Below are positions 1 to 64,000 of a stretch of 64,000 nt of DNA, piece by piece. The stretch is taken from assembly GCA_024277355.1 (NCBI GenBank), contig JAJRVL010000011.1, positions 34,155-98,154 of the forward strand. The letters are read 5' to 3'. The notes under the pieces were generated by a model. That model was not told the origin of the DNA and searched no databases. It worked only from the letters and a program-made list of their open reading frames with translations. How positions within the stretch are numbered: the stretch's first letter is position 1; the number at the start of each line of letters is the position of its first letter. The position numbers and the translations under genes are program-made. The DNA comes from an archaeon. Lineage in GTDB: Archaea; Iainarchaeota; Iainarchaeia; Iainarchaeales; 1-14-0-10-31-34.

Positions 1-979
1 CTAATTCAACAGAGATTTGGTTAATATTAAATTTAATTTCGGCTGAAATTTCTTTATTCCTCTGATTTAAAGCAGTTTTATGTTCTGAAATATCTGAAAC
101 TAATCCAGAAAATTCAAATGCAACAGAATTTTCAGGAGACGCAAAATCTCCAAATAAATTGAATAATTCATTTGTAGGCATTGAATTCAAAAGTTTAACA
201 CTTCTTTCCAAATCCACAAAATCAAACAAAAAAGAAAGAACAGAAGAAAAAGTTTTTTTCAGCAAAGGAACATAAAATTTTTTTGATTTAATTAAATTTA
301 ATGCATCTTTCTGATAAAAGCTAATTAAATCATTTGAAGTGAATTCATTTAAATACAAAGAATAAAATCCTGCTTTAGAAGAAAATTCATTGAAATTCCT
401 TGAAGCAGTAAAATAACGTGAAACAAAAGAATCAGATGTCTTGTTTACTTCAGGAGTTGAAAGTTCATTTAAATTCTGGTTTAATAAAATAAAATCATCA
501 AATAACTCTTCTTCTGGAATTAATTCAATTTGCTGTTTGTCAAGGAAATTTTTTTCAATTAAAATAAAAGAAAAAGCATTAAGATTTGCTTTGTCTGTAA
601 ACTCAAACGCTTTTTCTAAAGAAAAAGCTAATTCATTTGTTTTTTCAGGAAGGAAAGAGAAATTATTGTTTTGACATAACTGGTTTATTTGTTTGACAAG
701 AGAAAGAGATTTATTAAAATAAAGCCAAGAAGAAGCCAAATTGTTTTTATAAGAATTTAAGTTGTCTGCTGATTCAAAAGAAAAGTTATTAGGAAAAACA
801 AACAATTGTTTTTCAACTTTATTAAAGCAGTCTTCTTGTGAACTGCATTTAGGTATTTTCTGGAAAGAATAAGAAGTTAAAGAAAGACACGCAGATTTGT
901 ATTCAAATTGTTTTTCCTGAGAAATGCATCCTGAAAAAAAAAGTAAAACAAAAAATAAAGCTAAAATTTTTAGTTTCAT
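1..979 (-). CDS. hypothetical secreted lipoprotein (5' part only; gene runs off the window start)
   Basis: Minus-strand frame is open from ATG at ~977-979 to position 1 with no stop, so it is absent from the ORF track. N-terminus MKLKILALFFVLLFFSGC is a signal peptide plus lipobox Cys. Confidence 0.5.
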   Translation of the reverse strand, partial: MKLKILALFFVLLFFSGCISQEKQFEYKSACLSLTSYSFQKIPKCSSQEDCFNKVEKQLFVFPNNFSFESADNLNSYKNNLASSWLYFNKSLSLVKQINQLCQNNNFSFLPEKTNELAFSLEKAFEFTDKANLNAFSFILIEKNFLDKQQIELIPEEELFDDFILLNQNLNELSTPEVNKTSDSFVSRYFTASRNFNEFSSKAGFYSLYLNEFTSNDLISFYQKDALNLIKSKKFYVPLLKKTFSSVLSFLFDFVDLERSVKLLNSMPTNELFNLFGDFASPENSVAFEFSGLVSDISEHKTALNQRNKEISAEIKFNINQISVEL

Positions 980-1051
980 TCCTGAATTCTTTTTGAAAAC
1001 AAATAAAAAGAATTTTACACGTTAATTGACGAAAAACAATTAATTGTTTTA

Positions 1052-1627
1052 TTGCATAAAGTATTTATGGCAAAACTTTCACAAAAACAAGGAAAAGAAT
1101 TAATTAAATTAGCAAGAAAAAGCATTAAGTATTTTCTTGCTTCAGGACAAATAATGAAAGAAATTTCTCCGGAAGAATTCTCTGAAAAACAAGGAGTGTT
1201 TGTTACATTACATAACAAAAAAGGAGAATTAAGAGGCTGTGTTGGTTTTCCTTACCCAATACTTCCTTTATGGAATGCAGTAATTGAAGCAGGCGTTTCA
1301 GCTGGATTTAATGATTCAAGGTTTAATCAACTAACATTAAAAGAACTTGAAGAAATTAAAATTGAAATTTCTGTTTTAAGTGTTCCGGAAGAAATTACAG
1401 AAAAAAAAGAATTAATTCCAGAAAAAATTGAAACAGGAAAAGATGGTTTAATTGTAAAAATTAATAATCAATCAGGTTTACTTCTGCCTCAGGTGGCAGA
1501 AGAAATGAAATGGAATTCAGAAATATTCTTGGAACAAACTTGTGTTAAAGCAGGATTAAACAAAGAAAACTGGAAAGAAAAAGAATGTAAAATATTTAAG
1601 TTTCAGGCGCAAATATTTAATGAATAA
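1052..1627 (+). CDS. AMMECR1-domain protein
   Basis: 191 aa with the conserved LRGCVGFP motif of the AMMECR1 family. Promoter-like gttaattgacgaaaa sits ~25 bp upstream. Confidence 0.7.
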   Translation: MHKVFMAKLSQKQGKELIKLARKSIKYFLASGQIMKEISPEEFSEKQGVFVTLHNKKGELRGCVGFPYPILPLWNAVIEAGVSAGFNDSRFNQLTLKELEEIKIEISVLSVPEEITEKKELIPEKIETGKDGLIVKINNQSGLLLPQVAEEMKWNSEIFLEQTCVKAGLNKENWKEKECKIFKFQAQIFNE

Positions 1628-1885
1628 TTATGAATTAGAACAGTTTTCAGGATTAATACTATTAGATTTAATACATGAAAGATAATTTGACACTTCTTTG
1701 TCACAGATGCTTCTGCTTGATTCACAGACAGCTAATTTTGATTTAAATGAATCAGAATTATCAAGCAAAGGCTGAACAAACATCAACTGAATTACTGCAC
1801 CTAAAATTAAACCAAAAACAAAAATTAAAATTAATTTACCTGAAATTAATGATTTCTTTTTTTTAGAAAATTCTTCTTTAGGCAT
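1628..1885 (-). CDS. small membrane-anchored Cys-containing hypothetical protein
   Basis: 85 aa with one N-terminal TM helix (LILIFVFGLILGAVIQLMFV). Stop abuts the AMMECR1 stop. Confidence 0.3.
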   Translation of the reverse strand: MPKEEFSKKKKSLISGKLILIFVFGLILGAVIQLMFVQPLLDNSDSFKSKLAVCESSRSICDKEVSNYLSCIKSNSINPENCSNS

Positions 1886-2121
1886 AAACCAAATAATAGG
1901 TTAAACTGATATAAAAAACTGATGTGAAAAAAAGACAAAAAGACAATTATACATAACTAAGGTTTGGTTTTTGGACAAATAACCCGAAGATTCTTAAAAA
2001 AACAAAGAAAATTAGAAACTGAAAAAAGACTATTTTAAAAAAGACAGCTTATGTAGAGTTGTCTTAACGCAATGTTTATAAATATGTTAAGACCTTATTC
2101 ATTATATTAAAATTTAAAGGT

Positions 2122-2394
2122 TTGAAAATGTACAAATACACTGTTGCAAGGCAATTAGCTACAAAAAGAGTTATTACAAACAGAGGAGACGAAGTAGGAA
2201 AATTAACTGATTTACTAGTTAATGAATTAACCGGAGAAATCGAAACATTATTAGTTGAAGTTGACAGAGACAGCAAAGTAATGAGAAGAGTCGGTGCAAA
2301 AGACAGAATCATTAATATTCCTTATTCTGCAGTAACTGCAGTAAGCGACGTCTTTATTGTTGATGAAAGAGAATTAAGCGCAATAGAAGAATAA
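2122..2394 (+). CDS. PRC-barrel domain protein
   Basis: 90 aa. Pattern RGDEVGKLTDLLVN...ETLLVEVDRDS...INIPYSAVTAVSDVFIVD resembles the archaeal PRC-barrel fold. Confidence 0.55.
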   Translation: MKMYKYTVARQLATKRVITNRGDEVGKLTDLLVNELTGEIETLLVEVDRDSKVMRRVGAKDRIINIPYSAVTAVSDVFIVDERELSAIEE

Positions 2395-2397
2395 AAC

Positions 2398-3507
2398 TTA
2401 ATTTTCCCTGAAATCCAATAAAACTTTGTTTTTAGTTAAAGCAATTAACTCTATTTCTTTTTTATTTTGTTTTAAGTAACTATTAATTTTTTCTTTTATT
2501 TCTTTATCATTTAATCCTTTAGAAAAACCTTTTTTTGCTGAATCAATTATGTCCTGAATAATTAAATTATTTGAATAAATTGTTTCTGCTTTTTTCCTGT
2601 ATTCTTCTATTTCTTTTTCAAGTTTTTTTCTATGAGTTAACTGCTGTTCAAAACTATTCTGTAAGGCAATTAGTTTTTTTGGTTTTTTTTCAGGAATTCT
2701 TTGTTTAAAAAATTCTTTTGAATAAAATTCATCTAAAAAAGAATTAACTGAATCTTTTTCTTTAAAGTCTTTAACTAAAGCTAATTTTAACGGAAGAATT
2801 AATTTTTCTTTTCCTTTTTGGATTTCAATTGGATTTGGTTCTTTTAATAAATACATTTTTTTTATTTCATCAAAAACTTTTTTTATTTCTTTTTCAGTTA
2901 TTTTTTCTTTTTTCAGTTTTAACTTAAAAAAAACTTCTTCAGCTAAAATTGATGGAATTTCAATTGACCCCATAACAGAAGAAAAAGCATTATTTTCTTT
3001 CTTTAAATTTTTCTTAAATTTTTCTGTGAATTCTTTAAAAGACATTCCTTTTGGATTAAGTTTTCCTGATTCAGGAAAAACATAAATTTGTTTTTTTTCA
3101 ATTTTTCTTTTTTCTTCTTTTTTTAAGGCAGAAATAATCTCAAGACTTTTATCTGTTAAAATAATATTCTTATTTGCAAAAAATTCAACTATAAGAAAAT
3201 AATCCTGCAGTTCAAATACAACTATTCTGTCAGAATTATGCTGTTCTATTGATGAGATTTTTTTTCCTTCAATTCTTTTCCTTAAAAAAGCACCAAAACC
3301 CGAAGTCTGTTTTCTTGCATCAATCTTGTAATCAGAAAAAAACACTGCTTCAGGGAAAAGTAAAAGATTTTTTGTTCCTTGTTTTGTTCTTAATTTTAAC
3401 TTGAATTTATCTGAATCAAGTTCTTGGAGTTTATTTATATAAGACTCTTTAAGTAAAGGTTTTAATTCCTGCAACAGACAAGTTAAAGTTAAATTCAATA
3501 AGTGCAT
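2398..3507 (-). CDS. NFACT-N (FbpA/Rqc2-like) domain protein, short form
   Basis: 369 aa. N-terminal block ...FGAFLRKRIEGKKISSIEQHNSDRIVVFEL matches the NFACT-N signature (P.F.mLLRK.L.G..I..I.Q...DRI). It lacks the long C-terminal part of canonical Rqc2. Confidence 0.6.
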   Translation of the reverse strand: MHLLNLTLTCLLQELKPLLKESYINKLQELDSDKFKLKLRTKQGTKNLLLFPEAVFFSDYKIDARKQTSGFGAFLRKRIEGKKISSIEQHNSDRIVVFELQDYFLIVEFFANKNIILTDKSLEIISALKKEEKRKIEKKQIYVFPESGKLNPKGMSFKEFTEKFKKNLKKENNAFSSVMGSIEIPSILAEEVFFKLKLKKEKITEKEIKKVFDEIKKMYLLKEPNPIEIQKGKEKLILPLKLALVKDFKEKDSVNSFLDEFYSKEFFKQRIPEKKPKKLIALQNSFEQQLTHRKKLEKEIEEYRKKAETIYSNNLIIQDIIDSAKKGFSKGLNDKEIKEKINSYLKQNKKEIELIALTKNKVLLDFREN

Positions 3508-3642
3508 TTTAGCCCTTTTTTAGTTTTTAAACTGATATAAAACTAAATAAAACAATAAATATAAAAAGAACAAAAACTACAAAACTACTTGTACATAATA
3601 AATATGCATAAACAATAAAATAGTTTAAGAGAGGCGGTAAAA

Positions 3643-4161
3643 TTGAAAAAAATAATCCCAATATTTTTGCTTGCAATAATTTTAATAACAGGTTGTGTAT
3701 TAAATCCTGGAAAATCTGAATCTACAGGGCAAGCAATAGCTTCAAAAACAATTAATTACTCTGAAGAAATGGAAAAATCAATTTTATCTGGAACAAAATT
3801 CCCTTATCTGAAACAAATAACTCAGCCTGGTTTTACTGCAAAAGAAAACTTAATTACCGGAAACATGAATAACACTAATGGAATAAGCTATGAAGTAACT
3901 TTTAGTCCGGGAATTGCTTTTGGAAAAACAACTAAAATTATATGGCTGCAGGAAGAAGCAAAATTAAATGCTTTAAATACAAATATTATTACAATAACTC
4001 AAAAAGGAAAAACAATTACTCTAAAAAACTTCAATAAATACAACGGCAAACTTAACACTGAATTTATTTTTAGTTCAGATGGAAAATTAAACGGAATAAA
4101 AATTTACAATACACAAAAAATAACTGCAAAAGAAGTTTCAGAAATGCTTTATTTCAAATAA
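3643..4161 (+). CDS. hypothetical lipoprotein
   Basis: TTG start. MKKIIPIFLLAIILITGC is a signal peptide plus lipobox. Promoter-like tgtacataataaata lies ~45 bp upstream. Confidence 0.45.
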   Translation: MKKIIPIFLLAIILITGCVLNPGKSESTGQAIASKTINYSEEMEKSILSGTKFPYLKQITQPGFTAKENLITGNMNNTNGISYEVTFSPGIAFGKTTKIIWLQEEAKLNALNTNIITITQKGKTITLKNFNKYNGKLNTEFIFSSDGKLNGIKIYNTQKITAKEVSEMLYFK

Positions 4162-4267
4162 AAAGCATTTTTTCCTTTTTTATTTAAATTTAGTTGGCTG
4201 ACTAAACAAAAAAGAATATTAAAAGTTTTCCTTAAACTAATTACTAATACTAAAACAAGGGAAAATT

Positions 4268-6967
4268 ATGGAAACAGACCACATAAAAATTGCCGAAAAA
4301 TGGCAGGAAAAATGGAAAAAAGAAAAAATTTTTGAAGTTAAATCTGACTTAAAGAAAAAAAAATATTATGTTTTAGAAATGTTTCCATATCCTTCAGGAA
4401 AACTGCATATGGGGCACGTAAGAAATTACTCTATTGGAGATTCTTTAGCCAGATTTAAGAGAATGCAGGGATTTAATGTTTTATATCCTACTGGTTATGA
4501 TGCTTTAGGTTTGCCTGCAGAAAATGCCGCAATAAAAGGCAGAGTTAACCCAAAAAAATGGACTTATGAAAAAATAAACGAAATGAAATCACAGCAAGAA
4601 ATGCTTGGGTTTAGCTATGATTGGAATAGAAGTTTTGCTACAGCCGATACTGATTATTATAAATGGAATCAATGGTTATTCAGAGAATTTTATAAAAAAG
4701 GTTTAGCATACAAAAAAAAATCAAATGTAAATTGGTGTGATGACTGCGGAACAGTTTTGGCAAATGAACAAGTAATTAATGGAAACTGCTGGAGATGTAA
4801 AAATCAAGTTATTGAAAAAGAATTAGACCAATGGTTTTTGAAAATCACAGAGTATGCAGACGAATTGCTTGAAGATTTAAGTAAGCTAAAATACTGGCCT
4901 GAAAGAGTTAAATTAATGCAAAAAAACTGGATTGGAAAAAGTCATGGAATAAATATTTTATTTAAAGTCAAAGATACAGAATTTGTTTTGCCTGCTTTTA
5001 CTACAAGATGCGATACTTTGTTTAGTGTGACTTTTGTTGTTATGGCCCCTGAAAGCCCTTGGGTTGAAAAATTAGTTAAAGGAACAAAATATGAAGAAAA
5101 AATAAAAAAAATAATTGATGAAATAAAAAAACAAACAATAATTGAAAGGACAAGTGAAACAGGAAAAGATAAGATTGGGTGTTTTACAGGAAAATATGCA
5201 GTTAACCCTGCAAATGGAGAAGAAATTCCAATTTGGATTGCAAATTTTGCTGTTGGTTCTTATGGAACAGGAATAGTAATGGCTGATGCTCATGACAAAA
5301 GAGACTTTGAATTTGCAAATAAATATGAAATTCCATTAAAATTTGTTATTTCAAAAGATGGAAAAAAAACTGATGCAGGCAAAGCAAAACAAGCTTATAC
5401 AGAAAACGGAATTTTATTTAATTCAGGAAAATTTTCAGGAATGCAGAATTTAGAAGCATTACCAAAAATAGCTGACTGGCTTGAAGAAACAAAAGGCGGA
5501 AAAAAAACAGTTAATTACAAGTTAAGAGACTGGTTAATTTCAAGGCAGAGGTTTTGGGGAACTCCAATTCCAATAGTTTACTGTAATAAATGCGGAATAC
5601 AATTAGTTCCTGAAAAAGAGCTTCCAGTTAAATTGCCTGAAAACGCTGAATTTACTGGAAAAGGAAATCCTCTTGACAAAGTAAAAGAATTTGTTGAAAC
5701 AAACTGTCCTAAATGCAAAGGAAAAGCCAAAAGAGAAACAGACACAATGGATACTTTTTTTGATTCAAGCTGGTATTATTTAAGATATTGTTCACCTAAA
5801 TCAGACAAAATATTTGACAAAGAAGCAGATTACTGGATGCCTGTAGACCAATATATTGGAGGCATTGAACATGCAATACTTCATTTAATGTATGCAAGAT
5901 TTTTTACTAAAGCAATAAAAGACTTAAAATTACTTAAAATAAATGAACCATTTAAAAGATTATTAACGCAGGGAATGGTGTTAAAAGACGGAAAAGCAAT
6001 GAGTAAAAGTTTAGGAAATGTAGTTGATCCTGGAGAAATAATAACTAAGTTTGGAGCAGATACTGCAAGAGTATTTATTTTATCTGTAAGCAATCCTGAA
6101 AGCGAAATGGAATGGGATGACAAAGGAACTGAAAACATCTATAAATTTTTAAATAAAATTTATTCACTTACAGAAGACAATAAAGAAAAAATAAATAAAA
6201 AAGAAGAAAAAAAAATTCAATTAAATTCAAAGACAAAGCTTTTGCAGTCAAAAATTCAAAGAATTATAAAAAACACAACTAACTTTTTAGAAAAACTGGA
6301 AATGAATAAGGCTGTAGCAGAATTAATGAAATTAACAAACGAATTACATAAATTTAACGAAAAAGAAAGCAAAGTTTTTTCTGACGGAGTTAAAGCATTA
6401 ATTTTAATGCTAAATCCTTTTGCCCCGCATTTAAGCGAAGAATTATGGGAAAAAATTAATGAAAAAAGTTTTTCAAGTTTAGAAAAATGGCCTGAATTTG
6501 ATTTAAAGAAAATTAATTTAACTGCAGAACAACAGGAAGAATTTGCTGAAAACTTAAGAGAAGACATAATCCAAATAAAAGAATTAGTAAAAAAAGACAA
6601 AATTGAAAGAATGAAAATTTTTATTGCTCCTGAATGGAAATGGAGTTTATATAAAAAATTATTTAAAGAAAAAGAAAAAACAAAAAATAAAAGAATTGAG
6701 TTTGGTTTAGCAATGAAAAAAGCAATGGAAACAGAAGAAGGAAAAAAGCATGCAAAAGAAATTAAAGGTTTTGTTCAGGTTTCAGTTAAGAAATTAAATG
6801 AAGCACAGGAATTAACCGAAATAAATGAAGAAAAAACATTAAATGAAAATATTGAAGAATTAAAAAAAGAGTTTAACACAGAAATTGAATTAATTAAAGC
6901 AGAAAAAAGTTCAGAAAAAAAAGCAGGAAATGCTTTTCCATTAAAGCCGGCTATACTAATTGAGTGA
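4268..6967 (+). CDS. leuS: leucyl-tRNA synthetase, bacterial type
   Basis: 899 aa. HIGH motif [19 protein letters not shown] and the KMSKSLGN motif. The N-terminus aligns almost residue for residue with bacterial LeuRS ([20 protein letters not shown]...), not archaeal LeuRS. Confidence 0.9.
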
Positions 6968-7037
6968 TTTTTCTAAATAAATGAGTTGAATTAAAAAACT
7001 TTCTTGTATTAATATTAGTCTGTTTAAGTGATTTCAA

Positions 7038-7526
7038 ATGATTTGTTTTATTGCATTAATTGTTTTTGCGATTTTGGGAATTTTTTCTGCTAAATACAGA
7101 GAATATGCTAAAGAAGCATTTGACTGTGTTTTTAGAAGAGTTACCTTAAGAAAATGCAATACTGCTTTTGATAAAAAAATGAAAATGAAGTTAACAGGGA
7201 AACTAATGAAAATAAGTCCTAAAGCAGGAGGAACTGTATTTAAGCACTTTGAATTAATTTCATGGTTTTTTACTTTGCTTACAATAATAAGTTTTGTCTA
7301 TGCCGCAGCAGGAGTATATAACTTTGTAGTATATGATAACTGTGAAGGGCCAAATGCAACTGCCAGTTGTATTTACTCTGAATTAACCGGAAGTGCTGAA
7401 ACTGTTTCCTGCGGTTCACAGCATTGTGCTGATACAGGATGCAATTGCGATGCAGGATGCGATGAAAGCAATAATTTTGCTGAATGTGATGGGAACTGTG
7501 ATTGTGTTAAAGAGGTTTGCGGCTAA
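7038..7526 (+). CDS. membrane protein with Cys-rich C-terminal (putative metal-binding) tail
   Basis: 162 aa with two TM helices. C-terminus CGSQHCADTGCNCDAGCDESNNFAECDGNCDCVKEVCG. The stop is immediately followed by the ATG of the HypC-like ORF. Confidence 0.4.
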   Translation: MICFIALIVFAILGIFSAKYREYAKEAFDCVFRRVTLRKCNTAFDKKMKMKLTGKLMKISPKAGGTVFKHFELISWFFTLLTIISFVYAAAGVYNFVVYDNCEGPNATASCIYSELTGSAETVSCGSQHCADTGCNCDAGCDESNNFAECDGNCDCVKEVCG

Positions 7527-7751
7527 ATGTGTGTTAATATTCCTGCTTTAATTGAAAAAGACGGAAAAATCGCAGAAGTCAAAATAGGCAAAAAAACAAT
7601 TAAAGTATTTAATTTTATTAAAGCAAAAAAAGGCGATTATGTTTATCTAAACGGCAGCTCAATTGTTGAATTAATTGAAAAAGGAACAGAAAAAGAAATA
7701 ATTAAAGCTTATTCTTTGAAAAGAAAAAAAAAGAAAAAATTACTTAATTGA
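7527..7751 (+). CDS. hypC: HypC/HupF-family small protein
   Basis: 74 aa. N-terminal MCVNIP matches the MC(L/I)(A/G)(I/V)P signature. KKGDYVYLNGSSIVELIEK aligns with GDYVLVHVGFAIEKI of HypC/HybG. Confidence 0.5.
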   Translation: MCVNIPALIEKDGKIAEVKIGKKTIKVFNFIKAKKGDYVYLNGSSIVELIEKGTEKEIIKAYSLKRKKKKKLLN

Positions 7752-8465
7752 ATTTACAAAGTTAATTGAATTTTCAGTGAATTTTTTTAGAGAATTAAAC
7801 TGCTGAATGTTTATTGGCGTACAAAAAACATTCCAATGAAAAGCAATTAAACTTCCTTTAGTAATTTTTTGGTTCCATTCAGGAAAAAAAGAAATTTCCT
7901 TTACAATTTCTTCTCCTAAAAAAAGCTTGTTGTTAACTGAAACAACAGGATAATATTCAACCAGTAATTTTTTTGTTTCTTTGTTTTCCTGCAGAACTTT
8001 TCCAAAAGAAATTTTACAGGAATCCATAAAATCAATTGTTCCTTTAGTTTTATCAGTTAAAGAATGAAATAAAAAAACATGAAAAGAATGATGCAAATCA
8101 GTTTTTTCAGGAAGAACTGAAATTAATTCTTCTGCAGCTTCTTTATTTAAGTAATTTGAATTAACAAGAGAAAAATAAATTTCTTCTAATTCTTTTTTTT
8201 TAAGGTCTTTAATTAAGTTATTCCCTATCCAATAACCTTCAACTATTTTTTCATCTAAAAAATCACAAGAATTCTTTCTGGCTAAAAGAGAAAGATAAGG
8301 AAAAGCCATTTCAAAAGAAGGAATTTTTTTTCTGATTGAATTTTCAAGAGAATTATTGCCGGATAAAAACGCATTAATTAAAGAAGGAAGTTCTTTGCTT
8401 CCGCAGTAATGCAGATTATTTGGAGGAAAAGCAAACTTACAGAAAAGCCTTAATCCATCAATCAT
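7740..8465 (-). CDS. hypothetical protein
   Basis: 241 aa with no recognisable motifs. Its start overlaps the stop of the upstream DMT transporter gene (ATGATTGA). Confidence 0.35.
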   Translation of the reverse strand: MIDGLRLFCKFAFPPNNLHYCGSKELPSLINAFLSGNNSLENSIRKKIPSFEMAFPYLSLLARKNSCDFLDEKIVEGYWIGNNLIKDLKKKELEEIYFSLVNSNYLNKEAAEELISVLPEKTDLHHSFHVFLFHSLTDKTKGTIDFMDSCKISFGKVLQENKETKKLLVEYYPVVSVNNKLFLGEEIVKEISFFPEWNQKITKGSLIAFHWNVFCTPINIQQFNSLKKFTENSINFVNSIK

Positions 8466-9363
8466 TTCTTACACTAAAAAACTTTTTCAAAAAGAAAAAA
8501 TGTTTTTCCTTAGAAATTATCAGCAAAAGTCCTGCAAACATAAAAAAATAACCAAGCAACTGCATTGGAACTAAAGGACTTGATTTAAAAAAGAAATTAA
8601 GCAAAGCAGTTATTGGAAGGCCCAACAACAAAATGCTTACTGCAGTTGAAGCAGGAATTTTTGATAAACCATTATACCAGGTTAAAACATAACCTAAAAG
8701 AAATAAAGAAGTTATTCCAATCCAAAAAAAGTTTTCTAAAGTAAGGGAAAACAAAAAAGAAGTTTTTCCGCTGAATAAAATATAAATTAAAATAAATAAA
8801 GAACCAAAAAACATTCTTCCAAAAGCAACTGCATTAGGTTTAATTGAATTCATTAAATGCTTTGAATAAGTGTTTTCAATACTCCAGAATAAAACTGCAA
8901 TTAAAATCATTAAGTCAGCTGAAGCAAAAGAAGTTATTTTTAATCCAAAAAGCAGGAAAACTGAAGCAAAAAGCAATAACGCACCAACAATAAACTTGGC
9001 ATTTATTTTTTCTTTTAAGAAAATTACTGCTAAAACAGTTACAAACAAAAACATGCTTTTATGAATAAACGCAGAATTAATGGAAGTAGTTGATTTTAAT
9101 GCATTAAAAAACAAAACAAAAGGAATACTCCCTCCAACAAAACCAACTGCAATTAACTGCAAAAAATTCTTTTTTGTTAACTGCTTTAAATAATTAAATT
9201 CTTTAAATAAGACAATTAATGAAAACAAAAAAAGTCCCACAACTAAGTTTTTTAAAAAAGTAAAAACAGTTGCATCAAGCGGTTTAACTGCAAAAGAATT
9301 AACAAAAATTGAAATGCCTGAAATTAAAGCAGTTAATAATACAAGCTGAATTCCTTTATTCAT
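8458..9363 (-). CDS. EamA/DMT-superfamily transporter
   Basis: 301 aa with ~10 predicted TM helices in two repeated halves. ATGA overlap with pgk upstream. Confidence 0.55.
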   Translation of the reverse strand: MNKGIQLVLLTALISGISIFVNSFAVKPLDATVFTFLKNLVVGLFLFSLIVLFKEFNYLKQLTKKNFLQLIAVGFVGGSIPFVLFFNALKSTTSINSAFIHKSMFLFVTVLAVIFLKEKINAKFIVGALLLFASVFLLFGLKITSFASADLMILIAVLFWSIENTYSKHLMNSIKPNAVAFGRMFFGSLFILIYILFSGKTSFLFSLTLENFFWIGITSLFLLGYVLTWYNGLSKIPASTAVSILLLGLPITALLNFFFKSSPLVPMQLLGYFFMFAGLLLIISKEKHFFFLKKFFSVRND

Positions 9364-10592
9364 GAAAAGAAAAAAAGAACAAAATTTATGTAAAGAGTCA
9401 GCTTTGATTGTTTTAATGCTTCAATAGCAATTAATTTTTTTCCTGAAAGGAATTTTAATGACGCTTTTCCGCTTAAAGAAACAAAAGAAAAATCTTCTTT
9501 AGAAAAACCAAGAGAAGATAAAGCAGTTTCAGTATCTCCTCCTCCTAAAAAAGTAAAACCTGAATTTTCTTTCATTGCCTGTAAAATTTCTTTTGTGCCT
9601 TTAGAAAATTCTTTTTCTTCAAAGACTCCTAAAGGACCATTAAATACAATTAATTTTGCTTTGGAAATTTCTTCAGAGAAATCCTTTATTGCATTTTCAC
9701 CTAAATCTTTTGAAATAAAGTCCGCAGGCAAATCAAAAACATTAATATTAGTTCTTTTTCCATTTTCATCTAAAGCAAAATCTTTTGGAAAAAATATTTT
9801 TTCAGAAAACGGTTCATAAATTTCTTTTATTTCCGGAATCAAAGAAAGAAAACCTTTTTCTTCAAAAAACTTTTGTTTTTTGCCAAAATCATAACCTAAA
9901 GAAACAATAATTAATTCTCCTAATAATCCTCCGGCTAAAACTTTGTCTGTTTTGTTTTCTTTTAAGAAAAAAGCCATAGTTTTAAGTGAATCTTCAGGTT
10001 TAGCTCCTCCAAGAATTAATAATTTTGGTTTTTCTTTTGAGTTTAACACTTTTTCAATATTAATTATTTCTGACTCTAATACTTTTCCCATAAAAGAAGG
10101 CATTAAAGGAATAAAACCTACAACTGTCGCATGGCTTCTATGGCTTACACTAAATGCATCTAAAACAAATAAATCAGCTGAATCAGCTAAATTTTTTATT
10201 ATTTCATTTTCAGAATGTTCTTTAGGAGTTTTTTCTTCTGATTCAAAATCAAGAAACCTTGTATTTTCCATTAAAAGAATTTCTTCTTCTTTTAAAGAAA
10301 AAATTTTTTCTTTAAAGTTTTCTTTCCATAAAGAAAACTGAATTTTTTTTCCAGTTAATTTTTCCAGTTCAGGCAAATGATTTTTTAATGAAACAAAATC
10401 TGGTTTCCCTTTTCTTCCTTGGTGAGATAAAACAACAATTTTTGCTTTTTTAGAAGAAAAAAAAGAAATTGTTTTTGCATGCTCTTTTAACCTTGCAGAA
10501 ACAACCGGTTTTCCTTCCTGAATATTTGAATTTAAATCTACTCTTAACAAAATGGTTTTGCCTGAAATGTTTTCGGGAACTGGTTTAAGCAA
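9360..10592 (-). CDS. pgk: phosphoglycerate kinase
   Basis: 410 aa. LLRVDLNS and VLSHQGRKGKP motifs. The HQGR motif is typical of archaeal PGK. Confidence 0.85.
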   Translation of the reverse strand: MLKPVPENISGKTILLRVDLNSNIQEGKPVVSARLKEHAKTISFFSSKKAKIVVLSHQGRKGKPDFVSLKNHLPELEKLTGKKIQFSLWKENFKEKIFSLKEEEILLMENTRFLDFESEEKTPKEHSENEIIKNLADSADLFVLDAFSVSHRSHATVVGFIPLMPSFMGKVLESEIINIEKVLNSKEKPKLLILGGAKPEDSLKTMAFFLKENKTDKVLAGGLLGELIIVSLGYDFGKKQKFFEEKGFLSLIPEIKEIYEPFSEKIFFPKDFALDENGKRTNINVFDLPADFISKDLGENAIKDFSEEISKAKLIVFNGPLGVFEEKEFSKGTKEILQAMKENSGFTFLGGGDTETALSSLGFSKEDFSFVSLSGKASLKFLSGKKLIAIEALKQSKLTLYINFVLFFFS

Positions 10593-10594
10593 TA

Positions 10595-11581
10595 TTACAC
10601 CTTTTTAATTAAATCAAGCAATCTTGCAGAATAACCCCATTCATTGTCATACCAGGACATAACTCTAACCATATTTTTGTTTACTACCTGAGTTAAATCT
10701 GAATCAACAATACTTGAATGAGAATTTCCTAAAATATCATGAGAAACAATTGGAGCAGTAGAATATTCCAGAATTCCTTTCAGATAAGTTTCAGATGCTT
10801 TTTTAAATGCAGCATTAACTTCTTCTTTTGTTGTTTCTTTTTTAACTAAACAAACAAAATCAGTCATTGAACCATTTGGAACAGGAACTCTTAATGAAAC
10901 TCCGTCCATTTTTCCTGCTAATATAGGCAAAACTTTTCCTGCTGCTTTAGTTGCTCCAGTGGTAGTTGGAATAATCGATAAAGAAGCAGCTCTTGCTCTT
11001 CTTAAATCTTTATGGGCAAAATCTAATAATCTTTGGTCATTAGTATAAGCATGAATTGTATTCATCATTCCTGAAACAATGCCAAATTCTTTTTCTAATA
11101 CTGCAGCTACAGGAGCTAAACAATTTGTTGTACAAGAAGCATTAGAATAAGTGTTTTTGTCTTTGGCAATTTTTTCGTCATTTACTCCAAAAACAACTGT
11201 TGCATCAACATCATCTGATGGAGCTGAAACAATTACTTTTTTTGCGCCTGCGTTTAAATGCTGATTAAAGTCTTCTTTTTTCCTGAATCTTCCGGTGCAT
11301 TCTAATACTACATCAATATTTAATTCTTTCCAGGGAAGTTTTTCAGGATCTGCTATTGCAAAAGATTTAATGTTTCTTTTTCCAATTACAATACTTTCAT
11401 CAGTAAAAGAAACTTCTTCTGGATAAACACCATAAACTGAATCATATTTGAATAAATGAGCTAAAGTTTTATTATCAGTTAAGTCATTTATTGCAACCCA
11501 TTCAATATCATTTCTTTTTAGTCCTTCTCTTAAGACAACTCTTCCAATTCTTCCAAAACCATTTATTGCAACTCTAATCAT
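10595..11581 (-). CDS. gap: glyceraldehyde-3-phosphate dehydrogenase, type I (bacterial/eukaryotic type)
   Basis: 328 aa. NGFGRIGR Rossmann motif and ASCTTNCLAP active-site motif. Confidence 0.9.
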   Translation of the reverse strand: MIRVAINGFGRIGRVVLREGLKRNDIEWVAINDLTDNKTLAHLFKYDSVYGVYPEEVSFTDESIVIGKRNIKSFAIADPEKLPWKELNIDVVLECTGRFRKKEDFNQHLNAGAKKVIVSAPSDDVDATVVFGVNDEKIAKDKNTYSNASCTTNCLAPVAAVLEKEFGIVSGMMNTIHAYTNDQRLLDFAHKDLRRARAASLSIIPTTTGATKAAGKVLPILAGKMDGVSLRVPVPNGSMTDFVCLVKKETTKEEVNAAFKKASETYLKGILEYSTAPIVSHDILGNSHSSIVDSDLTQVVNKNMVRVMSWYDNEWGYSARLLDLIKKV

Positions 11582-11763
11582 TTAAAGCCCCCTAAACAAA
11601 AATAATTCTTTAATTCACTTTTTTTAACCCTTTTTTCTTTTGGGCAACTTGCACTTTTCTTTTTCGGAAAAAAGAAAAGGACAGATTCATAAAAATTGTG
11701 AACAATAAGAAAATTAAAGAATAAGTGTTTAAAAACAAAAGGAAGGTGCTACATAATAAATAT

Positions 11764-12672
11764 TTATTCTGCGAATTGCTCGTATTCTTCTGAATTAAAC
11801 CTGTATAAAAATCGCTTGATTTTTGAATTTTTAAAAGAATATTTTTCTATTACTTTTTCTTTTTTTCCTGAGAATTCCTCAAAAGGTGTTTTTTGTGAGG
11901 GGTCAAACAAATAAAAATTATTTTTGTATTCTGTAATTACAAAAGTATGAGTAGATAAATTTTCCAGTTCTGCTACAACAACAAAAGCTTTTTCATCTCC
12001 TAAAGCATAAAGCAAAGTACATAAAAAAACCGCAATGTCTTCATCATCTGCAATTTTATGTCTTAATATTTCTGAAGGAGCCATCCAATAATTGATTTTT
12101 AAATTTGATTCAACAAAAGAAATTTCTTTTACAACAAAGTCAAACGCTTCTTTTGCAATAGTTAAATAATTTTTTTCAAAAGAATAATCAGAAGAAATTA
12201 ATTCAGCTAAAATTGCCTGAATGCTTAAATCATCAGGATCAATTAATCCTTTGATTTCTCCAATAGTTTTCTCTTCTTTTTCATTTATTATTTCAGTGTA
12301 TTTTTCAAGCAAAAAAGAATAAAGCTTGAATTTAAGTTCTTTTTCTTTTTGTTTGTAATCTATTTCTGAAACTGATCCTAAAGCCTGCCTTAATTTAGAA
12401 TATTTTTCATATAAATCATTGTATTGAGATTGTTTTTTTGCTAATTCTAATTCAAAAACAGCAGTTGATTTTTTTGGTTTAGGAAACTGAATTTCATTTA
12501 ACTTTAATTTTAATTTAGCTAATTTAACTTCAAGTTCAGGTTTAGATAAATCATCTGCTTTTTTCAAAGAAGATTCTAATTCTTCAATTTTTTTCCATAA
12601 TTCCTGTTCTTCTATTGCCTTTGATTTAACTGGGAACATTAAATAAAAGCCCACAGAGAATGATTTAAACAT
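11764..12672 (-). CDS. coiled-coil protein with C-terminal transglutaminase-like (Cys-His-Asp) domain
   Basis: 302 aa. Core IAVFLCTLLYALG ... THTFVITEY ... FYLFDP fits the transglutaminase-like cysteine protease fold. Confidence 0.45.
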   Translation of the reverse strand: MFKSFSVGFYLMFPVKSKAIEEQELWKKIEELESSLKKADDLSKPELEVKLAKLKLKLNEIQFPKPKKSTAVFELELAKKQSQYNDLYEKYSKLRQALGSVSEIDYKQKEKELKFKLYSFLLEKYTEIINEKEEKTIGEIKGLIDPDDLSIQAILAELISSDYSFEKNYLTIAKEAFDFVVKEISFVESNLKINYWMAPSEILRHKIADDEDIAVFLCTLLYALGDEKAFVVVAELENLSTHTFVITEYKNNFYLFDPSQKTPFEEFSGKKEKVIEKYSFKNSKIKRFLYRFNSEEYEQFAE

Positions 12673-12793
12673 AACGAAAAGCGAGAAAATTCGTTGATTG
12701 ACGAAAACGGGCTTTAATTGGCGCGGTTTGCTTTTTTAGCTGAAAAGGTTTTTATTAGACAAGTGTGTTCTATTAAAGTAAAATGGTGATTTT

Positions 12794-13192
12794 TTGAAGG
12801 GACAAATTTCAATTGAATATCTTACTTTAACTGCAATTGTTCTCCTTATTGTAGGAGTAATGTTTGTTTTTGCAATAACAACTGTAAATGAAAACGCAAG
12901 ACTTAATTCAGCTTATTATGCTACAAGAGAATTAGCTAATGCAGCAGATGAAGTAAGTACTAGAAATGGAAGCACTATTGTGGTTGAAATTGAACTGCCT
13001 TCAGATGTAACTTCTTTTTCAACTTTTGGGACAGACATTACAATTGAAATGACGTCTCTTTTAAATTCATTTCAGGTTTTTGATTCAAGCAAGGCATCAT
13101 TACAGCCGACAAATTTTTCCACTTCAGAAGGAACTCATTTTATTGCAGTGAATTCAACTGATTCAAATATCACTTTTACTGAACTTAATTAA
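12794..13192 (+). CDS. archaeal type IV pilin-like protein (class III signal peptide)
   Basis: TTG start. MKGQISIEYLTLTAIVLLIVGVMFV has a KG/Q cleavage motif with E at +5, followed by a hydrophobic helix. Confidence 0.6.
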   Translation: MKGQISIEYLTLTAIVLLIVGVMFVFAITTVNENARLNSAYYATRELANAADEVSTRNGSTIVVEIELPSDVTSFSTFGTDITIEMTSLLNSFQVFDSSKASLQPTNFSTSEGTHFIAVNSTDSNITFTELN

Positions 13193-13203
13193 AGGGATTA
13201 TAA

Positions 13204-13560
13204 ATGAAAGGGCAGGTTTCAATGGAAGTAATTATTGGAGCAATAATTTTATTGCTTGTATTGGTTTTTATCTGGATTTACAGTATTCAAACAAATGAAG
13301 GAATTGATGCATTAAAAAATTCAGTTGAATCAAAATCTTACTGCAGAGAAATTGCAGATACAATTAGTTCAGTTTATGCTTCAGGAACAAAAACTACAAT
13401 AGAATTTTATTCAGAAAAAGACTTTAATTTAAGCAATGGAATGGTTGATGTTAATGGTTTTCTCTGCAGTTATTATGCTGAAGCAGAAGAAAAATTTATA
13501 GCAAAAGGAAACATAAGAATAAAAGATTTGAACGGGGTTGTCGTGATTGAAAATATTTAA
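13204..13560 (+). CDS. archaeal type IV pilin-like protein (class III signal peptide)
   Basis: MKGQVSMEVIIGAIILLLVLVFIWI has the same class III signal architecture. Confidence 0.6.
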   Translation: MKGQVSMEVIIGAIILLLVLVFIWIYSIQTNEGIDALKNSVESKSYCREIADTISSVYASGTKTTIEFYSEKDFNLSNGMVDVNGFLCSYYAEAEEKFIAKGNIRIKDLNGVVVIENI

Positions 13561-14116
13561 GAGAAAATGCTCGGCTGAGCAAAGCGAATGCCGTGCACCG
13601 TCACACCCGAGCGGAATCGGGTCGCGAGCGAAATCGCGAGGGCAGTCAAGTTTAATTGATTTAGTTATTGGGTTTTTTATTTTTGCTTTGATTCTTGCTT
13701 CAATTATGGGAACTATAAATAAAAATACAAAAGATTTCACTAGAAATTCAGAAATAGATGAAATAAATCATGATTCTTTTTTTTCAGTAAAAGAATTAAC
13801 TGAAACAAAAGGTTTTCCTGAAAACTGGGAAATATTAGATGAAAATTCAGTTGAAAAAATAGGTTTAATTGAAAGGAGAAATACAATAAGTGAAGACAAA
13901 GTTGTTGCTTTTTCTAATATGACTTACAGCAAAACAAAAGAACTACTTAAAATAGAAGGATATGATTATTATTTTGTATTAAACGGAGTAGATAATATTA
14001 CTGCAGGAATAAATCCTGTTGGGCAAACAAAATATTCAATTATTACTAAAAGAATTGTAAATTATAAAGGAAGTGAAGCTGAAATTGAATTCAGATTATA
14101 TGAACTCTGGGAATAA
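13547..14116 (+). CDS. pilin-like protein with unusual GC-rich 5' segment
   Basis: The ORF reads through a ~80-nt 66%-GC island, then RGQSSLIDLVIGFFIFALILASIMG, a class III signal-like motif. The true start is uncertain (TTG in the track). Confidence 0.4.
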   Translation: MKIFKRKCSAEQSECRAPSHPSGIGSRAKSRGQSSLIDLVIGFFIFALILASIMGTINKNTKDFTRNSEIDEINHDSFFSVKELTETKGFPENWEILDENSVEKIGLIERRNTISEDKVVAFSNMTYSKTKELLKIEGYDYYFVLNGVDNITAGINPVGQTKYSIITKRIVNYKGSEAEIEFRLYELWE

Positions 14117-16820
14117 AGGATTTACTTTTACTTTAGATTCAATTCTTGCCTTGCTTATAGTTTCAGGAATAGTTATTTCTTCAGGATTATTTTTTACTGA
14201 AGAAAAAACTGAAATTAATTTAAGCCAGGAATTAAATGATTCATTTAATGCAATGGAAGAAACAGGTTATTTGATTAGTCAAGTGGATACAAATGTTTCT
14301 GGTTCAGCACAAAATATTTACAATAAATTAATTGGTTTTTTTCCTGACAGAATTGACTTTAATGTAACTGTAAAAGAATTAGACTTAAATAATACAAACT
14401 GCAGAGCAACACCAACTTTTAACGGCTGTTTTACTGATTCAAATGAATTTACTTTTGGTTCAAGTGTTCCAACAGACAAAACAATTTTTTATGGAAAAAA
14501 ATTAATAATAAAAAAACAACCTCCAGGAGAATGCGATACAAATATGCTTGGATTAGCAGAATATCCTTTTACATTTTATGAAAAAAACGATATCTTGTTT
14601 TTTGCGGGATCTGGAGATTTAAATTTTGTTTTTGATGTAAATGTAACTCCTTCAACTGAAATTGAATGCGACCAGAACATTACAATAGATTTAAGTGCAG
14701 CATTTCCTCCGGGTTATAGAAGACCTGTGGACATAATGCTTGTAATAGACAAAAGCGGTTCAATGAGCTGGGGGGGAAGATATGATACAAGCAGTGCAAG
14801 AGGAATAGATTTAGATGGAAATTATGCATATATTGCAGATTATAGCAATGGAATAAGAAGTTTTGATATTAGTGTTCCTTTAGTTCCTCAGTATTTGGAT
14901 AGATATGATACTTACAGAGCATATGATGTTTTTGTTGATGGAAGTGAAGCTTATTTGGCAGATTATTCATCTGGAATACGGTCAATTGATGTAAGCGATC
15001 CAAATAATATGAGTCAGGATGACAGAGTTGATTTATCTGTAAATTATTCTTTTGGAATAACAGTTAATGGAAATTATGCTTTTGCAGGCAATGGTTCAAG
15101 AGGAGTTGATTCCTATGACATAAGCAACCCAAACAACATGAATCAATTAGACAGATATAATACGCCTGGAACTGCAAGAGGAATTGATGCAAACGGAGAC
15201 TATGTTTATGTTGCAGATGGAGGAAGAGGATTAAGAGTATTAAATGCCTCAGATCCAAATGATTTATCTAATGAAGATTCTTTGGATTTAGGAGGATATG
15301 CTTATGATGTAAGAAATGTTGGAGATTATGCTTTTGTTGCAAATGGTTCAAGAGGATTAGATATTTTTGATGTAAGTGATCCTTCAGACATCAGTTCAAG
15401 AGGGCGGTATAATACTGCTGGAACTTCTTATGGAATTGATGTTGTTGGAAATACAGCTTATATTGCTGACGGAGGAGGAGGATTATATTCAATTGATATT
15501 AGTGATGTTGACAATCCTTCTTTAATTAAGAGATATGATACTCCTTATACTTATTATGATGTAAGAGTGAAAAATGGTTATGCTTTTATTGCAGCAGGAA
15601 ACATGGGGTTAATTACTTTGGATTTAACTTCAGGAACAAAAATGGATGCAGTTCATGCTTCAGCTAATGCTTTTGTTGACTTTAATGAATGGACTGATAA
15701 TGATCAAATGGGAATTGCAAGTTTTAATACAAGTTCAACTTTGGATTCACAATTACTAAAATTAGATGACACAAACAAAACACAATTGAAAAATGATATT
15801 AATGCAATAACTCCTGGCGGAGGAACAAACATTGAAGAAGGAATAAGAGAAGCAACAGATGAATTAATTTCAAGCAGAGCAGATCCTTATGCAATAAAAT
15901 TTATGGTGTTGCTTTCAGACGGAGTATCAACTTCAGGAGATTCACTTGATGCAGCACAAGATGCAAATGCAGAAGGAATAACAATTTATACAATTGGATT
16001 TGGCGGAGATGTAAGTGAATCAGAACTGCAGAATATTGCTAATGCAACTGATGGAAATTATTATTTTGCTTCAGATGCAAATACATTAATAGACATCTAT
16101 AATATTATTGCAGATAAAATTCAGGCTCAAGCAACTGATTCAAATGTAACAATTGTTGTTCCAAGTAATGTAACAATAATTAATGACGGAAACGCATCAA
16201 TAATTGACGGCAATTTAGTTTTTGATTCAGGAAATATTACTCCTGATACTCCCTGGCAGGGAAGTTATATCATTAATATTCCTTGTGATTCAAATTTAAG
16301 CTGCGACACTGCTTCAATTACTTTTCCCGGCCAAGGAAGCTTTTTGTCTTATGTTGATGTAAACGGAGTAACACAAACAGTTGACTGGAATAGTTTTACT
16401 GTTCCAATTCCATTTAAGAAAAGAGACATTACAGTTGAAATTACTAGTGGAGAATTGTTATCTGAAACAGATATTTTTATTGATGTAAATGTATCAAATA
16501 TTGGGGATTTAAATACCGGAACAACAGACTTAAATTTTTATTTAGGAAATGATTCAATCTGCAGTATTGGAGCAGGAAGAACTCTTTTGTCAAATCATTA
16601 TTTAGTTCCGGAATTATGCGGAAGCAATGATGAAAACTGTTCTTTTTCTACAACGCTTTATTTGGATGAATATATGTTAAGTCAGGGAATAATTTGTGCT
16701 GAAGTTAATCCTGACAGAAATTTAAAAGAATGTCCAAATAATAATCTTGATTCAATTCACTGTTATTTAGCTCCAAAAACACAGTTTTATGTAATTGAAT
16801 ACAGAGGATGGATTAAATGA
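14100..16820 (+). CDS. large pilin-led cell-surface adhesin: vWA domain interrupted by a 7-blade LVIVD beta-propeller, plus C-terminal CARDB-like beta-sandwich domains
   Basis: Likely start MNSGNKGFTFTLDSILALLIVSG (pilin-like N-terminus; track start is 14073). MIDAS DIMLVIDKSGSMS at ~14730, then 7 LVIVD-type repeats (GIDxxGNYAYIADxxxGIRSFDISDPNN), then the rest of a vWA fold (FMVLLSDG, ITIYTIGFGG). Many N-x-S/T sequons. Confidence 0.7.
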   Translation: MNSGNKGFTFTLDSILALLIVSGIVISSGLFFTEEKTEINLSQELNDSFNAMEETGYLISQVDTNVSGSAQNIYNKLIGFFPDRIDFNVTVKELDLNNTNCRATPTFNGCFTDSNEFTFGSSVPTDKTIFYGKKLIIKKQPPGECDTNMLGLAEYPFTFYEKNDILFFAGSGDLNFVFDVNVTPSTEIECDQNITIDLSAAFPPGYRRPVDIMLVIDKSGSMSWGGRYDTSSARGIDLDGNYAYIADYSNGIRSFDISVPLVPQYLDRYDTYRAYDVFVDGSEAYLADYSSGIRSIDVSDPNNMSQDDRVDLSVNYSFGITVNGNYAFAGNGSRGVDSYDISNPNNMNQLDRYNTPGTARGIDANGDYVYVADGGRGLRVLNASDPNDLSNEDSLDLGGYAYDVRNVGDYAFVANGSRGLDIFDVSDPSDISSRGRYNTAGTSYGIDVVGNTAYIADGGGGLYSIDISDVDNPSLIKRYDTPYTYYDVRVKNGYAFIAAGNMGLITLDLTSGTKMDAVHASANAFVDFNEWTDNDQMGIASFNTSSTLDSQLLKLDDTNKTQLKNDINAITPGGGTNIEEGIREATDELISSRADPYAIKFMVLLSDGVSTSGDSLDAAQDANAEGITIYTIGFGGDVSESELQNIANATDGNYYFASDANTLIDIYNIIADKIQAQATDSNVTIVVPSNVTIINDGNASIIDGNLVFDSGNITPDTPWQGSYIINIPCDSNLSCDTASITFPGQGSFLSYVDVNGVTQTVDWNSFTVPIPFKKRDITVEITSGELLSETDIFIDVNVSNIGDLNTGTTDLNFYLGNDSICSIGAGRTLLSNHYLVPELCGSNDENCSFSTTLYLDEYMLSQGIICAEVNPDRNLKECPNNNLDSIHCYLAPKTQFYVIEYRGWIK
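14794..15640 (+). repeat. seven tandem LVIVD-type repeats (~126 nt each) inside the adhesin gene
   Basis: Repeated peptide pattern Y(A/D)V...G(N/D)YA(Y/F)(I/V)A(D/N)G..G(I/L)...D(I/V)SDP. Confidence 0.6.
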
Positions 16821-17776
16821 AAAATAAAGGAATCTTTTTTCTTTTAATGGGATTAATTCTTTCTCTTTTAGTTTTGGGTTTTGGATTTAAAATAAACCAG
16901 CAGTATCTTGAAGCAGAAAAAAAATCATTTAATTCAAATGCATTACAACAAGTTAAAAACAAATACTCAAATATTAATTCAGTTAAAGACTTTTACAGAG
17001 AAGGAACAATAAAAACTTATTTTGAAAGAATTGTTCCGATTACTTATTCGGTTGATGAAAATACAATAAGCATTACTCAACAGCTTCCGATAAAAAAAGC
17101 TTTAGTGCGAAATTTTTTTGATTTTGTTAATGCATTTGAAATTTTCACTGAAACAACTGATTCATTAGTTTATGACGGAATAGATGTTGAAATTGAAACT
17201 GTTCAAAACAGTTTATGGGGAGGAACAGATGAAAACATTGTTTTAATGATTAAACCTCAATGCAAAAAATATTCAATTACAGATTATAATTCAATGCATT
17301 TTTATGGTTCAAATGAATGCGACAATGCTTTTGATATCAGTTTAATTGAAAGAATTGACATAAATATTACTGTAAGTTCAGATGATGATTTTAACAGATT
17401 ATCCTGTAATTTCGGAGGCGATTTAGTCTGTTATCAGGAAACTTATGTGCCTGCAAACCCAAATCCATTTATTGAAATAAACTTGATTGATTCAGCCTGC
17501 CCTAATTGCGATTTAAATTCAGATACAAGAACAATAAAAAAACATTTTACTCCTACTTCTGCAAACACAGTAATTTTTTCATGTTCAGGAACATGCACTT
17601 CTCTTCCAATAGAAATATTATTTAATGAAAATAATACTGAAATAAGGCATTCAGGAACAACAATAAGTGTTAAAACTGAATTTTTGTTTACAGACAAAAT
17701 AACTGAATTTGAATTAAATGATTTAAACATAAGTTTAACTGACTCAAAATTTAGTATAACAAAAACAAATAAGTGA
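16817..17776 (+). CDS. hypothetical pilus-associated protein with N-terminal hydrophobic anchor (minor pilin-like)
   Basis: 319 aa. MKNKGIFFLLMGLILSLLVLGF N-terminus, Cys-containing body. ATGA overlap with the adhesin. Confidence 0.4.
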   Translation: MKNKGIFFLLMGLILSLLVLGFGFKINQQYLEAEKKSFNSNALQQVKNKYSNINSVKDFYREGTIKTYFERIVPITYSVDENTISITQQLPIKKALVRNFFDFVNAFEIFTETTDSLVYDGIDVEIETVQNSLWGGTDENIVLMIKPQCKKYSITDYNSMHFYGSNECDNAFDISLIERIDINITVSSDDDFNRLSCNFGGDLVCYQETYVPANPNPFIEINLIDSACPNCDLNSDTRTIKKHFTPTSANTVIFSCSGTCTSLPIEILFNENNTEIRHSGTTISVKTEFLFTDKITEFELNDLNISLTDSKFSITKTNK

Positions 17777-17780
17777 AAAA

Positions 17781-18842
17781 ATGAATGCCATGAATTTAAT
17801 TTCAATAATTGCTTCAATAGCAATAATAATTGCAGTGTTTTTTGTCGCTAATGAAAACATTGTTAATTTTGAAAACACAAAAACACAAATAGAAATTCAA
17901 TCAAAAGAAAACTTTGAACAAGGAGAAAATGCAGAATTTATAATAAACATAGAAAGCGGAAAAGAAATAACAAAAATAATTTATATTTCTCCCACAAAAA
18001 GAGAAGAAAAAAATTGCGGAAAAAAAACATGCGTTTTGACTTTTAAGGAAATATTTACAGAAAAAGGAGTTTTTTTTATTGAAATAAAAGTTGAAATAGG
18101 AAAAGAAACATTCAGTGAAAAAAAGAAAGTTTATGTAAATGCCGCAGGAAAAAAATGTTCTGATGGAACTGCTTTTGGGTTATGCTCTTTAAACAAACCA
18201 CAATACTGCAATAACGGCAAACTTGAATATAACTGTGAAAAATGCGGATGTGAACAAGGAGAATGCATTAATAATAAATGCAGTTATTCAGGAACAACTG
18301 AAATTACAGGAATTTCACTTGAAAGAACATTTTTTGAGCCAAATCAGGAAGTGAAAATTAATTTAAATTCAAAAGAAAATAGTTTAGTTAATGTTGTAAT
18401 TGAATGGAAAAAAGACAATAAAACAGAAAAAACAGAAACAAAAAATACTTCATTAAATTATGTTCTGTCAGTTTCTCCGCCAAAAGAAGGAGTATATGAA
18501 TTAAACTTAGTTTTTGAAGAAAAAGTTTTTTCAGTTGAAAACATAACAATAAGAAATGACTCAACACCCCCAAAAACACCTGAAGGAATTATTGCAAGCA
18601 AAAGAAACGGAAAAATACTTATTGCATGGAATCCAAATACTGAAGCTGATTTAATGGAATACAGAATTTACAGGAGTAAAGAAGATAATCAGGCGTTTAC
18701 AACTTATACTATGGCAGAAACTGCATCAAAAAATGAAACCGGGAAAGAACTTGAAATATGGTCAACAAATTATTTTTACATTACTTCAGTTGACTATTAC
18801 GGCAATACATCAAAGCCAAGTGCAATAATTGAAGCAACGTGA
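17781..18842 (+). CDS. hypothetical surface protein, N-terminal TM anchor, Cys-rich middle, FN3-like C-terminal domain
   Basis: 353 aa. C-terminus PPKTPEGIIASKRNGKILIAWNPN...YRIYRS...YFYITSVDYYGNTSKPS resembles a fibronectin type III domain. Confidence 0.4.
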   Translation: MNAMNLISIIASIAIIIAVFFVANENIVNFENTKTQIEIQSKENFEQGENAEFIINIESGKEITKIIYISPTKREEKNCGKKTCVLTFKEIFTEKGVFFIEIKVEIGKETFSEKKKVYVNAAGKKCSDGTAFGLCSLNKPQYCNNGKLEYNCEKCGCEQGECINNKCSYSGTTEITGISLERTFFEPNQEVKINLNSKENSLVNVVIEWKKDNKTEKTETKNTSLNYVLSVSPPKEGVYELNLVFEEKVFSVENITIRNDSTPPKTPEGIIASKRNGKILIAWNPNTEADLMEYRIYRSKEDNQAFTTYTMAETASKNETGKELEIWSTNYFYITSVDYYGNTSKPSAIIEAT

Positions 18843-18888
18843 AAATTAAAAAGAATAAATAACTAAATATAACAACAGGTAATTAAAA

Positions 18889-20655
18889 ATGGAAAAAGAA
18901 CAGCAGAAAAAAAATTTATTAATAAGCAAAATGCTTGAAGCAAAAAGAATAGAATTAGGAATCATAGAAAACCAGTTATTATACAAACTAAAAATTTTAT
19001 TTAAAAAACCTGAAAAAACTAAAAGCCAAAAAATAAATGAACTAAAAAAAAGTCTTGAAAAAAAAGAAACAGACGAACTTGAATTAATGCTTGTTGAAAA
19101 AGAACACGCATTAATAAAACTTGAAACAACAGTAAAAGAAAAAAAAGACAAAGAAAAATTAAAAGAAGTAATAAAACTAGTTGAAAAAATAAAAAACAGT
19201 GAAGGCGAAAGAGGCAAAATAGGAATGGAAATAGGCTTAAAAAGAAAAGAAATAAAAGAACTCAAAAAAGAAGTAGAACAGAAATTAAAAGATATAACCA
19301 GAGAAAAAACTATTCTGACTCCAAAAAAGAAAAAAATTAAGAAAACAGAAATAAAAAAAGGAAAAAAAACTAAAAAGAAAAAAGAAAAGAATTCTTCAAC
19401 TCTTCTAAAAAAAAGAAAAAAAGAAAAAGTTTCAGGTTCATCCAGAAAATTAAAGAAAAAAACTAAAATAGAAATGAAAAAACCAAAAATTTCTTTTTCT
19501 TCACCTGAAGAAGAATTAAAAGCAAAAAGAGAACAAGAAGTAAAAGAAAAAAGGAAAAAAGCCATGGCTGCATTTCATCAGAATTTTACTTCAGGAAACG
19601 AAACTTTAATTAACATTAAAGGAAACGCTCAAATAGTTTCAGGAACAAGAGGCACAGGAACAACAGGAATAAACAATAAAGAAACAGCAAAACAAACTGA
19701 ATATGCTGAAAGCAGAAAAAATGAAGAACTTGAATTTGACATACAGAAAACAAAAGAAAAAATAAAGAACTTAAAATCCGCTTTTTTCCACAGACAAATA
19801 AATGAAGAAACATACAAGAAAAAACAGTTTGAATACCAAGAAGAATTAAGCTCACTTGAAATGGAAAAAAAAAGGCCAAAAAAAAGAAGTTTTGCTCCTG
19901 TTCAAAAAACAGAATCTGTTTCAGCTTATGCAGGATTAAAAACAGTTCAGGATGAAAGCGTTCAGTTTGCAACAAAACACACTCAAAAAAGCAGAGCAAA
20001 AGTAAAAAATGCATTAAAGAGATTTAAAAAAGAATTTAATGCAGGTTCAAAAACAAAAGCCAATTTAGATTCCGAAGAAAAAACACGTGTTAAAACTGAA
20101 CCAGAAGAAATAAAACCAACCGGAATAATAAAAAGACTTGCTCCTGGAACAAGCCAGGAAAAAGAAATGGAAATGGAAAAAAAGCTTTATAGGGTAATGC
20201 AAAAAAATCAGATTGACCAAAGCAGGATTAGAAGAGAATTTGAATTTGTTTCAGCTAAAGATTTAATGAAAAGGTTTGACAAAATACTTGATGTAATTGA
20301 CAACAAGTATTCTCAAACAGAAAAACCTGCAGAAAAAGAAGAAAAGCCATTTGAAGAAGGATTGTATGTAACAAACAAACAAACTTCCCAAAAAACAGGA
20401 GAAATAAGAGACATAAAAGAAAAAATAATAGTAACTGATTTTGACAGATTACTTGAATTAGTAAATAAAAAAGGAAAAGTAAACGAAAAAGAAGCAGAAA
20501 AAACACTTAAATTAAGTCCAGAAAGAATAAAAGAATGTTATACTGTATTAGAAAAGAATGACTTAATTAGAATAGAATACCCTATGTTTGGAGGAACACA
20601 AATTTTTTCAAAAAATTTTGTTGAACCAAAAAAAATTAAAAAGAAAAAAAAGTGA
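18889..20655 (+). CDS. Lys/Glu-rich coiled-coil protein with low-complexity poly-K linker and C-terminal winged-helix-like domain
   Basis: 588 aa. Long KKKK-rich tract. C-terminus IIVTDFDRLLELVNKKGKVNEKEAEKTLKLSPERIKECYTVLEKNDLIRIEY. It lies between pilin genes and the pilus ATPase. Confidence 0.4.
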   Translation: MEKEQQKKNLLISKMLEAKRIELGIIENQLLYKLKILFKKPEKTKSQKINELKKSLEKKETDELELMLVEKEHALIKLETTVKEKKDKEKLKEVIKLVEKIKNSEGERGKIGMEIGLKRKEIKELKKEVEQKLKDITREKTILTPKKKKIKKTEIKKGKKTKKKKEKNSSTLLKKRKKEKVSGSSRKLKKKTKIEMKKPKISFSSPEEELKAKREQEVKEKRKKAMAAFHQNFTSGNETLINIKGNAQIVSGTRGTGTTGINNKETAKQTEYAESRKNEELEFDIQKTKEKIKNLKSAFFHRQINEETYKKKQFEYQEELSSLEMEKKRPKKRSFAPVQKTESVSAYAGLKTVQDESVQFATKHTQKSRAKVKNALKRFKKEFNAGSKTKANLDSEEKTRVKTEPEEIKPTGIIKRLAPGTSQEKEMEMEKKLYRVMQKNQIDQSRIRREFEFVSAKDLMKRFDKILDVIDNKYSQTEKPAEKEEKPFEEGLYVTNKQTSQKTGEIRDIKEKIIVTDFDRLLELVNKKGKVNEKEAEKTLKLSPERIKECYTVLEKNDLIRIEYPMFGGTQIFSKNFVEPKKIKKKKK

Positions 20656-20659
20656 TTAA

Positions 20660-22180
20660 ATGAAAGAAAAAGTTTTAGAAACATATAAAGTAAAATCAAT
20701 TGAAACAGAAATAGAAGTAAATATTATTGAAAGAGAAAAAGAAGTAGTAAGAATTTATTTTTTAAATTTTCCTGAATTTGGAGCAGGAACAAAAGCCGTA
20801 TTAAAAAATTTAAAAAGAAGCATTATAACTGATTCAACAATTCAGGCAGAAAAAATGATGGATCCTAATTTTGTTGATTCACTTAAAAGAAAATTTCAGG
20901 GAAGAGCAGAAAAAATACTTGAAAAAGAACTTCCAAATATAGCTGAAGGCTCAAAAAGTTTGTTAATAGGATTATTATTAGAAGAAATGCTTGGATTAGG
21001 CAAATTAGAGTTTTTATTAAATGACGGAAACATTGAAGAAATAGTTGTAAATACTGCAACTGAACCAGTATGGATTTATCATAAAGGATATGGCTGGCTG
21101 AAAACAAATGTTTTTATTACTCCTGAAAAAGAAATACAAAATTATGCAAGTATTATTGCAAGAAGAATTGGAAAACAAATTACAATATTAAATCCTTTGC
21201 TTGATGCACATTTAATTACAGGAGACAGAGCTAATGCAACTTTATTTCCTATTTCAAGCAAAGGAAACACTATTACAATAAGGCGTTTTAGAAGAGAACC
21301 ATACACTATAACTGATTTTGTTGAAAACCGAACACTTAACACCGATATAATGGCTTTAGTATGGCTTGCAATGGAATATGAATTAAACATTATTTTTTCA
21401 GGAGGAACAGGTTCAGGAAAAACCACTTCATTAAATGTTTGTCTGCCTTTTATTCAGCCAAACCAAAGAATTTTAAGTATAGAGGACACAAGAGAACTTT
21501 CACTTCCAGAATATCTCCACTGGGTTCCATTAACTACAAGAGAACCAAACACTGAAGGAAAAGGCGAAGTAACAATGCTTAATTTATTAGTTAACTCTTT
21601 AAGAATGCGTCCAGACAGGCTGATTGTAGGAGAAATCAGAAGGCAAAGAGAAGCAGAAGTATTATTTGAAGCAATGCATACAGGACATTCAGCTTACACT
21701 ACTTTTCACGCTAACACAGCAGAAGAAACAATCAGAAGATTAGTTAATCCTCCAATTGAAATTCCAAAAACAATGCTTGATTCAGTTCACTTAAATATAG
21801 TAATGTTTAGAAACAGAAGATTAAATGTAAGAAGAGTGCTTCAGGTAGCTGAATATGTAACTGAAAGAAGAGGAGACACAGAAGAAGTAAAAGCAAATAT
21901 TTTATATCGATGGAAAGGAGCAACAGATACAATAGAAAAACATTCTGAAAGCATTAGATTATTTGATGAATTAGGATTACATACAGGTTTAAGCAAACAG
22001 GAAATGAACAATGAATTAAAAACAAAAAAGAAAATTCTTGACTGGATTACATCAAACAAAATTCGTTCAATACAGCATGTTGGAAGGATAATGGCAGATT
22101 ATTATATGAATAAAGACAACATAATTGAATTAGCAGAAAAAAACAAAAAACCAGATTATATTTTTGAGGAGAAAAAATGA
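20660..22180 (+). CDS. type IV pilus/archaellum-type assembly ATPase (FlaI/PilB/TadA family)
   Basis: 506 aa. Walker A FSGGTGSGKTTSLN, Asp box and Walker B region, His box (EAMHTGHSAYTTFHAN), typical of secretion NTPases. Confidence 0.85.
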   Translation: MKEKVLETYKVKSIETEIEVNIIEREKEVVRIYFLNFPEFGAGTKAVLKNLKRSIITDSTIQAEKMMDPNFVDSLKRKFQGRAEKILEKELPNIAEGSKSLLIGLLLEEMLGLGKLEFLLNDGNIEEIVVNTATEPVWIYHKGYGWLKTNVFITPEKEIQNYASIIARRIGKQITILNPLLDAHLITGDRANATLFPISSKGNTITIRRFRREPYTITDFVENRTLNTDIMALVWLAMEYELNIIFSGGTGSGKTTSLNVCLPFIQPNQRILSIEDTRELSLPEYLHWVPLTTREPNTEGKGEVTMLNLLVNSLRMRPDRLIVGEIRRQREAEVLFEAMHTGHSAYTTFHANTAEETIRRLVNPPIEIPKTMLDSVHLNIVMFRNRRLNVRRVLQVAEYVTERRGDTEEVKANILYRWKGATDTIEKHSESIRLFDELGLHTGLSKQEMNNELKTKKKILDWITSNKIRSIQHVGRIMADYYMNKDNIIELAEKNKKPDYIFEEKK

Positions 22181-23070
22181 TTGATAAAAGTGAAATAATT
22201 CCTTTCAATATTCTTCCAGTTCCATTAATAAAAAAACTTTCAATGAAATTTTATGGTACAGGAACAAAATTATCAAAATTTTTTCCTGATTTAAAATTAG
22301 AGTTAGCTCAGGCAGAATTAGCTTACAGCGAAAAAGAATACAGTGCAATAATCATTACAATGGCAGTAATTTACGGTGTTATTGGATTAATAATTGGATT
22401 ATTGTTTGGTTTCAGGCTTTTTCCTGATGGATTTATTTTAGTTGGGTTAGGCGGAGGAGCATTAGTTGGTTTTTTTGTAATGTTTCAGGTTGCTTTTTAT
22501 CCAAAAATAAAAGGAAAAAAGAAAATAAGAGAAATTGAAAGAAATTTAATTTTTGCTTTAAGGACAATGAGTGTAGAAATAAAATCAGGAGTTTCATTAT
22601 TTGATTCACTTAATATTATAGCACAAGGAGATTATGGTGCTTTATCAATTGAATTTGGCAAAGCAGTAAAAGAAATTGAAACAGGAACAATGGAAGAAAA
22701 TGCATTAGAAAAAATTGCAAGATATAATCCTTCATTGTTTTTCAGAAGAAGTATATGGCAGATAATTAATGGAATGAAAGCAGGAGCAGATGTAAGTTCA
22801 GTAATGGAAGAATTAGTTGCAACAATGATAAGAGAAGAAAAATTACAGATAACAAGATACGGTAATTCAATGAAATTACTTTCATTAATGTACATGATGT
22901 TAGGTGTAATAATTCCTTCTTTAGGAATAACTTTTTTGATTATATTATCTTCTTTTCCTCAAATGCAGTTAGGAGAATTATTATTCTGGATGTTATTAGG
23001 AGTTATTATTGTAGGTGAATTTATGTATTTAGGAATATTAAAATCAAAAACACCAAATTTAATGGGATAA
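22177..23070 (+). CDS. TadB/FlaJ-like platform membrane protein (one T2SSF domain)
   Basis: 297 aa. T2SSF-like block LIFALRTMSVEIKSGVSLFDSLNIIAQGDYGALSIEFGKAVKEIETGTMEENALEKIA plus TM helices. Confidence 0.7.
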   Translation: MIDKSEIIPFNILPVPLIKKLSMKFYGTGTKLSKFFPDLKLELAQAELAYSEKEYSAIIITMAVIYGVIGLIIGLLFGFRLFPDGFILVGLGGGALVGFFVMFQVAFYPKIKGKKKIREIERNLIFALRTMSVEIKSGVSLFDSLNIIAQGDYGALSIEFGKAVKEIETGTMEENALEKIARYNPSLFFRRSIWQIINGMKAGADVSSVMEELVATMIREEKLQITRYGNSMKLLSLMYMMLGVIIPSLGITFLIILSSFPQMQLGELLFWMLLGVIIVGEFMYLGILKSKTPNLMG

Positions 23071-23071
23071 A

Positions 23072-23467
23072 ATGTATGAAAAAATTAGTTCAATGATTCC
23101 AAGAAATGTCTTAAAGGCATTTAAAAACGAATTAACATATGCAGGAATAGACTTAGATGAAAAAAACTTTGTTGGTTTTGTGTTTGTTTTTGGTTTTGCA
23201 ACAGCAATTGCAGCAGGATTTGCTTTAAATTTCTTTTTTTCACTTCATTTTTTTATTGGATTTATTACAGGATTTATTTTAACTGTAGGGGGAATTTATT
23301 ACCTGCTTAATCAGGCAGGAGACAGCAAAGCAAGATTTGTAGAAAAAATTCTGCCTGACGCACTTCAATTAATTGCTTCAAACATGAAGTCAGGATTAAC
23401 AACAGAAAAAGCATTATTGGTTTCATCAAGACCTGAATTTGGTGCATTAGCAATAGAATTAAAATAA
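23072..23467 (+). CDS. TadC/FlaJ-like platform protein, N-terminal fragment (ends at an in-frame TAA)
   Basis: 131 aa. Ends ...ILPDALQLIASNMKSGLTTEKALLVSSRPEFGALAIELK* in the middle of a T2SSF domain. It is in the same frame as the next ORF. Confidence 0.5.
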   Translation: MYEKISSMIPRNVLKAFKNELTYAGIDLDEKNFVGFVFVFGFATAIAAGFALNFFFSLHFFIGFITGFILTVGGIYYLLNQAGDSKARFVEKILPDALQLIASNMKSGLTTEKALLVSSRPEFGALAIELK

Positions 23468-23479
23468 GCAAGCAAAAAA

Positions 23480-24055
23480 ATGATGACTGGAGAAAGAACT
23501 GAAACAGCCTTAAAAGAAATGACTTTAAAAATAAGATCAAAAATTTTCAGTAAAACAGTCTGGCTTATAACAGAAGGAATTAATTCAGGCGGAGAAATGG
23601 CTAACTTGCTTTTACAGTTGTCTAATGATTTAAGAGAGCAGAATGCATTACAGGAAGAAGTAAAAGGAAATGTTTCAATGTATGTAATTTTGATTTTTTT
23701 TGCTTCAGTTATTGGCGCACCATTAATGTTTGGAATAAGTTCTTTTATTGTACAGATAATGGCAAAACAAGCAGGTGGTTTATCAGGATTATCAGAAGAA
23801 AGTTTAGCTTTAGCTTCATCTCAAGGAGCATTTTCATCTGGAACAGGAATAAGTATTACAGCTGACTTTATTGTAATGTTTTCAATGATAACTTTGTTTG
23901 TTATTTCAGTTTTTGGTTCACTTACAATAGGAATAATAAGTACTAGAAGTGAAAAAGGCGTAATAAAGAATATTCCTTTAATGTTAATTTCATCTTATGT
24001 GATTTACTTTATTGTTTTAACTGTATTACAATCAACTTTTAGTTCATTGGTTTAA
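23480..24055 (+). CDS. TadC/FlaJ-like platform protein, C-terminal fragment
   Basis: 191 aa. Continues the same T2SSF domain (MMTGERTETALKEMTLK...GINSGGEMANLLLQLSNDLREQ), paralogous to the 22177 ORF, then 3 TM helices. Confidence 0.5.
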   Translation: MMTGERTETALKEMTLKIRSKIFSKTVWLITEGINSGGEMANLLLQLSNDLREQNALQEEVKGNVSMYVILIFFASVIGAPLMFGISSFIVQIMAKQAGGLSGLSEESLALASSQGAFSSGTGISITADFIVMFSMITLFVISVFGSLTIGIISTRSEKGVIKNIPLMLISSYVIYFIVLTVLQSTFSSLV

Positions 24056-24289
24056 AACAAAAATAACGCTAAAAAAAAAGTTAATTAATTCTTAATTCAA
24101 TAAAAACATAAACAACTAAAAGAACAAAAATAATTACAATTAAAAAATAAAAAAAAATACTAATTAAAAATATAAACAACTAAAACAGAAAAATAAATTA
24201 AAATTCAATAAATATCAATAACTAAAAAAAAATAATTATCATTAACTAAAAAATTAAAAAAAAAGAAAAAGAAAAGTGGAAGTTTAAGT

Positions 24290-24724
24290 TTAAACTGTTC
24301 CACTGCAAGTTGTTTTTTCTGATTTGGTTATTCCGCCTGTAACTGTATAATTAATTGTTACGTCTTCTGTAATGTTTCCTGAAAAAGTGTTTCCGCCTAA
24401 AACAAATGTGTTTTCATCTGTTTTTGCAAGCGAGGCATCTCCTGATGCAGAACCGTCTGCCCAAACAATAGTACCAGAACTTCCTGTAAAGCTATTAATG
24501 GTTATTGCATTAGGATTAGTGTTTTTAATTGTCAACTGAATGGTGTCTGCGTTAAAATCATAGTCTTTAATAAACAACTTTCCTCCGGTTGCAGTGCATT
24601 GTTTTGGAGTATTAAACACACCAAAAGCAAATAAGGCTGCAATTACAATTACAATTACAACCAAAGCCCAACCATAAGTCATCAGGTATTCCAATGCAGA
24701 TTGTCCTTTTGTATCTTTAAACAT
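24290..24724 (-). CDS. archaeal type IV pilin (Pilin_N / class III signal peptide)
   Basis: 144 aa. MFKDTKGQSALEYLMTYGWALVVIVIVIAALFAF is the canonical archaeal pilin N-terminal domain. Confidence 0.75.
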   Translation of the reverse strand: MFKDTKGQSALEYLMTYGWALVVIVIVIAALFAFGVFNTPKQCTATGGKLFIKDYDFNADTIQLTIKNTNPNAITINSFTGSSGTIVWADGSASGDASLAKTDENTFVLGGNTFSGNITEDVTINYTVTGGITKSEKTTCSGTV

Positions 24725-24868
24725 TTATCTTCCTCCTTTTAAATTTAAAAAACAATAAATGAATACTATTAGAAGGTTTATTGTATTTAAATGTTTTGTG
24801 GTTTAAGAAAACAAAACCACTGTTTAATAAAAAAAAAATAAATAAAAAAATGTTTAAAACTGAAAGGC

Positions 24869-24885
24869 AGTTATTTTAAATAACT
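24869..24885. promoter_or_regulatory. 17-bp perfect palindrome agttattttaaataact overlapping a TATA-like element, ~40 bp upstream of the KaiC-like gene
   Basis: Inverted repeat read directly from the sequence. Position is typical for an archaeal promoter/operator. Confidence 0.35.
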
Positions 24886-24927
24886 TAAACCTATTTTATT
24901 AGAAGACTTAATTTAAAGTGAAATTTA

Positions 24928-25626
24928 ATGCCAAGATTAACTGACAGAACAAAAACAGGAGTTCCAGGATTAGATGAATTACTGGACGGCGGGATTCCAA
25001 GAGGAAATTTAGTTGTATTAGCAGGAGACCCTGGTTCAGGAAAAACCTGTTTTTGCCTTGAATATCTATACAAAGGAGCATTGGATTACAACGAACCAGG
25101 AATATATATTTCATTAGAAGAAAGCTATGCTGAAATAATACGAAACGGAAGAGAATTTGGATATGAATTAGAAGAATTAATAAAGAAAAAAATGCTGATA
25201 ATTGAAACAGTAGAATTATATGATTTTGAAAAACTGAAAAATTTAATTGAAGATTCAATTCAGATAATTAATGCAAAACGATTAGTAATTGATCCTGGAG
25301 TAATTTTCAGATTATATTTTGATAGAGAATTAGATGCAAGAAAAAGAATAATGAGTTTAGGAAAAATGCTTAAATTAATTGACTGCACTACTATAATAAC
25401 AAATGAAATTAATTTAGACAAAACAAGAAGTTTATTTGGATTAGAAGAATATGTGGCTGACGGAGTGTTGTTGCTGTATCATACAAAAATAGAAAACAGG
25501 TTTGTAAGAAGTTTAGGTGTATTAAAAATGAGAGGAACAAAAATATCAGAAAAACTTCATCCAGTTACAATCGGCCCAACAGGAATAAAAGTTTTATCAA
25601 AACAAGAATTATTTGAGGATATATAA
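24928..25626 (+). CDS. KaiC/RadA-family (RecA-superfamily) ATPase, single domain
   Basis: 232 aa. GLDELLDGGIPRGNLVVLAGDPGSGKTCFCLEYL (Walker A) and Walker B LVIDPG. Confidence 0.75.
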   Translation: MPRLTDRTKTGVPGLDELLDGGIPRGNLVVLAGDPGSGKTCFCLEYLYKGALDYNEPGIYISLEESYAEIIRNGREFGYELEELIKKKMLIIETVELYDFEKLKNLIEDSIQIINAKRLVIDPGVIFRLYFDRELDARKRIMSLGKMLKLIDCTTIITNEINLDKTRSLFGLEEYVADGVLLLYHTKIENRFVRSLGVLKMRGTKISEKLHPVTIGPTGIKVLSKQELFEDI

Positions 25627-26455
25627 AATGAAGAAAAAAAAAGCAAAACAAAAGGTTAAACTGAAAAAAGCAGTTAAAAAACCAAAAAACAAAAAAAAGC
25701 CAAGTTCAATTAAAGAATTAGAAAACTTACTTACAAAACCATTAAAGCAGAAAAGAACTTTTGTGACAAAAGAAGAAAAAAGTATTGTAAAACAAAAAAA
25801 TAAAATAAACAGCAAAATTGAAATGAAAACAAATCTTGAACAAGAAATCCATCCTGATGCTGAATTATCAGAATTAATTGACCCAAAAAGAGGCATTGAC
25901 TTAAAGATATTAAGATATTTAGAAGAACTTCCAAAAGAACAGTTTACTGCATTGCTTTTAGTTGAACCAACAAATTACTCTAAAATAAACTATGAATTAT
26001 TAAGGCTTTTAATAAACCATACAAAAGGAAAAGGAATATATGTAACTTTAAATCGTGCTTATGAATTTGTAGAAGAAACACTAAAAAAAGAAAAAATTGA
26101 TACAGAACAAATAGTTTTCATTGATGCAATAAGCAAAGGAACAGGAAAAAACATTGTATCCAGAGAAAACGTTGAATACATTGAATCCCCAAGAGATTTA
26201 ACTGCATTAAGTGTAATATTAGATGAAACATACCAGAAAATGACAGAAAAACCAAAATTTATGGTGTTTGATTCAATCAGCACTTTATTGATTTACAATG
26301 ATGTTTCTTCAGTTGAAAGATTTACTCATTTAATTATAGGAAAATTAAGGGAATGGCGGATGAAAGGAGTATTATTAATGGTTAAATCAGAAGAACACAG
26401 AGGAGTAGTTAATTCATTAAGCCAGTTCTGCGACAGAATTCTTGAAATAATATAA
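25613..26455 (+). CDS. KaiC-like domain protein lacking Walker A (predicted inactive), poly-K N-terminus
   Basis: 280 aa. RecA-like core (FMVFDSISTLLIYNDVSSVERFTHLIIGKLREWRMKGVLLMV) without a GxxxxGKT P-loop. Paralog of the 54615 ORF. Confidence 0.45.
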   Translation: MRIYKMKKKKAKQKVKLKKAVKKPKNKKKPSSIKELENLLTKPLKQKRTFVTKEEKSIVKQKNKINSKIEMKTNLEQEIHPDAELSELIDPKRGIDLKILRYLEELPKEQFTALLLVEPTNYSKINYELLRLLINHTKGKGIYVTLNRAYEFVEETLKKEKIDTEQIVFIDAISKGTGKNIVSRENVEYIESPRDLTALSVILDETYQKMTEKPKFMVFDSISTLLIYNDVSSVERFTHLIIGKLREWRMKGVLLMVKSEEHRGVVNSLSQFCDRILEII

Positions 26456-26471
26456 AAATCAAAAACAGAAA

Positions 26472-27050
26472 CTATAAATCAAAAACAAAATTCTTTTTCA
26501 CTGAATTAAAAGGAAAAGCAGTTAATTCAACAAACAATTTTTTTTCTTTAACTTCAAAGAAAAAATTATAATCCATCATTTTTTTTATATTCATTAAAAC
26601 AGCATTATCATGCAGTCTTTCATCAATAAAACACACAACTGAATAATTCAGTTCTTTTGCTTTTCTTGTTTCAAAAAACAAAAAAGAATAAACTGCATTA
26701 GAAGGATTAAATGAAAGTAAAGAAGACAAAGAATCAAATAATAAAATTCCTTTGTTTTCTTTTTTGCCTTGAACTGAATGAATTGAAGAAGAAATTTCAG
26801 GAAGAGAAAACCCTTCAATTTCAACTGCTTTTTTTCCAAAACCATATTTTGATATAACAAAAAAGTCATCCATTAAAGAAGAATAATTTGATGGATTAAA
26901 TAAAACTAAAATGTTTTTTTGGTTTTTGTTTTTTTTAAACATTAATTCAATTAGTTTTTTTGCCTGAACTGACTTTCCGGAAAACATAATGCTTGAATTA
27001 GGCTTTACTCCTAATAAATCAAAAGAAAAATTCATAATAAAAAAACACAT
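26472..27050 (-). CDS. degenerate KaiC/RecA-like domain protein
   Basis: 192 aa. Remnant P-loop IMFSGKSVQAKK and Walker-B-like LLFDSLSSLLSF. Confidence 0.35.
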   Translation of the reverse strand: MCFFIMNFSFDLLGVKPNSSIMFSGKSVQAKKLIELMFKKNKNQKNILVLFNPSNYSSLMDDFFVISKYGFGKKAVEIEGFSLPEISSSIHSVQGKKENKGILLFDSLSSLLSFNPSNAVYSFLFFETRKAKELNYSVVCFIDERLHDNAVLMNIKKMMDYNFFFEVKEKKLFVELTAFPFNSVKKNFVFDL

Positions 27051-27066
27051 TAAGCAAATAAAAGGT

Positions 27067-28374
27067 TTATTGCTTAAAAGAAATAATTTTGCCTGAAAAC
27101 TCTGAAAGTTTTTCTTTTAAAGAGTCAGTTAAAGATAAAATTTCATCTGAAATTTTTTTTGAGTTATTTTGCTGTCTTGCAAGTTCTTTTTCTGAATTCT
27201 GCTTTGAATTATTCAAAGAAATTATTTCTTCTTCTAAAGAAGAAATTTTACCTGAAATTTCAGATAAACTGATTTTTCTTTCTATTTCATTAAGTGATTT
27301 CTCTGTTTCAGAAAATTCATTAAACATTAAATCAAAATTATATTCAGTTAATTCATTTAAAACAGCTGTTTTTTTTATTTTTTCTTTTTCTTTTAATGAA
27401 ATTTTTCCTTCAGAAATTAATTCCTGAATATAAGAAAAAATTTTTTTTAAGATTAATGCATTATTGTCTTTTTTTAATGCAAGAAAAGGATTTGAAAGAT
27501 AAGCTTCTAAAAGAGATTTTTCTTCTGGTTTAAGCAAAAAATTCTTTGATTCAGATAACTTGCTTAAAACTTTCATGGATTTTTCAATTGGAAAAAGAAG
27601 TTGAATTAATTTTGTTTTAGTTTCCTGTTTTTTATGGATTAAAACGCTTTTTTCTTCAAAAAAAGATTTCAGTTCTGCTGCTTCAGGAGAAAGTTTTAAT
27701 GAATCTAATCTTTCCTGTAATTCAGTTATTTTTTTATTTAAATCATTATTTCTTTTTTTTATTTCTGTTTCAGATAAAACAGAAGCAGAATTCAATTCAT
27801 TTTTTTTCTTTAATTCAGTAAATTCTTCTTTTATTTCTGAAAGCAGTAAAATTTGTTTTTTTGAATCAAATAATTTTTTTAATTCAGTGAAAACTGAATT
27901 TAATTCATTTATTTTTTCTCCTAATTTTTTCACTGAATCTTTTAAGACAATTCCAGTGTAAGCAATATTTCTTCCAAAAGAATTAATTTCAGATTCAAGT
28001 AATTTTAATGAGTTAATACAGTAAGTATTTAATTCAATAAAATCATTAGAAGAAACAGGAGTTAACTTTGAAATCAAAGGATTCATTTTACTGATTAATG
28101 TTTTCTTGCTTGTCAAAACAATTCTTCTTAATTTAGGGTTTCCTTTGTCTTCTTCTATTTTTTCTTTTTCTAAGTCATTTAAAATTAAATCTAATTCTCT
28201 GATTAAATGCTTGATTTCAGCTAACTTAGAAAAAATTTCTTTTGAAATTTCATTGAATTCTTTTAAATAAAATTCCTCTGCAAAAGAAACAGAATTATTT
28301 AATTCAATAATTAACTCTTCTTTTTTTGGTTTTATTGCTTCTTTTTTTCCAAAAATTTTATCTAAAAAACTCAT
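27067..28374 (-). CDS. coiled-coil hypothetical protein
   Basis: Track ORF 27067..28491 overlaps the GNAT gene. An internal Met (MSFLDKIFGKK...) is the likely start. Heptad-rich E/K/L composition. Confidence 0.4.
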   Translation of the reverse strand: MSFLDKIFGKKEAIKPKKEELIIELNNSVSFAEEFYLKEFNEISKEIFSKLAEIKHLIRELDLILNDLEKEKIEEDKGNPKLRRIVLTSKKTLISKMNPLISKLTPVSSNDFIELNTYCINSLKLLESEINSFGRNIAYTGIVLKDSVKKLGEKINELNSVFTELKKLFDSKKQILLLSEIKEEFTELKKKNELNSASVLSETEIKKRNNDLNKKITELQERLDSLKLSPEAAELKSFFEEKSVLIHKKQETKTKLIQLLFPIEKSMKVLSKLSESKNFLLKPEEKSLLEAYLSNPFLALKKDNNALILKKIFSYIQELISEGKISLKEKEKIKKTAVLNELTEYNFDLMFNEFSETEKSLNEIERKISLSEISGKISSLEEEIISLNNSKQNSEKELARQQNNSKKISDEILSLTDSLKEKLSEFSGKIISFKQ

Positions 28375-28417
28375 ATAAAAAAATAAAAGATTAGAAAGAA
28401 TTAAACGGTTATGCAAA

Positions 28418-28855
28418 TTAAATGCTTTTTTCCATTCTAATATGTTTGATTCCGGTTGGTTTAGTAATAAAATAATCTCCAACTGGAACATAACCTATTT
28501 TTTTGTAAAAACCAACTGCATAATCTCTTGCAATAACAAAAATTTTGTTCTTATTTTTTTCTTTTGCTTTTTTATGCAGAAATTCAATTAATTTTGAACC
28601 AATTCCTTTTCTTTCATGGTCTACATCAGTTAAAATTTTGTCAATTTCCGCTGAATTGTCTTTGTAAACAGTTAATCTTGCAGTTCCAACAATTTTTTTT
28701 AATTCATCATCAAAAGCAATAACAAATTCACTTAAAGATTCTTTTCCGTCTTTTTCACTTCCTTTAGGCAAACCCAAAGGTTTGCGCAGCATTTTCCACA
28801 TTAACAAAAACATTTCTTCAAATTCATTTTTTTCAGGAGTTCTTATTTCAATCAT
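28418..28855 (-). CDS. GNAT-family N-acetyltransferase
   Basis: 145 aa. Motif A region VDHERKGIGSKLIEFLHKKAKEKNKNKIFVIARDYAVGFYKKIGY. Confidence 0.7.
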   Translation of the reverse strand: MIEIRTPEKNEFEEMFLLMWKMLRKPLGLPKGSEKDGKESLSEFVIAFDDELKKIVGTARLTVYKDNSAEIDKILTDVDHERKGIGSKLIEFLHKKAKEKNKNKIFVIARDYAVGFYKKIGYVPVGDYFITKPTGIKHIRMEKSI

Positions 28856-28871
28856 GTTTTCAACAAAAAAA

Positions 28872-29195
28872 TTAAATTTTATTTAACTTAAACAATTCTG
28901 CAAAAATATCTGCTAAAATTTTAGTTTTGGCATATTGAACAGTAAAACGGGCTTTTTTAAGTGCATTTGCCTGCTTCTGCAAAAACTCATAAAAAAAAGT
29001 TAATTGACGGTTATTTTTCTGCATCTTTACTGGAATTGACTTAAAAACCAATTCACTTAATTGATTTTTTACTGCTTGTCTTTGTTTTCCTCCTTCCATT
29101 GTAATATAAGTAGCTAACAAAGACTTTTTTGAAGTCAAAGAAAGTCTTTTAGTTAAATTGCGAAAAATTTCTTTATTTCTTAATTCAGCACGCAT
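28872..29195 (-). CDS. hypothetical basic protein (possibly N-terminally extended to ~29284 through an A7 frameshift)
   Basis: 107 aa. The upstream minus-strand ATG (MLKRSKPIIGVKKRK...) would fuse in frame if the A7 run had one more A. Confidence 0.35.
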   Translation of the reverse strand: MRAELRNKEIFRNLTKRLSLTSKKSLLATYITMEGGKQRQAVKNQLSELVFKSIPVKMQKNNRQLTFFYEFLQKQANALKKARFTVQYAKTKILADIFAELFKLNKI

Positions 29196-29358
29196 TTGAA
29201 CTTGTTTTTCAACTGAAATTTTAATTATTGGCTTTATTTTTTTAGTTTTCGCTTTCTTTTTTTAACTCCAATTATAGGTTTACTTCTTTTAAGCATATAA
29301 TACTTATAAATTTCAGGCTTTAAAAAATTAACATAAAAAGGTTAAGCCTTAAGAAACA

Positions 29359-30771
29359 ATGAAAAAAATAGTTTTTATGGACTTTGAAGAACTAAAAAAA
29401 AGAAACCAGTTAATAGCAGAAGAAATCAAAAAAAGAAATAATTTTGTTATAGTTAACCATCATGATGCAGATGGATTATGTTCCGGAGCAATAATTGCAA
29501 AAGCATTAGAAAGAGAAAACAAAAAATTCAATCAGATTACAGCAAAACAACTTTATTCTGATACAATAAGAGAAATTAAAAATTCAGGAGAAAACTATAT
29601 TTTTGTTGACTTTGGTTCAGGCCAATTAAATTTGCTTGAAGAAATGCTTGAAAAAAACTATTTTGTAATAGACCACCATCAGCCAGTAAAATCTGATTAC
29701 TTATTTCATTCAAATCCTTTTTTGTTTGGGTTTGACGGAGGCAAAGAAGTTTCAGGAGCAGGAATGACTTATTTTTTAGCAAAAGAATTAAATGAAAAAA
29801 ACAAGGATTTAAGTGCATTAGCAATTGTTGGAGCAGTAGGAGACATGCAGGATTATGAAGGCGAATTAACCGGATTAAACCGAAAAATTTTAGCTGATGC
29901 AGAAGAAATGAAATTAATAAAAAAAGAAAAAGATTTGAGGTTATATGGAAAAATTTCAAGGCCTTTAACTCAGTTTCTTTCTTTTTCTTCTAATCCAATT
30001 TTTCCCGGCTTAGCAGCAAATGACAAAGCATGCGTTGACTTTATTTTAAATTCAGGAATTGAATTAAAAGAAAAAAATGCATGGAAAACTTATTCAGATT
30101 TAACTAAAGAAGAAAAAAAAACTTTTACTTCAAATTTAATTGTTTATTCAATTGAAAATGGTTTCAGTGAATGGAAAGCACAAAATATTATTGGAGAAAC
30201 ATACACTTTACTGAAAGAAAACCCAAAAAGCCCTTTAAGAGATGCAAAAGAGTTTGCTACACTTCTTAATTCCTGCGGAAGACACGGAGAAGCACATATA
30301 GGCTTAAAAGTCTGCATGGGAGACAGAATCAACGCATACCAAAATGCAATGGAATTATTATTAGAACATAAAAGACAGTTAAGAGCAGGAATTGAATGGG
30401 TTCATGAACAGGGATTAACAGAAGAAAAAGCATTTTATTTTTTTGATGCAGAAGAAAACATAAAAGAAGAAATTGTAGGAATAATTGCAGGAATGCTTTA
30501 TGGTTCAAATTTAGTTAGCCAAAAAAAACCAATAATTGCTTTTGCAAGACAAAAAGACGGATTAATTAAAGTTAGTGCAAGAGCAACAGATGATTTAATT
30601 AGAAAAGGATTAAATTTAGGAAAAATTTTAAGAGAAACCTGCATGGAATTAGGTTCTGATGCAGAAGGCGGAGGCCATAAAATTGCAGCAGGATGCAGAA
30701 TTAATTTATGGCAGCAGAATTCATTTAAAGAAAAATTAAATAAAAAAATAGCTGACAGCATTAAAATCTGA
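29359..30771 (+). CDS. archaeal RecJ/Cdc45-like DHH-family phosphoesterase (GAN-like nuclease)
   Basis: 470 aa. DHH motifs VNHHDADGLCSGAI and VIDHHQP, plus a DHHA1-like C-terminal region (GGGHKIAAG). Confidence 0.7.
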   Translation: MKKIVFMDFEELKKRNQLIAEEIKKRNNFVIVNHHDADGLCSGAIIAKALERENKKFNQITAKQLYSDTIREIKNSGENYIFVDFGSGQLNLLEEMLEKNYFVIDHHQPVKSDYLFHSNPFLFGFDGGKEVSGAGMTYFLAKELNEKNKDLSALAIVGAVGDMQDYEGELTGLNRKILADAEEMKLIKKEKDLRLYGKISRPLTQFLSFSSNPIFPGLAANDKACVDFILNSGIELKEKNAWKTYSDLTKEEKKTFTSNLIVYSIENGFSEWKAQNIIGETYTLLKENPKSPLRDAKEFATLLNSCGRHGEAHIGLKVCMGDRINAYQNAMELLLEHKRQLRAGIEWVHEQGLTEEKAFYFFDAEENIKEEIVGIIAGMLYGSNLVSQKKPIIAFARQKDGLIKVSARATDDLIRKGLNLGKILRETCMELGSDAEGGGHKIAAGCRINLWQQNSFKEKLNKKIADSIKI

Positions 30772-31159
30772 AAAAGGAAAAGCAAATAAATGTCTAATGC
30801 TTAAATAATTTAATGCCAAAAAGAAAATATACTCCTGGACCAAAAAAAATTACTGTTCAAAAAAAATAATAACAGAAACAGAATACTGGAAATTAATTAA
30901 ACAGGGAAAAAGAATTCCTGCAGGAGCAGAAGTAAAACCAAGAAAAGTCGGAGAAACAACTTTAGGAAAATTAAAAATAAGGTTTCATGCGGACGGTTCA
31001 ATTGAAATTCCAAAATATACAGGAAAAGAAGGCAAACTAAAAAAAAGCACGCTTAGAACAAAAACAATTCCAGAAGGAGTAAGACTAATTTATCATCAAA
31101 TAGAATCAGTTAAAACAAGAATTGGACAGGCAAAAGAAATTTCAAATACAGTTTCAAGA

Positions 31160-32062
31160 ATGCATTATGACTTAGAACATCAATGGAAAAAATTCAATCC
31201 CGCACAAAAAAAATCTTATACAAAATATCTAACAGAGCTGCTTGGAAAATTAACAAAAAACCCGCTTTTATTAAAAGAAGAAAACAAAATTCGTGCAGTT
31301 CAAAGATTTAACAATGCAAAGCAATTATTAGAAAAAGGAAATTTCCCTGCTGCTTCAGCTGTTTTAAGAGGAATAGAAAATGATATGCAGAACTGGTTAA
31401 GAAAAATGAAACTGCAAAGCACAAGACTTGAAAGAAGAAGAAGTTTAGTTGTGGATAAAAAATTCCAGAAAGATGAAAGAATTTTTTCTGCATTAGATTC
31501 AATGATTAATGTGTTTAATCAGTTAAGACAGGGAATTGAACCAAGAGCAAGGCAAAGGGTTGCTGGAACTCTTTCTTCAATTAAAAGAAAATTGTTTGCA
31601 ACAGGGTTGTCAAAATTTAAAAGTGCAGGAATAATTATTGAAAAAGCAGCTGAATTAGTTAAAAAAGGAGAAATAACAAAAGCAAGAAGTTATATAAAAA
31701 ATGCAAACAAAAAAACAGTTGCTGCTGCTTCAGAGATTTCTTCTATTTATCCTGATAAATTGATGAGAATTGGAAAAAGCACAGATTTAAAATTTAAAAC
31801 AACCGTTTTAGCAAATCAAACTTTATTGTTTCACGATATGATGAGTTTATGGTGGATTCCAAAAAACAAGGCAAAAAAAAAATTAATTTTAGAAACAATA
31901 ACAGAACTTTCATCTTTAGCTGAAAGCACAGGAAAAAAAGAAGTAAGCAGAATTATTTTAAATGCAAAAATACAATTAACAGAAAATAAAATACAGGTAT
32001 TTACTGAACTGTTTGAAAAAGCTTTAAATAAATTAGAATCAAAAAAACAGAAACACAAATAA
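31160..32062 (+). CDS. hypothetical protein, probably 5'-extended (see findings)
   Basis: 300 aa. The same frame is open for ~113 codons upstream without a start. An ATG (MPKRKYTPGPKK...) at ~30813 is out of frame by one base across an A8 run. Confidence 0.4.
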   Translation: MHYDLEHQWKKFNPAQKKSYTKYLTELLGKLTKNPLLLKEENKIRAVQRFNNAKQLLEKGNFPAASAVLRGIENDMQNWLRKMKLQSTRLERRRSLVVDKKFQKDERIFSALDSMINVFNQLRQGIEPRARQRVAGTLSSIKRKLFATGLSKFKSAGIIIEKAAELVKKGEITKARSYIKNANKKTVAAASEISSIYPDKLMRIGKSTDLKFKTTVLANQTLLFHDMMSLWWIPKNKAKKKLILETITELSSLAESTGKKEVSRIILNAKIQLTENKIQVFTELFEKALNKLESKKQKHK

Positions 32063-32069
32063 ACTTTTA

Positions 32070-32642
32070 ATGCTTAATTTATTTATGCCGAGAATTCCCA
32101 TTAAAAAAAGAAGAATTGTTCCTGCAAAAAAATCTGGAAAAATCCTGATTAGCGGAAACAAAGGAACTGAATATTTAAATAAATATACTTCTGCAAGGCT
32201 TACAAAACAAACTAAAAATACTTTAATAAAACTTGCAAAAAGAAAACCTAAATTATTTGAACAAAAATATTCAAAAACAAGATTAAATTATCAGGCACTT
32301 TTTGCCAGAACAATAAAAACATTAAAAAAACACGGAATTGAAGTGGACTTTAAAGAATTAAAACACGAAGATGAAATTACCTGGGGGCATAACCACAGGC
32401 ATATTAGAGGAATTTATACTAAAACAGCTGAAAAACAAAAAGTCCAAATGTGGAAGACTGCTGAAAAAATAATGAAAAACGCTGAAAAACAAATAGTGGT
32501 GGCTGAATTATATTTGAAAACATTTTTAGAGATTGCAAAAAGCAATGGAACAACACTTCAGGAATTTCCATCAGATATTGAATCAGGATTTAAAATAATT
32601 TCAAAGTATATTAGAAAACAAGGAGAAACTCTTATTTACTAA
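32070..32642 (+). CDS. hypothetical basic protein
   Basis: 190 aa, Lys-rich, with an internal MPRIPIKKRR. No recognisable domain. Confidence 0.3.
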   Translation: MLNLFMPRIPIKKRRIVPAKKSGKILISGNKGTEYLNKYTSARLTKQTKNTLIKLAKRKPKLFEQKYSKTRLNYQALFARTIKTLKKHGIEVDFKELKHEDEITWGHNHRHIRGIYTKTAEKQKVQMWKTAEKIMKNAEKQIVVAELYLKTFLEIAKSNGTTLQEFPSDIESGFKIISKYIRKQGETLIY

Positions 32643-32681
32643 AAACCTAAATAAATAAATTTAAATCAAGTTAATTTCTAA

Positions 32682-34535
32682 TTGAAAAAGATGTATTTAA
32701 TTAAAGAAAACAAAGACAAAAAATATTTGGTTTTATCAGGGAATAAAGGATTTTATTTAAGGTATTTAGATAATGGATTTAAAACTAAATGGACTGGTTT
32801 ATGGAAAGATTCAGTGAAATATTTAGAATATTTTGCAGTCAAAGGCTTAGAAGAAGAAAAATGCATTAAAACAGAATACACTTATGGAAAAGCAGTTTAT
32901 TATTACAAAGGAATAACAGAAACAAACTTAATTCCAAAAAACAAAACAGGTTTATACATAAAACTTGAGTTTGGGAAAGAAAAACAAACTGAAATAGAAT
33001 TAGCTTTAAATATAAGAAAAAGAGAAGAAAATTTAACTAAAAGAAAATATAAAATAAAATTTAATAAAAAGAAAAAAGAAATAAAAATTTCAAATGAATT
33101 AAGTGCATTAACTTTTTTTTTAATTAAAGGAGAACTTAATTTTCAAGAACAATCTTATGAAAAAATTCATTTTCCTTCAGATGAAAAACAAAACTGCTTT
33201 ATTCCCGGAAAAATTTCAGTTAAAGGAAAAGAAATAATTTTTGGGTTAATCCCAGAAAAAGAAAAAAAATTAAATAAACGAGAAATAGAAAAAGAACTGA
33301 AAAAACAAAAAATTCAAAACAAGAAAACTGAAGAATTAATTAAATGCAGTTCAAAAGAAATAGAAAAAGGATTTATTAATTCAGTTAAGGCAGTTGAACT
33401 GCTTGAAAACAACGGGAATTTTTTTGCTGGTTATCCCTGGTTTCTGCAGTATTGGGGAAGAGATAATTTATGGAGTTTAAATGCATTAATTTCAGCAGGC
33501 AAATTTGAATTAACTGAAAAAGTTTTATTGTATTTCTGGAAAAAAAACAGTAACGGAAAAATACCAAACTTTATTGACGGCAAAAAAGTGTTATTTAATT
33601 CAATTGATGCTTCATTGTTATTTTTAATTTCCCTGCAGAATTATGTTTTTGCTTCAGGAAACAAAAAAATTTTAAAGAAAATTAAATACACTGAAGTGTT
33701 GGATTTTCTTAAATCAAGAGAAGAAAACAAATTGATTTTTCATGAAGGAAATGAAACATGGATGGATTCAATTGAAAGAAAAGGAAAAGCAATTGAAATT
33801 CAAGCACTATATCTTAAAGCACTACATTGTGCAAGGAATTTAATGAAATTAGAAGGAAAAGAAAAAGAAGTTCATTTAACTGAAAAAAAAGCTGTTAACT
33901 TAAACAGGAAAATAATTGAAGAATTTGAAGTTAACGGAGTTTACAGGGATTTAGTTAATGAAAAAAATGAATTCATTAAAACATGCAATCCTTTGGTTTA
34001 TTTAATGGGAAAGAAAGCAGAAGAAAAAGAAATTGCTTTATTTGAATCAGAAGAATTTAATGGACTAAAAGGAATTTTAACAAGAAGCAAAAAAGAACAG
34101 GGATTTGATTCAGAAGGATATCACACAGGATTAAGCTGGAGTTTAATTAACGGCTGGATGAGTTGTGTTGAATTTAAAGCCGAAAAAACAAAAAAAGGAT
34201 TGTTTTATCTACAAAAATTAATTGAAGATTTAAATCAAGATTGTATTGGAGGAATAGGGGAATGCTGGTCTCTTGATGGAAAACTAAAAGGGTGCGGAAT
34301 GCAGTTATGGGGAAATGCTTTTGTAATTAAAATTATCGATGAATTTATGCTAGGAATAAAAATAAATGAATTTGAAAAAAAAGTTTTTTTAAAACCGCAA
34401 TTGCCTGAAAAAATTAATTTAATTAAAAGAAAAATAAGAATTGGAAATACTTGGTTTGAACTTATTGTTGAAAGAAAAAAAAGAAAGGTTTCAGCTAAAA
34501 CAGACAACAAGAAAATTAAAATTGAATTTTATTGA
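32682..34535 (+). CDS. glycogen-debranching-enzyme-like (GDE_C / amylo-alpha-1,6-glucosidase-type) six-hairpin glycoside hydrolase
   Basis: 617 aa. Hallmark GYPWFLQYWGRDNLWSLNAL matches the WF.dWGRDt.Isl motif of the GDE_C family. Confidence 0.6.
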   Translation: MKKMYLIKENKDKKYLVLSGNKGFYLRYLDNGFKTKWTGLWKDSVKYLEYFAVKGLEEEKCIKTEYTYGKAVYYYKGITETNLIPKNKTGLYIKLEFGKEKQTEIELALNIRKREENLTKRKYKIKFNKKKKEIKISNELSALTFFLIKGELNFQEQSYEKIHFPSDEKQNCFIPGKISVKGKEIIFGLIPEKEKKLNKREIEKELKKQKIQNKKTEELIKCSSKEIEKGFINSVKAVELLENNGNFFAGYPWFLQYWGRDNLWSLNALISAGKFELTEKVLLYFWKKNSNGKIPNFIDGKKVLFNSIDASLLFLISLQNYVFASGNKKILKKIKYTEVLDFLKSREENKLIFHEGNETWMDSIERKGKAIEIQALYLKALHCARNLMKLEGKEKEVHLTEKKAVNLNRKIIEEFEVNGVYRDLVNEKNEFIKTCNPLVYLMGKKAEEKEIALFESEEFNGLKGILTRSKKEQGFDSEGYHTGLSWSLINGWMSCVEFKAEKTKKGLFYLQKLIEDLNQDCIGGIGECWSLDGKLKGCGMQLWGNAFVIKIIDEFMLGIKINEFEKKVFLKPQLPEKINLIKRKIRIGNTWFELIVERKKRKVSAKTDNKKIKIEFY

Positions 34536-34620
34536 AAAAAAATAATAGAAATAAAATTGCATTAATCAAAAAAAAGTTAATTAAAATAAAGTGAAATAAA
34601 AAAAAGTTAAAGTAATTTTT

Positions 34621-35988
34621 CTAAAAATCAATTTTAACGCAGTCAAATTCATTTAGTTTCTGCCTGAATTTAGATTTAATTTCCTCTAATTCGTTTTGAG
34701 TTTTTGCTTCAAATCTTAATACTAAAACAGGCTGAGTGTTTGATGCACGAACTAAACCCCATCCATTATCAAATAAAACTCTTGCTCCGTCAATGTCAAT
34801 TACTTTATGATTTTTCTTAAAGTATTCTCCTACTATTTTAACTACTTCAAATTTTTTTTCATCTGAACAATCTACTCTGATTTCAGGAGAAGAAAAATAT
34901 TTTGGGGCATCAGATAATAATTCAGATAATTTTTTATCTGAATTTGAAAGAATTCTTAAAATTCTTGCTGAAGCATAAATTGCATCATCAAAACCAAAAA
35001 ATTCATCTCTGAAAAACATATGCCCTGACATTTCTCCTGCAATTAAAGCATGTTCTTCAATCATTTTTGCTTCAATAATACTGTGCCCAGTTGGAGATAA
35101 AATTGGAATTCCATTATGGTTTTTGATGTCTTCAATTAAAGCCTGAGAGCATTTAACTTCAACTAAAATTTTTGATTCAGGTTTTTTTGCTAATAATTCC
35201 CTTGAAAATAAAATCAATAACTGGTCTCCCCATAAAATTACTCCTTTGTCATCAACTACTCCAATTCTATCTGCATCTCCATCTAATGCAATTCCAATAT
35301 CTGCATTAGAATCTTTTACTTTTTTAATTAAGTCAGTTAAAGTTTCAGGCAAAGTTGGATCAGGATGATGATTAGGAAAAGTGCCGTCAGAAACACAATA
35401 TAATTCCTGTAATTCAACTCCTAAACTGTTTAAGATTTTTGGAGCAATAACAGATCCTACTCCATTACCACAGTCTAAAACTACTTTTAATTTTTTATTT
35501 AAAGAAACTTTTTCTTTAATCATTTCAGCATAAATATCTAAAATTTCTGTTTTTTTTATGCTTCCTTCTCCTTTAAGAAATTCATCTTTTTCCATTAAAT
35601 GCATTATTTTCTGGATTTCTTCTCCAAAAATTGCATGGTTTTCTTTGGAAATCTTAAAACCGTTAAATTCAGATGGGTTATGTGAACCTGTAATCATTAC
35701 TCCTCCTGAAGCCTTAAAATGCACTACAGAAAAATAATAAGCAGGAGTAGGAACTAAACCTACATCAATTACATCAATTCCAGTTGAAACTAATCCACGA
35801 ATTAAATGCTTTGAATAAGAAGGAGAAGAAGGCCTGTTATCATAACCTACAACAGCTGATTTTCCTCCGCTTTTAATTATATAAGTTCCTACAGCTTTAC
35901 CTAAAGCTTCAGCAAAATCCCCATTTAAATCTTTATTGACTAAACCTCTGATATCATATTGCCTGAAAATATTCTGATTAACTTTCAT
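34621..35988 (-). CDS. phosphoglucomutase/phosphomannomutase
   Basis: 455 aa. Active-site ITGSHNPSEFNGFK, Mg-binding DGDADR, sugar-binding GEMSGH. Confidence 0.85.
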   Translation of the reverse strand: MKVNQNIFRQYDIRGLVNKDLNGDFAEALGKAVGTYIIKSGGKSAVVGYDNRPSSPSYSKHLIRGLVSTGIDVIDVGLVPTPAYYFSVVHFKASGGVMITGSHNPSEFNGFKISKENHAIFGEEIQKIMHLMEKDEFLKGEGSIKKTEILDIYAEMIKEKVSLNKKLKVVLDCGNGVGSVIAPKILNSLGVELQELYCVSDGTFPNHHPDPTLPETLTDLIKKVKDSNADIGIALDGDADRIGVVDDKGVILWGDQLLILFSRELLAKKPESKILVEVKCSQALIEDIKNHNGIPILSPTGHSIIEAKMIEEHALIAGEMSGHMFFRDEFFGFDDAIYASARILRILSNSDKKLSELLSDAPKYFSSPEIRVDCSDEKKFEVVKIVGEYFKKNHKVIDIDGARVLFDNGWGLVRASNTQPVLVLRFEAKTQNELEEIKSKFRQKLNEFDCVKIDF

Positions 35989-36031
35989 TCAAAACCAATA
36001 GAAATATAAAAACCAAAGCATTAAAGACATT

Positions 36032-37018
36032 ATGGAAGCAAACGAACTGAGAAAAGATTACTTAATGGATGAATGGTCAATTATATCCAAAAACCGTTCT
36101 TCACGCCCTTTTGATCATAAAACATCAGAAAAATTAAAAGAAACAGAAAAAATTGAAGTGGATGTAAACTGCCCTTTTTGTTTAGGAAATGAAAAACAGA
36201 CTCCTCCTGAAATTTTCAGAACAGGAAGCAAAATTAAATGGAATTTACGGGGATTTGCAAACAAATTTTCTGCAATGCAGACAGAAAAAGAATTTTCAAT
36301 TCAAAAAAAAGGGTTGCTTGAATTTGATGATGCTTTTGGTTATCATGAAGTAATAGTTGAAACAAATAATCATTCAAAAGAATTAGCTGAATTAAATAAA
36401 CAGGAAATGACTGAATTATTTACTGCATACCAAGAAAGAGAAAACAAATTAAAGAAAAGAAAGGGAGTAAAACATGTTTTAATAATAAAAAATTTCGGCA
36501 AAGAATGCGGGGCTTCATTAAGGCATAATCATTCACAATTAATTACTTTTCCTTTTGTTCCTCCAAAAATTGAATTAGAAATAAAAAAAGCAGAAGAATT
36601 TTTTAAAGAAAAAGGAAAAAACGTTTTTTTGGAAATAACTGAAACTGAAAGCAAAACAGAAAGAAAAGTATTTGAAAACGAAAATTTTGTTGCTTTTACT
36701 GCTTTTGCACCTAAATGGACTTATGAAACATGGATTACCCCAAAAAAACAATTTTCTAATTTAAGTGAAATGGATGAAAAAACATTGAAAGATTTAGGAG
36801 AAATAACTGAATTTGTTTTAAAAAAAATAAAGAAAAATTTAGGCAATGCTTCATATAATTATTTTTTGCATGAATCAATGACACAAAATAAAGCTTATTG
36901 TTTTCATTTGAAAATCCAGCCAAACGTCAAAAAAATTTACGGCGGAATAGAAAAAGCTTCAGATATAATTTTAATTGAAGTTTCTCCGGAACAAGCAGCA
37001 GAAGAACTAAGGAAATGA
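36032..37018 (+). CDS. GalT-like (galactose-1-phosphate uridylyltransferase family, HIT superfamily) nucleotidyl transferase/phosphorylase
   Basis: 328 aa. Zn-site CPFCLGNE and catalytic H-x-H-x-Q (LRHNHSQL). Confidence 0.6.
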   Translation: MEANELRKDYLMDEWSIISKNRSSRPFDHKTSEKLKETEKIEVDVNCPFCLGNEKQTPPEIFRTGSKIKWNLRGFANKFSAMQTEKEFSIQKKGLLEFDDAFGYHEVIVETNNHSKELAELNKQEMTELFTAYQERENKLKKRKGVKHVLIIKNFGKECGASLRHNHSQLITFPFVPPKIELEIKKAEEFFKEKGKNVFLEITETESKTERKVFENENFVAFTAFAPKWTYETWITPKKQFSNLSEMDEKTLKDLGEITEFVLKKIKKNLGNASYNYFLHESMTQNKAYCFHLKIQPNVKKIYGGIEKASDIILIEVSPEQAAEELRK

Positions 37019-37087
37019 AAACCTTAATCCATTAAATTTAATAAAAGAAAGAACAGATTATTAGTGGAAAAACTGTTTTGTGATTAA

Positions 37088-38869
37088 ATGGATTATGTTG
37101 TATTAGAAGCAAGCTATGAAGTAGCAAACAAAGTTGGCGGAATACATACAGTTTTAACAAGCAAATCAGCAAGAATGCAGGAAAAAATTCCTGAATTTTA
37201 TGAGATTGGACCTTACTACAAAAAAAAAGCACAAGTAGAATTTGAAGAAAAAGAAATTCCAAATAAATTTCATAAAACTTTTGTTGAAATGGAAAAAGAA
37301 TTAGGAATAAAATGCTATTATGGAAACTGGGTTGTAGCAGAAAAATCTCCAAATTGTATTTTAATTGACCATTTAAACTTAAAGAAAAAAACAAATGAAA
37401 TAAAAAAAGAGTTATGGGATGCATTTAAAATTGATTCAATGGGAACAGACGAATGGTTTAACGAACCGGTAATCTGGAGCAAAGCAGTCGGTTTACTAAT
37501 AGAAAAACTAGAAAAAAATAAAGTTTTTGGAAATAAAAAAATTGTTTCACATTTTCATGAATATTTAAGCGGAACAGGATTACTGCATTTAAAAAAAATT
37601 AAAAGCAAAACAAAAACGGTTTTTACAACTCATGCAACAGTTTTAGGAAGAACAATAGCTGAATCAAGAAAACAGGATTTATATGAATTAATTGAAAAAG
37701 GATTTAAAGAAAAACAAACTGCATCAAATGAATTAGCTTATTCTTATGGAGTTCAGTCAAAACATTTATTAGAAAAAGCATGTGCATTAAATGCTGATGT
37801 ATTTACTTCAGTAAGCAAAGCAGTAGCAAAAGAATCAGAATTTATTTTAGGAAAAAAATGCGATTTAATTCTGCCTAATGGATTAGATTTAGATAAATTT
37901 CCAATAATGGAAGACTTAAGTATTTTACATAAACAATACAGAGACAGAATAAGGCATTTTATTGAAGCATATTTTTATCCATATTATTATTTTGACATAA
38001 AAAAAACTTTGTTTTATTTTATTGCGGGAAGATATGAATTCCACAACAAAGGAATAGACTTGTTTATTGATGCCTTAGGAGAATTAAATAAAGAACTAAA
38101 AAAACAGAAATCAGATTTAAAAATAATTGCTTTTATCTGGATTGCAGAAGAAACAACAGCAAGAAATTTAGCTGTAATGGAAAACATGGTAATACACCAA
38201 ACCATAGAAGATTTAATGGAAAGAGAACTGCCTAATATTCAAAGACAATTATTTAGAAATTTAATGGAAGGCCAAAAACTGGAAACAAATTTATTTGAAA
38301 AAGACTTTTTATTAAATTCAAAAAAAATGGCTTTAAGATTAAAAAGCAAAAAAGAAGTTTTGCCTCCAATAAGTGCATTTGAAACAAGAGAAAATGAAAT
38401 ATTAAAATCAATTAAAAGAAATAATTTATTAAACAAAGAAGAAGACAAAGTCAAAATCATTTATTATCCAACTTATTTAAGTACTGCAGATGGATTAATC
38501 GGATTAAATTATTATGAAGCAATAATCGGATCACATTACGGAATTTTTCCTTCTTATTATGAACCCTGGGGTTATACTCCATTAGAAACTGCTGCTTTAG
38601 CTGTTCCTTCTGTGACAACAGATTTAGGAGGATATGGGCAGTTTATTGAAGAAACATTAGGAAAAAAAGCTGAAGGAAGTATTCAGGTATTAAAAAGAAA
38701 AGGAAAAACATACAAAGAAGAAGTAAAAGAAATGAAAAATAAAATGAAAGATATTTATTTAATGACAAAACAGCAGAGAATGCAGAAAAAAATTAATGCA
38801 AAAGAATATTCTTTTTTGGCTGACTGGCGAAACTTAATTGAAAATTACATTAAAGCATATGAAAGCTAA
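37088..38869 (+). CDS. glycogen synthase, GT3 (eukaryotic-type) family
   Basis: 593 aa. N-terminus VLEASYEVANKVGGIHTVLTSKSARM...FYEIGPYY aligns with eukaryotic glycogen synthase (FEVAWEVANKVGGIYTVL.SKA...LIGP). Confidence 0.65.
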   Translation: MDYVVLEASYEVANKVGGIHTVLTSKSARMQEKIPEFYEIGPYYKKKAQVEFEEKEIPNKFHKTFVEMEKELGIKCYYGNWVVAEKSPNCILIDHLNLKKKTNEIKKELWDAFKIDSMGTDEWFNEPVIWSKAVGLLIEKLEKNKVFGNKKIVSHFHEYLSGTGLLHLKKIKSKTKTVFTTHATVLGRTIAESRKQDLYELIEKGFKEKQTASNELAYSYGVQSKHLLEKACALNADVFTSVSKAVAKESEFILGKKCDLILPNGLDLDKFPIMEDLSILHKQYRDRIRHFIEAYFYPYYYFDIKKTLFYFIAGRYEFHNKGIDLFIDALGELNKELKKQKSDLKIIAFIWIAEETTARNLAVMENMVIHQTIEDLMERELPNIQRQLFRNLMEGQKLETNLFEKDFLLNSKKMALRLKSKKEVLPPISAFETRENEILKSIKRNNLLNKEEDKVKIIYYPTYLSTADGLIGLNYYEAIIGSHYGIFPSYYEPWGYTPLETAALAVPSVTTDLGGYGQFIEETLGKKAEGSIQVLKRKGKTYKEEVKEMKNKMKDIYLMTKQQRMQKKINAKEYSFLADWRNLIENYIKAYES

Positions 38870-38880
38870 TAATTTTTAAT

Positions 38881-38990
38881 AAAACCTTTTTGAAAAGTTT
38901 GTTTTTGCAAAGCAAACTAATTTTTGATAAACCTTTTTTTTTAAAAAGATTTTTTTGATAAAACTTTTTCTGAAAAAGTTTTTTATTCAG
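38881..38990. promoter_or_regulatory. cluster of T-rich dyad-symmetric elements (cttttt-N-aaaaag x3) between convergent genes; probable bidirectional terminator or binding sites
   Basis: cctttttgaaaagttt, acctttttttttaaaaagatttttt and actttttctgaaaaagtttttt read directly from the sequence. Confidence 0.3.
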
Positions 38991-39177
38991 TTAAATAAAA
39001 CTTGTTTTTTGAGATTCCAATTTTTCCTTCTCTTGCAAGCCAGCCTAAAGCAGCAAAAACATGTTCTGATTTAAGTTTAGTTGCTTTTTTTAACTGAACT
39101 GCATTCATTGGTTTTTTGTTGTTTAATACATTCCATACAGTTCCTGCTTTGCTTCCAAAATATTCATTTGATTCCAT
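38983..39177 (-). CDS. small winged-helix DNA-binding protein
   Basis: 64 aa. KPMNAVQLKKATKLKSEHVFAALGWLAREGKI is a wHTH-like recognition helix and wing. Confidence 0.4.
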   Translation of the reverse strand: MESNEYFGSKAGTVWNVLNNKKPMNAVQLKKATKLKSEHVFAALGWLAREGKIGISKNKFYLTE

Positions 39178-39234
39178 TTTATGCCCTCCTAAGAAAGTTA
39201 ATTCATTAATATTGTAAAAAATAAATTATTAAAT

Positions 39235-40404
39235 CTATTGCAATCTTTGCTTTAAATCAGCTAAAACATTAGCATAATTCAAAAAAGATTCATAAGGAGA
39301 ATCATAAGGATTGAAATATTTATGCACGTCTCCGTCAGCAAACCATTTAGTGCACATATAATAAAAATGATCTGAAATCTGCAGTTTTCTCCAGTCCTGA
39401 ATTAACTTTGGGTTTCTTGAAGCTAAAATTTTTTCTTCTAAAGATTTAATTTCGTTAAATGCCTGCTGCTGCATTTGATTTTCAAGCCATGCAGATAAAT
39501 CTCTGTCAACATCAGCCCAAGAAGAAATATAAGGAACATCAAATTCTCCTACAACAGGAAAATCATTAATTATTTCTGAAGCAGTAGCAAACTCTAATTT
39601 TTTTGTTTTAAACATTTCTTTTGGAAGATGCTTTAAAAAATTAAATATTCCTGTTGACTCCCATTGATGTTCACCAAAAGTTTCATAATCCATAAATAAA
39701 TTAATGCAATGCCCTTTGTTTTGTGAAAGCCATAAAGCATATTTATCAGCAGTTAAAGGCCATTCATTCCAGTCTCTTGAAGAAAAACGAAAAGCAATAT
39801 CATCTGAAAGCTTGTAATTTCTTAACAAAACTTTAATATTTGAATTTTTAGCTTTGTAAACATAATTAGGGGAACGCCAACCTAAAACAGAAGTTAAACC
39901 TTCAGATACAATTCCTTTAAAATTCATTTCTTCTGCTGCTTTAGCTATTTCATTTGAATACATTGCTTCAGTGTTACGGAAAATTTTTGGTTTAACTCTA
40001 AAAACTTTCTTGAATTTCTTTGAATGCATTTTAACTTGTTTTACAAATTCTTTTTGTGAAACTAAATAAGCTAAAGAATGATAATAAGTTTCATCAAATA
40101 ATTCAACGTTCCCGGAATCAACTAATTTCTGAAATGATTCAACTACTTCAGGAAAATGTTCTTCTAATTGATCTAAAAAAACTCCTGTAATGCTGAAACA
40201 AAATTTAAATTTGTCTCCGTGTTTTTCAATTAAATCCAGTAAAATTTTGTTTGTTGGGAGATAACATTTATTTGAAACTCTTTCTAAATAAAATTTATTT
40301 GCCAAATCATCAAAATAATTATTGTTTTTTCCTATGTCAAACAAAGAATAATTCCTTAAACGCAAAGGCTGATGAACATGAAAATAAAGACAAACTGCAG
40401 GCAT
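39235..40404 (-). CDS. glycoside hydrolase family 57 (alpha-glucan-active) enzyme
   Basis: 389 aa. N-terminal LYFHVHQPLRL is typical of GH57. Confidence 0.65.
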   Translation of the reverse strand: MPAVCLYFHVHQPLRLRNYSLFDIGKNNNYFDDLANKFYLERVSNKCYLPTNKILLDLIEKHGDKFKFCFSITGVFLDQLEEHFPEVVESFQKLVDSGNVELFDETYYHSLAYLVSQKEFVKQVKMHSKKFKKVFRVKPKIFRNTEAMYSNEIAKAAEEMNFKGIVSEGLTSVLGWRSPNYVYKAKNSNIKVLLRNYKLSDDIAFRFSSRDWNEWPLTADKYALWLSQNKGHCINLFMDYETFGEHQWESTGIFNFLKHLPKEMFKTKKLEFATASEIINDFPVVGEFDVPYISSWADVDRDLSAWLENQMQQQAFNEIKSLEEKILASRNPKLIQDWRKLQISDHFYYMCTKWFADGDVHKYFNPYDSPYESFLNYANVLADLKQRLQ

Positions 40405-41654
40405 TAAACAACCTCTTTGTAAATTTCAAGGCATTGATCTGCAACAGAACCCCAACTAAAAGACTGAAGTTCAGTAAAAGCATTATGTTTTAGTTCATGC
40501 GAAAGAGAACCATGTTCTAATACCCCAATTATTTTATTTGTTAATTGATTTACATCCCAAAAATCAACTTTAAAGCAATGATTAATCACTTCACTTACTC
40601 CTGATTGTTTTGAAATAATCACAGGATTCTTAGAAGCCATTGCCTCTAATGCAGTCAAACCAAAAGGCTCTGAAACAGAAGGCATAACAAACAAATCTGC
40701 AATAGAATAAAATTGTTTTACATTGTCTTGAAAACCAGAAAAAGAAATTTTATCTGAAATGCCCATTGCAATAGCTTTATTGATTAAAGAAGAAAGCATG
40801 TCTCCGTCTCCAACAATAACAAAACGAGTATTAGGTTTAAATTGAAGAACTTGATATGCTGCTTCAAGAAACCAGTCAGGACCTTTTTGAATAGTTAATC
40901 TTCCTAAAAACAAAACAACTTTTTCATTTAAAGCAAAATTAGAATTATCCACGATATAACTTGATTTATCTATTCCATTGTATACTACTTGAATTTTTTG
41001 TTCAGGAATATTATATCTTTCAATTAACTGGTTTTTCATGTAATTGCTTATTGTAATTACTTTATCTGCTTCAATTAAGCCGTTTCTTTCAACTTTACAG
41101 ATTTTTTCATTAGGAAACTGATTTCCTGTCCTGTCAAATTCAGTTGAATGAATAGTAACAATTAAGGGCTTGTTTTTTGCTTTTTTTAATGCAATTCCTG
41201 CAGGAAAAGTCATCCAATCATGACAATGGATTACATCACAAGGTTTTGAAGTCATTTTTTTCACTGCAGAAACAGTATAACTTTTAACTTTAGAGAAAAA
41301 ATCCATTCCATAAGCATTAATGTTTTTTTCAGCTTCATGCCTTTCAAGATCACTTTTAACTTCCTCAGAATAAATAATGTTATTTGAAGGAGAATAAGGA
41401 TGAAAATCAAAGCCTTCAATTTCAATTAAATCTAAATGAGCATAATCTTCTGCCTGAACAACTTCAATAAAACCCGGATTAATTTTTACGCCAGTAGAAG
41501 GCATAACAAAAGTAACTTTAGTTCCTTTTTTAGATAAAGCTTTAGTAAAACCAAATAAATAAGTGCCTAAACCTCCAGATTTAAATGGAGGAAACTCCCA
41601 ACCAAGCATTAAAACATTCATATAATCAACCACTAACCTGCATGATTTTCTCAT
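40404..41654 (-). CDS. GT-B glycosyltransferase, archaeal/bacterial-type glycogen (starch) synthase-like (GT5/GT4)
   Basis: 416 aa. The likely start is the internal MNVLMLGWEFPPFKSGGLGT (K-x-GGL motif). C-terminal SEPFGLTALEAMASKNPVI. Confidence 0.6.
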   Translation of the reverse strand: MRKSCRLVVDYMNVLMLGWEFPPFKSGGLGTYLFGFTKALSKKGTKVTFVMPSTGVKINPGFIEVVQAEDYAHLDLIEIEGFDFHPYSPSNNIIYSEEVKSDLERHEAEKNINAYGMDFFSKVKSYTVSAVKKMTSKPCDVIHCHDWMTFPAGIALKKAKNKPLIVTIHSTEFDRTGNQFPNEKICKVERNGLIEADKVITISNYMKNQLIERYNIPEQKIQVVYNGIDKSSYIVDNSNFALNEKVVLFLGRLTIQKGPDWFLEAAYQVLQFKPNTRFVIVGDGDMLSSLINKAIAMGISDKISFSGFQDNVKQFYSIADLFVMPSVSEPFGLTALEAMASKNPVIISKQSGVSEVINHCFKVDFWDVNQLTNKIIGVLEHGSLSHELKHNAFTELQSFSWGSVADQCLEIYKEVV

Positions 41655-41775
41655 AATTGTGCAGTTGGGTTACTAAAAAAACACAAGTCAATACTGCAAG
41701 GTAATATATGGGCTTAAGTTAAATAAAAGAGTTTGTGTTTGGAAAAATTAACCAAAAAAATAAAACAAAAAAAGA

Positions 41776-41788
41776 TTTATACATAATT
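41776..41788 (+). promoter_or_regulatory. promoter-like TATA/BRE motif tttatacataatt ~45 bp upstream of the PfkB kinase gene
   Basis: One of >=10 copies of the TTTATACATAA(T/C) motif found upstream of gene starts in this window. Confidence 0.4.
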
Positions 41789-41831
41789 TTACACAAAAAC
41801 AATAAATACAATTACTTCGTATTCTTAAAGA

Positions 41832-42788
41832 ATGAAACCAAAAATTGCTTGTATTGGTTCTGCTACAGAAGACATTTTTGTTAAAACAGATGAATTTCAT
41901 TTCAGAAAAGACAAAACCCATAAAGGAACAGATTTATGCCTTAAATTAGGCAAAAAATTTGATATAGATGAAATTCACTTTGATTTTGGCGGAGGGGCAT
42001 TAAATACTTCTTTAGGATTTAAAAAAATGGGTTTTGACACAAATGTACTGGTTTCTTTAGGAAATGATTCAACTGCAAAAAAAATTGAAATAATTCTTAA
42101 AATGGAAAAAATTAATTTAATTAAAGTTCAGTCAGACAAAGAAACCGGTTTTTCAATTATATTCAGGAAACCTAAAGGAGACAGAACAATAATGACTTAC
42201 CGAGGAGCAAACAATAAATGGAATGAAAAAGAAGTTGAATGGAATAAACTAAAAAAAATGAACTGGATTTACCTTTGTTCATTTGGAACTAATATTAAGT
42301 TTTTAGAAAAAATTGCTTTTTTCTGCAAAAAACACAAAATCAAATTAGTCTTTAATCCTGGTTTATCTCAAAGAAAACTTAAATTAGACAAAATGAAAAA
42401 CATAGTAAAAAACTGTTATTCAATAATTTTGAATAAAGAAGAAATAACTGAATGGACAAAAAAAAGAAATGAAATGGATGCAATGAGAGAATTAAATGAA
42501 TTAGGAACAAAAATTATTGTGACAACAGACGGAAGAAAAGGAAGTTCTGCTTTTAATGGAAAAAAGTTTTTTAAACAAAAAGGATTTGATGTAAAAAGAG
42601 AAGATGTAACAGGAGCAGGAGATGCTTTTTCTGTTGGATTTATTGCAGGAATGGAAAAGAAAAAAAACATTAAAGACGCATTAAAAATTGGAACAGCTAA
42701 TGCCTGTTCAACTATAACTAAAATCGGCGCACACAACGGAATATTATCTTTTCCTAAATCAGAAGAATTTGTAAAAAAACATCAATGA
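41832..42788 (+). CDS. PfkB-family carbohydrate kinase
   Basis: 318 aa. C-terminal VTGAGDAFSVGFIAGM is the PfkB signature 2. N-terminal IGSATEDIFV. Confidence 0.7.
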   Translation: MKPKIACIGSATEDIFVKTDEFHFRKDKTHKGTDLCLKLGKKFDIDEIHFDFGGGALNTSLGFKKMGFDTNVLVSLGNDSTAKKIEIILKMEKINLIKVQSDKETGFSIIFRKPKGDRTIMTYRGANNKWNEKEVEWNKLKKMNWIYLCSFGTNIKFLEKIAFFCKKHKIKLVFNPGLSQRKLKLDKMKNIVKNCYSIILNKEEITEWTKKRNEMDAMRELNELGTKIIVTTDGRKGSSAFNGKKFFKQKGFDVKREDVTGAGDAFSVGFIAGMEKKKNIKDALKIGTANACSTITKIGAHNGILSFPKSEEFVKKHQ

Positions 42789-43072
42789 CGTTTTGGTTTT
42801 ATTGGATTTCGTATTCTGGAAATTGTTCTTTTTAATTTTAAGTTATATGCTTTGTGTTTTCTTTTTAAATAAATTTTATAATCAATTTTATTTAAATGTT
42901 TCTGAAACCATTGCTCTTTTGCAAAAGCTATTGAATGATTTTTGTTTTTTGCATTCCATCGGAATTCATTGAATTCTTTTTCAAACGCTTCTTTTGTAGG
43001 CCATGTTTTTTTGTCTGCCCCATATTTAAAAAAAGGTGCAAAAACTTTTTTTCCATTTAATTTAACATACAT
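42782..43072 (-). CDS. hypothetical basic protein
   Basis: 96 aa. No recognisable motifs. Confidence 0.3.
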   Translation of the reverse strand: MYVKLNGKKVFAPFFKYGADKKTWPTKEAFEKEFNEFRWNAKNKNHSIAFAKEQWFQKHLNKIDYKIYLKRKHKAYNLKLKRTISRIRNPIKPKRH

Positions 43073-43164
43073 TAAAATAAATTATTGACTTGAAAATTTA
43101 AATGTTTTTCGAATATCTTCCAGAAAAATTTAAATAGTAAAAGAATAATAGTATTAGTGATTAA

Positions 43165-43563
43165 ATGAAATTCTTTGAAGATTTAATTAAAAAACTAAAA
43201 AAAGAAACTAAATTTTTGTTTAACGGAATGAATACATATGAACTGCAGAGAACTAAAGGAAGCGAGTGTGCTGCAGTATTGTTAAGCGAAGTAAAACATT
43301 CTGATCATTATTTTTATTTGGATTCCAGTATTGCAATTAAAAGTTTATGCGAATTATCCGACCATTTACAGGAAATGGATGCAGAAACATTCAGTAAACA
43401 TGTAAATGAAGAAAAAAATGATTTTAGTGCGTGGGTTTCAAATACAATTGGCGACAAGACTTTAGGAAAAAAAATGAATGAATTAAAAGAACAGGATGAA
43501 ATTGCCAAAGCAGTTGAAATTAGAGTTAATTACATTAAAAGAAGAGCACAAAATAATTACTGA
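43165..43563 (+). CDS. hypothetical protein
   Basis: 132 aa. No recognisable motifs. Confidence 0.3.
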   Translation: MKFFEDLIKKLKKETKFLFNGMNTYELQRTKGSECAAVLLSEVKHSDHYFYLDSSIAIKSLCELSDHLQEMDAETFSKHVNEEKNDFSAWVSNTIGDKTLGKKMNELKEQDEIAKAVEIRVNYIKRRAQNNY

Positions 43564-43568
43564 TTTTT

Positions 43569-43841
43569 ATGCATTTAATGCTGAAAGAAAAAGAAATTCT
43601 TGTAAGTATTTTAGATGAACCAAAAACAATTGAAGAAATACAATTAAAAGTTTTTTTAAGTTTTGGAGAAACAAGAGAATTAATAAGAAAACTAATTAAA
43701 GAAAAAAAAATTTCAAGAGAAAAAAGTTTTCCTGTAAAATATTCAGTTAAAAAAGAATTAAGAAAAAGCATTAAAGAAATTAAAAGAAAACTTGACTGGA
43801 CTGAATTAGTTTCTGATGCGTGTTTTGTTTGTGATTACTAA
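43569..43841 (+). CDS. small winged-helix-like protein
   Basis: 90 aa. KTIEEIQLKVFLSFGETRELIRKLIKEKKI and C-terminal CFVCDY. Confidence 0.3.
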   Translation: MHLMLKEKEILVSILDEPKTIEEIQLKVFLSFGETRELIRKLIKEKKISREKSFPVKYSVKKELRKSIKEIKRKLDWTELVSDACFVCDY

Positions 43842-43968
43842 AAAGTGAATTCAATGACTGAAGAATTTGAAAACCAATTAAAAAAATTAGATGAAAGAAT
43901 TAAAAAAGACTTAAAAAAAGAAAAGTCAATTCCTTCCTGCATTAGATGCTGTAAATAAAAAAAATAGT

Positions 43969-46602
43969 TTACTTTTTTTCTTTTATTTTTGCCTGAGCTG
44001 CAGCTAATCTTGCAATTGGAACCCTAAAAGGCGAACAAGAAACATAACTTAAACCTAAAGAATGACAGAATTCAATTGAAGCAGGATCTCCTCCGTGTTC
44101 CCCGCAGATTCCTAACTTAATATTTTCTTTTGCTTTTTTTGCATGACCTACTGCAATTTCCATTAATTTTCCTACTCCTGAAATATCAACTGAAACAAAA
44201 GGAGAAACAGAAAAAATTTTTTCTTCAAAATATTTATTGAAAAATTTTCCTTCAACATCGTCTCTAGAAAAACCAAAAGTAGTCTGAGTTAAATCATTTG
44301 TTCCAAAAGAAAAAAAATCCGCATGCTCTGCAATTTCATCTGCAGTTAAAGCAGCTCTAGGTAATTCAATCATTGTCCCAATAGGAATATTATTTTCAGG
44401 AATTAAATCAGATAAAACTTTTTCTACTTTTTTTCTTGACAATTCAAGTTCTTTTGCTATTCCAACTAAAGGAATCATTATTTCAGGTTTAGGTGAAAGC
44501 CCTTTATTTTTCAAATTTAATGCAGCTTCAGCTATTGCTCTGGTTTGCATTTCAATTATTTCAGGATAAACTATTCCAATCCTGCATCCTCTAAAACCAA
44601 GCATTGGGTTAACTTCATGTAATTCTTTTATTTTAATTAATAAAGCTTTTTTTACTGCAATTTCTTCTAAAACGTCAGAGTTATTTAAATCTCTTTTTCT
44701 TTTTAATCGGTTTATTTCTCTTAATAATTTTTCTTTTGAAGGCAAAAATTCATGTAAAGGAGGATCAATTAAACGAATTGTAACAGGAAAGCCATCCATT
44801 GCCTCAAAAATTTCTTCAAAATCTTTTCTCTGCATTTTTTCTAATTCATCTAAATGTTTTTTTCTTTCATCAAAAGAAGAACTTAAAATCATTTTCTGAA
44901 CAATAGGAAGTCTTTTAGCGTCAAAAAACATGTGTTCAGTTCTGCATAAGCCGATTCCTTTAGCTCCTAATTCAACTGCTTTTTTTGCGTCTTTTGGAGT
45001 ATCAGCATTAGTTCTTACTCCTAAAGTTTTAATTTCATCACTCCATTCAAGAATAGTAGAAAAAAACTTATATGGTTCAGGTTCAATTAATTTAATTTCC
45101 CCTAAAAAAACTTTTCCTGTTGTACCGTCAATTGAAATAAAATCTCCTTGATTTAATTCAGTTCCCTCAACTTTAAGGGTTTTAGTTGAATAATCAATTT
45201 TTATTTCTTCGCATCCAACAACACAAGGTTTGCCCATTCCTCTTGCAACAACAGCAGCATGAGAAGTGTTTCCTCCTCTGCAAGTTAAAATTCCTTTTGA
45301 TGCAATCATTCCATGAATATCTTCAGGAGAAGTTTCATGTCTGACTAAAATTACGTTTCCTTTTTCGCTTTCTTTTTCAGCTGTATTTGCATCAAAAAAC
45401 ATTCTCCCTGATGCAGCCCCGGGAGAAGCATTTAACCCTAAAGCAATTTCATTTAATTTTTGTTTTGGGTCAATTCTTTTATGGAGCAGTTGATTTAAAT
45501 CTAAAGGATTAATTCTCAGTAAAGCTTCTTGTTTTGAAATTAGTTTTTCTTCAACTAATTCAACTGCAATTCTAACTGCTGCCTGACCGGTTCTTTTTCC
45601 GTTTCTGGTCTGCAGTAAAAATAATTTTTTGTCTTCAATAGTAAATTCAGTGTCCTGCATGTCTTTGTAGTGTTTTTCTAATTTTTCGCATACAGACTTA
45701 AATTCTTCAAAAACTTCAGGCATTACTTCATTTAATTCAGCAATTATTCTTGGAGTACGGATTCCTGCAACAACATCCTCGCCTTGAGCATTTAACAAAA
45801 ATTCTCCATATAATTTTTTTATTCCATTAGAAGGGTTTCTGGTAAAACACACTCCTGTCCCTGAAGTTTCGCCTAAATTTCCAAAAACCATTTCCTGAAT
45901 TACTACTCCAGTTCCCCATGAATCAGGAATTTTATTTAATTTACGATAAGTTATTGCTCGTTTATTATTCCATGAATTAAATACAGCCTTAACCGCTAAA
46001 ATTAATTGTTGTTTTGGTTCTTCAGGAAAAGTGTTTTTTGTTTCTTGTTCAACTAAATTTTTGTATTCTTTAATTATTTTTTTTAGTGATTCAGCAGTTA
46101 AATCACAGTCTTTTGTTGTTTCTGTATTTTGTTTTTCTTTTTCTAAGATTTCTTCAAATTTATCGTGTTCTAAATTTAATACAACATTAGAAAACATCTG
46201 AATAAATCTTCTGTAAGAATCTAATACAAATCTTTCATTTTTTGTTTTTTCAATCATTGATTTAATTGTTTTTTCATTTAATCCAAGATTTAATACTGTA
46301 TCCATCATTCCAGGCATTGAGGTTCTTGCACCACTTCTAACTGAAACTAATAAGGGGTTTTCTCCTGAAAACTGTTTTTTTGTTTGTTTTTCTAATTGCA
46401 TTAAAGAGTCATTTAATTCTTGTTCTAATCCTTCAGGGAAATCATTTGAATCAAAAAAATTAATACAAGCTTGAGTTGAAATCACAAAACCTTTAGGGAC
46501 AGGCAAACCTAATTTAGTCATTTCACATAAATTGCTTCCTTTTCCTCCTAAAAGGTTTTTCATTTCTTTGCTTCCTTCCTCAAAAAAATAAATATACTTC
46601 AA
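43969..46602 (-). CDS. ppdK: pyruvate, phosphate dikinase
   Basis: 877 aa. N-terminal LLGGKGSNLCEM, phospho-His domain GGNTSHAAVVARGMGKPCVVG, C-terminal PEP-utilising TIM barrel with CGE. Confidence 0.9.
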   Translation of the reverse strand: MKYIYFFEEGSKEMKNLLGGKGSNLCEMTKLGLPVPKGFVISTQACINFFDSNDFPEGLEQELNDSLMQLEKQTKKQFSGENPLLVSVRSGARTSMPGMMDTVLNLGLNEKTIKSMIEKTKNERFVLDSYRRFIQMFSNVVLNLEHDKFEEILEKEKQNTETTKDCDLTAESLKKIIKEYKNLVEQETKNTFPEEPKQQLILAVKAVFNSWNNKRAITYRKLNKIPDSWGTGVVIQEMVFGNLGETSGTGVCFTRNPSNGIKKLYGEFLLNAQGEDVVAGIRTPRIIAELNEVMPEVFEEFKSVCEKLEKHYKDMQDTEFTIEDKKLFLLQTRNGKRTGQAAVRIAVELVEEKLISKQEALLRINPLDLNQLLHKRIDPKQKLNEIALGLNASPGAASGRMFFDANTAEKESEKGNVILVRHETSPEDIHGMIASKGILTCRGGNTSHAAVVARGMGKPCVVGCEEIKIDYSTKTLKVEGTELNQGDFISIDGTTGKVFLGEIKLIEPEPYKFFSTILEWSDEIKTLGVRTNADTPKDAKKAVELGAKGIGLCRTEHMFFDAKRLPIVQKMILSSSFDERKKHLDELEKMQRKDFEEIFEAMDGFPVTIRLIDPPLHEFLPSKEKLLREINRLKRKRDLNNSDVLEEIAVKKALLIKIKELHEVNPMLGFRGCRIGIVYPEIIEMQTRAIAEAALNLKNKGLSPKPEIMIPLVGIAKELELSRKKVEKVLSDLIPENNIPIGTMIELPRAALTADEIAEHADFFSFGTNDLTQTTFGFSRDDVEGKFFNKYFEEKIFSVSPFVSVDISGVGKLMEIAVGHAKKAKENIKLGICGEHGGDPASIEFCHSLGLSYVSCSPFRVPIARLAAAQAKIKEKK

Positions 46603-46743
46603 TTCAAATCCCCCTTAAACAAAATCATGTAAAACTTCATAAAAAGTATGAAAACTTAGATAAAGAAAGCTTTTAAACCAAATGTTTAACTAAAAAAAGC
46701 AATTCATTTAAACTATTAAGAACTGAATATTACAGGAGATTAA

Positions 46744-47760
46744 ATGAAAAAAATAAGTATTTTAGGTTCAACCGGAAGCATCGGAACACAGACTTTAGAT
46801 GTAGTAAGACAGCATTCTGATGAATTCAAAGTTTTAGGGTTAGCTGCGTTTAATGAAATAGACAAAATAATTGAACAAATTAATGAATTTAAGCCGGAAA
46901 AAGTCTGTTTGTTTGATGAAAAATCAGCTGAAGAGTTAGCAAAAAAAACTGATGTTGAAGTTGTTTCAGGGATGCAGGGATTAAAAGAAATTGCAGTAAT
47001 AGAAGAAATTGAGCAGACAATTGTTTCAGTTGTAGGTGCAATAGGAATTGAGCCGACAATGCATGCAATAAAAAAAGGAAAAAATATTGCTTTAGCAAAT
47101 AAAGAAACTTTAGTTTCAGCAGGACAGCCAATAATGAAAGAAGTCAAAAAACAAGGAATTGTATTAATGCCAATTGATTCAGAGCATTCAGCTATATTTC
47201 AATGTTTGAATGGAGAGGAAAGAAAAAAAGTTTCAAAAGTTTTAATTACTTGTTCTGGCGGGCCGTTTAGAGGGAAAAAAATTTCTGATTTTTATAATGC
47301 AACTCCTGAACAGGCTTTAGGACATCCAACATGGAGTATGGGTTCAAAAATTACAATTGATTCTTCAACTTTAATGAATAAAGGCCTGGAAGTATTGGAA
47401 GCAAAATGGCTGTATGATTTAGAATTAGAAGAAATTGAAGTAGTAATTCATCCTCAAAGTTTAATTCATTCAATGGTTGAATTTACTGACGGGAGTATTA
47501 TGGCTCAAATTGGAACACACGATATGCGTACTCCCATCCAATATGCTTTAACTTATCCAAAAAGATTAACAAATGAATTTCCAAGATTAAATTTATTTGA
47601 AAACAATAATTTAACTTTTGAAAAACCTGATTACAAAAATTTTCCGTGTTTAGGTTTTGCTTTTGAAGCAGGAAAACAAAAAGGAACTTTAGCTTCAGCA
47701 ATGAATGCAGCAAATGAAATTGCTGTCTGGAGTTTTTTAGATAAAAAAATCAAGTACTGA
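46744..47760 (+). CDS. dxr: 1-deoxy-D-xylulose 5-phosphate reductoisomerase, interrupted by an in-frame TGA (C-terminal 41 codons continue to 47889)
   Basis: ILGSTGSIGTQTLDV NADPH motif. NAANEIAVWSFLDKKIKY*EIPEIIKQVMDLHK aligns across the stop with E. coli Dxr [32 protein letters not shown]. Confidence 0.75.
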   Translation: MKKISILGSTGSIGTQTLDVVRQHSDEFKVLGLAAFNEIDKIIEQINEFKPEKVCLFDEKSAEELAKKTDVEVVSGMQGLKEIAVIEEIEQTIVSVVGAIGIEPTMHAIKKGKNIALANKETLVSAGQPIMKEVKKQGIVLMPIDSEHSAIFQCLNGEERKKVSKVLITCSGGPFRGKKISDFYNATPEQALGHPTWSMGSKITIDSSTLMNKGLEVLEAKWLYDLELEEIEVVIHPQSLIHSMVEFTDGSIMAQIGTHDMRTPIQYALTYPKRLTNEFPRLNLFENNNLTFEKPDYKNFPCLGFAFEAGKQKGTLASAMNAANEIAVWSFLDKKIKY

Positions 47761-47998
47761 GAAATCCCGGAAATAATTAAACAAGTAATGGATTTACATA
47801 AAAATACTTTAAATCCTTCTTTAGAGGATTCACTTGAAGCAGATAAAAAAGCAAGAGAAACAGCAAAAAAAATAATAGAAGAAAAATGAGAAAAAATGAA
47901 AAAACAGCAGAGTATTCAGTTATTCAGTAATTGATAATTTAATAAACAAAACAAAAAGAAATTTAAGCATTAAAAGAGTTTAATTACAAAGTGATGAA

Positions 47999-48688
47999 AT
48001 GAATTATGCAGTAATTTGTGCCGGCGGAAAAGGAATAAGAATGGACGCCGGAAAAAACAAAGTGTTCTTAAAAATTAAAGGCAAAGAAATAATTGCAAAA
48101 ACTATTTTAGTGTTTGAAAAAGCAAAAGAAATAAACGGAATAATTATTTCAATTGGAAAGAATGACATAAAAGAAATACAGGAAATAATTGAAAAAGAAA
48201 AATTTGAAAAAATTAAAGCAGTAATTGAAGGTGGAAAAGAAAGACAGGATTCCGTTTATAATGGAATAAAAAAATTACAGGAATTTGCAGAAAAAGATGA
48301 CGTGATTTTAATTCATAATGCAGCAAACCCTTTTGTAAAAGAAGAAACAATAAACAACTGCATTAAAGCAGCAAAAGAATTTGGAGCAAGTGTTGCAGCA
48401 CAAAAAGTAAAAGACACAATAAAAAAAGTTGATGAAGATTTATTAGTTAAAAAAACATTAAACCGAAAAGAATTATGGCAAATGCAGACTCCGCAGGCAA
48501 TAATTAACCACATTGCATTAAAAGCATTTGAAAAAGCTTATTCAGAAAACTTTTATGGAACAGATGACGTTCAGTTAGTTGAAAGAATTCATGGAAAAAT
48601 AAAAATAGTTGAATGTTCATATAAAAACATTAAAATTACAACAAAAGAAGATATAGAATTAGCAGAAAGAATTTTAGATGAAAACTGA
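47999..48688 (+). CDS. ispD: 2-C-methyl-D-erythritol 4-phosphate cytidylyltransferase
   Basis: 229 aa. N-terminal AVICAGGKGIRMDAGKNKVFLKIKGKEII matches the IspD P-loop (AAGxGxRM...K.FL). Confidence 0.75.
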   Translation: MNYAVICAGGKGIRMDAGKNKVFLKIKGKEIIAKTILVFEKAKEINGIIISIGKNDIKEIQEIIEKEKFEKIKAVIEGGKERQDSVYNGIKKLQEFAEKDDVILIHNAANPFVKEETINNCIKAAKEFGASVAAQKVKDTIKKVDEDLLVKKTLNRKELWQMQTPQAIINHIALKAFEKAYSENFYGTDDVQLVERIHGKIKIVECSYKNIKITTKEDIELAERILDEN

Positions 48689-48703
48689 TTAAAATGAAAA
48701 AAA

Positions 48704-49555
48704 TTGTCAGGAAATTGTTTAAAAGAAAAAAAAACCCCTAAAAAAATAAATATTCCCAGAAGAAAGTTTCTCAAAACCATAACTATCGGAACTACATCAA
48801 TATCTTTAGCTTATCTTTTGAGCTGTTTTCCAATTAAGCTATCTAAACTGCCTATAGAAAAAACCCATCAAACTACATTACTTGGAATGATTCATTTTAC
48901 AGACATGAAATCAAGCAAACAAGAAATTATTAATAAAACAAAAACCAATAAAAATACTTTAAAAAGCTACAATAAAGCACTTGAAGCCATTAAAAGACTG
49001 CCTGCTGGTTCAAGAATATTAATTGAAGATGCTACTCCTTTTTCAGTTAACGGAAAAAAGTATTACAGTATTTTTTCTGTTTTATCTGAAAAAGCAAGAG
49101 CAAAAGGATTAATAGTTGAAAATTATCTTCCAAGAAAAGCAATATTCAGGAGAATTGACGCATACAGTTATTTGATTGAAACATTTTATAAAAATAAAAA
49201 TCCAGAAATAATTAAAGCAAGAAAAAAAGAACTAGCTAAAAAATACAATCTTAGTTCAATAAAAAACATTAATTCTGTTGAAGAAGCAAGCACAAAATTA
49301 TATCAATATTTTGAACATATGACAAATTTTTTAATTAAATCTTACAGAAAAAAACCAGCATTAATTATTGCAGGAGATTTACATGTTGCTGCATCAAAAA
49401 AATGGCTGAAAAATGCTGAAGATATAACTCCTAAAAACACCAGAAAATACACTGAAAAAATCATGGCAAATTCAAAACAAGAATTTAAAGAACTAGTTGA
49501 ATTATTTGAAAAACACAGAGAAAAAATGGTTAAAAAATTAAAAGTTAACGGATGA
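48704..49555 (+). CDS. hypothetical Tat-signal lipoprotein
   Basis: N-terminus contains PRRKFLKTITIGTTSISLAYLLSC, a twin-arginine motif (RRxFLK) plus lipobox. Start is uncertain (TTG in track; upstream ATG at 48694 is out of frame by one across an A9 run). Confidence 0.4.
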   Translation: MSGNCLKEKKTPKKINIPRRKFLKTITIGTTSISLAYLLSCFPIKLSKLPIEKTHQTTLLGMIHFTDMKSSKQEIINKTKTNKNTLKSYNKALEAIKRLPAGSRILIEDATPFSVNGKKYYSIFSVLSEKARAKGLIVENYLPRKAIFRRIDAYSYLIETFYKNKNPEIIKARKKELAKKYNLSSIKNINSVEEASTKLYQYFEHMTNFLIKSYRKKPALIIAGDLHVAASKKWLKNAEDITPKNTRKYTEKIMANSKQEFKELVELFEKHREKMVKKLKVNG

Positions 49556-49597
49556 ATTAATAGTTAGATAAAAAAAAAAGCAACAATATAAAAAGGA

Positions 49598-49611
49598 TTT
49601 TATACATAATT
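49598..49611 (+). promoter_or_regulatory. promoter-like motif ttttatacataatt ending ~13 bp before the ispF ATG (leaderless-type spacing)
   Basis: TATA-like element begins 25 nt upstream of ATG 49624. Confidence 0.45.
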
Positions 49612-49623
49612 TTAGTGAGAGTT

Positions 49624-50145
49624 ATGCCATTTAGAGTAGGATTAGGACAAGATTCCCATAGGTTTTCTCACGTGCATGAAAAAAGACCTTTGATTTTAGG
49701 CGGAATAGAAATTAAAGATTGTTTGGGTTTAAAGGGAAATTCAGATGCAGATGTAATACTTCATGCATTATTTAATTCTCTTGCACAATTAATTGGCTGG
49801 AAAAGTTTAGGAAGCCATGCAGACAAAATGGTTAAAGAACAAGGAATAACTGATTCAAAAGAATACTTAAAAGAACCATTAAAAAAACTAAAAGAAATGA
49901 ATTATGAAATTACAACTGTAAGCATCACACTTGAATGCAAAAAACCAAAAATTGATCCGGTATCAAATGAAATAAGAACAAGTGTTGCAAAAATTCTTGG
50001 AATAAAAAAAGAACAAGTAGGAATAATTGCAACAACAGGAGAAAGATTAACTGCTTTTGGAAGAGGGGAAGGAATACAAGCATTTACAGTGATAACAGCA
50101 ATACATAAAGACATCAAAAAATTTACAGGAAAAAAAAATAAATAA
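49624..50145 (+). CDS. ispF: 2-C-methyl-D-erythritol 2,4-cyclodiphosphate synthase
   Basis: MPFRVGLGQDSHRF...LILGGIEI...GNSDADVILHAL matches the IspF metal-binding motifs (D.H..H ... SDADV.LHA). Track start is GTG at 49615. ATG at 49624 is preferred. Confidence 0.85.
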   Translation: MPFRVGLGQDSHRFSHVHEKRPLILGGIEIKDCLGLKGNSDADVILHALFNSLAQLIGWKSLGSHADKMVKEQGITDSKEYLKEPLKKLKEMNYEITTVSITLECKKPKIDPVSNEIRTSVAKILGIKKEQVGIIATTGERLTAFGRGEGIQAFTVITAIHKDIKKFTGKKNK

Positions 50146-50238
50146 ATAAATTCGTTCTTTGACGTAATATGCTTGTTAAATCAACGTAAGGTTTAAATAG
50201 TTTGAGCTATAATATTGGTATTTCGGGAAAAGATTTTT

Positions 50239-52038
50239 ATGGATAAAAATGAATTAAATTTTGGAAAATTACTGGAAAAAATTGATTCTCCAGCAGACTT
50301 AAAAAAACTAAAAGTTGAAGAATTAGAAGAATTGTCTAAAGAAGTAAGAGAAGTTTTAATTAAAACCTGTTCAGCTAACGGAGGACATATTGGGGCAAAT
50401 TTAGGAGTAGTTGAATTAAGCATTGCATTGCATTATGTTTTTAATTCTCCTCAAGACAAATTTTTGTTTGATACAAGCCATCAAAGTTATACTCACAAAT
50501 TATTGACTGGAAGGAAAAAAGATTTCCATACAATCTGCACTCCAAAAGGAATTCCAAGATTTACAGTAAGAAATGAAACTCCATTTGATAACTGGAGTGC
50601 AGGCCATGCTTCAACTGCATTAAGCGGAGCAATGGGAATGGCTGAAGCAAGAAAAACAAACAAACAAGAATATGAAGTAGTAGCAGTAACAGGCGACGGA
50701 GCATTAACCGGCGGAATGTGTTATGAAGCACTAAATAATATCGGGTATAACCAGACAGATGTAATTTTAATTTTAAATGACAACAAAATGAGCATTTCTC
50801 CTAATGTAGGTGCAATGTATAAACATTTGAAAAAGCTGTCAATGTTTGCAGACGAAAAAATTCCACGAAGAGAAGTAGGAACAATATTTGAAAAATTAGG
50901 AATTCAATATTACGGGCCGGTTGACGGCCATAACGTAAAAAAATTAGTTGAAGAATTAGAAAATTTAAAAGACTTAAAAGGACCAAAATTGCTTCATGTA
51001 TTAACCATTAAAGGAAAAGGAATGGAATACATGGAAAACGATAAAGCAACATGGCATGAGCACCCTGCATTTGATGTTGAAACCGGCCAGCCAATAAAAA
51101 AAGGACCTGCAAAAATAGAAAAAATTGCAGTTCAGGCTTTAATGGAATTAGCAGAACAAGATAAATCAATTGTGGGAATTACAGCAGCAATGCCTGCAGG
51201 AACCGCTTTAATTGAATTCAGCAAAAAATTCCCTGACAGATTTTATGATGTAGGAATAGCAGAAGAACACGCAGTTACTTTTGCAGCAGGATTAGCTGCA
51301 GAAAAAACAAAACCTTTTGTAGTAATTTACAGTCCTTTTTTGCAGAGAGCTTTTGATCAGGTAGCACATGATGTTGCATTACAGGATTTGCCGGTAAAAT
51401 TATTGGTTCCAAAAGCAGCAATAACCGGAGACGGCCCAACACAAGGAGGAATCCTTGACTTCAGTTATCTGAGAATTATTCCAAACTTAATTGTAATGGC
51501 GCCAAAAGATGAAAACGAATTAAGACATATGATTAAAACCGCACAAGAATACAATAAAGGACCAATTAGTGTCAGATACCCAAAAGGAAATGCTTTAGGA
51601 GTAGAATTAGATAAAGAAATGAAATCAATTGAAATAGGAAAAGCTGAAATGATTAAAGAAGGAAAAGACATTTCTTTGATTAGTATTGGATTTATGTTAA
51701 AAGAAACAGTTGAAGCTGCTGAGATTTTAAAGAAAGAAGGGATTGATGCTGAAGTAATTAATTCAAGGTTTGTTAAACCATTAGATAGAAAAATGATTTC
51801 TGAAAGCCTGAAAAAAACAGGAAAAGGAATCACAATAGAAGAAAATATTCTTCCCGGAGGGTTTGGTTCAGCTGTCTTGGAAATGCTTGAAGCTAAAGGA
51901 CTAAATGAAGTTGTATTGCAGAGAATAGGCGCACCAGACGAATATATTGGTTATGACAGTCCAAATGAAATCAAAAAACAGTTTGGAATGGATGCAGAAA
52001 GCATAGTAAAAAAAGTTAAAAAAATGCTTGGAAAATAA
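50239..52038 (+). CDS. dxs: 1-deoxy-D-xylulose-5-phosphate synthase
   Basis: GGHIGANLGVVELSIALHYVFNSPQDKFLFDTSHQSYTHKLLTGRK aligns closely with bacterial DXS. TPP-binding GDGALTGG. Track start is TTG at 50215. ATG at 50239 is preferred. Confidence 0.9.
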   Translation: MDKNELNFGKLLEKIDSPADLKKLKVEELEELSKEVREVLIKTCSANGGHIGANLGVVELSIALHYVFNSPQDKFLFDTSHQSYTHKLLTGRKKDFHTICTPKGIPRFTVRNETPFDNWSAGHASTALSGAMGMAEARKTNKQEYEVVAVTGDGALTGGMCYEALNNIGYNQTDVILILNDNKMSISPNVGAMYKHLKKLSMFADEKIPRREVGTIFEKLGIQYYGPVDGHNVKKLVEELENLKDLKGPKLLHVLTIKGKGMEYMENDKATWHEHPAFDVETGQPIKKGPAKIEKIAVQALMELAEQDKSIVGITAAMPAGTALIEFSKKFPDRFYDVGIAEEHAVTFAAGLAAEKTKPFVVIYSPFLQRAFDQVAHDVALQDLPVKLLVPKAAITGDGPTQGGILDFSYLRIIPNLIVMAPKDENELRHMIKTAQEYNKGPISVRYPKGNALGVELDKEMKSIEIGKAEMIKEGKDISLISIGFMLKETVEAAEILKKEGIDAEVINSRFVKPLDRKMISESLKKTGKGITIEENILPGGFGSAVLEMLEAKGLNEVVLQRIGAPDEYIGYDSPNEIKKQFGMDAESIVKKVKKMLGK

Positions 52039-52173
52039 TTACAAAAAGAATAACAGCTAATTATAAAAGAATAAAAATAATAGAAATAAAAAATTAAGGA
52101 AAAAAATAAAACTAATAAATTACTAATTAATCAAAAACTAATTAAAAAAAAGAAAAGTTGATTGCTAAAGCAA

Positions 52174-52425
52174 TCAAACACCAATTTTTAATTTTGAAGG
52201 CTGAATAATAAAACCCCAATCAGCTACTGTAAATTTTAATGGAGAACCGCCATCTCCGCCACCCATCAAAATTACAGGAACAGAATTGCTTTCTTCGTCA
52301 TCTTTAGGAACAGATGTTACTCCATCTTCAATTTCATCCCCAACAACACCAATTTGATTCCACACTGCAGAAGTAAACCCTGCAAAAGCAATTAACAAAA
52401 CTGCTAAAATTAATAATTTTTTCAT
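52174..52425 (-). CDS. small secreted hypothetical protein
   Basis: 83 aa. Signal peptide MKKLLILAVLLIAFAGFTSA, then an acidic/Gly-rich body. Confidence 0.4.
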   Translation of the reverse strand: MKKLLILAVLLIAFAGFTSAVWNQIGVVGDEIEDGVTSVPKDDEESNSVPVILMGGGDGGSPLKFTVADWGFIIQPSKLKIGV

Positions 52426-52490
52426 TTAATAAAACCTCCAAATAAACAAAACAATTAGTATATGTGTGTTTTACTTTAAAAAGTTTTAGT

Positions 52491-53330
52491 TTACAAAAAA
52501 TCCCTTGATTTTTTCCATTCAATTTCAGCTTTCTCACAAAAAGAAATAATTTTTTGTTTTTGTTCTGAAACTAAACCTTTCCAGTCAAACAAAACAAAAT
52601 CAACTTTTTCAGAAGTCTGTTTAATCATTTGTTCAAATAAAACAAAATCAACTTCATTAACATAATATTTAGATAAAATATGAGAAACCGCAATATCTGT
52701 TCTGGCCATTACTTTAGAAAAAGAAGGACAATAATGGGTTCCGCCTACTCCAATTGCTGTCTTGAAATTTGAATTAAAATTAAAAAAAGAATCCATAATA
52801 GAAAAAGCAATTATTTTTCCTGCCTGCTTATTTTTCCATTCGGTTTCATTGCTTCCAATTTCAATAAAAACTGCAGGTTTAGACAAAAAAGGGCCGTGAT
52901 GAGTTTGCTCCATTAAAACAGGCCAGTCAAAATTTTCTTTTTTTGTTTGTTCAAGTAAATTCAAAAAAAAGTTTTTCATTACTAAAGAAGAAACTGAAAC
53001 TAAAGTTTTTTCTTTTCCGCCTAAATCAGCTTTACTAAAATTTCCTATTGGGTGAACAGAAAAAGTTTTTTGTCCTGATTCACTTGAATGCTTTGAAGCA
53101 AAAATAAACAAATCAGTTTCTAATTCATCTAAAAAATCTGCGGTAACTTGTTTTTCATTAATTAAAATTAAATCAAAAATTTGTTTTTCATTAGAAAAAG
53201 AATAAATTGAATTTGAATTAAATTGTTTTTCTGTTTTCTTAAAATCAAAGCATTCAATTAAATTAGAATAAATGTTTAATCCTGCTAAATCTGTTTTAGA
53301 AACAATAATTGAAATTTTATTAAAGTTCAT
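52491..53330 (-). CDS. dtdA: D-aminoacyl-tRNA deacylase, archaeal type
   Basis: 279 aa. Overall collinear similarity to DtdA (…SKTDLAGLNI...LIECFDF...IFASKHSS...TFSVHPIGN...EQTHHGP...). Confidence 0.65.
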   Translation of the reverse strand: MNFNKISIIVSKTDLAGLNIYSNLIECFDFKKTEKQFNSNSIYSFSNEKQIFDLILINEKQVTADFLDELETDLFIFASKHSSESGQKTFSVHPIGNFSKADLGGKEKTLVSVSSLVMKNFFLNLLEQTKKENFDWPVLMEQTHHGPFLSKPAVFIEIGSNETEWKNKQAGKIIAFSIMDSFFNFNSNFKTAIGVGGTHYCPSFSKVMARTDIAVSHILSKYYVNEVDFVLFEQMIKQTSEKVDFVLFDWKGLVSEQKQKIISFCEKAEIEWKKSRDFL

Positions 53331-53347
53331 AAGAAAAAAACAAATAA

Positions 53348-53818
53348 TTATTTTTTATAACTTAAGGATAACTGGCCAAAAACATCTTCTAAATTATTTA
53401 AAGTTTGAATTAAGTTTTTTGTAACGTAATGATTGAAAGATGCTTTGAGGTCATCTCGTTCAGCAAAAGGCGCAGGATTAAATAAATACGCCTGTTTTTT
53501 TCTAACTAATAAATCAAATTCTTTCATTCGGTTTAAATGATATCTTAAAAGTTTTTCAGAGATTTTTTTTGAATTCTTTTTTTTAATATAAGACTGGATG
53601 TTTGGAACAGTAGGAAGCGTTTTAGAAAAATTCAAATAAAATAATGCATCTAATACATCTAAAACAGTGGTTCTGGATTCTTTTTCTGAAAGCAAACCAA
53701 AAGACAAAGCAAACCACCTTAACATTGAACGTTTAGTTAATTTTACATTAGGGGGGAAATCCATTGATTTAATTATGAAAGTTTTTCTAACTAAACAGCT
53801 TTCAGGTAATTCAGACAA
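53348..53818 (-). CDS. putative winged-helix DNA-binding protein
   Basis: 156 aa. KISEKLLRYHLNRMKEFDLLVRKK is an HTH-like segment. Confidence 0.3.
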   Translation of the reverse strand: MSELPESCLVRKTFIIKSMDFPPNVKLTKRSMLRWFALSFGLLSEKESRTTVLDVLDALFYLNFSKTLPTVPNIQSYIKKKNSKKISEKLLRYHLNRMKEFDLLVRKKQAYLFNPAPFAERDDLKASFNHYVTKNLIQTLNNLEDVFGQLSLSYKK

Positions 53819-53951
53819 TTTAACACCAAAACATTATTTCCTTTTCAAATAGATTATTCTCATTGATTTATTTAAGTTTTTTGGTTAAATTAAGCAAAAA
53901 TTGAATAAACGTTTAAAATAAGTTAATGTCATATAATTTTACTGATTCTAT

Positions 53952-54314
53952 ATGAGTATTTCAATTAATACAAGCTTTCTTCCATTCAAGCTTGACTTAA
54001 AAGAAAAAAAGCCTGTAAGAATGGATATTGAAGTAATAAACAGATATGATAAACCAAAAAAAGTTATTTTAGAGTTATTAGCTTCAAGTCAGATTGGATT
54101 TAACAAGACAAGCGCAACAAAAGAAAAATATGAAATTGGATTGCTTGAACCAGGACAAAGCAAAAACATCAAAATAGATATTTTTCCTAAAAATTTTGCA
54201 ATAAAAAGAGAAGAAGTAATTTCAATTACTGCAACAGAAATAACTATTGAAGATTCAGGTTATAGTTTTCCTTCAAAAAAATTCAAGAAAAACGTCGGCT
54301 TAGAAATAAAATAA
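53952..54314 (+). CDS. hypothetical protein
   Basis: 120 aa. No recognisable motifs. Confidence 0.3.
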   Translation: MSISINTSFLPFKLDLKEKKPVRMDIEVINRYDKPKKVILELLASSQIGFNKTSATKEKYEIGLLEPGQSKNIKIDIFPKNFAIKREEVISITATEITIEDSGYSFPSKKFKKNVGLEIK

Positions 54315-54315
54315 T

Positions 54316-54519
54316 TCACTTTTTTTTAGTTTTTTTTATTTCTTTTTTTTCTTCTTTTAGTTCTTCCTGAAATTCTTCTCGGTCTTCGTCATCTAAGCCT
54401 AATTGTTTAAGCATTTTATCATGGTCTTGCGGAGTAAGCTTGTCATACCATTCATTCCATATTTTATCTTCGGCTTTAGAAACGATTTTTCCTTCTATAG
54501 GTTTTTTTCGTTTAGGCAT
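54316..54519 (-). CDS. small acidic/basic hypothetical protein (MPKRKK N-terminus)
   Basis: 67 aa. Confidence 0.3.
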   Translation of the reverse strand: MPKRKKPIEGKIVSKAEDKIWNEWYDKLTPQDHDKMLKQLGLDDEDREEFQEELKEEKKEIKKTKKK

Positions 54520-54614
54520 AAATAAAAAAATCCTTGAATAATATTTAAAATACTTTCCTATAAATCAAAAAATCAATAAAAGTATTTAAAGGAATTAACT
54601 CATTAATCAATAAA

Positions 54615-55223
54615 ATGAGCAAAATTATTTCAAATCCTGACAAAAACCAGAATATAATTCTGATTGTTCCTGAAGAAAAATACCAGAATACAATTCAAGC
54701 ATTACTAAAAGAACTGGTTTCAGCAAAAAAAACAATTGTTTTTATTTCAGTTAATAAAACAAAAAAAGCATTAGAAAAAGAATTAAAAGAAAATAAAATT
54801 TCAACAGAAAAAATTTATTTTGTTGACTGTGTAAGCAAAAGTATTTCAAAAGGAAAAATTTCATGGAGCGACGAAAAAAACCAATATGTCGATAACCCAA
54901 CTTCTTTAACTCAAATAAGCCTTGCAGTATTTAAATTATTTGACCAGACAAAAATGGATTATTTAGTTTTAGATTCAATTAACACTTTGCTGATATATAA
55001 TGAAGAAAAAGAAGTGTTGAAATTTGTACATCACACAACAGGCAAACTAAAAGAAAACAACAAAACCGGTGTGTTTGTTTATTTAAAGGAAGAAATGAAT
55101 CAAACTTTGCTGAAAAAGTTTTCTCAGTTTTCCGATAAAATAATTGAAGCAAATCCCCCTGAAAAAAAAGAATTTATTAGAAAAAAAGGTTCAATGAATT
55201 CATTTGAAGAAATAAAGCTTTAA
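54615..55223 (+). CDS. KaiC-like domain protein lacking Walker A (paralog of 25613..26455)
   Basis: 202 aa. YLVLDSINTLLIYNEEKEVLKFVHHTTGKLKENNKTGVFV aligns with FMVFDSISTLLIYNDVSSVERFTHLIIGKLREWRMKGVLL of the 25613 ORF. Confidence 0.45.
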   Translation: MSKIISNPDKNQNIILIVPEEKYQNTIQALLKELVSAKKTIVFISVNKTKKALEKELKENKISTEKIYFVDCVSKSISKGKISWSDEKNQYVDNPTSLTQISLAVFKLFDQTKMDYLVLDSINTLLIYNEEKEVLKFVHHTTGKLKENNKTGVFVYLKEEMNQTLLKKFSQFSDKIIEANPPEKKEFIRKKGSMNSFEEIKL

Positions 55224-56558
55224 TCAAAAATTAAAATATTTTTTTAACTCCCATTCAGAAACCTGAGTATTATATTCAAGACATTCAGCTTTTTTTGCTT
55301 TTATAAAGCTTTCAAAGATTTTTTCGCCTAAAACATTTTTAATTAATTCATCTTTTTCTAATTCATTTAATGCTTCAGACAAAGAAGAAGGAAGTTTTTC
55401 AATTTTTAATTCACTCATTTTTTCTTCAGAAAAACCATAAACATCTTCTTCAACTGCATCAGGTGGAAAAAGATTTTTTTCTATTCCGTTTAATCCTGCT
55501 TCAAGCATTACAGCAAAAGCCAAATAAGGATTAGAAGAAGGGTCAGGGCAGCGTAATTCAATTCTTGCAGCTTTTTCTTTTTCCTTAAAAATTCTTGGAA
55601 CACGGATTAAAGCAGAACGATTAGTTGTAGCCCAGCAGATGTTTACTGGGGCTTCAAAACCAGAAACAAGTCTTTTATAAGAATTAATTGTTGGAGAAAG
55701 AACTGCGCTCATGGCTTTAATGTGTTTTAACTGCCCTGCAATAAAATTCATTGCTAAATCTGAAAGATTATGCTTAAAAGAAAAATCACAAAAAAGATTT
55801 TTTCCATTTAAGTCAAATAAAGATTGATGAACATGCATTCCTGAACCATTAATTCCAAAAACAGGTTTAGGCATAAAAGAAGCAAACAAATCAAAAGAAG
55901 ACGCAACAGATTTTACAGTCTGCTTAAAAGTTATGGCTCTGTCAGCAGTAATTAAAGCATCTCCATATTCAAAATCAATTTCATGCTGGCCAAAAGCAAC
56001 TTCATGATGAGAAGATTCAACTTTAACCCCTAACTCCAATAAAAAAGAAACAATTCTGCTTCTGACATTAGTTGCTAAATCTTTAGAAGAAAAATCAAAA
56101 TAAGAACCAGTGTCATGAGGAACAGGCCTAATATCTCCGTTAGGCTTTTCAAACAAAAAAAATTCTAATTCAGGCCCTGTATTAAAAATAAATCCTTTTA
56201 CTTTTGCTTTTTCAATTGTTTTTTTTAAAATAAATCTTGGGTCTCCTTCAAAAGGTTTCCCTTCAGGAGAAAAAACATCACAAATAAATCTTGCAGTTTT
56301 TTTATCCCAAGGCAAAACAGCATAAGTTGATGCATCAGGTTTAAGATACATGTCTGACTCATGAATTCTGGCAAAACCTTCAATAGAAGAACCATCAAAC
56401 CAAGTCCCTGTTTCTAAAGAATTCTTTAATTGAGCAGCAGGAAAATAAACGCTTTTAATGTTTCCAATTATATCCGTGAACTGAAGAACAATTTCTTCTA
56501 TTTTATCTTCTTTAACTTTATTTAAAATATTATCAAAATCAACCATAAAAAAAGACAA
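55224..56558 (-). CDS. glnA: glutamine synthetase, type I
   Basis: 444 aa. The GS beta-grasp and catalytic domains are collinear (FDGSSIEGF, MHVHQSLF, ATP-binding region). Confidence 0.85.
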   Translation of the reverse strand: MSFFMVDFDNILNKVKEDKIEEIVLQFTDIIGNIKSVYFPAAQLKNSLETGTWFDGSSIEGFARIHESDMYLKPDASTYAVLPWDKKTARFICDVFSPEGKPFEGDPRFILKKTIEKAKVKGFIFNTGPELEFFLFEKPNGDIRPVPHDTGSYFDFSSKDLATNVRSRIVSFLLELGVKVESSHHEVAFGQHEIDFEYGDALITADRAITFKQTVKSVASSFDLFASFMPKPVFGINGSGMHVHQSLFDLNGKNLFCDFSFKHNLSDLAMNFIAGQLKHIKAMSAVLSPTINSYKRLVSGFEAPVNICWATTNRSALIRVPRIFKEKEKAARIELRCPDPSSNPYLAFAVMLEAGLNGIEKNLFPPDAVEEDVYGFSEEKMSELKIEKLPSSLSEALNELEKDELIKNVLGEKIFESFIKAKKAECLEYNTQVSEWELKKYFNF

Positions 56559-56653
56559 TTTTGTTTATTTATATAGCTTTGCGGAAAAAAAGTAAACAAA
56601 AATTTAGGAAATAAGGAAAATAATAAAAACTTGTTTATACTTTAATTGATTTT

Positions 56654-57103
56654 ATGAATAAAAGTAAAAAAACGTTTAGCGAAAATTCAAGTAAAAGAGT
56701 TCTTAATGCATTAATTGAGAACTCAAGAATGTCATCAAGAGAAATCGCAAAAAAAGTCAATTTAAGCACTGCCACAGTAATAAAAAAAATAAACGAAATG
56801 AAGAAAAAAGGAATTATTAAAGGCTTTACTGCAAAAGTTGATTTTGAGAAATTAGGCTATGATTTTCCTGCTTTAATTGAAATAAGAGTTTCAAAAGGAA
56901 AATTGACTGAAGTCGAAAACAAAATAGCAAAAGACAAAAATGTAAAAGCAGTTTATGACATTACAGGGCAATTTGATGCTGCAATTTTAGCTGATTTTAA
57001 AAAAAGAAAAGAACTAAATGATTTTCTTAAAAAACTGCAAAAAATTGAATTTGTTGAACGAACTGAAGCAAAATTAATTCTGAATAAAGTAAAAGAAGAA
57101 TAG
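56654..57103 (+). CDS. Lrp/AsnC-family transcriptional regulator
   Basis: 149 aa. HTH ALIENSRMSSREIAKKVNLSTATVIKKINEMKKKGII plus a RAM domain. Confidence 0.8.
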   Translation: MNKSKKTFSENSSKRVLNALIENSRMSSREIAKKVNLSTATVIKKINEMKKKGIIKGFTAKVDFEKLGYDFPALIEIRVSKGKLTEVENKIAKDKNVKAVYDITGQFDAAILADFKKRKELNDFLKKLQKIEFVERTEAKLILNKVKEE

Positions 57104-57104
57104 T

Positions 57105-57116
57105 TTTATACATAAC
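57105..57116 (+). promoter_or_regulatory. promoter-like motif ttttatacataa upstream of the 57151 gene
   Basis: Same recurring motif, ~35-45 bp upstream of the start. Confidence 0.35.
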
Positions 57117-57150
57117 GAAAGGTTTTTATTAAAACAAATTTATTATTTGT

Positions 57151-57984
57151 TTGATGACTAGAAGAAGACACTTTAAAAGAAGCCCTGCAGGCGCTTTTGG
57201 AAAAAAACCTACTCATGGAACAGAGCTTTCTGTTGACAGGAAAATAGGCGGAGCTATAGGAAAACTAATTAAACAAAGAAAACAAGAACAAAGAAAACAA
57301 GATAAAAGAATGGCACAATTAAAAAAAATTTCAAAAACAAAACTTACTCTTGCAGAAGAACTTGAGTTAATTAAACTAAATTTAATTAAATACCAAAAAT
57401 TATTAGGAGATACTTCAAAAGGAGTAGTTACATTAAACCTTGCAGGAATAGGAAAAAAAAGGAATCTTTCTGAAAAACAACTAAAACAAATTTCAAAACT
57501 GCTTTATGAAGGAAATATTGAAGAAATAAGAAATTACAAGATAGAAACTTTAACAGAAAAAAAAAGCACTCAACTAAAAACAATAATAAAAAAATATCCT
57601 GCAAAATTAATCCCTAAACCTAAATCTTTTACTCATTTGCCTTCAGGAAACATGCTTGCAAGAATTTCAGTTGAATTAAAAATAATTAAACCAAGAAAAC
57701 AAGTACAGCAAGTAAATAAATATGGCTCCAGAATAGGAAAACCAAAGCAAATAACAGAAGAAATTGAAACTACTAGCACAGAATTATTAGTTGAATATAA
57801 TTTGAATAGTCTGCCTTCAAGAAAAAAGAAAGGAAACTTAAGAATTCAGACAATTGATGGAAAAGGAAAAGTTGGATTAATTCCTGACAGTGTTGTTTCA
57901 ATAGTAAGTCAAATAAGACAAATGCACGAAGGAAAAACAGGAACTACTCTTTTTCTTCAGGGAACTTTAACTAAAGCAAACTGA
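57151..57984 (+). CDS. hypothetical highly basic protein
   Basis: 277 aa. MMTRRRHFKRSPAGAFGKKPTHG... No recognisable domain. Confidence 0.3.
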   Translation: MMTRRRHFKRSPAGAFGKKPTHGTELSVDRKIGGAIGKLIKQRKQEQRKQDKRMAQLKKISKTKLTLAEELELIKLNLIKYQKLLGDTSKGVVTLNLAGIGKKRNLSEKQLKQISKLLYEGNIEEIRNYKIETLTEKKSTQLKTIIKKYPAKLIPKPKSFTHLPSGNMLARISVELKIIKPRKQVQQVNKYGSRIGKPKQITEEIETTSTELLVEYNLNSLPSRKKKGNLRIQTIDGKGKVGLIPDSVVSIVSQIRQMHEGKTGTTLFLQGTLTKAN

Positions 57985-57985
57985 T

Positions 57986-58792
57986 TTATTTTTCATTAAT
58001 TATTTTTAGTAAAGCTTCATGCACTAAACTATTTGAAGCAAAGCAGTCAATTGGCAAAGGCTTTAATTCTGTTTCAGAATCAGGATCAGAAACTTTTCCG
58101 CCGGCTTCCTGAACTAATAAAGCACCAGCACATAAATCCCATGGCTTTAAATGATATTCAAGATAGGCATCAACCCTTCCGCAAGCAATATAAGCTAAAT
58201 CTAATGCAGCCGAACCGCTTCTTCTGATATCTTTAATTTTATACAACAGTCTTCTTACTGCATTTAAAGTGAATTCCATTTTTTCTCCTCTATTATAAGA
58301 AAAACCAGTGTTAAGCAAAATGCGGATTAATTCAGAATTCTGAGAAACAGAAATTTTGTTTCCGTTCAAAAAAGCACCTTTTCCTTTTTCTGCAGTAAAT
58401 AATTCATTTAAAACCGGATCAAAAATTACTCCAAGAATTGTTTGTTCTTTTTTCTTTAAAGCAATTGAAACACAAAAATGAGGATAATTATGTGCAAAGT
58501 TTACTGTTCCATCTAAAGGATCAACAACCCACAAAAAATCAGCTAATTCATAGCCTCTAGGAGTTTCTTCAGCTAAAATTTCATGCGAAGGAAAAGCTTT
58601 CAGAATTGTTTCTTTAATTATTTTTTCTGCTTCAAAATCCGCTTTAGTTACAATATCCCTTTTGCCTTTGTATTTAACTTTATTTAAGTCAGTGAATTTT
58701 CCCCTGTAAGACAAAATTACAGTTCCTGCTTTTTTTGCTGCAAGAACTGCTGTTTTCATAAACTCTGACTGCATAACAAAACAAAAGAACAA
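57986..58792 (-). CDS. suhB: inositol monophosphatase family protein (archaeal IMPase/FBPase-like)
   Basis: 268 aa. Metal-binding WVVDPLDGTVNFAHNYP and EE motifs. Confidence 0.8.
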   Translation of the reverse strand: MFFCFVMQSEFMKTAVLAAKKAGTVILSYRGKFTDLNKVKYKGKRDIVTKADFEAEKIIKETILKAFPSHEILAEETPRGYELADFLWVVDPLDGTVNFAHNYPHFCVSIALKKKEQTILGVIFDPVLNELFTAEKGKGAFLNGNKISVSQNSELIRILLNTGFSYNRGEKMEFTLNAVRRLLYKIKDIRRSGSAALDLAYIACGRVDAYLEYHLKPWDLCAGALLVQEAGGKVSDPDSETELKPLPIDCFASNSLVHEALLKIINEK

Positions 58793-59818
58793 AAGGAATT
58801 AAAAATAAATTCTGCTTGGTCAAGAAATAGCTTTAAGAAACAAACTGTTATGTAGACAGAATATACATAATTATTAGTCTTTTTTGGCCAAAAAAGAGCC
58901 CTCAACATACTAAAACCCTTTATTTCAGCCAGATAAGCCAATATAGCCAAACCCATCAAAAATGGCTTTAAATATGCCTTAAAAAAACTCTGCTAAAAAA
59001 ATCTTATTTTAGAGTATTTCGTTAATTTAAGCCAAATTAAACTGAATTTAATAGATTTACTGGCTTTTCTTATAGATCGGCAAAGCAATTCAACCCCTCA
59101 CAGATTTCCAAAAACCTCTTTGGAAATTTCCTTGATTTTTCTGGGTTTTTTCTTTATTTTTTCAACTATTTCTAATTAAGGAATTTTTTGTTTATTTTTG
59201 TTTTTTCTTAGAAGTTTTCCAGAAAATTTTTGAAAAGTTTTATTTTTTTAAGCCACTTCGCAAACTCCCTTTCTGGATTTTTTGAGCCACATCTGACTCC
59301 GCCTATTTTGTATACATAACTCTTGATCTTGCTGGCTTCTCCAAACAACCAACTTACCCGCCCCCACACTTCCACTAAAGTTCAGTTTTTCACACTTTTC
59401 AACAAAGTCCCCTCTATGAAAACACGGATAATGTAGATTATACGTGGATTCATGAGTAAATAAAGGCTCAAACAAACGCTTTAATCAACCAAACTAAACC
59501 GCTCGCCTTAAAGATAAGCGATTTTAACGGGTTTTAAGCCAGTTTTTGGTTTTGCTGCCTAAAAATTAGAAGTTAACTTTGAATAGTTAATTTTGTTTTT
59601 GATCTGTTAGAGGAACACAGACAATAACTTATCAAAACCAGAGTTATGTATAAGACTAAATTTGTTTTAGGTTTCTATATGTTTTACACACAATTTTGCT
59701 TTAATTGCTATAATATTATGTTTTTGTGTTTTATTTAAATCAGCAAATCAATTCCACAAAATTATCTGTAAATTGAATTTTTATCTAAAAATTGAAATAA
59801 AAGAACTATGAAAATAAA

Positions 59819-59837
59819 TGCGCTTGCGCGCGCGCCG
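59819..59837. other. GC-only alternating-purine/pyrimidine element gcgcttgcgcgcgcgccg in an AT-rich intergenic context
   Basis: Read directly from the sequence. Located just 3' of the XRE gene. Confidence 0.3.
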
Positions 59838-59864
59838 AAAATTTAGGGTTAGTTTAAGCAACCA

Positions 59865-60062
59865 TTATAACTCAAAAATAGCTTCTATATCCTCATTAAA
59901 CACTTTAGCTATATTATAAGCTAATTTTAAAGAAGGATTATATTTCCCTTGCTCTAAAAAGACAATTGTTTCTCTTCGAACTTTAACGATTTTAGCTAAT
60001 TGTTCCTGTGTTAAATTGTATTTTGCTCTGAATTCTTTGATTTTTGTCTTCATTTGATTCAC
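59865..60062 (-). CDS. XRE-family (Cro/C1-type) HTH transcriptional regulator
   Basis: 65 aa. [39 protein letters not shown] is the classic HTH_3 pattern. Confidence 0.7.
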
Positions 60063-60238
60063 TTATTTAAAATCAAATTTAAGTTAGAAATAATTAACCT
60101 TATGTTAGAATTACATAACAACTAATATTTAAGATTTTGCATTAAGCAGCAAATATCAAAAAAACCAACAAATACTTGAAAAGCAAAAAACCTGTCTAAT
60201 TCAATATAATTTAAAAGAAAAAGAAACTAAACAATATT

Positions 60239-60997
60239 ATGAAAAAATTGTTTATTTTATTGATTTTATTGGTTTTTATTTTTGGATGTATTAATTCTCC
60301 AGAGCCAATAAAAGATTCATTCAAATTAGGCGAAACATTTACTATAAAAGAAAATCAAACTTTAACTGAAGAAAAAGAAAAATTCATTGTCAAAGTAGTT
60401 TCTTTTGTTGATTCAAGATGCCCTGCAGAAGTTAAATGTATCTGGGAAGGAGAATTAGGAGTTGATTTGTTAATTGTTAGCAGTTTAGGAGAACAAGAAA
60501 TTTATTTAGGCGCAACAACAGTCTCTAAAGAAAATTTTTCTTTATATAATTCTTATGAAATTGAATTACTTTCAATTGATTTTGAAACAAAAACTGCTGA
60601 ATTAAAAATAACTGAAATTGATTCAAATACAAAAACATGGTTTTCAATTAAACCAATTCAATGCAAAGGAAACAACTGGAATACCTGGCCTGCTTCTGCA
60701 ACAATGAAATTTGAAAACGAATTATCTTTAATTAAAAACTGGTTCGATATTGAACATAACATAAAAGTTTATGAAATTAAATCAAAACAAATTTATGAAG
60801 CAGTATGCAGTGCTTGTTCTTGTTCCAGAGGAGACAAAATCGCAGTTTTAGTTGATGTAAAAAATAAAGAAAAAACATTAGATCTTGGTTGGGAAGAAAT
60901 GATTATTGAATGCGCTGAAGAAACAAAACAATGCCCTAACGGTTCAATAACAGCAAGAATTAATCCATTTTGTGATTTTGAAAAATGCTCACAATAA
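60239..60997 (+). CDS. hypothetical Cys-rich lipoprotein
   Basis: 252 aa. MKKLFILLILLVFIFGC is a signal peptide plus lipobox. 12 Cys in the body. Confidence 0.45.
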   Translation: MKKLFILLILLVFIFGCINSPEPIKDSFKLGETFTIKENQTLTEEKEKFIVKVVSFVDSRCPAEVKCIWEGELGVDLLIVSSLGEQEIYLGATTVSKENFSLYNSYEIELLSIDFETKTAELKITEIDSNTKTWFSIKPIQCKGNNWNTWPASATMKFENELSLIKNWFDIEHNIKVYEIKSKQIYEAVCSACSCSRGDKIAVLVDVKNKEKTLDLGWEEMIIECAEETKQCPNGSITARINPFCDFEKCSQ

Positions 60998-61134
60998 ACA
61001 AATTATGTATAAACTGTTTTTTGTTGAGTTAATTCTGATTTAACTTTAATTTGTTATTTTAATCAATTCTCTTTAAATTTAATTCCTACACAGTTTTTTA
61101 GTGAAGTTTATACTTAATTTAACAGGAAATTATT

Positions 61135-62133
61135 ATGTTTGCATCTGAAATAAATAAATTATTAAATTTAGTTTCCAGAAGCTTTACGCTTTGTATTCCG
61201 CGTCTTCCAAAACAAGTCAGAAACGAAGTAGGAAACTTTTATCTTTTATGCAGGTATGCAGACTCAATCGAAGACTCAAAAATTTCATTTACTGACAAAA
61301 AAAAGTACTTTAAAAGGTATTTAACCTGCCTTAAACAAGAAGACTTAAACAAAATGAACACGTTATCGGCTGAATTAACTCCTAAAATTCTAAACAAAAA
61401 TGATCAAAAAATGTTTAAGCGGTTTTCTAAAGTATTTAAGCAGTTTGTGGGTTTTGACGAAAAATCAAAAAAAATTGCTTTAAAATGGCTAAAAGAAATG
61501 ACTAAAGGAATGGCTAAATACTCTAAAAAAGAAATTGAAAATTTTTTGGATTTAGATAATTATTGTTATTATGTTGCAGGCACAGTTGGTTTTTATATTA
61601 CGCAAATCACCGACCATAAATTTAATTTACATAAATATGATTTTTTGTTATCTAAATGCGAAGATTTTGGTTTATTACTTCAGAAAGTAAATATTATACG
61701 GGATTTTTCAAAAGACTATGAAAATGGAAAAACCTTCTGGCCTAAATCACTTTTTAAAAAACACAACATGGAAATAAAAGATGCATTTAAAAATAAAAAT
61801 GACTTAAAAAGAAAACAAATTTTGTCTGAAATGATTAAAAGCACTGAACCGCATATTAAAAATACGCTTGAATACTTAAAAAATTTGCCTGCTGAATTAA
61901 AATTTGTCTGGGCAATTCCTTTTTATATGGCAATTCCAACACTGTTAAAGTGTTATGGTAACGACGAAATTTTTGATCCGCAAAAAAAAGTAAAAATTGG
62001 AAAAATCCAGACAACTCAAATAATTTCATCTTTAAACAAAAAAATTTCTTCAGAACAATTTTTTGAAGAATATCTTATTGCTTTAAATGAAAAAAACTCA
62101 CAAGGACTAAATTTAAATCTTCAACTAAAATAA
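61135..62133 (+). CDS. squalene/phytoene synthase-family (head-to-head trans-isoprenyl diphosphate) enzyme
   Basis: 332 aa. YLLCRYADSIED (first Asp-rich region) and YCYYVAGTVG...NIIRDFSKD (second region) match the SQS_PSY family. Confidence 0.65.
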   Translation: MFASEINKLLNLVSRSFTLCIPRLPKQVRNEVGNFYLLCRYADSIEDSKISFTDKKKYFKRYLTCLKQEDLNKMNTLSAELTPKILNKNDQKMFKRFSKVFKQFVGFDEKSKKIALKWLKEMTKGMAKYSKKEIENFLDLDNYCYYVAGTVGFYITQITDHKFNLHKYDFLLSKCEDFGLLLQKVNIIRDFSKDYENGKTFWPKSLFKKHNMEIKDAFKNKNDLKRKQILSEMIKSTEPHIKNTLEYLKNLPAELKFVWAIPFYMAIPTLLKCYGNDEIFDPQKKVKIGKIQTTQIISSLNKKISSEQFFEEYLIALNEKNSQGLNLNLQLK

Positions 62134-62205
62134 CTTTTTGTTTGCTTCAGACTAATAAAGCAAAACTATAAATTAAGCTAATTCTTTAATTATTTAAGGG
62201 ATTTT

Positions 62206-62682
62206 ATGCCTGCAGGAAAAAAATATAAGCCTTCAAGTAAATTAAAAAGAAAATGGAGAAACAGTTCAGCTGGAAAAATTACTAAAGGATTATTCGGCCC
62301 AAGCAGGAAAACAATTGAAAGAGTTAAAACAGGATTAACTTTAAGAGAAACAAAAAAACACATTAGTTTAGCCGAGGCTGTTGATTTATTAGAAAAATTA
62401 GAAAACAAAAAAATAAATGCTTCTAAATCAATGGCAATAAAATACTCTTTAGACGCCATCAATGTAAAAAACTTAAAAAAAAGACAACAAATAATAGCTG
62501 CAATAAAAAAAGCTGATAGACAAGTAAGCTTTGCTAACATGCATGGAAAAGGCGTGCCTGTGACTACTTTAAAAGAAATGACTCGTGTTTTTGTTGAAAA
62601 TTTAGGTCCAATTAAAGCGCGTTTGTTTTTTAAAATTATTACCAAAAAACAAAAAAACATCAGAATAAAAATGACGGATTAA
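62206..62682 (+). CDS. hypothetical basic protein, paralog A (MPAGKKYK N-terminus)
   Basis: 158 aa. Shares MAIKYSLDAINVKN with MGIKIALDAVGIKN of the next ORF. Confidence 0.4.
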   Translation: MPAGKKYKPSSKLKRKWRNSSAGKITKGLFGPSRKTIERVKTGLTLRETKKHISLAEAVDLLEKLENKKINASKSMAIKYSLDAINVKNLKKRQQIIAAIKKADRQVSFANMHGKGVPVTTLKEMTRVFVENLGPIKARLFFKIITKKQKNIRIKMTD

Positions 62683-62734
62683 AGCAAAAGAAATAATATA
62701 AGATAGACTCATTGAATATTCAAGAGATAATTTT

Positions 62735-63211
62735 ATGCCTGCAAAAAAAAACAACACTAGTTTTTCTTATAAAAAAGTTTTAGCTGGTTTTGTGCTTAAA
62801 CCAAAAAGAAAAGTAATTAAAGCAACAAGAAAAGGATTAAAAAAAAGCAAAAAAAACCTTGACCAGACTGCTAAGTTAATGGGAATAAAAATTGCTTTAG
62901 ATGCCGTTGGAATTAAAAACCCTGCAACAAGAAAAAAATTAAAAAATATTTTATTAAATCATTTTGGGCAAATCGCATTAATGGTTAAACCAGGAAAAAA
63001 AACTTTAAAAGAAAAAGCAAATGATGCAAACACAATATTTAGATTAAAAGCCCGTGTAACAAATCGGTTAATAGAAGAACTTGGAAGAGAACAAGGCAAA
63101 AAAATAAGTGTGCTTTTGGCTTTAACAGAAAGTAAAAGAGATGTAATCTATCAAGAATTAATAAAAAAAGACCCGTTAATTACAAGAGCAATTAAGAAAA
63201 TAAAAAAATAA
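62735..63211 (+). CDS. hypothetical basic protein, paralog B (MPAKKNN N-terminus)
   Basis: 158 aa. Same length as and similar to the preceding ORF. Confidence 0.4.
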   Translation: MPAKKNNTSFSYKKVLAGFVLKPKRKVIKATRKGLKKSKKNLDQTAKLMGIKIALDAVGIKNPATRKKLKNILLNHFGQIALMVKPGKKTLKEKANDANTIFRLKARVTNRLIEELGREQGKKISVLLALTESKRDVIYQELIKKDPLITRAIKKIKK

Positions 63212-63322
63212 ATTTATTCTAATTTTTTATAATAACATTCTTTTGTCTATTTAAGTTTTTGGAGTGTTTTGATGTCTAAAAAAACCAATAATTATGTATA
63301 AGCTAAGTTTTTTTAAGTTTAA

Positions 63323-63682
63323 ATGAGTTTTTTGTTTGTGTTTTCAGTTAATTTTATTTTAAGTGTATTGCTTGATATTGTAGTTTTATTTTATGCTGCA
63401 AGATTTTTTCGTGTTCCAAGAAACTCTGCTCAAAAAGCATTAATTATAACTGTCATTGCTTCTTTGTTTGGTTTTTTTATTGGAGATGTTTTAATTAAAC
63501 TTATTTTGTCTCCGTTTCTTTCATTATTGCTGTTGTTTGCTCCGTTGGTTTTAATTACGGTGATTTTTATTAGATTATTTATCATTAAATTTGTTTATAG
63601 AATTAGTTTTAGTAAATCTTTTATTATTTGGATTTTGTCTGCTGTGGTTTCAGTTTTAGTTTCAAGGTTTTTGCCTTTTTAA
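63323..63682 (+). CDS. hypothetical small membrane protein
   Basis: 119 aa with 3-4 predicted TM helices. Confidence 0.35.
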   Translation: MSFLFVFSVNFILSVLLDIVVLFYAARFFRVPRNSAQKALIITVIASLFGFFIGDVLIKLILSPFLSLLLLFAPLVLITVIFIRLFIIKFVYRISFSKSFIIWILSAVVSVLVSRFLPF

Positions 63683-63720
63683 CTGGAAAAGAATTTAAAT
63701 TCCAAACACATTAATTTTTT

Positions 63721-64000
63721 ATGCCGCCAAGAAAACCGTATTTCAGAAAGCACAGAAAAAGAAACACCAAGCACGCTAATTCCGATAAAAAAATTATTTT
63801 GAATCAGGTTAAACCTGGAGAAAAATTTAATTCAAAAAAACATGAAGAGAGAAGAAACAGACAATTTGGAGTTATGGTTAAACCTTCAGGCAATGAAAAA
63901 AAAAGAAGATTTTTTGTTTCAAAAAATGAATTAGATTTATTAATTAAGCATAATCAGAATTTACCTGAATTAGCAGGCTCAAATAAAGGAAAATACCCTT
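63721..64000 (+). CDS. hypothetical basic protein (5' part; runs off window end)
   Basis: MPPRKPYFRKHRKRNTKH... frame is open to the window end, so it is absent from the ORF track. Confidence 0.35.
   Translation, partial: MPPRKPYFRKHRKRNTKHANSDKKIILNQVKPGEKFNSKKHEERRNRQFGVMVKPSGNEKKRRFFVSKNELDLLIKHNQNLPELAGSNKGKYP

Follow-up and report, generated by a model that had tools for sequence, protein, structure and literature searches.

A HypC-like/DUF6390/EamA gene module, linked to [NiFe]-hydrogenase loci in other genomes, in a 64-kb contig stretch without hydrogenase genes

The window, that is, the whole 64-kb stretch of DNA analysed here, makes up approximately 60% of a 111-kb MAG contig. Its G+C content is 28%, and homologues of its proteins are labelled Diapherotrites, Woesearchaeota or 'archaeon', which assigns it to an archaeon of the DPANN type. 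The genes considered below (Table 1) lie in the order LeuRS-MEM-HypC-like-<DUF6390-<EamA-<PGK-<GAPDH, where MEM is a Cys-rich membrane protein and < marks the opposite strand. The two plus-strand ORFs had been described as coupled stop to start, and both the ORFs, with the sequences as quoted, and the TAAATG junction between them were confirmed by direct reading. The sequence GAGGT sits 10 nt 5′ of the ATG of the HypC-like gene, and the two genes are probably co-transcribed; the junction suggests that the HypC-like gene is co-expressed with the membrane protein gene. At the corresponding junction in a related locus (L007), a spacer of 4 nt is present. The DUF6390 gene is convergent to the HypC-like gene, with an overlap of 12 nt, and the EamA gene immediately precedes DUF6390 in the same orientation, overlapping it by 8 nt and the pgk stop by 4 nt, such that gap, pgk, EamA and DUF6390 follow one another on one strand with overlapping stops and starts. 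No match was obtained when the whole window was scanned with Rfam and for tRNAs. The HypC-like, DUF6390 and EamA genes, hereafter the trio, have a G+C content of 24–27%, and a recent horizontal gain is not indicated by this composition when compared with the window as a whole.

Table 1. Coordinates of the features at the locus (window positions).
Feature	Position	Strand	Length and remarks
Two-TM Cys-rich membrane protein gene	7038..7526	+	162 aa
TAAATG stop-start junction, membrane gene/HypC-like gene	7524..7529	+	direct sequence read
Putative divergent HypC-family chaperone gene	7527..7751	+	74 aa
DUF6390 (PF19927) gene	7740..8465	-	241 aa; 135.9 bits against a cut-off of 25
EamA/DMT-family permease gene	8458..9363	-	301 aa; PF00892, E 1e-36

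The HypC-like protein begins with Met-Cys (MCVNIP), carries a GDYV motif and terminates in a Lys-rich C-terminal tail. The HypC signature had been ascribed to it in the original prediction; of this, the Met-Cys start and GDYV stand, while the proposed VHVG core is in fact YLNG (GDYVYLN), which places Asn at the position of the conserved His51. In E. coli HypC, His51, which is close to Cys2, forms part of the HypC–HypD interface, and without it HypD is bound less well (PMC9002611). Cys2, which becomes the N-terminal residue of HypC and is its essential iron ligand (PMC12134894), is present, and was invariant in 29 of 29 aligned HypC-like proteins. Family membership was likewise only partly upheld by the curated models: PF01455 gave 20.7 bits (E 4.6e-4), below its gathering cut-off of 28.5 bits, and TIGR00074 gave 13.4 bits against a cut-off of 48. 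A word-indexed homologue search with the protein returned itself and one relative, and exhaustive HMMER searching against 1.8 billion representatives returned 10 matches at E ≤ 1e-3. The HypC-like family was gathered through DUF6390 loci, because the 74-aa protein was too short and too divergent when used alone.

A profile of 29 DUF6390-linked HypC-like proteins including that of the window (A4) was searched against the PDB and matched HypC 2z1c with E 2.5e-26, followed by the HypC structures 3vyr (9e-25), 3d3r (1.4e-15) and 2ot2 (1.7e-14). The window protein alone also had 2z1c as its top PDB match, over residues 1–65 and with few gaps, at just E 0.055. An HMM built from 58 HypC-like ORFs of DUF6390 loci scored the window protein at 59 bits, and positional orthologues pass PF01455 (52 bits in L086; a recorded match with E ≤ 1e-5 in L009). 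The profile match to solved HypC structures identifies the 74-aa protein, at the level of sequence comparison, as a divergent HypC-family relative, and its fold is predicted from the 2z1c alignment to be an OB-fold beta-barrel with a C-terminal helix. A spurious ORF was considered and rejected, given the conservation of the frame, the Cys2 start and the motif and a dN/dS of 0.12 against L007. When compared with HypC/HybG (PF01455, TIGR00074; 2z1c, 2ot2), the protein has the same approximate length of 75 aa, the same Met-Cys N-terminus and hydrophobic beta-strand pattern, the G-D-[YW]-V motif and a C-terminal helix with E-A, and it can be aligned with T. kodakarensis HypC from end to end. It differs from them in its scores under the curated cut-offs, in the Asn in place of His51 and in the Lys-rich tail.

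The window was screened for hydrogenase genes with Pfam and with HMMs built from related loci for HypA, HypB, the two types of protease and the large, small and beta-like subunits. Neither screen detected a homologue of hypA/B/D/E/F, a maturation protease or a hydrogenase subunit in the 64 kb, in agreement with the earlier remark that no hydrogenase genes lie nearby. The Pfam scan of approximately 55 window ORFs identified glycolysis, glycogen metabolism, MEP-pathway, pilus-like and housekeeping genes, and hydrogenase and hyp families were absent from it. Up to the limits of the window, the module is thus flanked by 7.7 kb on one side and 55 kb on the other that are free of hydrogenase, protease and hypA/B/D/E/F genes.

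The local gene order was compared among close relatives. L007 shares the order of the window from LeuRS to GAPDH, and the 4,925-bp contig carrying P0002/P0012 appears to keep the membrane/HypC-like adjacency, which is limited to the window, L007 and, by inference, that contig. Three further relatives (L006, L092 and L094), whose membrane proteins are approximately 70–76% identical to that of the window, have the order LeuRS-MEM-<PGK-<GAPDH; the HypC-like, DUF6390 and EamA genes are all absent. Since the three genes are absent together, they behave as one block that is independent of the membrane gene. Estimates of dN/dS between the window and L007 were 0.12 for the HypC-like gene, 0.18 for DUF6390 and 0.11 for EamA, with 0.14 for pgk and 0.09 for the membrane protein gene, all of them rough values only because dS was saturated. 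On these estimates, the trio is under purifying selection and is being maintained, not decaying.

The membrane protein has two hydrophobic helices (approximately residues 3–16 and 71–99 in the AF2 model) and 14 Cys, nine of which are held in the last 38 residues; its description as a two-TM protein with a Cys-dense tail was therefore accurate. The inter-helix loop is basic (15 K/R against 4 D/E) and the tail is acidic (1 K/R against 12 D/E), from which the positive-inside rule would place the Cys-rich tail outside the cytoplasm. It had been proposed that the pairing of this protein with the HypC-like protein points to a different role in metal-cluster handling, and the two could be envisaged as a functional, translationally coupled pair acting on a metal cluster at the membrane. 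The TAAATG junction, the recurrence of the adjacency in L007 and on the P0002/P0012 contig, and the presence of conserved Cys in both proteins are in keeping with such a pair. However, the pairing is confined to one shallow lineage: among 78 membrane-family loci, drawn from a family with at least 353 relatives, a HypC-like/DUF6390 neighbour was found in L007 only, and in L006, L092 and L094 the membrane gene occurs in the absence of the HypC-like one. Conservation does not extend to the Cys-rich tail, whose predicted extracytoplasmic position is at odds with a cytoplasmic HypC. Elsewhere, HypC-like genes are never located beside the membrane family. The metal-cluster role proposed for the pair is accordingly not sustained, its adjacency being local, and the reading as a whole is extremely improbable. 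As judged by these sequence comparisons, the membrane protein is not a conserved partner of the HypC-like gene. In a compact genome of this G+C content, tight spacing does not amount to a functional pair, and it was comparative presence and absence that re-assigned the partner.

The conserved partners of the HypC-like gene are the opposite-strand DUF6390 gene and EamA. The PF19927 match covers residues 3–239 of the DUF6390 protein, in which all family-invariant residues are present; across 83 sequences, these are C21, G22, W79, G81, H126, V130, C150, H210 and W211. The AF2 model is confident (pLDDT 88, pTM 0.86) and consists of a helical domain (1–150), a beta-barrel (153–218) and a terminal helix. 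Foldseek searching of the model against the PDB gave nothing significant, and the N-terminal domain was without a match. In profile–profile comparison, the HypC-like proteins matched DUF6390 with E 2.7e-5 and 74% probability, in an alignment that sets HypC Cys2 against C150 and the His51 position against H210. DUF6390 is taken to have a HypC-like fold because of this match and of the invariance of C150 and H210; it appears to be a HypC-fold protein that carries an extra domain and has kept the Cys/His pair. In the small HypC-like partner, unlike in DUF6390 with its H210, the His51 residue is usually lost, His being found at this position in nine of 62 DUF6390-linked HypC-like proteins, with Q, Y, D, N, S, A or K in the remainder. 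The EamA permease matched PF00892 with 126.6 bits, in two repeats. In the corpus searched, no literature was found on DUF6390, PF19927 or EamA in combination with HypC, and nothing relevant was found on hydrogenase maturation in CPR/DPANN.

At least 591 DUF6390 matches were obtained in a scan of one genome per species, with carriers in Chloroflexota, Patescibacteria/CPR, DPANN, Thermoplasmata, Methanosarcinales, Actinomycetota and others. Locus counts were made on 80 loci drawn from these matches, and gene labels were checked by Pfam. A HypC-like 'MC...' ORF was present within 2 kb of DUF6390 in 58 of the 80 loci, and 42 had EamA next to DUF6390, in nearly every case immediately 5′ of it in the same orientation and often with an overlap; one locus (L078, 9044-10735) encodes an EamA-DUF6390 fusion. 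A [NiFe] large subunit was encoded in the locus DNA examined in 55 of the 80, and a maturation protease in 54. Of the 35 loci flanked on each side by 8 kb or more, five were without a large subunit. The window locus is hence atypical, because approximately 30 of these 35 well-flanked loci have a hydrogenase within 10 kb.

Gene order varied with lineage. In L009 (39% identity), the order is EamA>DUF6390><HypC, with a gene for a HycI-like protease close by, and in L010/L011 (30% identity) it is HypC>EamA>DUF6390, with genes for a NiFeSe_Hases large subunit and an Oxidored_q6 small subunit 1.4 kb away. The typical order in CPR is beta-beta-HypC-EamA-DUF6390-small-large-HypA, and in Chloroflexota, including Nitrolancea hollandica, it is HypA-HypB-HypC-DUF6390-(SBP_bac_5 ABC transporter). 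The original prediction had named a hydrogenase operon elsewhere, together with HypC paralogues common in relatives, as evidence against a new role. This was found in part, in that the DPANN loci L013, L014, L065 and L079 carry the module within [NiFe]-hydrogenase operons, in the order beta-small-large-protease-EamA-DUF6390-<HypC. The window has this local DPANN arrangement with pgk/gap in place of the hydrogenase genes. The HypC-like orthologues of related genomes thus lie in hydrogenase operons, as HypC/HybG would; unlike those of HypC/HybG, the HypC-like gene of the window adjoins DUF6390 and not hypD, and the window is without a hydrogenase gene. Across other genomes, the linkage of the trio to hydrogenase genes is overwhelming. 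The HypC-like protein, although new and divergent, falls within a known family, and the novelty lies in the module.

We consider it rather likely that the module acts for a hydrogenase whose genes lie beyond the window, and that the HypC-like protein works with DUF6390 and EamA, not with the membrane protein. The trio would then be an accessory unit of [NiFe]-hydrogenase maturation that is widespread in CPR, DPANN and Chloroflexota. The N-terminal Cys2 of the HypC-like protein may hold or pass on the iron moiety of the cofactor, and the protein, which mostly has no HypD-interface His, may dock on DUF6390 instead. C150 and H210 of the DUF6390 barrel could, together with C21 and H126 of the N-terminal domain, form a shared Cys/His metal site, and a complex of DUF6390 with the HypC-like protein could take part in assembling or delivering the cofactor. 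The permease, which appears to be translationally coupled to DUF6390 and is once fused to it, might act at the membrane to supply or remove a metal complex or small solute, a role that is a guess. In the lineage of the window, the module would have moved away from the hydrogenase structural genes, having joined the gap-pgk operon on one strand and come to lie behind the membrane gene on the other.

Alternatively, the trio could be a true orphan in a lineage without [NiFe] hydrogenase, where it would have another task, for example the handling of iron, nickel or some other cofactor on behalf of a different client. This would fit with 64 kb that hold neither a hydrogenase nor a hyp gene, with purifying selection on a trio whose invariant residues are all intact, and with the transcriptional attachment of the module to glycolytic genes (gap-pgk-EamA-DUF6390); a few other well-flanked loci, L029 and L043 for example, also have no large subunit within 10 kb, although in L029 hypA is near. 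The link between DUF6390 and hydrogenase is nevertheless strong (55 of 80 loci; 30 of 35 when well flanked) and extends to DPANN (L013, L014, L065), in which group 3b [NiFe] hydrogenases are common (PMC8421398), and the part of the MAG contig that is visible amounts to just some 60% of it. We therefore regard an orphan module as somewhat unlikely.

Six Hyp proteins are regarded as universally required for the maturation of [NiFe] hydrogenases (PMC12134894). By motif and phmmer searches, HypD and HypE were found in one of approximately 83 DUF6390 loci (L046), upstream of DUF6390. Because they were found in this locus only, DUF6390 can be said to lie often in the slot expected for hypD, directly 3′ of hypC, and in L086 the order is hypA-hypB-hypC-DUF6390. 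In the reduced genomes of CPR/DPANN, DUF6390, a HypC-like protein without the His and EamA might thus replace the HypD-centred scaffold and build or import Fe(CN)2CO independently of HypD, HypE and HypF. Genes for HypA, HypB, HypC and the protease are indeed clustered with DUF6390 in loci where HypD and HypE are so rare, DUF6390 fills the place after hypC in which hypD normally lies, the partner HypC-like proteins mostly do not have the HypD-interface His (nine of 62 keep it; PMC9002611), and a permease is coupled or fused to DUF6390. Against this, absence judged within 10 kb says nothing about the remaining genome, DUF6390 does not have the HypD-like [4Fe-4S] motif, and the CN and CO ligands have no evident source. 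Furthermore, hypD-hypE and DUF6390 coexist in L046, which is from a Chloroflexia genome, and this rules out DUF6390 as a general, straight replacement of HypD. A HypD-independent route of this kind is very unlikely. DUF6390 resembles HypD in its usual place directly after hypC, and its invariant Cys/His residues, with HypC Cys2, could by analogy ligate iron as HypD Cys41 does. It differs from HypD in having no similarity in sequence or fold, neither GPGCPVC nor GFETT, and 241 residues compared with approximately 370.

The closest concepts to the module are, by analogy, the HupF/HoxL and HupK/HoxV accessory pairs of aerobic Proteobacteria (PMC12134894). In those O2-tolerant hydrogenase maturation systems, a second HypC-fold protein and a larger Cys-bearing scaffold supplement HypA-F (PMC12134894); DUF6390 and the HypC-like protein would similarly be two HypC-fold proteins side by side in hydrogenase clusters. 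HupK/HoxV, however, resemble the hydrogenase large subunit, whereas DUF6390 is predicted to combine a novel helical domain with a HypC-like barrel. The DUF6390 module also differs from the HupF/HupK systems in its association with group 3b-like cytosolic enzymes of anaerobic CPR/DPANN and with Chloroflexota enzymes, and in including an EamA permease. Extra maturation factors are known only from aerobic Proteobacteria (PMC12134894), and the conserved trio was found here within hydrogenase operons both in Chloroflexota and in the genome-reduced lineages that have been studied least, with EamA in approximately half of the loci. Should its role be confirmed, DUF6390 would gain a function and the maturation toolkit a member, and the question of how the cofactor is assembled in CPR and DPANN organisms is raised. 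That the trio is an unrecognised and widespread route to the iron part of the [NiFe] cofactor, perhaps free of HypD/E/F in reduced genomes, or that it has a non-hydrogenase client in the present lineage, is quite unlikely.

The membrane protein belongs to a DPANN-wide family with a distinct thiol-disulfide/copper gene neighbourhood. The protein collection contains 183 homologues, and metagenome contigs carry at least 353. The core matched no Pfam or NCBIfam family, including when Pfam was run over the 183 homologues, and a PDB sequence search with the family profile (A1) gave no match; the AF2 model was weak (pLDDT 68, pTM 0.46), too weak for a fold search. In the family alignment (A1), the conserved part is the first 110 residues or so, with C3, C30, C40 and C102 invariant and C111 nearly invariant, and the Cys-rich tail is variable or missing among homologues. 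Immediate neighbours of the family in the 78 loci included a protein of approximately 320–360 aa (31 loci), the representative of which in L004 passes Pfam GILT (27.1 against 22.4 bits), a class-V aminotransferase (12 loci), a copper P-type ATPase (five), a cupredoxin-like protein (four) and a multi-thioredoxin protein (three). A GILT-like or thioredoxin-fold gene adjoins the family in 34 of the 78 loci, with none adjacent in the window, and glutaredoxin and DsbA/Thioredoxin_4 genes (CPFC or CPAC) are located one or more genes away in several loci. A candidate function for the protein is that of a DPANN-specific membrane part in a system for extracytoplasmic thiol-disulfide or copper handling.

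Compared with DsbB/VKOR and DsbD/CcdA/ScsB, the membrane protein would similarly have Cys pairs on both faces of the membrane, C30/C40 in the positive loop and C102/C111 outside, and the genes of its family adjoin DsbA-like, GILT-like, thioredoxin, glutaredoxin and copper genes. It is unlike them in having only two TM helices, compared with the four helices of DsbB/VKOR and the six-helix core of CcdA, in the lack of any match to them in the Pfam and PDB sequence searches, and in that no quinone-binding features are evident. One homologue (P0059) terminates in a thioredoxin domain, a fusion that resembles the VKOR-Trx fusions.

The EamA permease (residues 9-294) and DUF6390 (residues 321-562) were encoded by one 563-aa ORF at locus L078 of a Kerfeldbacteria genome, and this fusion was taken as Rosetta-stone evidence that the two proteins act jointly at the membrane. 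EamA was placed before DUF6390 in CPR and DPANN loci, and an SBP_bac_5 (Nik/Opp-type) ABC transporter was placed after DUF6390 in Chloroflexota (L041 and 10 other loci); DUF6390 therefore adjoins a transporter in both settings. In the window, gap, pgk, EamA and DUF6390 formed a tight minus-strand run in which successive genes overlapped by 4-8 nt or stood 2 nt apart, and the two hydrogenase-accessory genes, EamA and DUF6390, appear to be co-transcribed with the glycolytic gap and pgk.

HypC-like proteins of the DPANN DUF6390 modules (the window, L009, L013 and L014) ended in a Lys-rich C-terminal tail (e.g. KRKKKKKLLN), which is lacking in canonical HypC and in the CPR and Chloroflexota HypC-like versions. 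At one Chloroflexia locus (L046) the usual slot of the HypC-like gene was taken by a glutaredoxin-like gene, the gene order being hypD-hypE-(439 aa)-glutaredoxin-like 80-aa ORF-DUF6390. Chloroflexota hydrogenase clusters that include DUF6390 (L052, L086 and others) repeatedly encoded, upstream of hypA/hypB and the protease, a conserved protein of 358-437 aa that matched no Pfam family; its gene was often duplicated.

The family of the Cys-rich membrane protein was found DPANN-wide (loci L092-L171 and L001-L008) and gave no Pfam match. C3, C30, C40, C102 and C111 were conserved in its members, which had two TM helices, and the usual gene neighbours were GILT-like, DsbA/thioredoxin, glutaredoxin, Cu-ATPase, cupredoxin-like and class-V aminotransferase genes. 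One member (P0059) was fused to thioredoxin. The family is a candidate new membrane component for thiol-disulfide or copper handling.

Further loci in the window are included in the table. The glycogen metabolism cluster is carried by a small-genome archaeon. Archaea normally make isoprenoids by the mevalonate route; the MEP/DOXP genes, of bacterial type, follow one another in a window that is otherwise DPANN-like archaeal, and the 283-aa ORF between ispD and ispF gave no Pfam match, as did several 300-590 aa ORFs neighbouring the type IV pilus-like genes. The two DUF7504/DUF7090 paralogues lie 28 kb apart.

Positions of the features in the window and in related loci
Sequence	Position	Feature
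Window	7038-7526	Cys-rich membrane protein
Window	7700-7751	Lys-rich tail of HypC-like protein
Window	7740-11581 (-)	gap, pgk, EamA, DUF6390
Window	12794-24055	Type IV pilus-like locus: class III signal-peptide protein, T2SSE ATPase, two T2SSF-like membrane proteins, 915-aa LVIVD-repeat + VWA protein
Window	24928-26455	KaiC-like ATPase, then DUF7504/DUF7090 protein
Window	32682-41654	Glycogen metabolism cluster: GDE_C debranching enzyme, phosphoglucomutase, GalT-like, eukaryote-type glycogen synthase (PF05693), GH57, GT4/GT5 starch-synthase-like enzyme
Window	46744-52038	MEP/DOXP pathway genes: dxr, ispD, 283-aa ORF, ispF, dxs
Window	54615-55223	Second DUF7504/DUF7090 paralogue
L041	10774-12402	SBP_bac_5 ABC transporter
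L046	78-4594	hypD to DUF6390
L052	6268-7344	Conserved 358-437 aa protein
L078	9044-10735	EamA-DUF6390 fusion
L086	750-2063	Conserved 358-437 aa protein

Follow-up and report, generated by a model that had tools for sequence, protein, structure and literature searches.

What kind of machine is encoded by the closely packed genes in this part of an archaeal genome, and is it still whole? The window, the entire stretch of 64 kb that we analysed, holds ten plus-strand genes between 12794 and 24055 that are separated by gaps of only -17 to +46 nt (Table 1). A sequence-only reading had taken them for an archaeal type IV pilus locus in which several pilins and an adhesin accompany a FlaI/PilB-type ATPase and a platform encoded in two pieces, and these genes lie where it had placed them. 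We conclude that, in this small-genome archaeon, the region very probably encodes an adhesive pilus of the type IV class, built to the archaeal Epd/Tad-like design, as one operon that is conserved in Iainarchaeota-like DPANN archaea. The same gene order recurs in the Iainarchaeota-like MAGs L001, L003, L010, L013, L015, L016 and L019. The core parts of a type IV filament are present: a T2SSE ATPase, two T2SSF proteins, and subunits with class III signals, for which prepilin cleavage is predicted. Directly visible in the locus are its genes and their domains, the conserved signal motifs, the synteny and the break in a platform gene. The kind of system is itself ordinary and leaves the known picture of type IV filaments unchanged. 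What is peculiar here is a platform gene broken by a stop codon, a pilin-adhesin with a propeller inside its vWA domain, and an unannotated winged-helix partner of the ATPase.

Table 1. Genes of the pilus locus and its flanks. Positions are those of the window; a slash marks the predicted cleavage site.
Feature	Position	Strand	Length (aa)	N-terminus or other detail	Evidence
Transglutaminase-like protein	11764-12672	-	302	divergent from operon	DUF553 1.4e-5, CEPT76_peptidase 4.4e-6
Minor pilin 1	12794-13192	+	132	MKG/QISIEY (GxxxxEY)	Class_IIIsignal, motif in orthologues
Minor pilin 2	13204-13560	+	118	MKG/QVSMEV	motif scan, orthologues
Minor pilin 3	13547-14116	+	189	RG/QSSLIDLV after 31-aa basic leader	motif scan, orthologues
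Modular pilin-adhesin	14100-16820	+	906	from ATG 14100 (ORF open from 14073)	LVIVD, VWA
Minor pilin-like protein	16817-17776	+	319	MKNKG/IFFLLMG	motif scan
Secreted or anchored cysteine-rich, Ig-like protein	17781-18842	+	353		weak Ig-like match
K/E-rich cytoplasmic protein	18889-20655	+	588	C-terminal winged helix, ~aa 515-575	profile, AF2
FlaI/TadA-family secretion ATPase	20660-22180	+	506	Walker A GGTGSGKTT	T2SSE 4.4e-37
Platform protein 1	22177-23070	+	297	homologous to N-terminal half of two-domain FlaJ/UpsF	T2SSF 1.7e-16
Platform protein 2, interrupted	23072-24055	+		homologous to C-terminal half of FlaJ/UpsF	T2SSF on read-through
Stand-alone PilA-type pilin	24290-24724	-	144	MFKDTKG/QSALEYLMTYGWAL	conserved N-terminus
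Single-domain KaiC-like ATPase	24928-25626	+	232		Pfam KaiC 2.1e-59
Degenerate KaiC-like protein (DUF7504)	25613-26455	+	280	overlaps KaiC gene	DUF7504 2.1e-9, DUF7090 9.8e-7
Weak DUF7504/FlaH-like protein	26472-27050	-	192		DUF7504 0.039, FlaH 0.0029
Helical protein	27067-28491	-	474		syntenic, 6/8 close full-flank loci

The first three genes encode class III pilins, as had been proposed: each product has [KR]G/Q followed by a hydrophobic stretch, and the motif is conserved in orthologues. In minor pilin 1 it is kept in 24 orthologues, and the Pfam Class_IIIsignal model matches at 6.6e-5 with 23.2 bits, just under its cut-off of 23.7; a Shine-Dalgarno-like GGTGAT and a TATA-like TTTTTATTA can be read upstream. 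Minor pilins 1 and 2 share an invariant Q+1 and an invariant E+5 (34-sequence alignment A4), and Class_IIIsignal matches 14 of the 34 members of the two families. The leader of minor pilin 3 is encoded by the window's only GC-rich island (13555-13662), and an orthologue with [KR]G/Q is found in 36 of 80 loci. Orthologues of minor pilin 3 and those of the 319-aa protein are pooled in the 42-sequence alignment A5, where five sequences match Pfam DUF7287 (2.6e-7 at best). The 319-aa protein itself has no match in Pfam or NCBIfam, and most of its 16 orthologues keep [KR]G/[IVL][FL]F. It had been paired with the 353-aa protein as two further minor-pilin-like proteins, a description that suits the first, with its class III-like motif, but not the second.

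The 353-aa protein was rejected as a pilin: the motif scan finds no class III motif in it, and five orthologues (L010, L013, L015, L016 and L021) have lipobox-like ...GC N-termini. Its matches are weak throughout (Ig-like, 0.019; fn3_4, E=0.13), and the FN3-like domain once assigned here, for which fn3_4 is the sole basis, is not upheld.

Class III signals are conserved in the orthologues of four to five operon proteins, the 906-aa adhesin among them, and in those of PilA, and the motif scan, the orthologues and Pfam Class_IIIsignal agree that such signals are present in the pilin-like N-termini. A six-frame scan found eight distinct proteins with class III-like N-termini in the window, five of which are encoded at the locus. 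Three pilin-like proteins of the locus are without a curated family match in Pfam or NCBIfam.

The major pilin is probably the PilA-type protein encoded convergently beyond the operon. It would be ~137 aa when mature, shares the GxxxxEY mature N-terminus with minor pilin 1, and has no paralogue in the window. Its N-terminus is almost invariant across 44 loci, and the gene is conserved near 44 of 80 related loci; among the 28 full-flank loci it is found near 23. The convergent pilin reported earlier is present, but its label as a canonical Pilin_N protein does not stand, as the Pfam match (E=0.037) falls below cut-off. At the other end of the operon, the transglutaminase-like gene adjoins the pilin genes in seven of eight close full-flank loci.

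The fourth gene had been described as encoding a giant vWA/LVIVD adhesin. Both domains are there (Pfam LVIVD at 1.4e-34; VWA at 3.9e-22, from profile position 28), but "giant" overstates a protein of this length; P0004 is 100% identical to it. Its class III-like N-terminus (NKG/FTFTLDS) is followed by a long N-terminal helix, an alpha/beta head and strand beta1 of the vWA domain with DxSxS, after which come a seven-bladed LVIVD propeller, the remaining vWA domain and C-terminal beta-sandwich domains. In an AF2 model (pLDDT 82.3) the 28 propeller strands, at residues 226-508, sit after vWA beta1 (210-217) and before the first helix of that domain (514-526), and the propeller is thus modelled as an insertion in the beta1-alpha1 loop, just past the serines of the MIDAS motif. 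The vWA fold and MIDAS (DxSxS...T...D) are present, all of 16 aligned sequences keep D217, S219, S221, T576 and D607, and metal binding is predicted. The best Foldseek match to the model is the pilus tip adhesin SpaC (2.5e-13), with Mfa5 also among the closest.

PilY1 combines a vWA domain with a seven-bladed propeller. Together with SpaC, Mfa5 and the modular vWA pilin PilB of Streptococcus sanguinis, this T4aP tip adhesin presents a vWA domain with MIDAS on a pilus, as the protein described here may do. Unlike in those adhesins, the propeller here lies within the vWA domain, and both form a single fusion with a pilin-like N-terminus; the likeness to PilY1 is one of domain combination. The same protein bears on whether the filament serves some purpose other than adhesion, such as DNA uptake, pseudopilus protein secretion or a bindosome-like surface assembly. 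Core type IV filament parts alone do not reveal function, the ATPase matches the bindosome BasE model, and pili-mediated DNA uptake has been proposed for DPANN (PMC9563170). We nonetheless consider such a use improbable, as a pilin-borne vWA domain with intact MIDAS and a propeller, closest in fold to pilus tip adhesins, suggests binding, and neither class III-signal substrate-binding proteins nor competence genes were seen in the locus.

Among NCBIfam models the ATPase scores highest on FlaI (277 bits, cut-off 550), with lower scores on TadA (198), BasE (bindosome, 144) and VirB11 (141). Against PDB sequences the scores are 238 bits for 2OAP (1.8e-69), 181 for FlaI (2.7e-52), 167 for CpaF (5.6e-48) and 83 for VirB11. 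By score comparison, then, the ATPase would group with those of archaeal pili, archaella and Tad systems rather than with non-pilus secretion ATPases. With FlaI as the best NCBIfam model and a KaiC/FlaH-like ATPase nearby, one might suspect an archaellum, and hence motility. This is extremely improbable: the FlaI score is about half its cut-off, the KaiC-like protein reaches 44 bits on ArlH where 215 are needed, and no archaellin, ArlF/G, ArlCDE or ArlX family appears among the locus proteins scanned. The platform, moreover, is split, and the locus holds a large adhesin.

The two platform proteins are paralogues (28% identical) with one T2SSF domain each. The first aligns to positions 8-248 of 555 in the ArlJ profile and 27-242 of 484 in UpsF, the second to UpsF 264-480 of 484. 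The split platform noted earlier is thus real, but it is no peculiarity of this locus. Fission of a two-domain platform into two contiguous single-T2SSF genes defines Epd-like and Tad systems (PMC6668835), and a platform split in this way is frequent in euryarchaeal clades 1 and 2 (PMC4858521). Close parallels are found in what Denise et al. 2019 (PMC6668835) call the "Epd-like + Tad" clade. The Epd pili of Methanococcus maripaludis and the bacterial Tad/Flp systems likewise have a FlaI/TadA-family ATPase followed by two contiguous single-T2SSF genes, several operon minor pilins with the major pilin encoded apart, and GxxxxEY-type mature N-termini; the KaiC-like ATPase near our locus may correspond to their RecA/KaiC-type secondary ATPase. 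They differ in that the putative major pilin here has 144 aa, as against the short Flp/EpdE-like pilins, and the operon pilins have 118-189 aa. In addition, our locus is without a TadZ/FleN-type ATPase, secretin or dedicated peptidase, and a winged-helix (wHTH) gene precedes the ATPase.

The earlier description of the locus as complete fails at the second platform gene. An in-frame TAA at 23465-23467 splits this gene into ORFs of 131 and 191 aa, the second restarting at ATGATG (23480), 12 nt past the stop. With the stop read as E, the T2SSF match covers aa 98-220 (1.8e-13), and the TAA, at aa 131, falls inside it. The locus is not complete because this gene is interrupted while it forms a single ORF in 65 of 65 related loci; the stop is unique to this genome. 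The corresponding codon is GAA, AAA or CAA in L001, L003 and L002, and the TAA differs from each by a single first-position substitution. Recoding is unlikely, since TAA is the commonest ordinary stop here. The 64-kb window also contains no prepilin peptidase candidate (A24 family), its polytopic ORFs being limited to a DMT-type transporter and a 119-aa ORF without a Pfam match; such peptidases are frequently encoded away from pilus loci (PMC4858521).

Given the nonsense codon, either the machine has lost its function recently, or it works with a platform protein in two pieces, or the base is an assembly error. Were the first true, we would be looking at a recently disabled pseudo-operon in which platform protein 2 is truncated in its cytoplasmic T2SSF domain and no pilus is assembled. 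The uniqueness of the stop among 65 related loci, its place inside the T2SSF match, its origin in one substitution and the normal use of TAA as a stop all fit. We regard inactivation as rather unlikely, however: both sides of the stop are undegraded (71-76% identical to L001 and L003), the remaining operon genes are all intact, the downstream ATGATG could allow re-initiation to yield two polypeptides, and a single-base error or minority variant in a metagenome assembly would give the same picture. Inactivation would touch the present function of the locus and is compatible with its identity. The codon recalls the stop-codon fission proposed as the origin of TadB/TadC, and it offers a natural test of the dispensability of such pili.

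The protein encoded just before the ATPase had been read as a poly-K coiled-coil protein with a C-terminal winged helix. It is K/E-rich (22% K, 14% E) and ends in a wHTH domain by both AF2 and profile, but a crude test finds no heptad periodicity to support the coiled coil. In the AF2 model the domain runs H-beta-H-H-beta-beta with pLDDT >90. The full-length protein has no match in Pfam or NCBIfam; a profile of its family finds an IclR wHTH in the PDB at 4.8e-4, TrmB matches 11 and HTH_24 six of 31 members, and Foldseek returns generic WH matches alone (best E 0.018). The statement that the protein lacks a counterpart holds for characterised or annotated proteins, of which we found none, but its winged helix accompanies this clade of ATPases throughout: the wHTH HMM matches an ORF upstream of the ATPase in 72 of 72 related DPANN loci. 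The gene lies immediately 5' of the ATPase in 70 of the 72, often overlapping it, which is how a stoichiometric subunit would be placed. Transmembrane helices occur in 27 of 75 homologues, and the N-terminal part of the family differs greatly between members, whose full lengths span 67-990 aa. The wHTH module defines a large family without annotation, comprising 1295 clusters (E<=1e-10) in a set of 1.84 billion representatives.

Could this protein be an ordinary DNA-binding transcription factor of the operon rather than a physical partner of the motor? The fold at its C-terminus is that of a canonical winged helix, relatives have weak matches to DNA-binding domains of the TrmB, HTH_24, MarR and IclR types, the long poly-K tracts could bind nucleic acid, and membrane-bound and other regulators are known at archaeal T4P and archaellum loci (PMC4858521). 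We take this possibility seriously without favouring it. The tight linkage to the ATPase gene and the transmembrane helices of many homologues speak against it, as do the slightly acidic character of the domain (mean net charge -1.2) and a third (recognition) helix that is conserved as vEE[CW]AxILEe, acidic and hydrophobic, without conserved basic residues. We propose that the 588-aa protein assists the ATPase as an accessory partner. Locus-encoded accessory proteins and regulators of the ArlX and ArnR type are a feature of archaella (documented in part in PMC4858521). ArlX is likewise a cytoplasmic or membrane-anchored helical protein adjoining the motor ATPase, and ArnR a membrane-anchored wHTH regulator; in contrast to these, the wHTH here is C-terminal and slightly acidic, and no sequence similarity to the 588-aa protein was found in Pfam or NCBIfam.

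It is tempting to speculate, though only tentatively, that DPANN T4P motors have in the wHTH family an obligatory fourth core component, a cytoplasmic ATPase adaptor and not a transcription factor, and that together with a vWA domain carrying exchangeable inserts this family marks a DPANN-specific architecture. If so, the DPANN motor would have the gene order wHTH-ATPase-platform-platform, with an adaptor that is often membrane-anchored and analogous to ArlX, GspL or PilM. Likewise, the MIDAS-adjacent vWA loop would take exchangeable binding modules, the LVIVD propeller here and shorter inserts in relatives.

Downstream, 0.9 kb from the motor genes, lies a KaiC-like ATPase gene that is syntenic in 23 of 28 full-flank loci. 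Its product scores 116-161 bits on NCBIfam KaiC models, against the 44 on ArlH given above, and is probably a regulator or accessory protein. Association of KaiC with archaeal and DPANN T4P has already been reported (PMC4858521; PMC9563170). The overlapping gene for a degenerate KaiC-like protein is syntenic in seven of eight close loci and has a paralogue at 54615-55223. The 192-aa DUF7504/FlaH-like protein has a BLAST match in L003 only, and its association with the pilus locus is uncertain; the 474-aa helical protein beyond it has no significant family match.

In euryarchaeal clade 2, two tadC-like genes are common, FlaFind-positive minor pilins have 250-550 aa, and a KaiC-family ATPase is associated (Makarova et al. 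2016, PMC4858521). Our locus has the same split platform, minor pilins and KaiC-family link, and shares with the Haloferax volcanii PilA1-6/PilB3-PilC3 system a probable major pilin of PilA type that is encoded on its own and whose hydrophobic N-terminus is highly conserved. It differs in that pilins, adhesin and motor share one operon, and in its DPANN host, a group barely covered by that census (PMC4858521). In Nanohaloarchaeota and Undinarchaeota, TadA/TadB/TadC-type genes occur with KaiC copies in a cluster without a peptidase and with no pilins annotated (PMC9563170). The present locus resembles those clusters in its TadA/B/C-type genes, its KaiC and its want of a peptidase; here, by contrast, pilins, adhesin and wHTH partner are identified and syntenic.

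By analogy with characterised type IV filaments, we propose a model in which prepilins enter the membrane and a peptidase encoded elsewhere would cleave them after the Gly of [KR]G. The ATPase, as a hexamer, would power the platform, whose two paralogous single-T2SSF proteins would serve as the N- and C-halves of FlaJ/UpsF and lift pilins from the membrane into the filament. The operon pilins (132, 118, 189 and 319 aa) and the modular 906-aa pilin may form a priming and tip complex, while the separately transcribed PilA-type pilin would build the shaft. At the tip, the vWA domain with its intact MIDAS, and the LVIVD propeller in the adjoining loop, would form a metal-dependent binding head. 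The wHTH protein may act as a cytoplasmic motor accessory, its relatives in other DPANN lineages often being membrane-anchored, and the neighbouring KaiC-like ATPases may modulate the pilus system. Filament assembly, tip location, adhesion and any host interaction, for which the earlier reading had named this pilus as the probable main apparatus, like the roles of the wHTH and KaiC proteins, we infer from the genes.

Contact with other cells is believed to be a necessity for DPANN archaea. For the pili of these organisms the locus provides a parts list, with conserved minor pilins, a probable shaft pilin of PilA type and a putative tip protein, modular in build, whose vWA/propeller unit has a variable insertion site. 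Together with its relatives, it also supplies a universally linked winged-helix motor partner and a syntenic KaiC module. These parts are direct targets for cryo-ET, proteomics and heterologous expression.

Ten plus-strand ORFs, with intergenic gaps of -17 to +46 nt, and a stand-alone convergent pilin gene, PilA, make up the pilus locus (see the table), whose base composition is no different from its surroundings (G+C about 28% throughout the window). No tRNA gene lies in the window, nor does any Rfam family reach its gathering threshold there. Among species-representative genomes, the closest relatives of the pilus ATPase come from DPANN metagenome-assembled genomes (MAGs) whose labels are Candidatus Iainarchaeum, Micrarchaeota or 'archaeon' (86-89% identity); Woese-, Aenigm-, Alti-, Pace- and Nanoarchaeota come next (50-60%). 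These affinities make the organism a DPANN archaeon, most likely an Iainarchaeota-like one. We compared the window proteins by BLASTP with all ORFs of 80 related loci. One order recurs in Iainarchaeota-like MAGs, among them loci L001, L003, L010, L013, L015, L016 and L019: a minus-strand transglutaminase-like gene on the 5' flank; pilins 1, 2 and 3, the adhesin, a 319-aa pilin and a 353-aa protein; a winged-helix (wHTH) protein, the ATPase and platform genes 1 and 2; and, on the 3' flank, minus-strand PilA, then KaiC, DUF7504 and a helical 474-aa protein. Both platform genes are present in 27 of the 28 loci whose 10-kb flanks are complete, PilA in 23 and KaiC in 23. Where such loci also share at least 60% ATPase identity (n=8), pilin 1, pilin 3, the adhesin, the 319-aa pilin, KaiC, DUF7504 and the transglutaminase-like gene each occur in 7/8. 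Because these flanking genes are conserved, the functional neighbourhood probably extends past the limits drawn in an earlier, sequence-only reading of this DNA. Neither a second pilus locus nor further PilA paralogues were found within the window.

Positions of the features discussed, in window coordinates
Feature	Position	Strand	Remark
Lipobox-like ORF	1-979	-	
85-aa ORF	1628-1885	-	class III scan match
Lipobox-like ORF	3643-4161	+	
Phosphoglycerate kinase and GAPDH	9360-11581	-	directly upstream of locus
Transglutaminase-like protein	11764-12672	-	DUF553 / CEP76-peptidase-like
Probable functional neighbourhood	about 11764-28491		
Ten-ORF pilus operon	12794-24055	+	
GC-rich island	13555-13662		
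Adhesin start codon	14100	+	ATG, giving 906 aa
Platform gene 2, first ORF	23072-23467	+	
In-frame TAA	23465-23467	+	
Platform gene 2, second ORF	23480-24055	+	
PilA	24290-24724	-	stand-alone
DUF7504	25613-26455		degenerate KaiC-like
MEP/DOXP genes	46744-52038	+	
Dxr	46744-47760	+	Pfam
IspD	47999-48688	+	Pfam
IspF	49615-50145	+	Pfam
Dxs	50215-52038	+	Pfam
Second degenerate KaiC/FlaH-like gene	54615-55223	+	202 aa
Lipobox-like ORF	60239-60997	+	

Several genes around the locus deserve mention in their own right. The transglutaminase-like gene is divergent from the pilin operon and syntenic in its close relatives; we know of no role for such proteins in type IV pili. Phosphoglycerate kinase and GAPDH are syntenic in the related loci L002, L003, L008 and L015, and the GAPDH N-terminus (MIRVAINGFGRIGR), judged by eye, resembles the bacterial/eukaryotic class I type. 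Elsewhere in this archaeal window are genes of the bacterial-type MEP/DOXP isoprenoid pathway (Pfam 5.7e-42 to 2.2e-99). As Archaea normally make isoprenoids by the mevalonate route, their presence suggests acquisition from bacteria.

The 506-aa ATPase matches T2SSE in Pfam (4.4e-37). Among NCBIfam models it scores highest on FlaI (277 bits, below the 550-bit equivalog cut-off), ahead of TadA (198) and VirB11 (141), and among solved structures on the Archaeoglobus secretion ATPase 2OAP (238 bits), ahead of FlaI (181), CpaF, the Tad motor (167), and VirB11 (83). With 2OAP, FlaI and CpaF so far above VirB11, the enzyme is not of a non-pilus type, and its earlier description as a FlaI/PilB-type ATPase holds. 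The system is not an archaellum, a candidate rejected on the sub-cut-off FlaI score and on the 232-aa KaiC-like protein encoded downstream of PilA, which scores far better on KaiC than on ArlH models. This single-domain ATPase (Pfam 2.1e-59) is encoded by a gene overlapping that of the DUF7504 protein. Published work already ties KaiC-family ATPases to archaeal type IV pili (PMC4858521), and a pair of kaiC copies to DPANN Tad-like clusters (PMC9563170). Far from the pilus locus lies another degenerate KaiC/FlaH-like gene, its product 33% identical to the DUF7504 protein.

The motor's platform is encoded by two single-T2SSF genes, as previously noted. The 297-aa product of gene 1 (T2SSF, 1.7e-16) aligns to the N-terminal half of two-domain platforms (UpsF 27-242/484, ArlJ 8-248/555) and that of gene 2 to the C-terminal half (UpsF 264-480/484); the two products share 28% identity. 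What does not stand is their separation as a peculiarity, since fission of the two-domain platform characterises both Epd-like pili and the Tad systems of bacteria (Denise et al., PMC6668835) and two tadC genes are common in euryarchaeal clades 1 and 2 (Makarova et al., PMC4858521). On the mapping of Denise et al., gene 1 would correspond to TadC and gene 2 to TadB, so that the labels first given would have to be swapped.

Platform gene 2 is, moreover, interrupted: its two ORFs share a frame and are parted by a TAA, so the locus as written is not the complete one the sequence-only reading had described. A prepilin peptidase candidate is also missing from the 64 kb. The two halves form one ORF in all 65 related loci that contain them, and the codon matching the TAA is GAA in L001, AAA in L003 and CAA in L002. 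With the stop read as Glu, T2SSF spans residues 98-220 (1.8e-13) and the stop, at residue 131, falls within the domain. Reassignment of TAA in the genetic code is ruled out, as TAA closes 15 of 25 checked genes, and recoding at this site is implausible because TAA is the commonest ordinary stop in the window. The sequence flanking the stop shows no decay, and an ancestral ATGATG follows it after 12 nt. The stop may reflect a nonsense mutation of very recent date, re-initiation that yields two polypeptides, or a single-base assembly error.

Directly upstream of the ATPase lies the gene for a 588-aa protein rich in Lys (22.4%) and Glu (13.9%), with no predicted membrane helix and no Pfam or NCBIfam match. 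The coiled coil once ascribed to it finds no support in a crude test for 3.5-residue hydrophobic (heptad) periodicity (best z 1.8). Conservation is confined to the C-terminal part, where a 31-sequence alignment yields the signature TDFDxLLxLV...vEE[CW]AxILEe..LI.i.YP.fG. The derived profile meets an IclR wHTH in the PDB at 4.8e-4, 11 of the 31 members match TrmB weakly, and an AlphaFold2 model has a segment of three helices, then a disordered linker, then a canonical winged helix (pLDDT >90). Foldseek gave generic winged helices (ESCRT-II, MarR/ArsR, TFE, eS25) at a non-significant best E of 0.018, and singled out no specific relative.

A profile HMM of this module, run on 6,675 ORFs of the 80 loci, found 75 ORFs and a copy in every one of the 72 loci with enough upstream sequence. 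The gene sits directly upstream of the ATPase gene in 70 of these, often overlapping it, and ends 250-300 nt upstream in the other two. Its products range from 67 to 990 aa, with predicted transmembrane helices in 27/75. The domain is slightly acidic on average (net charge -1.2), and its third helix is without conserved basic residues. The close linkage to the ATPase gene, the frequency of membrane anchors and this composition lead us to favour a putative motor adaptor over a classical DNA-binding regulator, though the protein may yet be such a regulator. Across 1.84 billion representative proteins the family counts 2,857 proteins at E<=1e-3, falling to 1,295 at E<=1e-10. A word-indexed search with the C-terminal 319 aa of the 588-aa protein returned three matches and the profile 16, all unnamed; such family members as have a name are 'hypothetical' and without a Pfam domain. 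One representative protein, P0142 (657 aa), has five matched stretches of the module, which suggests that tandem-repeat versions exist. We found no description of a winged-helix partner of archaeal pilB/pilC in the searchable literature, and this motor partner might conceivably be novel.

Pilin signals were sought by scanning all six frames of the window for [KR][GAS] ahead of a strongly hydrophobic stretch, provided that a start codon stood at most 40 residues upstream. Nine matches in eight distinct proteins resulted, six of them (two overlapping) in five locus proteins, the 132-, 118-, 189-, 906/915- and 319-aa ORFs; the other three fall in an 85-aa ORF, at the N-terminal end of a DMT-type transporter and in an internal helix of platform protein 2. 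Across the related loci, the motif is kept in the orthologues of each of the five locus proteins and of PilA. Q+1 and E+5 are invariant in a combined alignment of the pilin 1 and pilin 2 families, 14 of whose 34 members reach Pfam Class_IIIsignal, the window's pilin 1 at 6.6e-5. The proposal of three consecutive small class III-signal proteins is borne out by scan and orthologues, with Pfam support for the pilin 1 and pilin 2 families. PilA (KG/QSALEYLMTYGWAL) lies below the scan's hydrophobicity threshold; from its sequence it is evidently of the same class III type, and its mature N-terminus and that of pilin 1 read G/xxxxEY, the Flp-type pattern.

Two further proteins had been proposed as minor-pilin-like. 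The 319-aa protein carries the class III motif and keeps that assignment. The 353-aa protein lacks a [KR]G motif, and a lipobox-like ...GC opens five of its orthologues, so it is predicted to be secreted or anchored, not a pilin; the FN3-like domain attributed to it dwindles to fn3_4 at E=0.13 and weak Ig-like matches. Lipobox-like signal peptides ending in SGC, TGC or FGC, the N-terminus type of those orthologues, also begin three ORFs elsewhere in the window, and the organism probably makes lipoproteins.

The leader of pilin 3, unusually long at 31 aa, is encoded by a GC-rich island directly after the pilin 2 stop, the sole stretch of the 64 kb where G+C in 60-nt windows reaches 55% or more (peak 68%; overall mean 28%, sd 6.7%). 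In L001 the stretch is related but shorter; in L003 an AT-rich leader takes its place. Three consecutive hairpins can be read in the island; as a structured RNA it was rejected, with no Rfam match, a folding z-score of only -1.26 and no conservation in L003.

The adhesin, 100% identical to P0004 of the searched collection, combines LVIVD (1.4e-34) and VWA (3.9e-22) matches in Pfam. Its AlphaFold2 model (16-sequence alignment, mean pLDDT 82.3) opens with a pilin-like part, a long helix at the N-terminus (residues 12-54) followed by an alpha/beta head (57-200). A beta strand ending in DKSGS (210-217) precedes 28 strands forming seven four-stranded blades (226-508), after which come the remaining vWA helices and strands (514-675) and C-terminal beta-sandwich domains. 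In agreement with the model, the Pfam VWA match does not start until profile position 28, which falls on residue 534 of the 915-aa ORF. The MIDAS residues D217, S219, S221, T576 and D607 are invariant in 16/16 sequences. Together, these features place the propeller within the vWA domain, in the predicted beta1-alpha1 loop and directly beside an intact predicted metal-binding site. Adhesin orthologues in two related loci, L013 (3941-6280) and L022 (5687-7996), keep DxSGSM and the C-terminal vWA part, with inserts of about 130-150 aa where the window adhesin has its 290-aa LVIVD propeller. From these sequences, the site appears to be an exchange point that accepts different binding modules. Structurally, the adhesin's closest matches in the PDB, SpaC (sortase-pilus tip, 2.5e-13), WD40-type propellers and Mfa5 (type V pilus tip), support by analogy a role as adhesin. 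PilY1 likewise combines vWA with a propeller, a likeness of architecture alone.

The locus directly displays its parts list, conserved signal motifs, operon-like packing, synteny, domain architecture and interrupted gene. How it might work is suggested by what is established for type IV filaments. A peptidase encoded elsewhere would cut the prepilins after Gly, and the ATPase hexamer would act through a heteromeric platform to extrude them. The operon pilins and the modular pilin may prime assembly and finish at the tip of a shaft of PilA, where the vWA/propeller head could bind ligands in a metal-dependent manner, with the wHTH and KaiC-like proteins presumably working on the cytoplasmic side. 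Since a free-living habit has been discussed as a possibility for Iainarchaeota (Diapherotrites), the suggested role as main host-interaction apparatus is putative.

The system would work like Epd-like and Tad pili and shares their defining trait, platform fission, but the short-pilin feature of that clade is absent; in its stand-alone PilA, its set of minor pilins and its link to KaiC it resembles the euryarchaeal clade 2 systems. Lacking a short pilin and placed by score comparisons, the locus is filed under neither subtype. DPANN Tad-like clusters have already been reported, though without pilins (PMC9563170). Within this family, the universal wHTH partner and the modular pilin with a propeller inside its vWA domain may be worth following up.

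Follow-up and report, generated by a model that had tools for sequence, protein, structure and literature searches.

The 64-kb window that we analysed, a stretch of DNA from Ca. Iainarchaeota (Diapherotrites, DPANN), carries a type IV pilus operon, recognised as such in the first-pass annotation and borne out by a T2SSE ATPase gene, two T2SSF/TadC genes and several neighbours with prepilin-like N-termini. A large gene in this operon encodes a protein that combines a prepilin-like N-terminus with a vWA domain and a beta-propeller. The genes around it are the following.

11764..12672, reverse strand: divergent transglutaminase-like/CEP76-peptidase-like gene (Pfam), in the same position in 16 of ~20 related loci
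12794-13192, forward strand: small upstream gene with a prepilin-like N-terminus (MKGQISIEY...), syntenic in ~20 loci
13204-13560, forward strand: small upstream gene with a prepilin-like N-terminus (MKGQVSMEV...), likewise syntenic
13547-14116, forward strand: small upstream gene with a prepilin-like N-terminus (...SRGQSSLIDLVIGFF...), likewise syntenic
14100..16820, forward strand: gene for the pilin-like vWA/propeller protein, 906 aa from the ATG, or 915 aa from an alternative GTG at 14073
16817-17776, forward strand: downstream gene conserved in synteny, prepilin-like (MKNKG/IFFLL...; here and below a slash marks the predicted cleavage site)
17781-18842, forward strand: downstream gene conserved in synteny, N-terminal TM helix
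18889-20655, forward strand: downstream gene conserved in synteny, 588 aa, extremely Lys/Glu-rich
20660-22180, forward strand: T2SSE-type assembly ATPase (Pfam T2SSE, E 4.4e-37)
22177-23070 and 23072-24055, forward strand: TadC/T2SSF 1 and 2 (T2SSF, E 1.7e-16 and 5.6e-7)
24290..24724, reverse strand: PilA-like candidate major pilin (MFKDTKG/QSALEYLMTYGWALVVIVIVIAAL...), kept beside the operon in related loci

The vWA/propeller gene is followed, 3.8 kb further downstream and on the same strand, by the T2SSE and T2SSF genes, and the order of three small pilin-like genes, vWA/propeller gene, three further genes, ATPase and two TadC genes is conserved in ~20 Iainarchaeota MAG loci; in two relatives with small inserts (L015 and L016), the ATPase and TadC genes were absent from the downstream sequence covered. 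The three small upstream genes (12794..14116) are candidate minor pilins, the product of the first matching the Class_IIIsignal model just under its cut-off (E 6.6e-5, 23.2 bits, cut-off 23.7). A pattern scan for short-leader prepilin-type N-termini with [KR]-G found only three in the window, all of them in the pilus operon, and no match to the G.GD[VAILM]K motif of prepilin peptidases was found within the 64 kb. The second TadC/T2SSF gene is broken by an in-frame TAA at 23465-23467.

The open reading frame at 14100-16820 is real: translated from its first ATG (14100), it gives a 906-aa product identical to a database protein (P0001) of a type named in databases only 'VWA domain-containing protein'. 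The first-pass annotation had placed a 915-aa protein at these coordinates, a length that belongs to the mechanical frame starting at the GTG (14073-16820). The start is ambiguous, two relatives (P0002 and P0005) being annotated with a longer 'MK.KLN...' leader, and with cleavage at KG/F both starts would give the same mature protein. All full-length relatives come from Ca. Diapherotrites/Iainarchaeota MAGs.

Domain layout and N-terminal region

On the 906-aa numbering, the protein divides into the following segments, all on the forward strand.

14100..14189, forward strand: class III (prepilin-like) signal, MNSGNKG/FTFTLDSILALLIVSGIVISSGLFF, read from the sequence
14190..14714, forward strand: alpha/beta N-domain, residues 31-205, with four invariant cysteines (C101, C110, C145, C190)
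14715..14774, forward strand: vWA part 1, residues 206-225, with strand beta1 (210-217) and the MIDAS DxSxS loop (D217, S219, S221)
14775..15632, forward strand: inserted 7-blade LVIVD beta-propeller, residues 226-511
15633..16139, forward strand: vWA part 2, residues 512-680, alpha1 to alpha6, including MIDAS T576 (GGT) and D607 (LSDG)
16140..16421, forward strand: first C-terminal beta-sandwich, residues 681-774, with an invariant cysteine pair (C729/C735), all-beta in the AF2 model and conserved in the family
16422..16820, forward strand: second C-terminal beta-sandwich, CARDB-like, residues 775-906, Cys-rich and followed by the stop codon

The class III signal combines a short polar leader, with K-G at positions -2/-1, with an acidic +6 residue and a hydrophobic helix. 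The motif [KR]GF.F[ST].[DE] is kept across the family, and the pilin-like N-terminus noted at first pass (KG/FTFTLD and the helix behind it) is supported. None of the curated class III and pilin models in Pfam and NCBIfam (Class_IIIsignal, PF04021; archaeal pilin families) matches the protein. The AF2 model of the N-terminal region has helices at 12-27, 41-54, 57-64 and 66-80 followed by strands, with pLDDT of 70-80; the N-domain as a whole is modelled at ~70-80, and its loop at 148-173 is disordered. Searches with the N-domain (31-205), also as a 19-sequence profile, detected no similarity to pilins, to Pfam families or to PDB chains; it may possibly be the globular domain of a pilin.

The split vWA domain and its inserted propeller

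The native protein matches Pfam VWA (PF00092) with E 3.8e-22 and 79.8-81.6 bits (cut-off 23.8), the contiguous match covering residues 525-667 and profile positions 28-172 of 174, so that the beta1/DxSxS part is absent from it. By itself, the segment at 206-224 gives only a faint match to VWA_CoxE (Pfam, E 0.17). When residues 226-511 are excised in silico, the VWA score rises from 81.6 to 98.6 bits and the match extends from profile 28-172 to 1-172; joined to part 2, the DxSxS segment thus adds positions 1-27 and 17 bits, which speaks for a split vWA. This segment bears the DIMLVIDKSGSMS motif (residues 211-223), and the second part contains FMVLLSDG (601-608), ITIYTIGFGG (627-636) and NYYFASD (653-659). 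Together they provide a complete five-residue MIDAS (D217, S219, S221, T576 and D607), invariant in 15 relatives of 33-76% identity, as are G220, M222 and W224. The same vWA is uninterrupted in two Micrarchaeota relatives (P0270 and P0271) and in P0178, where the Pfam VWA match begins at profile position 1-2 and the homologous beta1 and alpha1 segments are 9-14 residues apart.

The 286-aa insertion itself contains seven stretches matching Pfam LVIVD (PF08309; E 9e-33, 111.8 bits, cut-off 20.2), anchored at residues 240, 281, 324, 366, 408, 450 and 492 with a period of ~42, in keeping with the seven repeats counted at first pass. They form a closed propeller lodged in the link between beta1 and alpha1, 3-4 residues past the last MIDAS serine. 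An AlphaFold (AF2) model of residues 196-690 has a mean pLDDT of 92.8 and a pTM of 0.88, and the beta1/MIDAS segment reaches pLDDT 93-95 in both this and the full-length model. After the propeller, the modelled order is alpha1-beta2-beta3-alpha2-alpha3-beta4-alpha4-beta5-alpha5-beta6-alpha6, in which beta1 is the only element missing from the vWA set. Topology, pLDDT and pTM together suggest that beta1 packs between beta2 and beta4 with the five MIDAS residues clustered, and that the propeller is seated on the MIDAS face, where it might equally occlude the metal site. The profile searches and the predicted structure support, at the level of sequence and model, the central proposal of the first-pass annotation, namely that a 7-blade LVIVD propeller splits one vWA domain just behind its MIDAS DxSxS. 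We found no published description of such an architecture in the literature searched.

Different modules at one site, and the C-terminal domains

The same split-vWA architecture recurs in over 50 cluster representatives and ~20 MAG loci. The propeller is just one of several modules that occupy the post-MIDAS site in this family, which is a new observation. Among 49 scaffold-complete representatives, 22 have no module but the propeller, 12 have a propeller into which one ~150-aa domain is nested and two a propeller with more than that; ten carry instead one module of ~115-150 aa, two carry two such modules, and one has none. The modules found among relatives include small sandwiches, propellers with nested domains and a LamG lectin array, the last in one relative (L026) where ~800 aa at this site include a LamG/ConA-like lectin domain (E 2.3e-24). 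The DxSGSM motif is retained in all except the insert-less P0178. Among close relatives, identity is 62-75% for the propeller, 73-82% for the rest of the vWA domain and 90-100% for the beta1/MIDAS segment. Because different modules stand at the same site in related proteins, the protein resembles a pilus adhesin with an exchangeable "head", module swapping being judged here on an NJ tree with long branches and without bootstrap support.

Behind the vWA domain, the first C-terminal sandwich (681-774) has no Pfam match, and the second scores weakly with CARDB (PF07705) at 17-21 bits, below the cut-off of 22.7. The CARDB-like C-terminal domains proposed at first pass are seen as two beta-sandwiches, of which the second is CARDB-like. 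In a set of 23 family members, 11 match CARDB at E <= 0.01, the best of them at 6.5e-6; a profile of the family matches PDB 3idu (CARDB-like; E 1.8e-4) and 2kl6. The protein contains 23 N-x-S/T sequons against 12.7 +/- 3.2 in shuffled sequences, of which ~0.2% reach 23. The richness in sequons noted earlier for the C-terminal domains (8 against 3.9 in shuffles) is real and extends to the N-domain (7 against 3.1).

Possible role on the pilus and comparison with known adhesins

In Streptococcus sanguinis, the bimodular type IV minor pilin PilB joins a pilin module to a vWA module whose MIDAS binds ligands; its place is probably the tip of the pilus (PMC8179133). The archaeal protein shares with it a class III signal followed by a hydrophobic helix, a vWA domain with complete MIDAS and a gene within a T4P locus, and the PilB structure 7ba2 is the first vWA-containing entry, at rank 42, among the Foldseek matches listed for the 196-690 model. 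PilB differs in being bacterial and in having a contiguous vWA without nested domain, no propeller and no C-terminal sandwiches, whereas the archaeal N-domain is not recognisable as a pilin by sequence and its vWA is broken by the propeller. PilY1/PilC of Pseudomonas and Neisseria, adhesins and mechanosensors associated with T4P, also bring a vWA domain (N-terminal) and a propeller (C-terminal) to a type IV pilus, have exchangeable N-terminal modules across species, and PilY1 is thought to be displayed at the tip by minor pilins. PilY1 is nevertheless not a pilin, and its vWA and propeller follow one another in series, the latter belonging to the PilC/PilY1 family (IPR008707) and not to LVIVD. 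Since the nested propeller is of LVIVD type and no PilY1-type Pfam match (Neisseria_PilC) was obtained at E <= 1, the protein is an analogue and not a member, its likeness to PilY1 lying in the way of working and not in family membership.

Other parallels concern the combination of domains. In integrins with an alpha-I domain, a seven-blade propeller and a MIDAS vWA are also joined by domain insertion, in the opposite sense: there the vWA lies between blades of an FG-GAP propeller and here an LVIVD propeller lies inside the vWA, so that the first-pass description of an inverse integrin arrangement is topologically correct. No FG-GAP match was found in the protein (Pfam), and we have no evidence of common descent with integrins. 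In integrins lacking alpha-I, the ligand site is located at the junction of the alpha propeller and the beta-I MIDAS face (PMC12422189). Among sortase-assembled and type V pili, SpaC, RrgA, EbpA and Mfa5 are likewise tip adhesins built around a MIDAS vWA with Ig-like or sandwich domains, and SpaC and Mfa5 are among the sequence and Foldseek matches listed. Adhesins of this type have a vWA that is itself inserted or that carries short arms. They are bacterial, belong to covalently polymerised or strand-exchanged pili without type IV machinery, and none has a whole propeller after the DxSxS loop. Adindla et al. 2004 (PMC2447325) predicted that the 42-residue LVIVD repeat builds propellers in surface proteins of archaea and bacteria, and thousands of LVIVD proteins match the insert. 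In these the propeller is a free-standing domain that follows or precedes Ig, PKD or T9SS domains along the chain; among LVIVD proteins, nesting in a vWA is confined to the Iainarchaeota family.

On balance, we favour, with some reserve, the reading that the gene encodes a modular minor pilin forming the adhesive end-piece of the iainarchaeal type IV pilus. A prepilin peptidase would cut the leader at KG/F, and the hydrophobic helix would dock with the adjacent minor pilins as assembly begins, which, as we propose, would place the protein at the filament tip. The vWA domain and the inserted module would form a composite ligand-binding head, in which the MIDAS metal may coordinate the target through an acidic or glycan group and the module, probably forced onto the MIDAS face by its entry and exit points, would supply specificity; a swap of module would then retarget the pilus to another cell surface or substrate. 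The tip-adhesin role advanced at first pass is plausible by analogy with PilB and PilY1 and goes beyond the evidence in so far as the N-domain lacks pilin similarity. Its description as the host-attachment device of a 'likely episymbiotic' archaeon is not established for this phylum, in which, according to a DPANN review, Ca. Iainarchaeum andersonii may live independently (PMC6349945).

Three observations fit less easily with a place in a filament: the very large size of the protein for a subunit, an N-domain not recognisable as a pilin, and the existence of insert-less Micrarchaeota relatives with an ordinary signal peptide and, in P0271, a C-terminal TM anchor. They would suit a receptor or adhesin anchored at the cell surface outside any filament, with the class III signal serving only for export and anchoring and the head standing on the envelope. 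The same use of this signal has been proposed for the Sulfolobus bindosome, and Makarova et al. (PMC4858521) list the large secreted proteins of archaeal T4P loci, undecided, as 'adhesin or S-layer protein'. We consider this rather unlikely, given that the prepilin-like motif with its acidic +6 is conserved across the family and that the gene always lies between the small pilin-like genes and the ATPase/TadC genes, an order typical of bacterial minor-pilin/tip-adhesin sets (PMC8179133).

The protein might alternatively serve the pilus machine itself as an assembly or anchoring component. Its MIDAS would then bind a second protein of the pilus, along the lines proposed for TadG and for PilY1 in its priming role, and its inserts would be structural. 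An internal partner would predict neither the repeated exchange of propellers, LamG domains and sandwich arrays next to the MIDAS on a constant scaffold, nor a propeller diverging faster than the vWA core, nor the enrichment in sequons typical of exposed archaeal surface proteins; such a role therefore appears quite improbable to us, despite the invariant position in the operon, the roles in pilus anchoring or regulation that a census of archaeal T4P gives to the vWA proteins ArnB and TadG (PMC4858521), and the control of assembly dynamics also attributed to PilY1 (PMC11525922). Very improbable is a catalytic propeller that would make the protein a pilus-displayed or secreted enzyme. Foldseek did place the propeller phosphotriesterase 5hrm among the top matches of the 196-690 model, and some LVIVD homologues have peptidase domains (P0019, P0059); the 5hrm match is, however, generic to 7-blade propellers, WD40 proteins scoring equally well or better, no catalytic family is matched by sequence, and other family members replace the propeller by lectin-like or sandwich modules. 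An artefactual or chance origin of the split vWA (an assembly chimera, a fusion of a vWA fragment to a propeller protein or a fortuitous DxSxS), for which only the faint match of the isolated N-terminal segment speaks, is practically excluded and, as far as sequence evidence reaches, refuted by conservation, the architecture recurring in its many representatives and independent MAG loci from many samples with an invariant DxSxS motif, halves that score as a full-length vWA when joined, uninterrupted homologues and one confident AF2 body.

The reading as a modular pilus adhesin admits a bolder extension, which we judge decidedly unlikely at present, in which the vWA domain of the whole family would be a general display socket: any module inserted behind the DxSxS loop would have to lie on the MIDAS face, and a propeller packed on a MIDAS domain would amount to an integrin headpiece in one chain. 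The beta1-alpha1 loop and helix alpha1, which shift when vWA domains switch affinity, would couple metal coordination at the MIDAS to the capture of ligand by the module. Pulling on the pilus would load the junction between module and vWA, making the protein a coupled, force-sensitive (catch-bond-like) adhesin, with an exchangeable module that sets the specificity of Iainarchaeota for a partner or substrate. If this were true, the type of module would predict the attachment partners of these uncultured DPANN cells.

One vWA domain interrupted by a beta-propeller

The open reading frame of the window protein extends over 14073-16820 (+) from a GTG start (915 aa); read from its first ATG, at 14100, it yields a 906-aa product identical to the database protein P0001, which we use for residue numbering. 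In two relatives the annotated leader is longer ('MK.KLN...'), so that the start codon (14073 versus 14100) is ambiguous, a choice that is immaterial if the leader is removed. G+C content is ~28% over the whole length of the window. Pfam recognises LVIVD in seven stretches (E 9e-33) and VWA (E 3.8e-22) over residues 525-667 only, corresponding to profile positions 28-172 of 174. Strand beta1 and the DxSxS loop account for the profile positions absent from this native match, and a faint VWA_CoxE match covers residues 206-224. The protein combines a bona fide vWA domain with a bona fide LVIVD propeller, with the following landmarks.

Residues 211-223: DIMLVIDKSGSMS, beta1/DxSxS region
Between residues 240 and 492: anchors of the seven LVIVD repeats, spaced by ~42 residues
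Residues 604-608: LSDG of the vWA domain
Residues 629-635: IYTIGFG of the vWA domain

Four independent lines of evidence agree that a single vWA domain is interrupted by the propeller, as the first-pass annotation had proposed in placing the insertion after the MIDAS motif. When residues 196-225 were joined in silico to residues 512-690, the Pfam VWA match spanned profile positions 1-172 and scored 98.6 bits, versus 81.6 bits for the C-terminal part alone. The VWA_2 and VWA_3 matches likewise became full length, and from DxSxS on the spliced sequence aligns with vWA domains of known structure, among them 4rck and 4cn8. Across 15 aligned relatives (33-76% identity), D217, S219, G220, S221, M222, W224, T576, and D607 are invariant, which means that all five MIDAS ligands are conserved on either side of the insert. 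This conservation excludes an assembly chimera or a chance DxSxS motif, leaving a negligible probability that the architecture is an artefact. Uninterrupted homologues also exist. In P0270 and P0271, both from Ca. Micrarchaeota, the homologous segments read 'PVDIMLVMDRSGSMDEDIDPGFGYRAKMDAAKDAAKAFV', and in the relative P0178 they are separated by 9 residues according to scaffold boundaries or by 25 aa according to hit coordinates; in all three proteins the Pfam VWA match begins at profile position 1 or 2.

Structure prediction points the same way. The full-length AlphaFold2 model has pLDDT values of at least 90 for residues 211 to ~660, and a model of residues 196-690, built on a 27-sequence alignment, reaches a mean pLDDT of 92.8 and a pTM of 0.88. 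In the latter, a strand (210-217) and a one-turn helix over the MIDAS serines precede 28 strands, after which the chain proceeds as alpha1-beta2-beta3-alpha2-alpha3-beta4-alpha4-beta5-alpha5-beta6-alpha6. Given this predicted order, the part after the propeller is a vWA domain minus beta1 alone; we infer from the model the pairing of beta1 with beta2 and beta4, together with the metal-site geometry. The Foldseek lists for both models are dominated by WD40 proteins, the vWA entries 4fx5, SpaC, and PilB being also present. Strand 210-217 is unlikely to be a 'velcro' strand of the propeller, which has 7 x 4 strands without it, and in the insert-less homologues this strand lies directly before alpha1. 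Taken as a prepilin-type vWA protein with a nested propeller, the architecture is almost certainly real and conserved.

The N-terminus, MNSGNKG followed by FTFTLDSILALLIVSGIVISSGLFF, matches the archaeal class III signal pattern, in agreement with the pilin-like start noticed initially, and its motif [KR]GF.F[ST].[DE] is conserved across the family. In the whole window, a simple pattern scan picked up no more than three N-termini of this kind, all within the pilus operon; a motif search of the 64-kb window found no prepilin peptidase motif. The following N-domain (residues about 31-205) contains four invariant cysteines and has no detectable relative in Pfam or the PDB, either with single sequences or with a 19-sequence profile, so that the label 'pilin' rests on signal and context, not on fold. 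After the vWA domain come two all-beta domains. The CARDB-like character ascribed to these C-terminal sandwiches holds for the last one, although in the window protein the match is weak (residues 776-853) and reaches 21 bits, below the cut-off of 22.7; CARDB is matched at E <= 0.01 in 11 of 23 relatives, and a family profile matches PDB 3idu. The reported richness in N-glycosylation sequons was also recovered: there are 23 of them versus 12.7 +/- 3.2 in shuffled sequences, a ~2x excess located in the N-domain and the C-terminal domains.

Modules inserted at the post-MIDAS site

The split-vWA architecture recurs in relatives from Iainarchaeota, and an exhaustive search of representatives also retrieved proteins of ~750 aa without LVIVD that resemble the window protein over their C-terminal 390 and N-terminal 200 residues. 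Defining the insert as the stretch from DxSGSM to alpha1 and the scaffold as the remainder, we located scaffold boundaries in 49 complete representatives.

Insert classes in the 49 complete representatives (module; insert length; number)
Propeller alone; 284-300 aa; 22/49
Propeller with one nested domain of ~150 aa, family not recognised; 431-477 aa; 12/49
Propeller with two or three nested domains; 584-592 aa; 2/49
One sandwich-like, Cys-containing module without Pfam match; 113-148 aa; 10/49
Two sandwich-like modules; 240-242 aa; 2/49
No insert (P0178, MIDAS also degenerate); 9 aa; 1/49

Neither the alternative module of ~125 aa nor the nested domain of ~150 aa matches any Pfam family. The latter, with the pattern '...LRSS..G..LA...Y.W...YY.V...YY.W...', occurs in one to three copies in many relatives: P0013, P0014, P0018, P0154, and P0169 (loci L002, L003, L008-L012, and L018), as well as P0016 and P0225. 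Its position inside the propeller implies three nesting levels, a domain in a propeller in a vWA domain, and P0016 and P0225 carry an extra copy after vWA helix alpha3. A further insertion, ~800 aa at the same site, is found in a 1478-aa relative from Ca. Iainarchaeum AR10 (L026:6872-11305 (+)); among its components are a lectin domain of Laminin_G_3/ConA-like type (E 2.3e-24) and the small Cys-containing module, present several times. In a rough neighbour-joining tree of the scaffold, with long branches and no support values, insert types are interleaved, which suggests that the modules have been repeatedly exchanged on the scaffold. Close relatives retain 73-82% identity in the vWA core and 90-100% in the beta1/MIDAS segment; the propeller (62-75%) and the N-domain (59-65%) have diverged faster than the core.

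A 2077-aa non-pilin surface protein from a Halobacteriota MAG (L024:169-6399 (+)), with Big_1, Invasin_D3, fn3, and PKD domains, has a ~105-aa module at the same place of its vWA domain ('DVMHVIDRSGSMGW...ERIDAAKNSAKSFV'); post-MIDAS insertion is therefore found outside the pilin family too.

The pilus operon and its distribution

The type IV pilus operon named in the first-pass annotation was recognised from the genes surrounding that of the window protein.

11764-12672 (-): transglutaminase-like/CEP76-peptidase-like gene, divergent, upstream of the operon
Upstream of the window protein gene, same strand: three small genes with prepilin N-termini of KGQ or RGQ type
First gene downstream: 319-aa protein with prepilin-like start
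Second downstream: 353-aa protein with N-terminal TM helix
18889-20655 (+), third downstream, directly upstream of the ATPase: 588-aa Lys/Glu-rich protein
Fourth downstream: T2SSE ATPase
After the ATPase, the second at 23072-24055 (+): two T2SSF/TadC genes
After the TadC genes, opposite strand: PilA-like pilin
Last listed downstream, after the pilin: KaiC-like ATPase

This gene order is repeated around the relatives P0011, P0014, and P0018 and, according to tblastn against species-representative genomes, in ~20 loci. The extremely Lys/Glu-rich 588-aa protein has no Pfam match, and most related loci have a weakly similar gene (28-47% identity) at this position. The transglutaminase-like gene divergently adjoins the operon in 16 of ~20 related loci and may be functionally part of the system, for instance in pilin processing or cross-linking. 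The second TadC/T2SSF gene contains an in-frame TAA at 23465-23467 ('...AIELK*ASKKMMTGER...'), for which a sequencing error, pseudogenisation, or a true division of the gene are possible explanations; in three related loci (L001, L002, and L003) the orthologue is one uninterrupted gene of 324-335 aa. At the P0011 locus (L001:15876-18668 (+), Ca. Diapherotrites GCA_016198125.1) the ATPase holds an intein with a LAGLIDADG endonuclease; the pilus ATPase of the window is without it.

Full-length relatives are encoded in MAGs that carry the label Ca. Diapherotrites or Ca. Iainarchaeum and in unlabelled archaeal MAGs, the sole exception with another label being a 3-kb contig assigned to a Thaumarchaeota bin. 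Among species representatives, Ca. Diapherotrites archaeon CG10_big_fil_rev_8_21_14_0_10_31_34 is closest: its counterpart of the window protein is 76% identical, its ATPase 88%, and its KaiC-like protein 94%, which assigns the window to a related Iainarchaeota (DPANN) organism. In two Ca. Micrarchaeota loci (L021 and L023), insert-less vWA relatives adjoin T2SSE ATPase and TadC genes. Relatives of the P0270/P0271 type have an ordinary signal peptide, P0271 also a C-terminal TM helix. The L021 and L023 neighbourhoods indicate that the association between vWA proteins and pili reaches past Iainarchaeota and is independent of a pilin-like N-terminus.

A candidate pilus-presented adhesin

Bacterial type IV pilus adhesins are known that combine a pilin with a vWA module (PilB) or a vWA domain with a propeller (PilY1); MIDAS-dependent adhesion is established for the pilin-vWA protein PilB of S. 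sanguinis, and a similar logic has been proposed for PilY1 (PMC8179133). By analogy, the window protein would work like PilB as a modular pilin carrying a vWA domain, and like PilY1 as a vWA domain and propeller on a type IV pilus, although its propeller family and domain order are wrong for membership in PilY1/PilC, which we reject. Integrins pair the same two folds, but here the propeller family is different and the nesting is reversed, a mirror image of the alpha-I insertion, as had been pointed out from the sequence. The archaeal type IV pilus census of Makarova et al. presents vWA proteins as cytoplasmic regulators (ArnB) and names no adhesin of this type (PMC4858521). The modular-pilin survey of Raynaud et al. 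relies on the bacterial IPR012902 signature and reports that modular pilins are widespread among bacteria; its text nowhere uses the word 'archaea'. Consistent with the initial impression of an undescribed architecture, the searchable literature, which omits many subscription papers, contains nothing on vWA-nested propellers or Diapherotrites pilus adhesins.

On these comparisons, the window protein is probably a pilus-presented adhesin. Its leader would be cleaved and its N-terminal helix would join the neighbouring minor pilins when polymerisation starts, which would place it at the filament tip. The vWA domain and the inserted module would form a composite head; because the chain exits the vWA domain 3-4 residues after S221 and re-enters where alpha1 begins, the module would be forced onto the MIDAS face, where the metal may contribute one contact and the module the specificity. 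The first-pass annotation had considered the protein a strong candidate for the host-attachment tip adhesin: its architecture is borne out, and a function at the tip is plausible by analogy. A receptor anchored to the cell surface outside any filament appears unlikely. Still less probable is an assembly or anchoring factor, since lectin-type and propeller modules at one and the same site are more readily expected of an adhesin than of an internal assembly factor, and an enzyme is very improbable.

We know of no cultivated Iainarchaeota. Partner cells, polymers, and mineral surfaces are all possible targets of the putative adhesin. The earlier description of the organism as a likely episymbiont is unsupported; according to a DPANN review, Ca. 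Iainarchaeum andersonii might be able to live independently (PMC6349945).

The pilus machinery and both folds are ordinary, and this is not a new kind of system; what seems new is a candidate archaeal adhesin, a pilin-type vWA protein with a nested, exchangeable module beside the MIDAS, undescribed in the searchable literature. Its soluble and confidently modelled head (residues about 196-690) could be expressed as bait for ligands or partner cells. The natural series built on one conserved scaffold (insert-less, sandwich, double sandwich, lectin array, propeller, and propeller with nested domains) is suited to studies of specificity-module exchange and of the influence that an adjacent domain exerts on a MIDAS site, and the pairing of vWA and propeller, opposite to the integrin alpha-I insertion, offers a clean example of convergence. 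For the uncultured Iainarchaeota, it provides a concrete candidate attachment protein.
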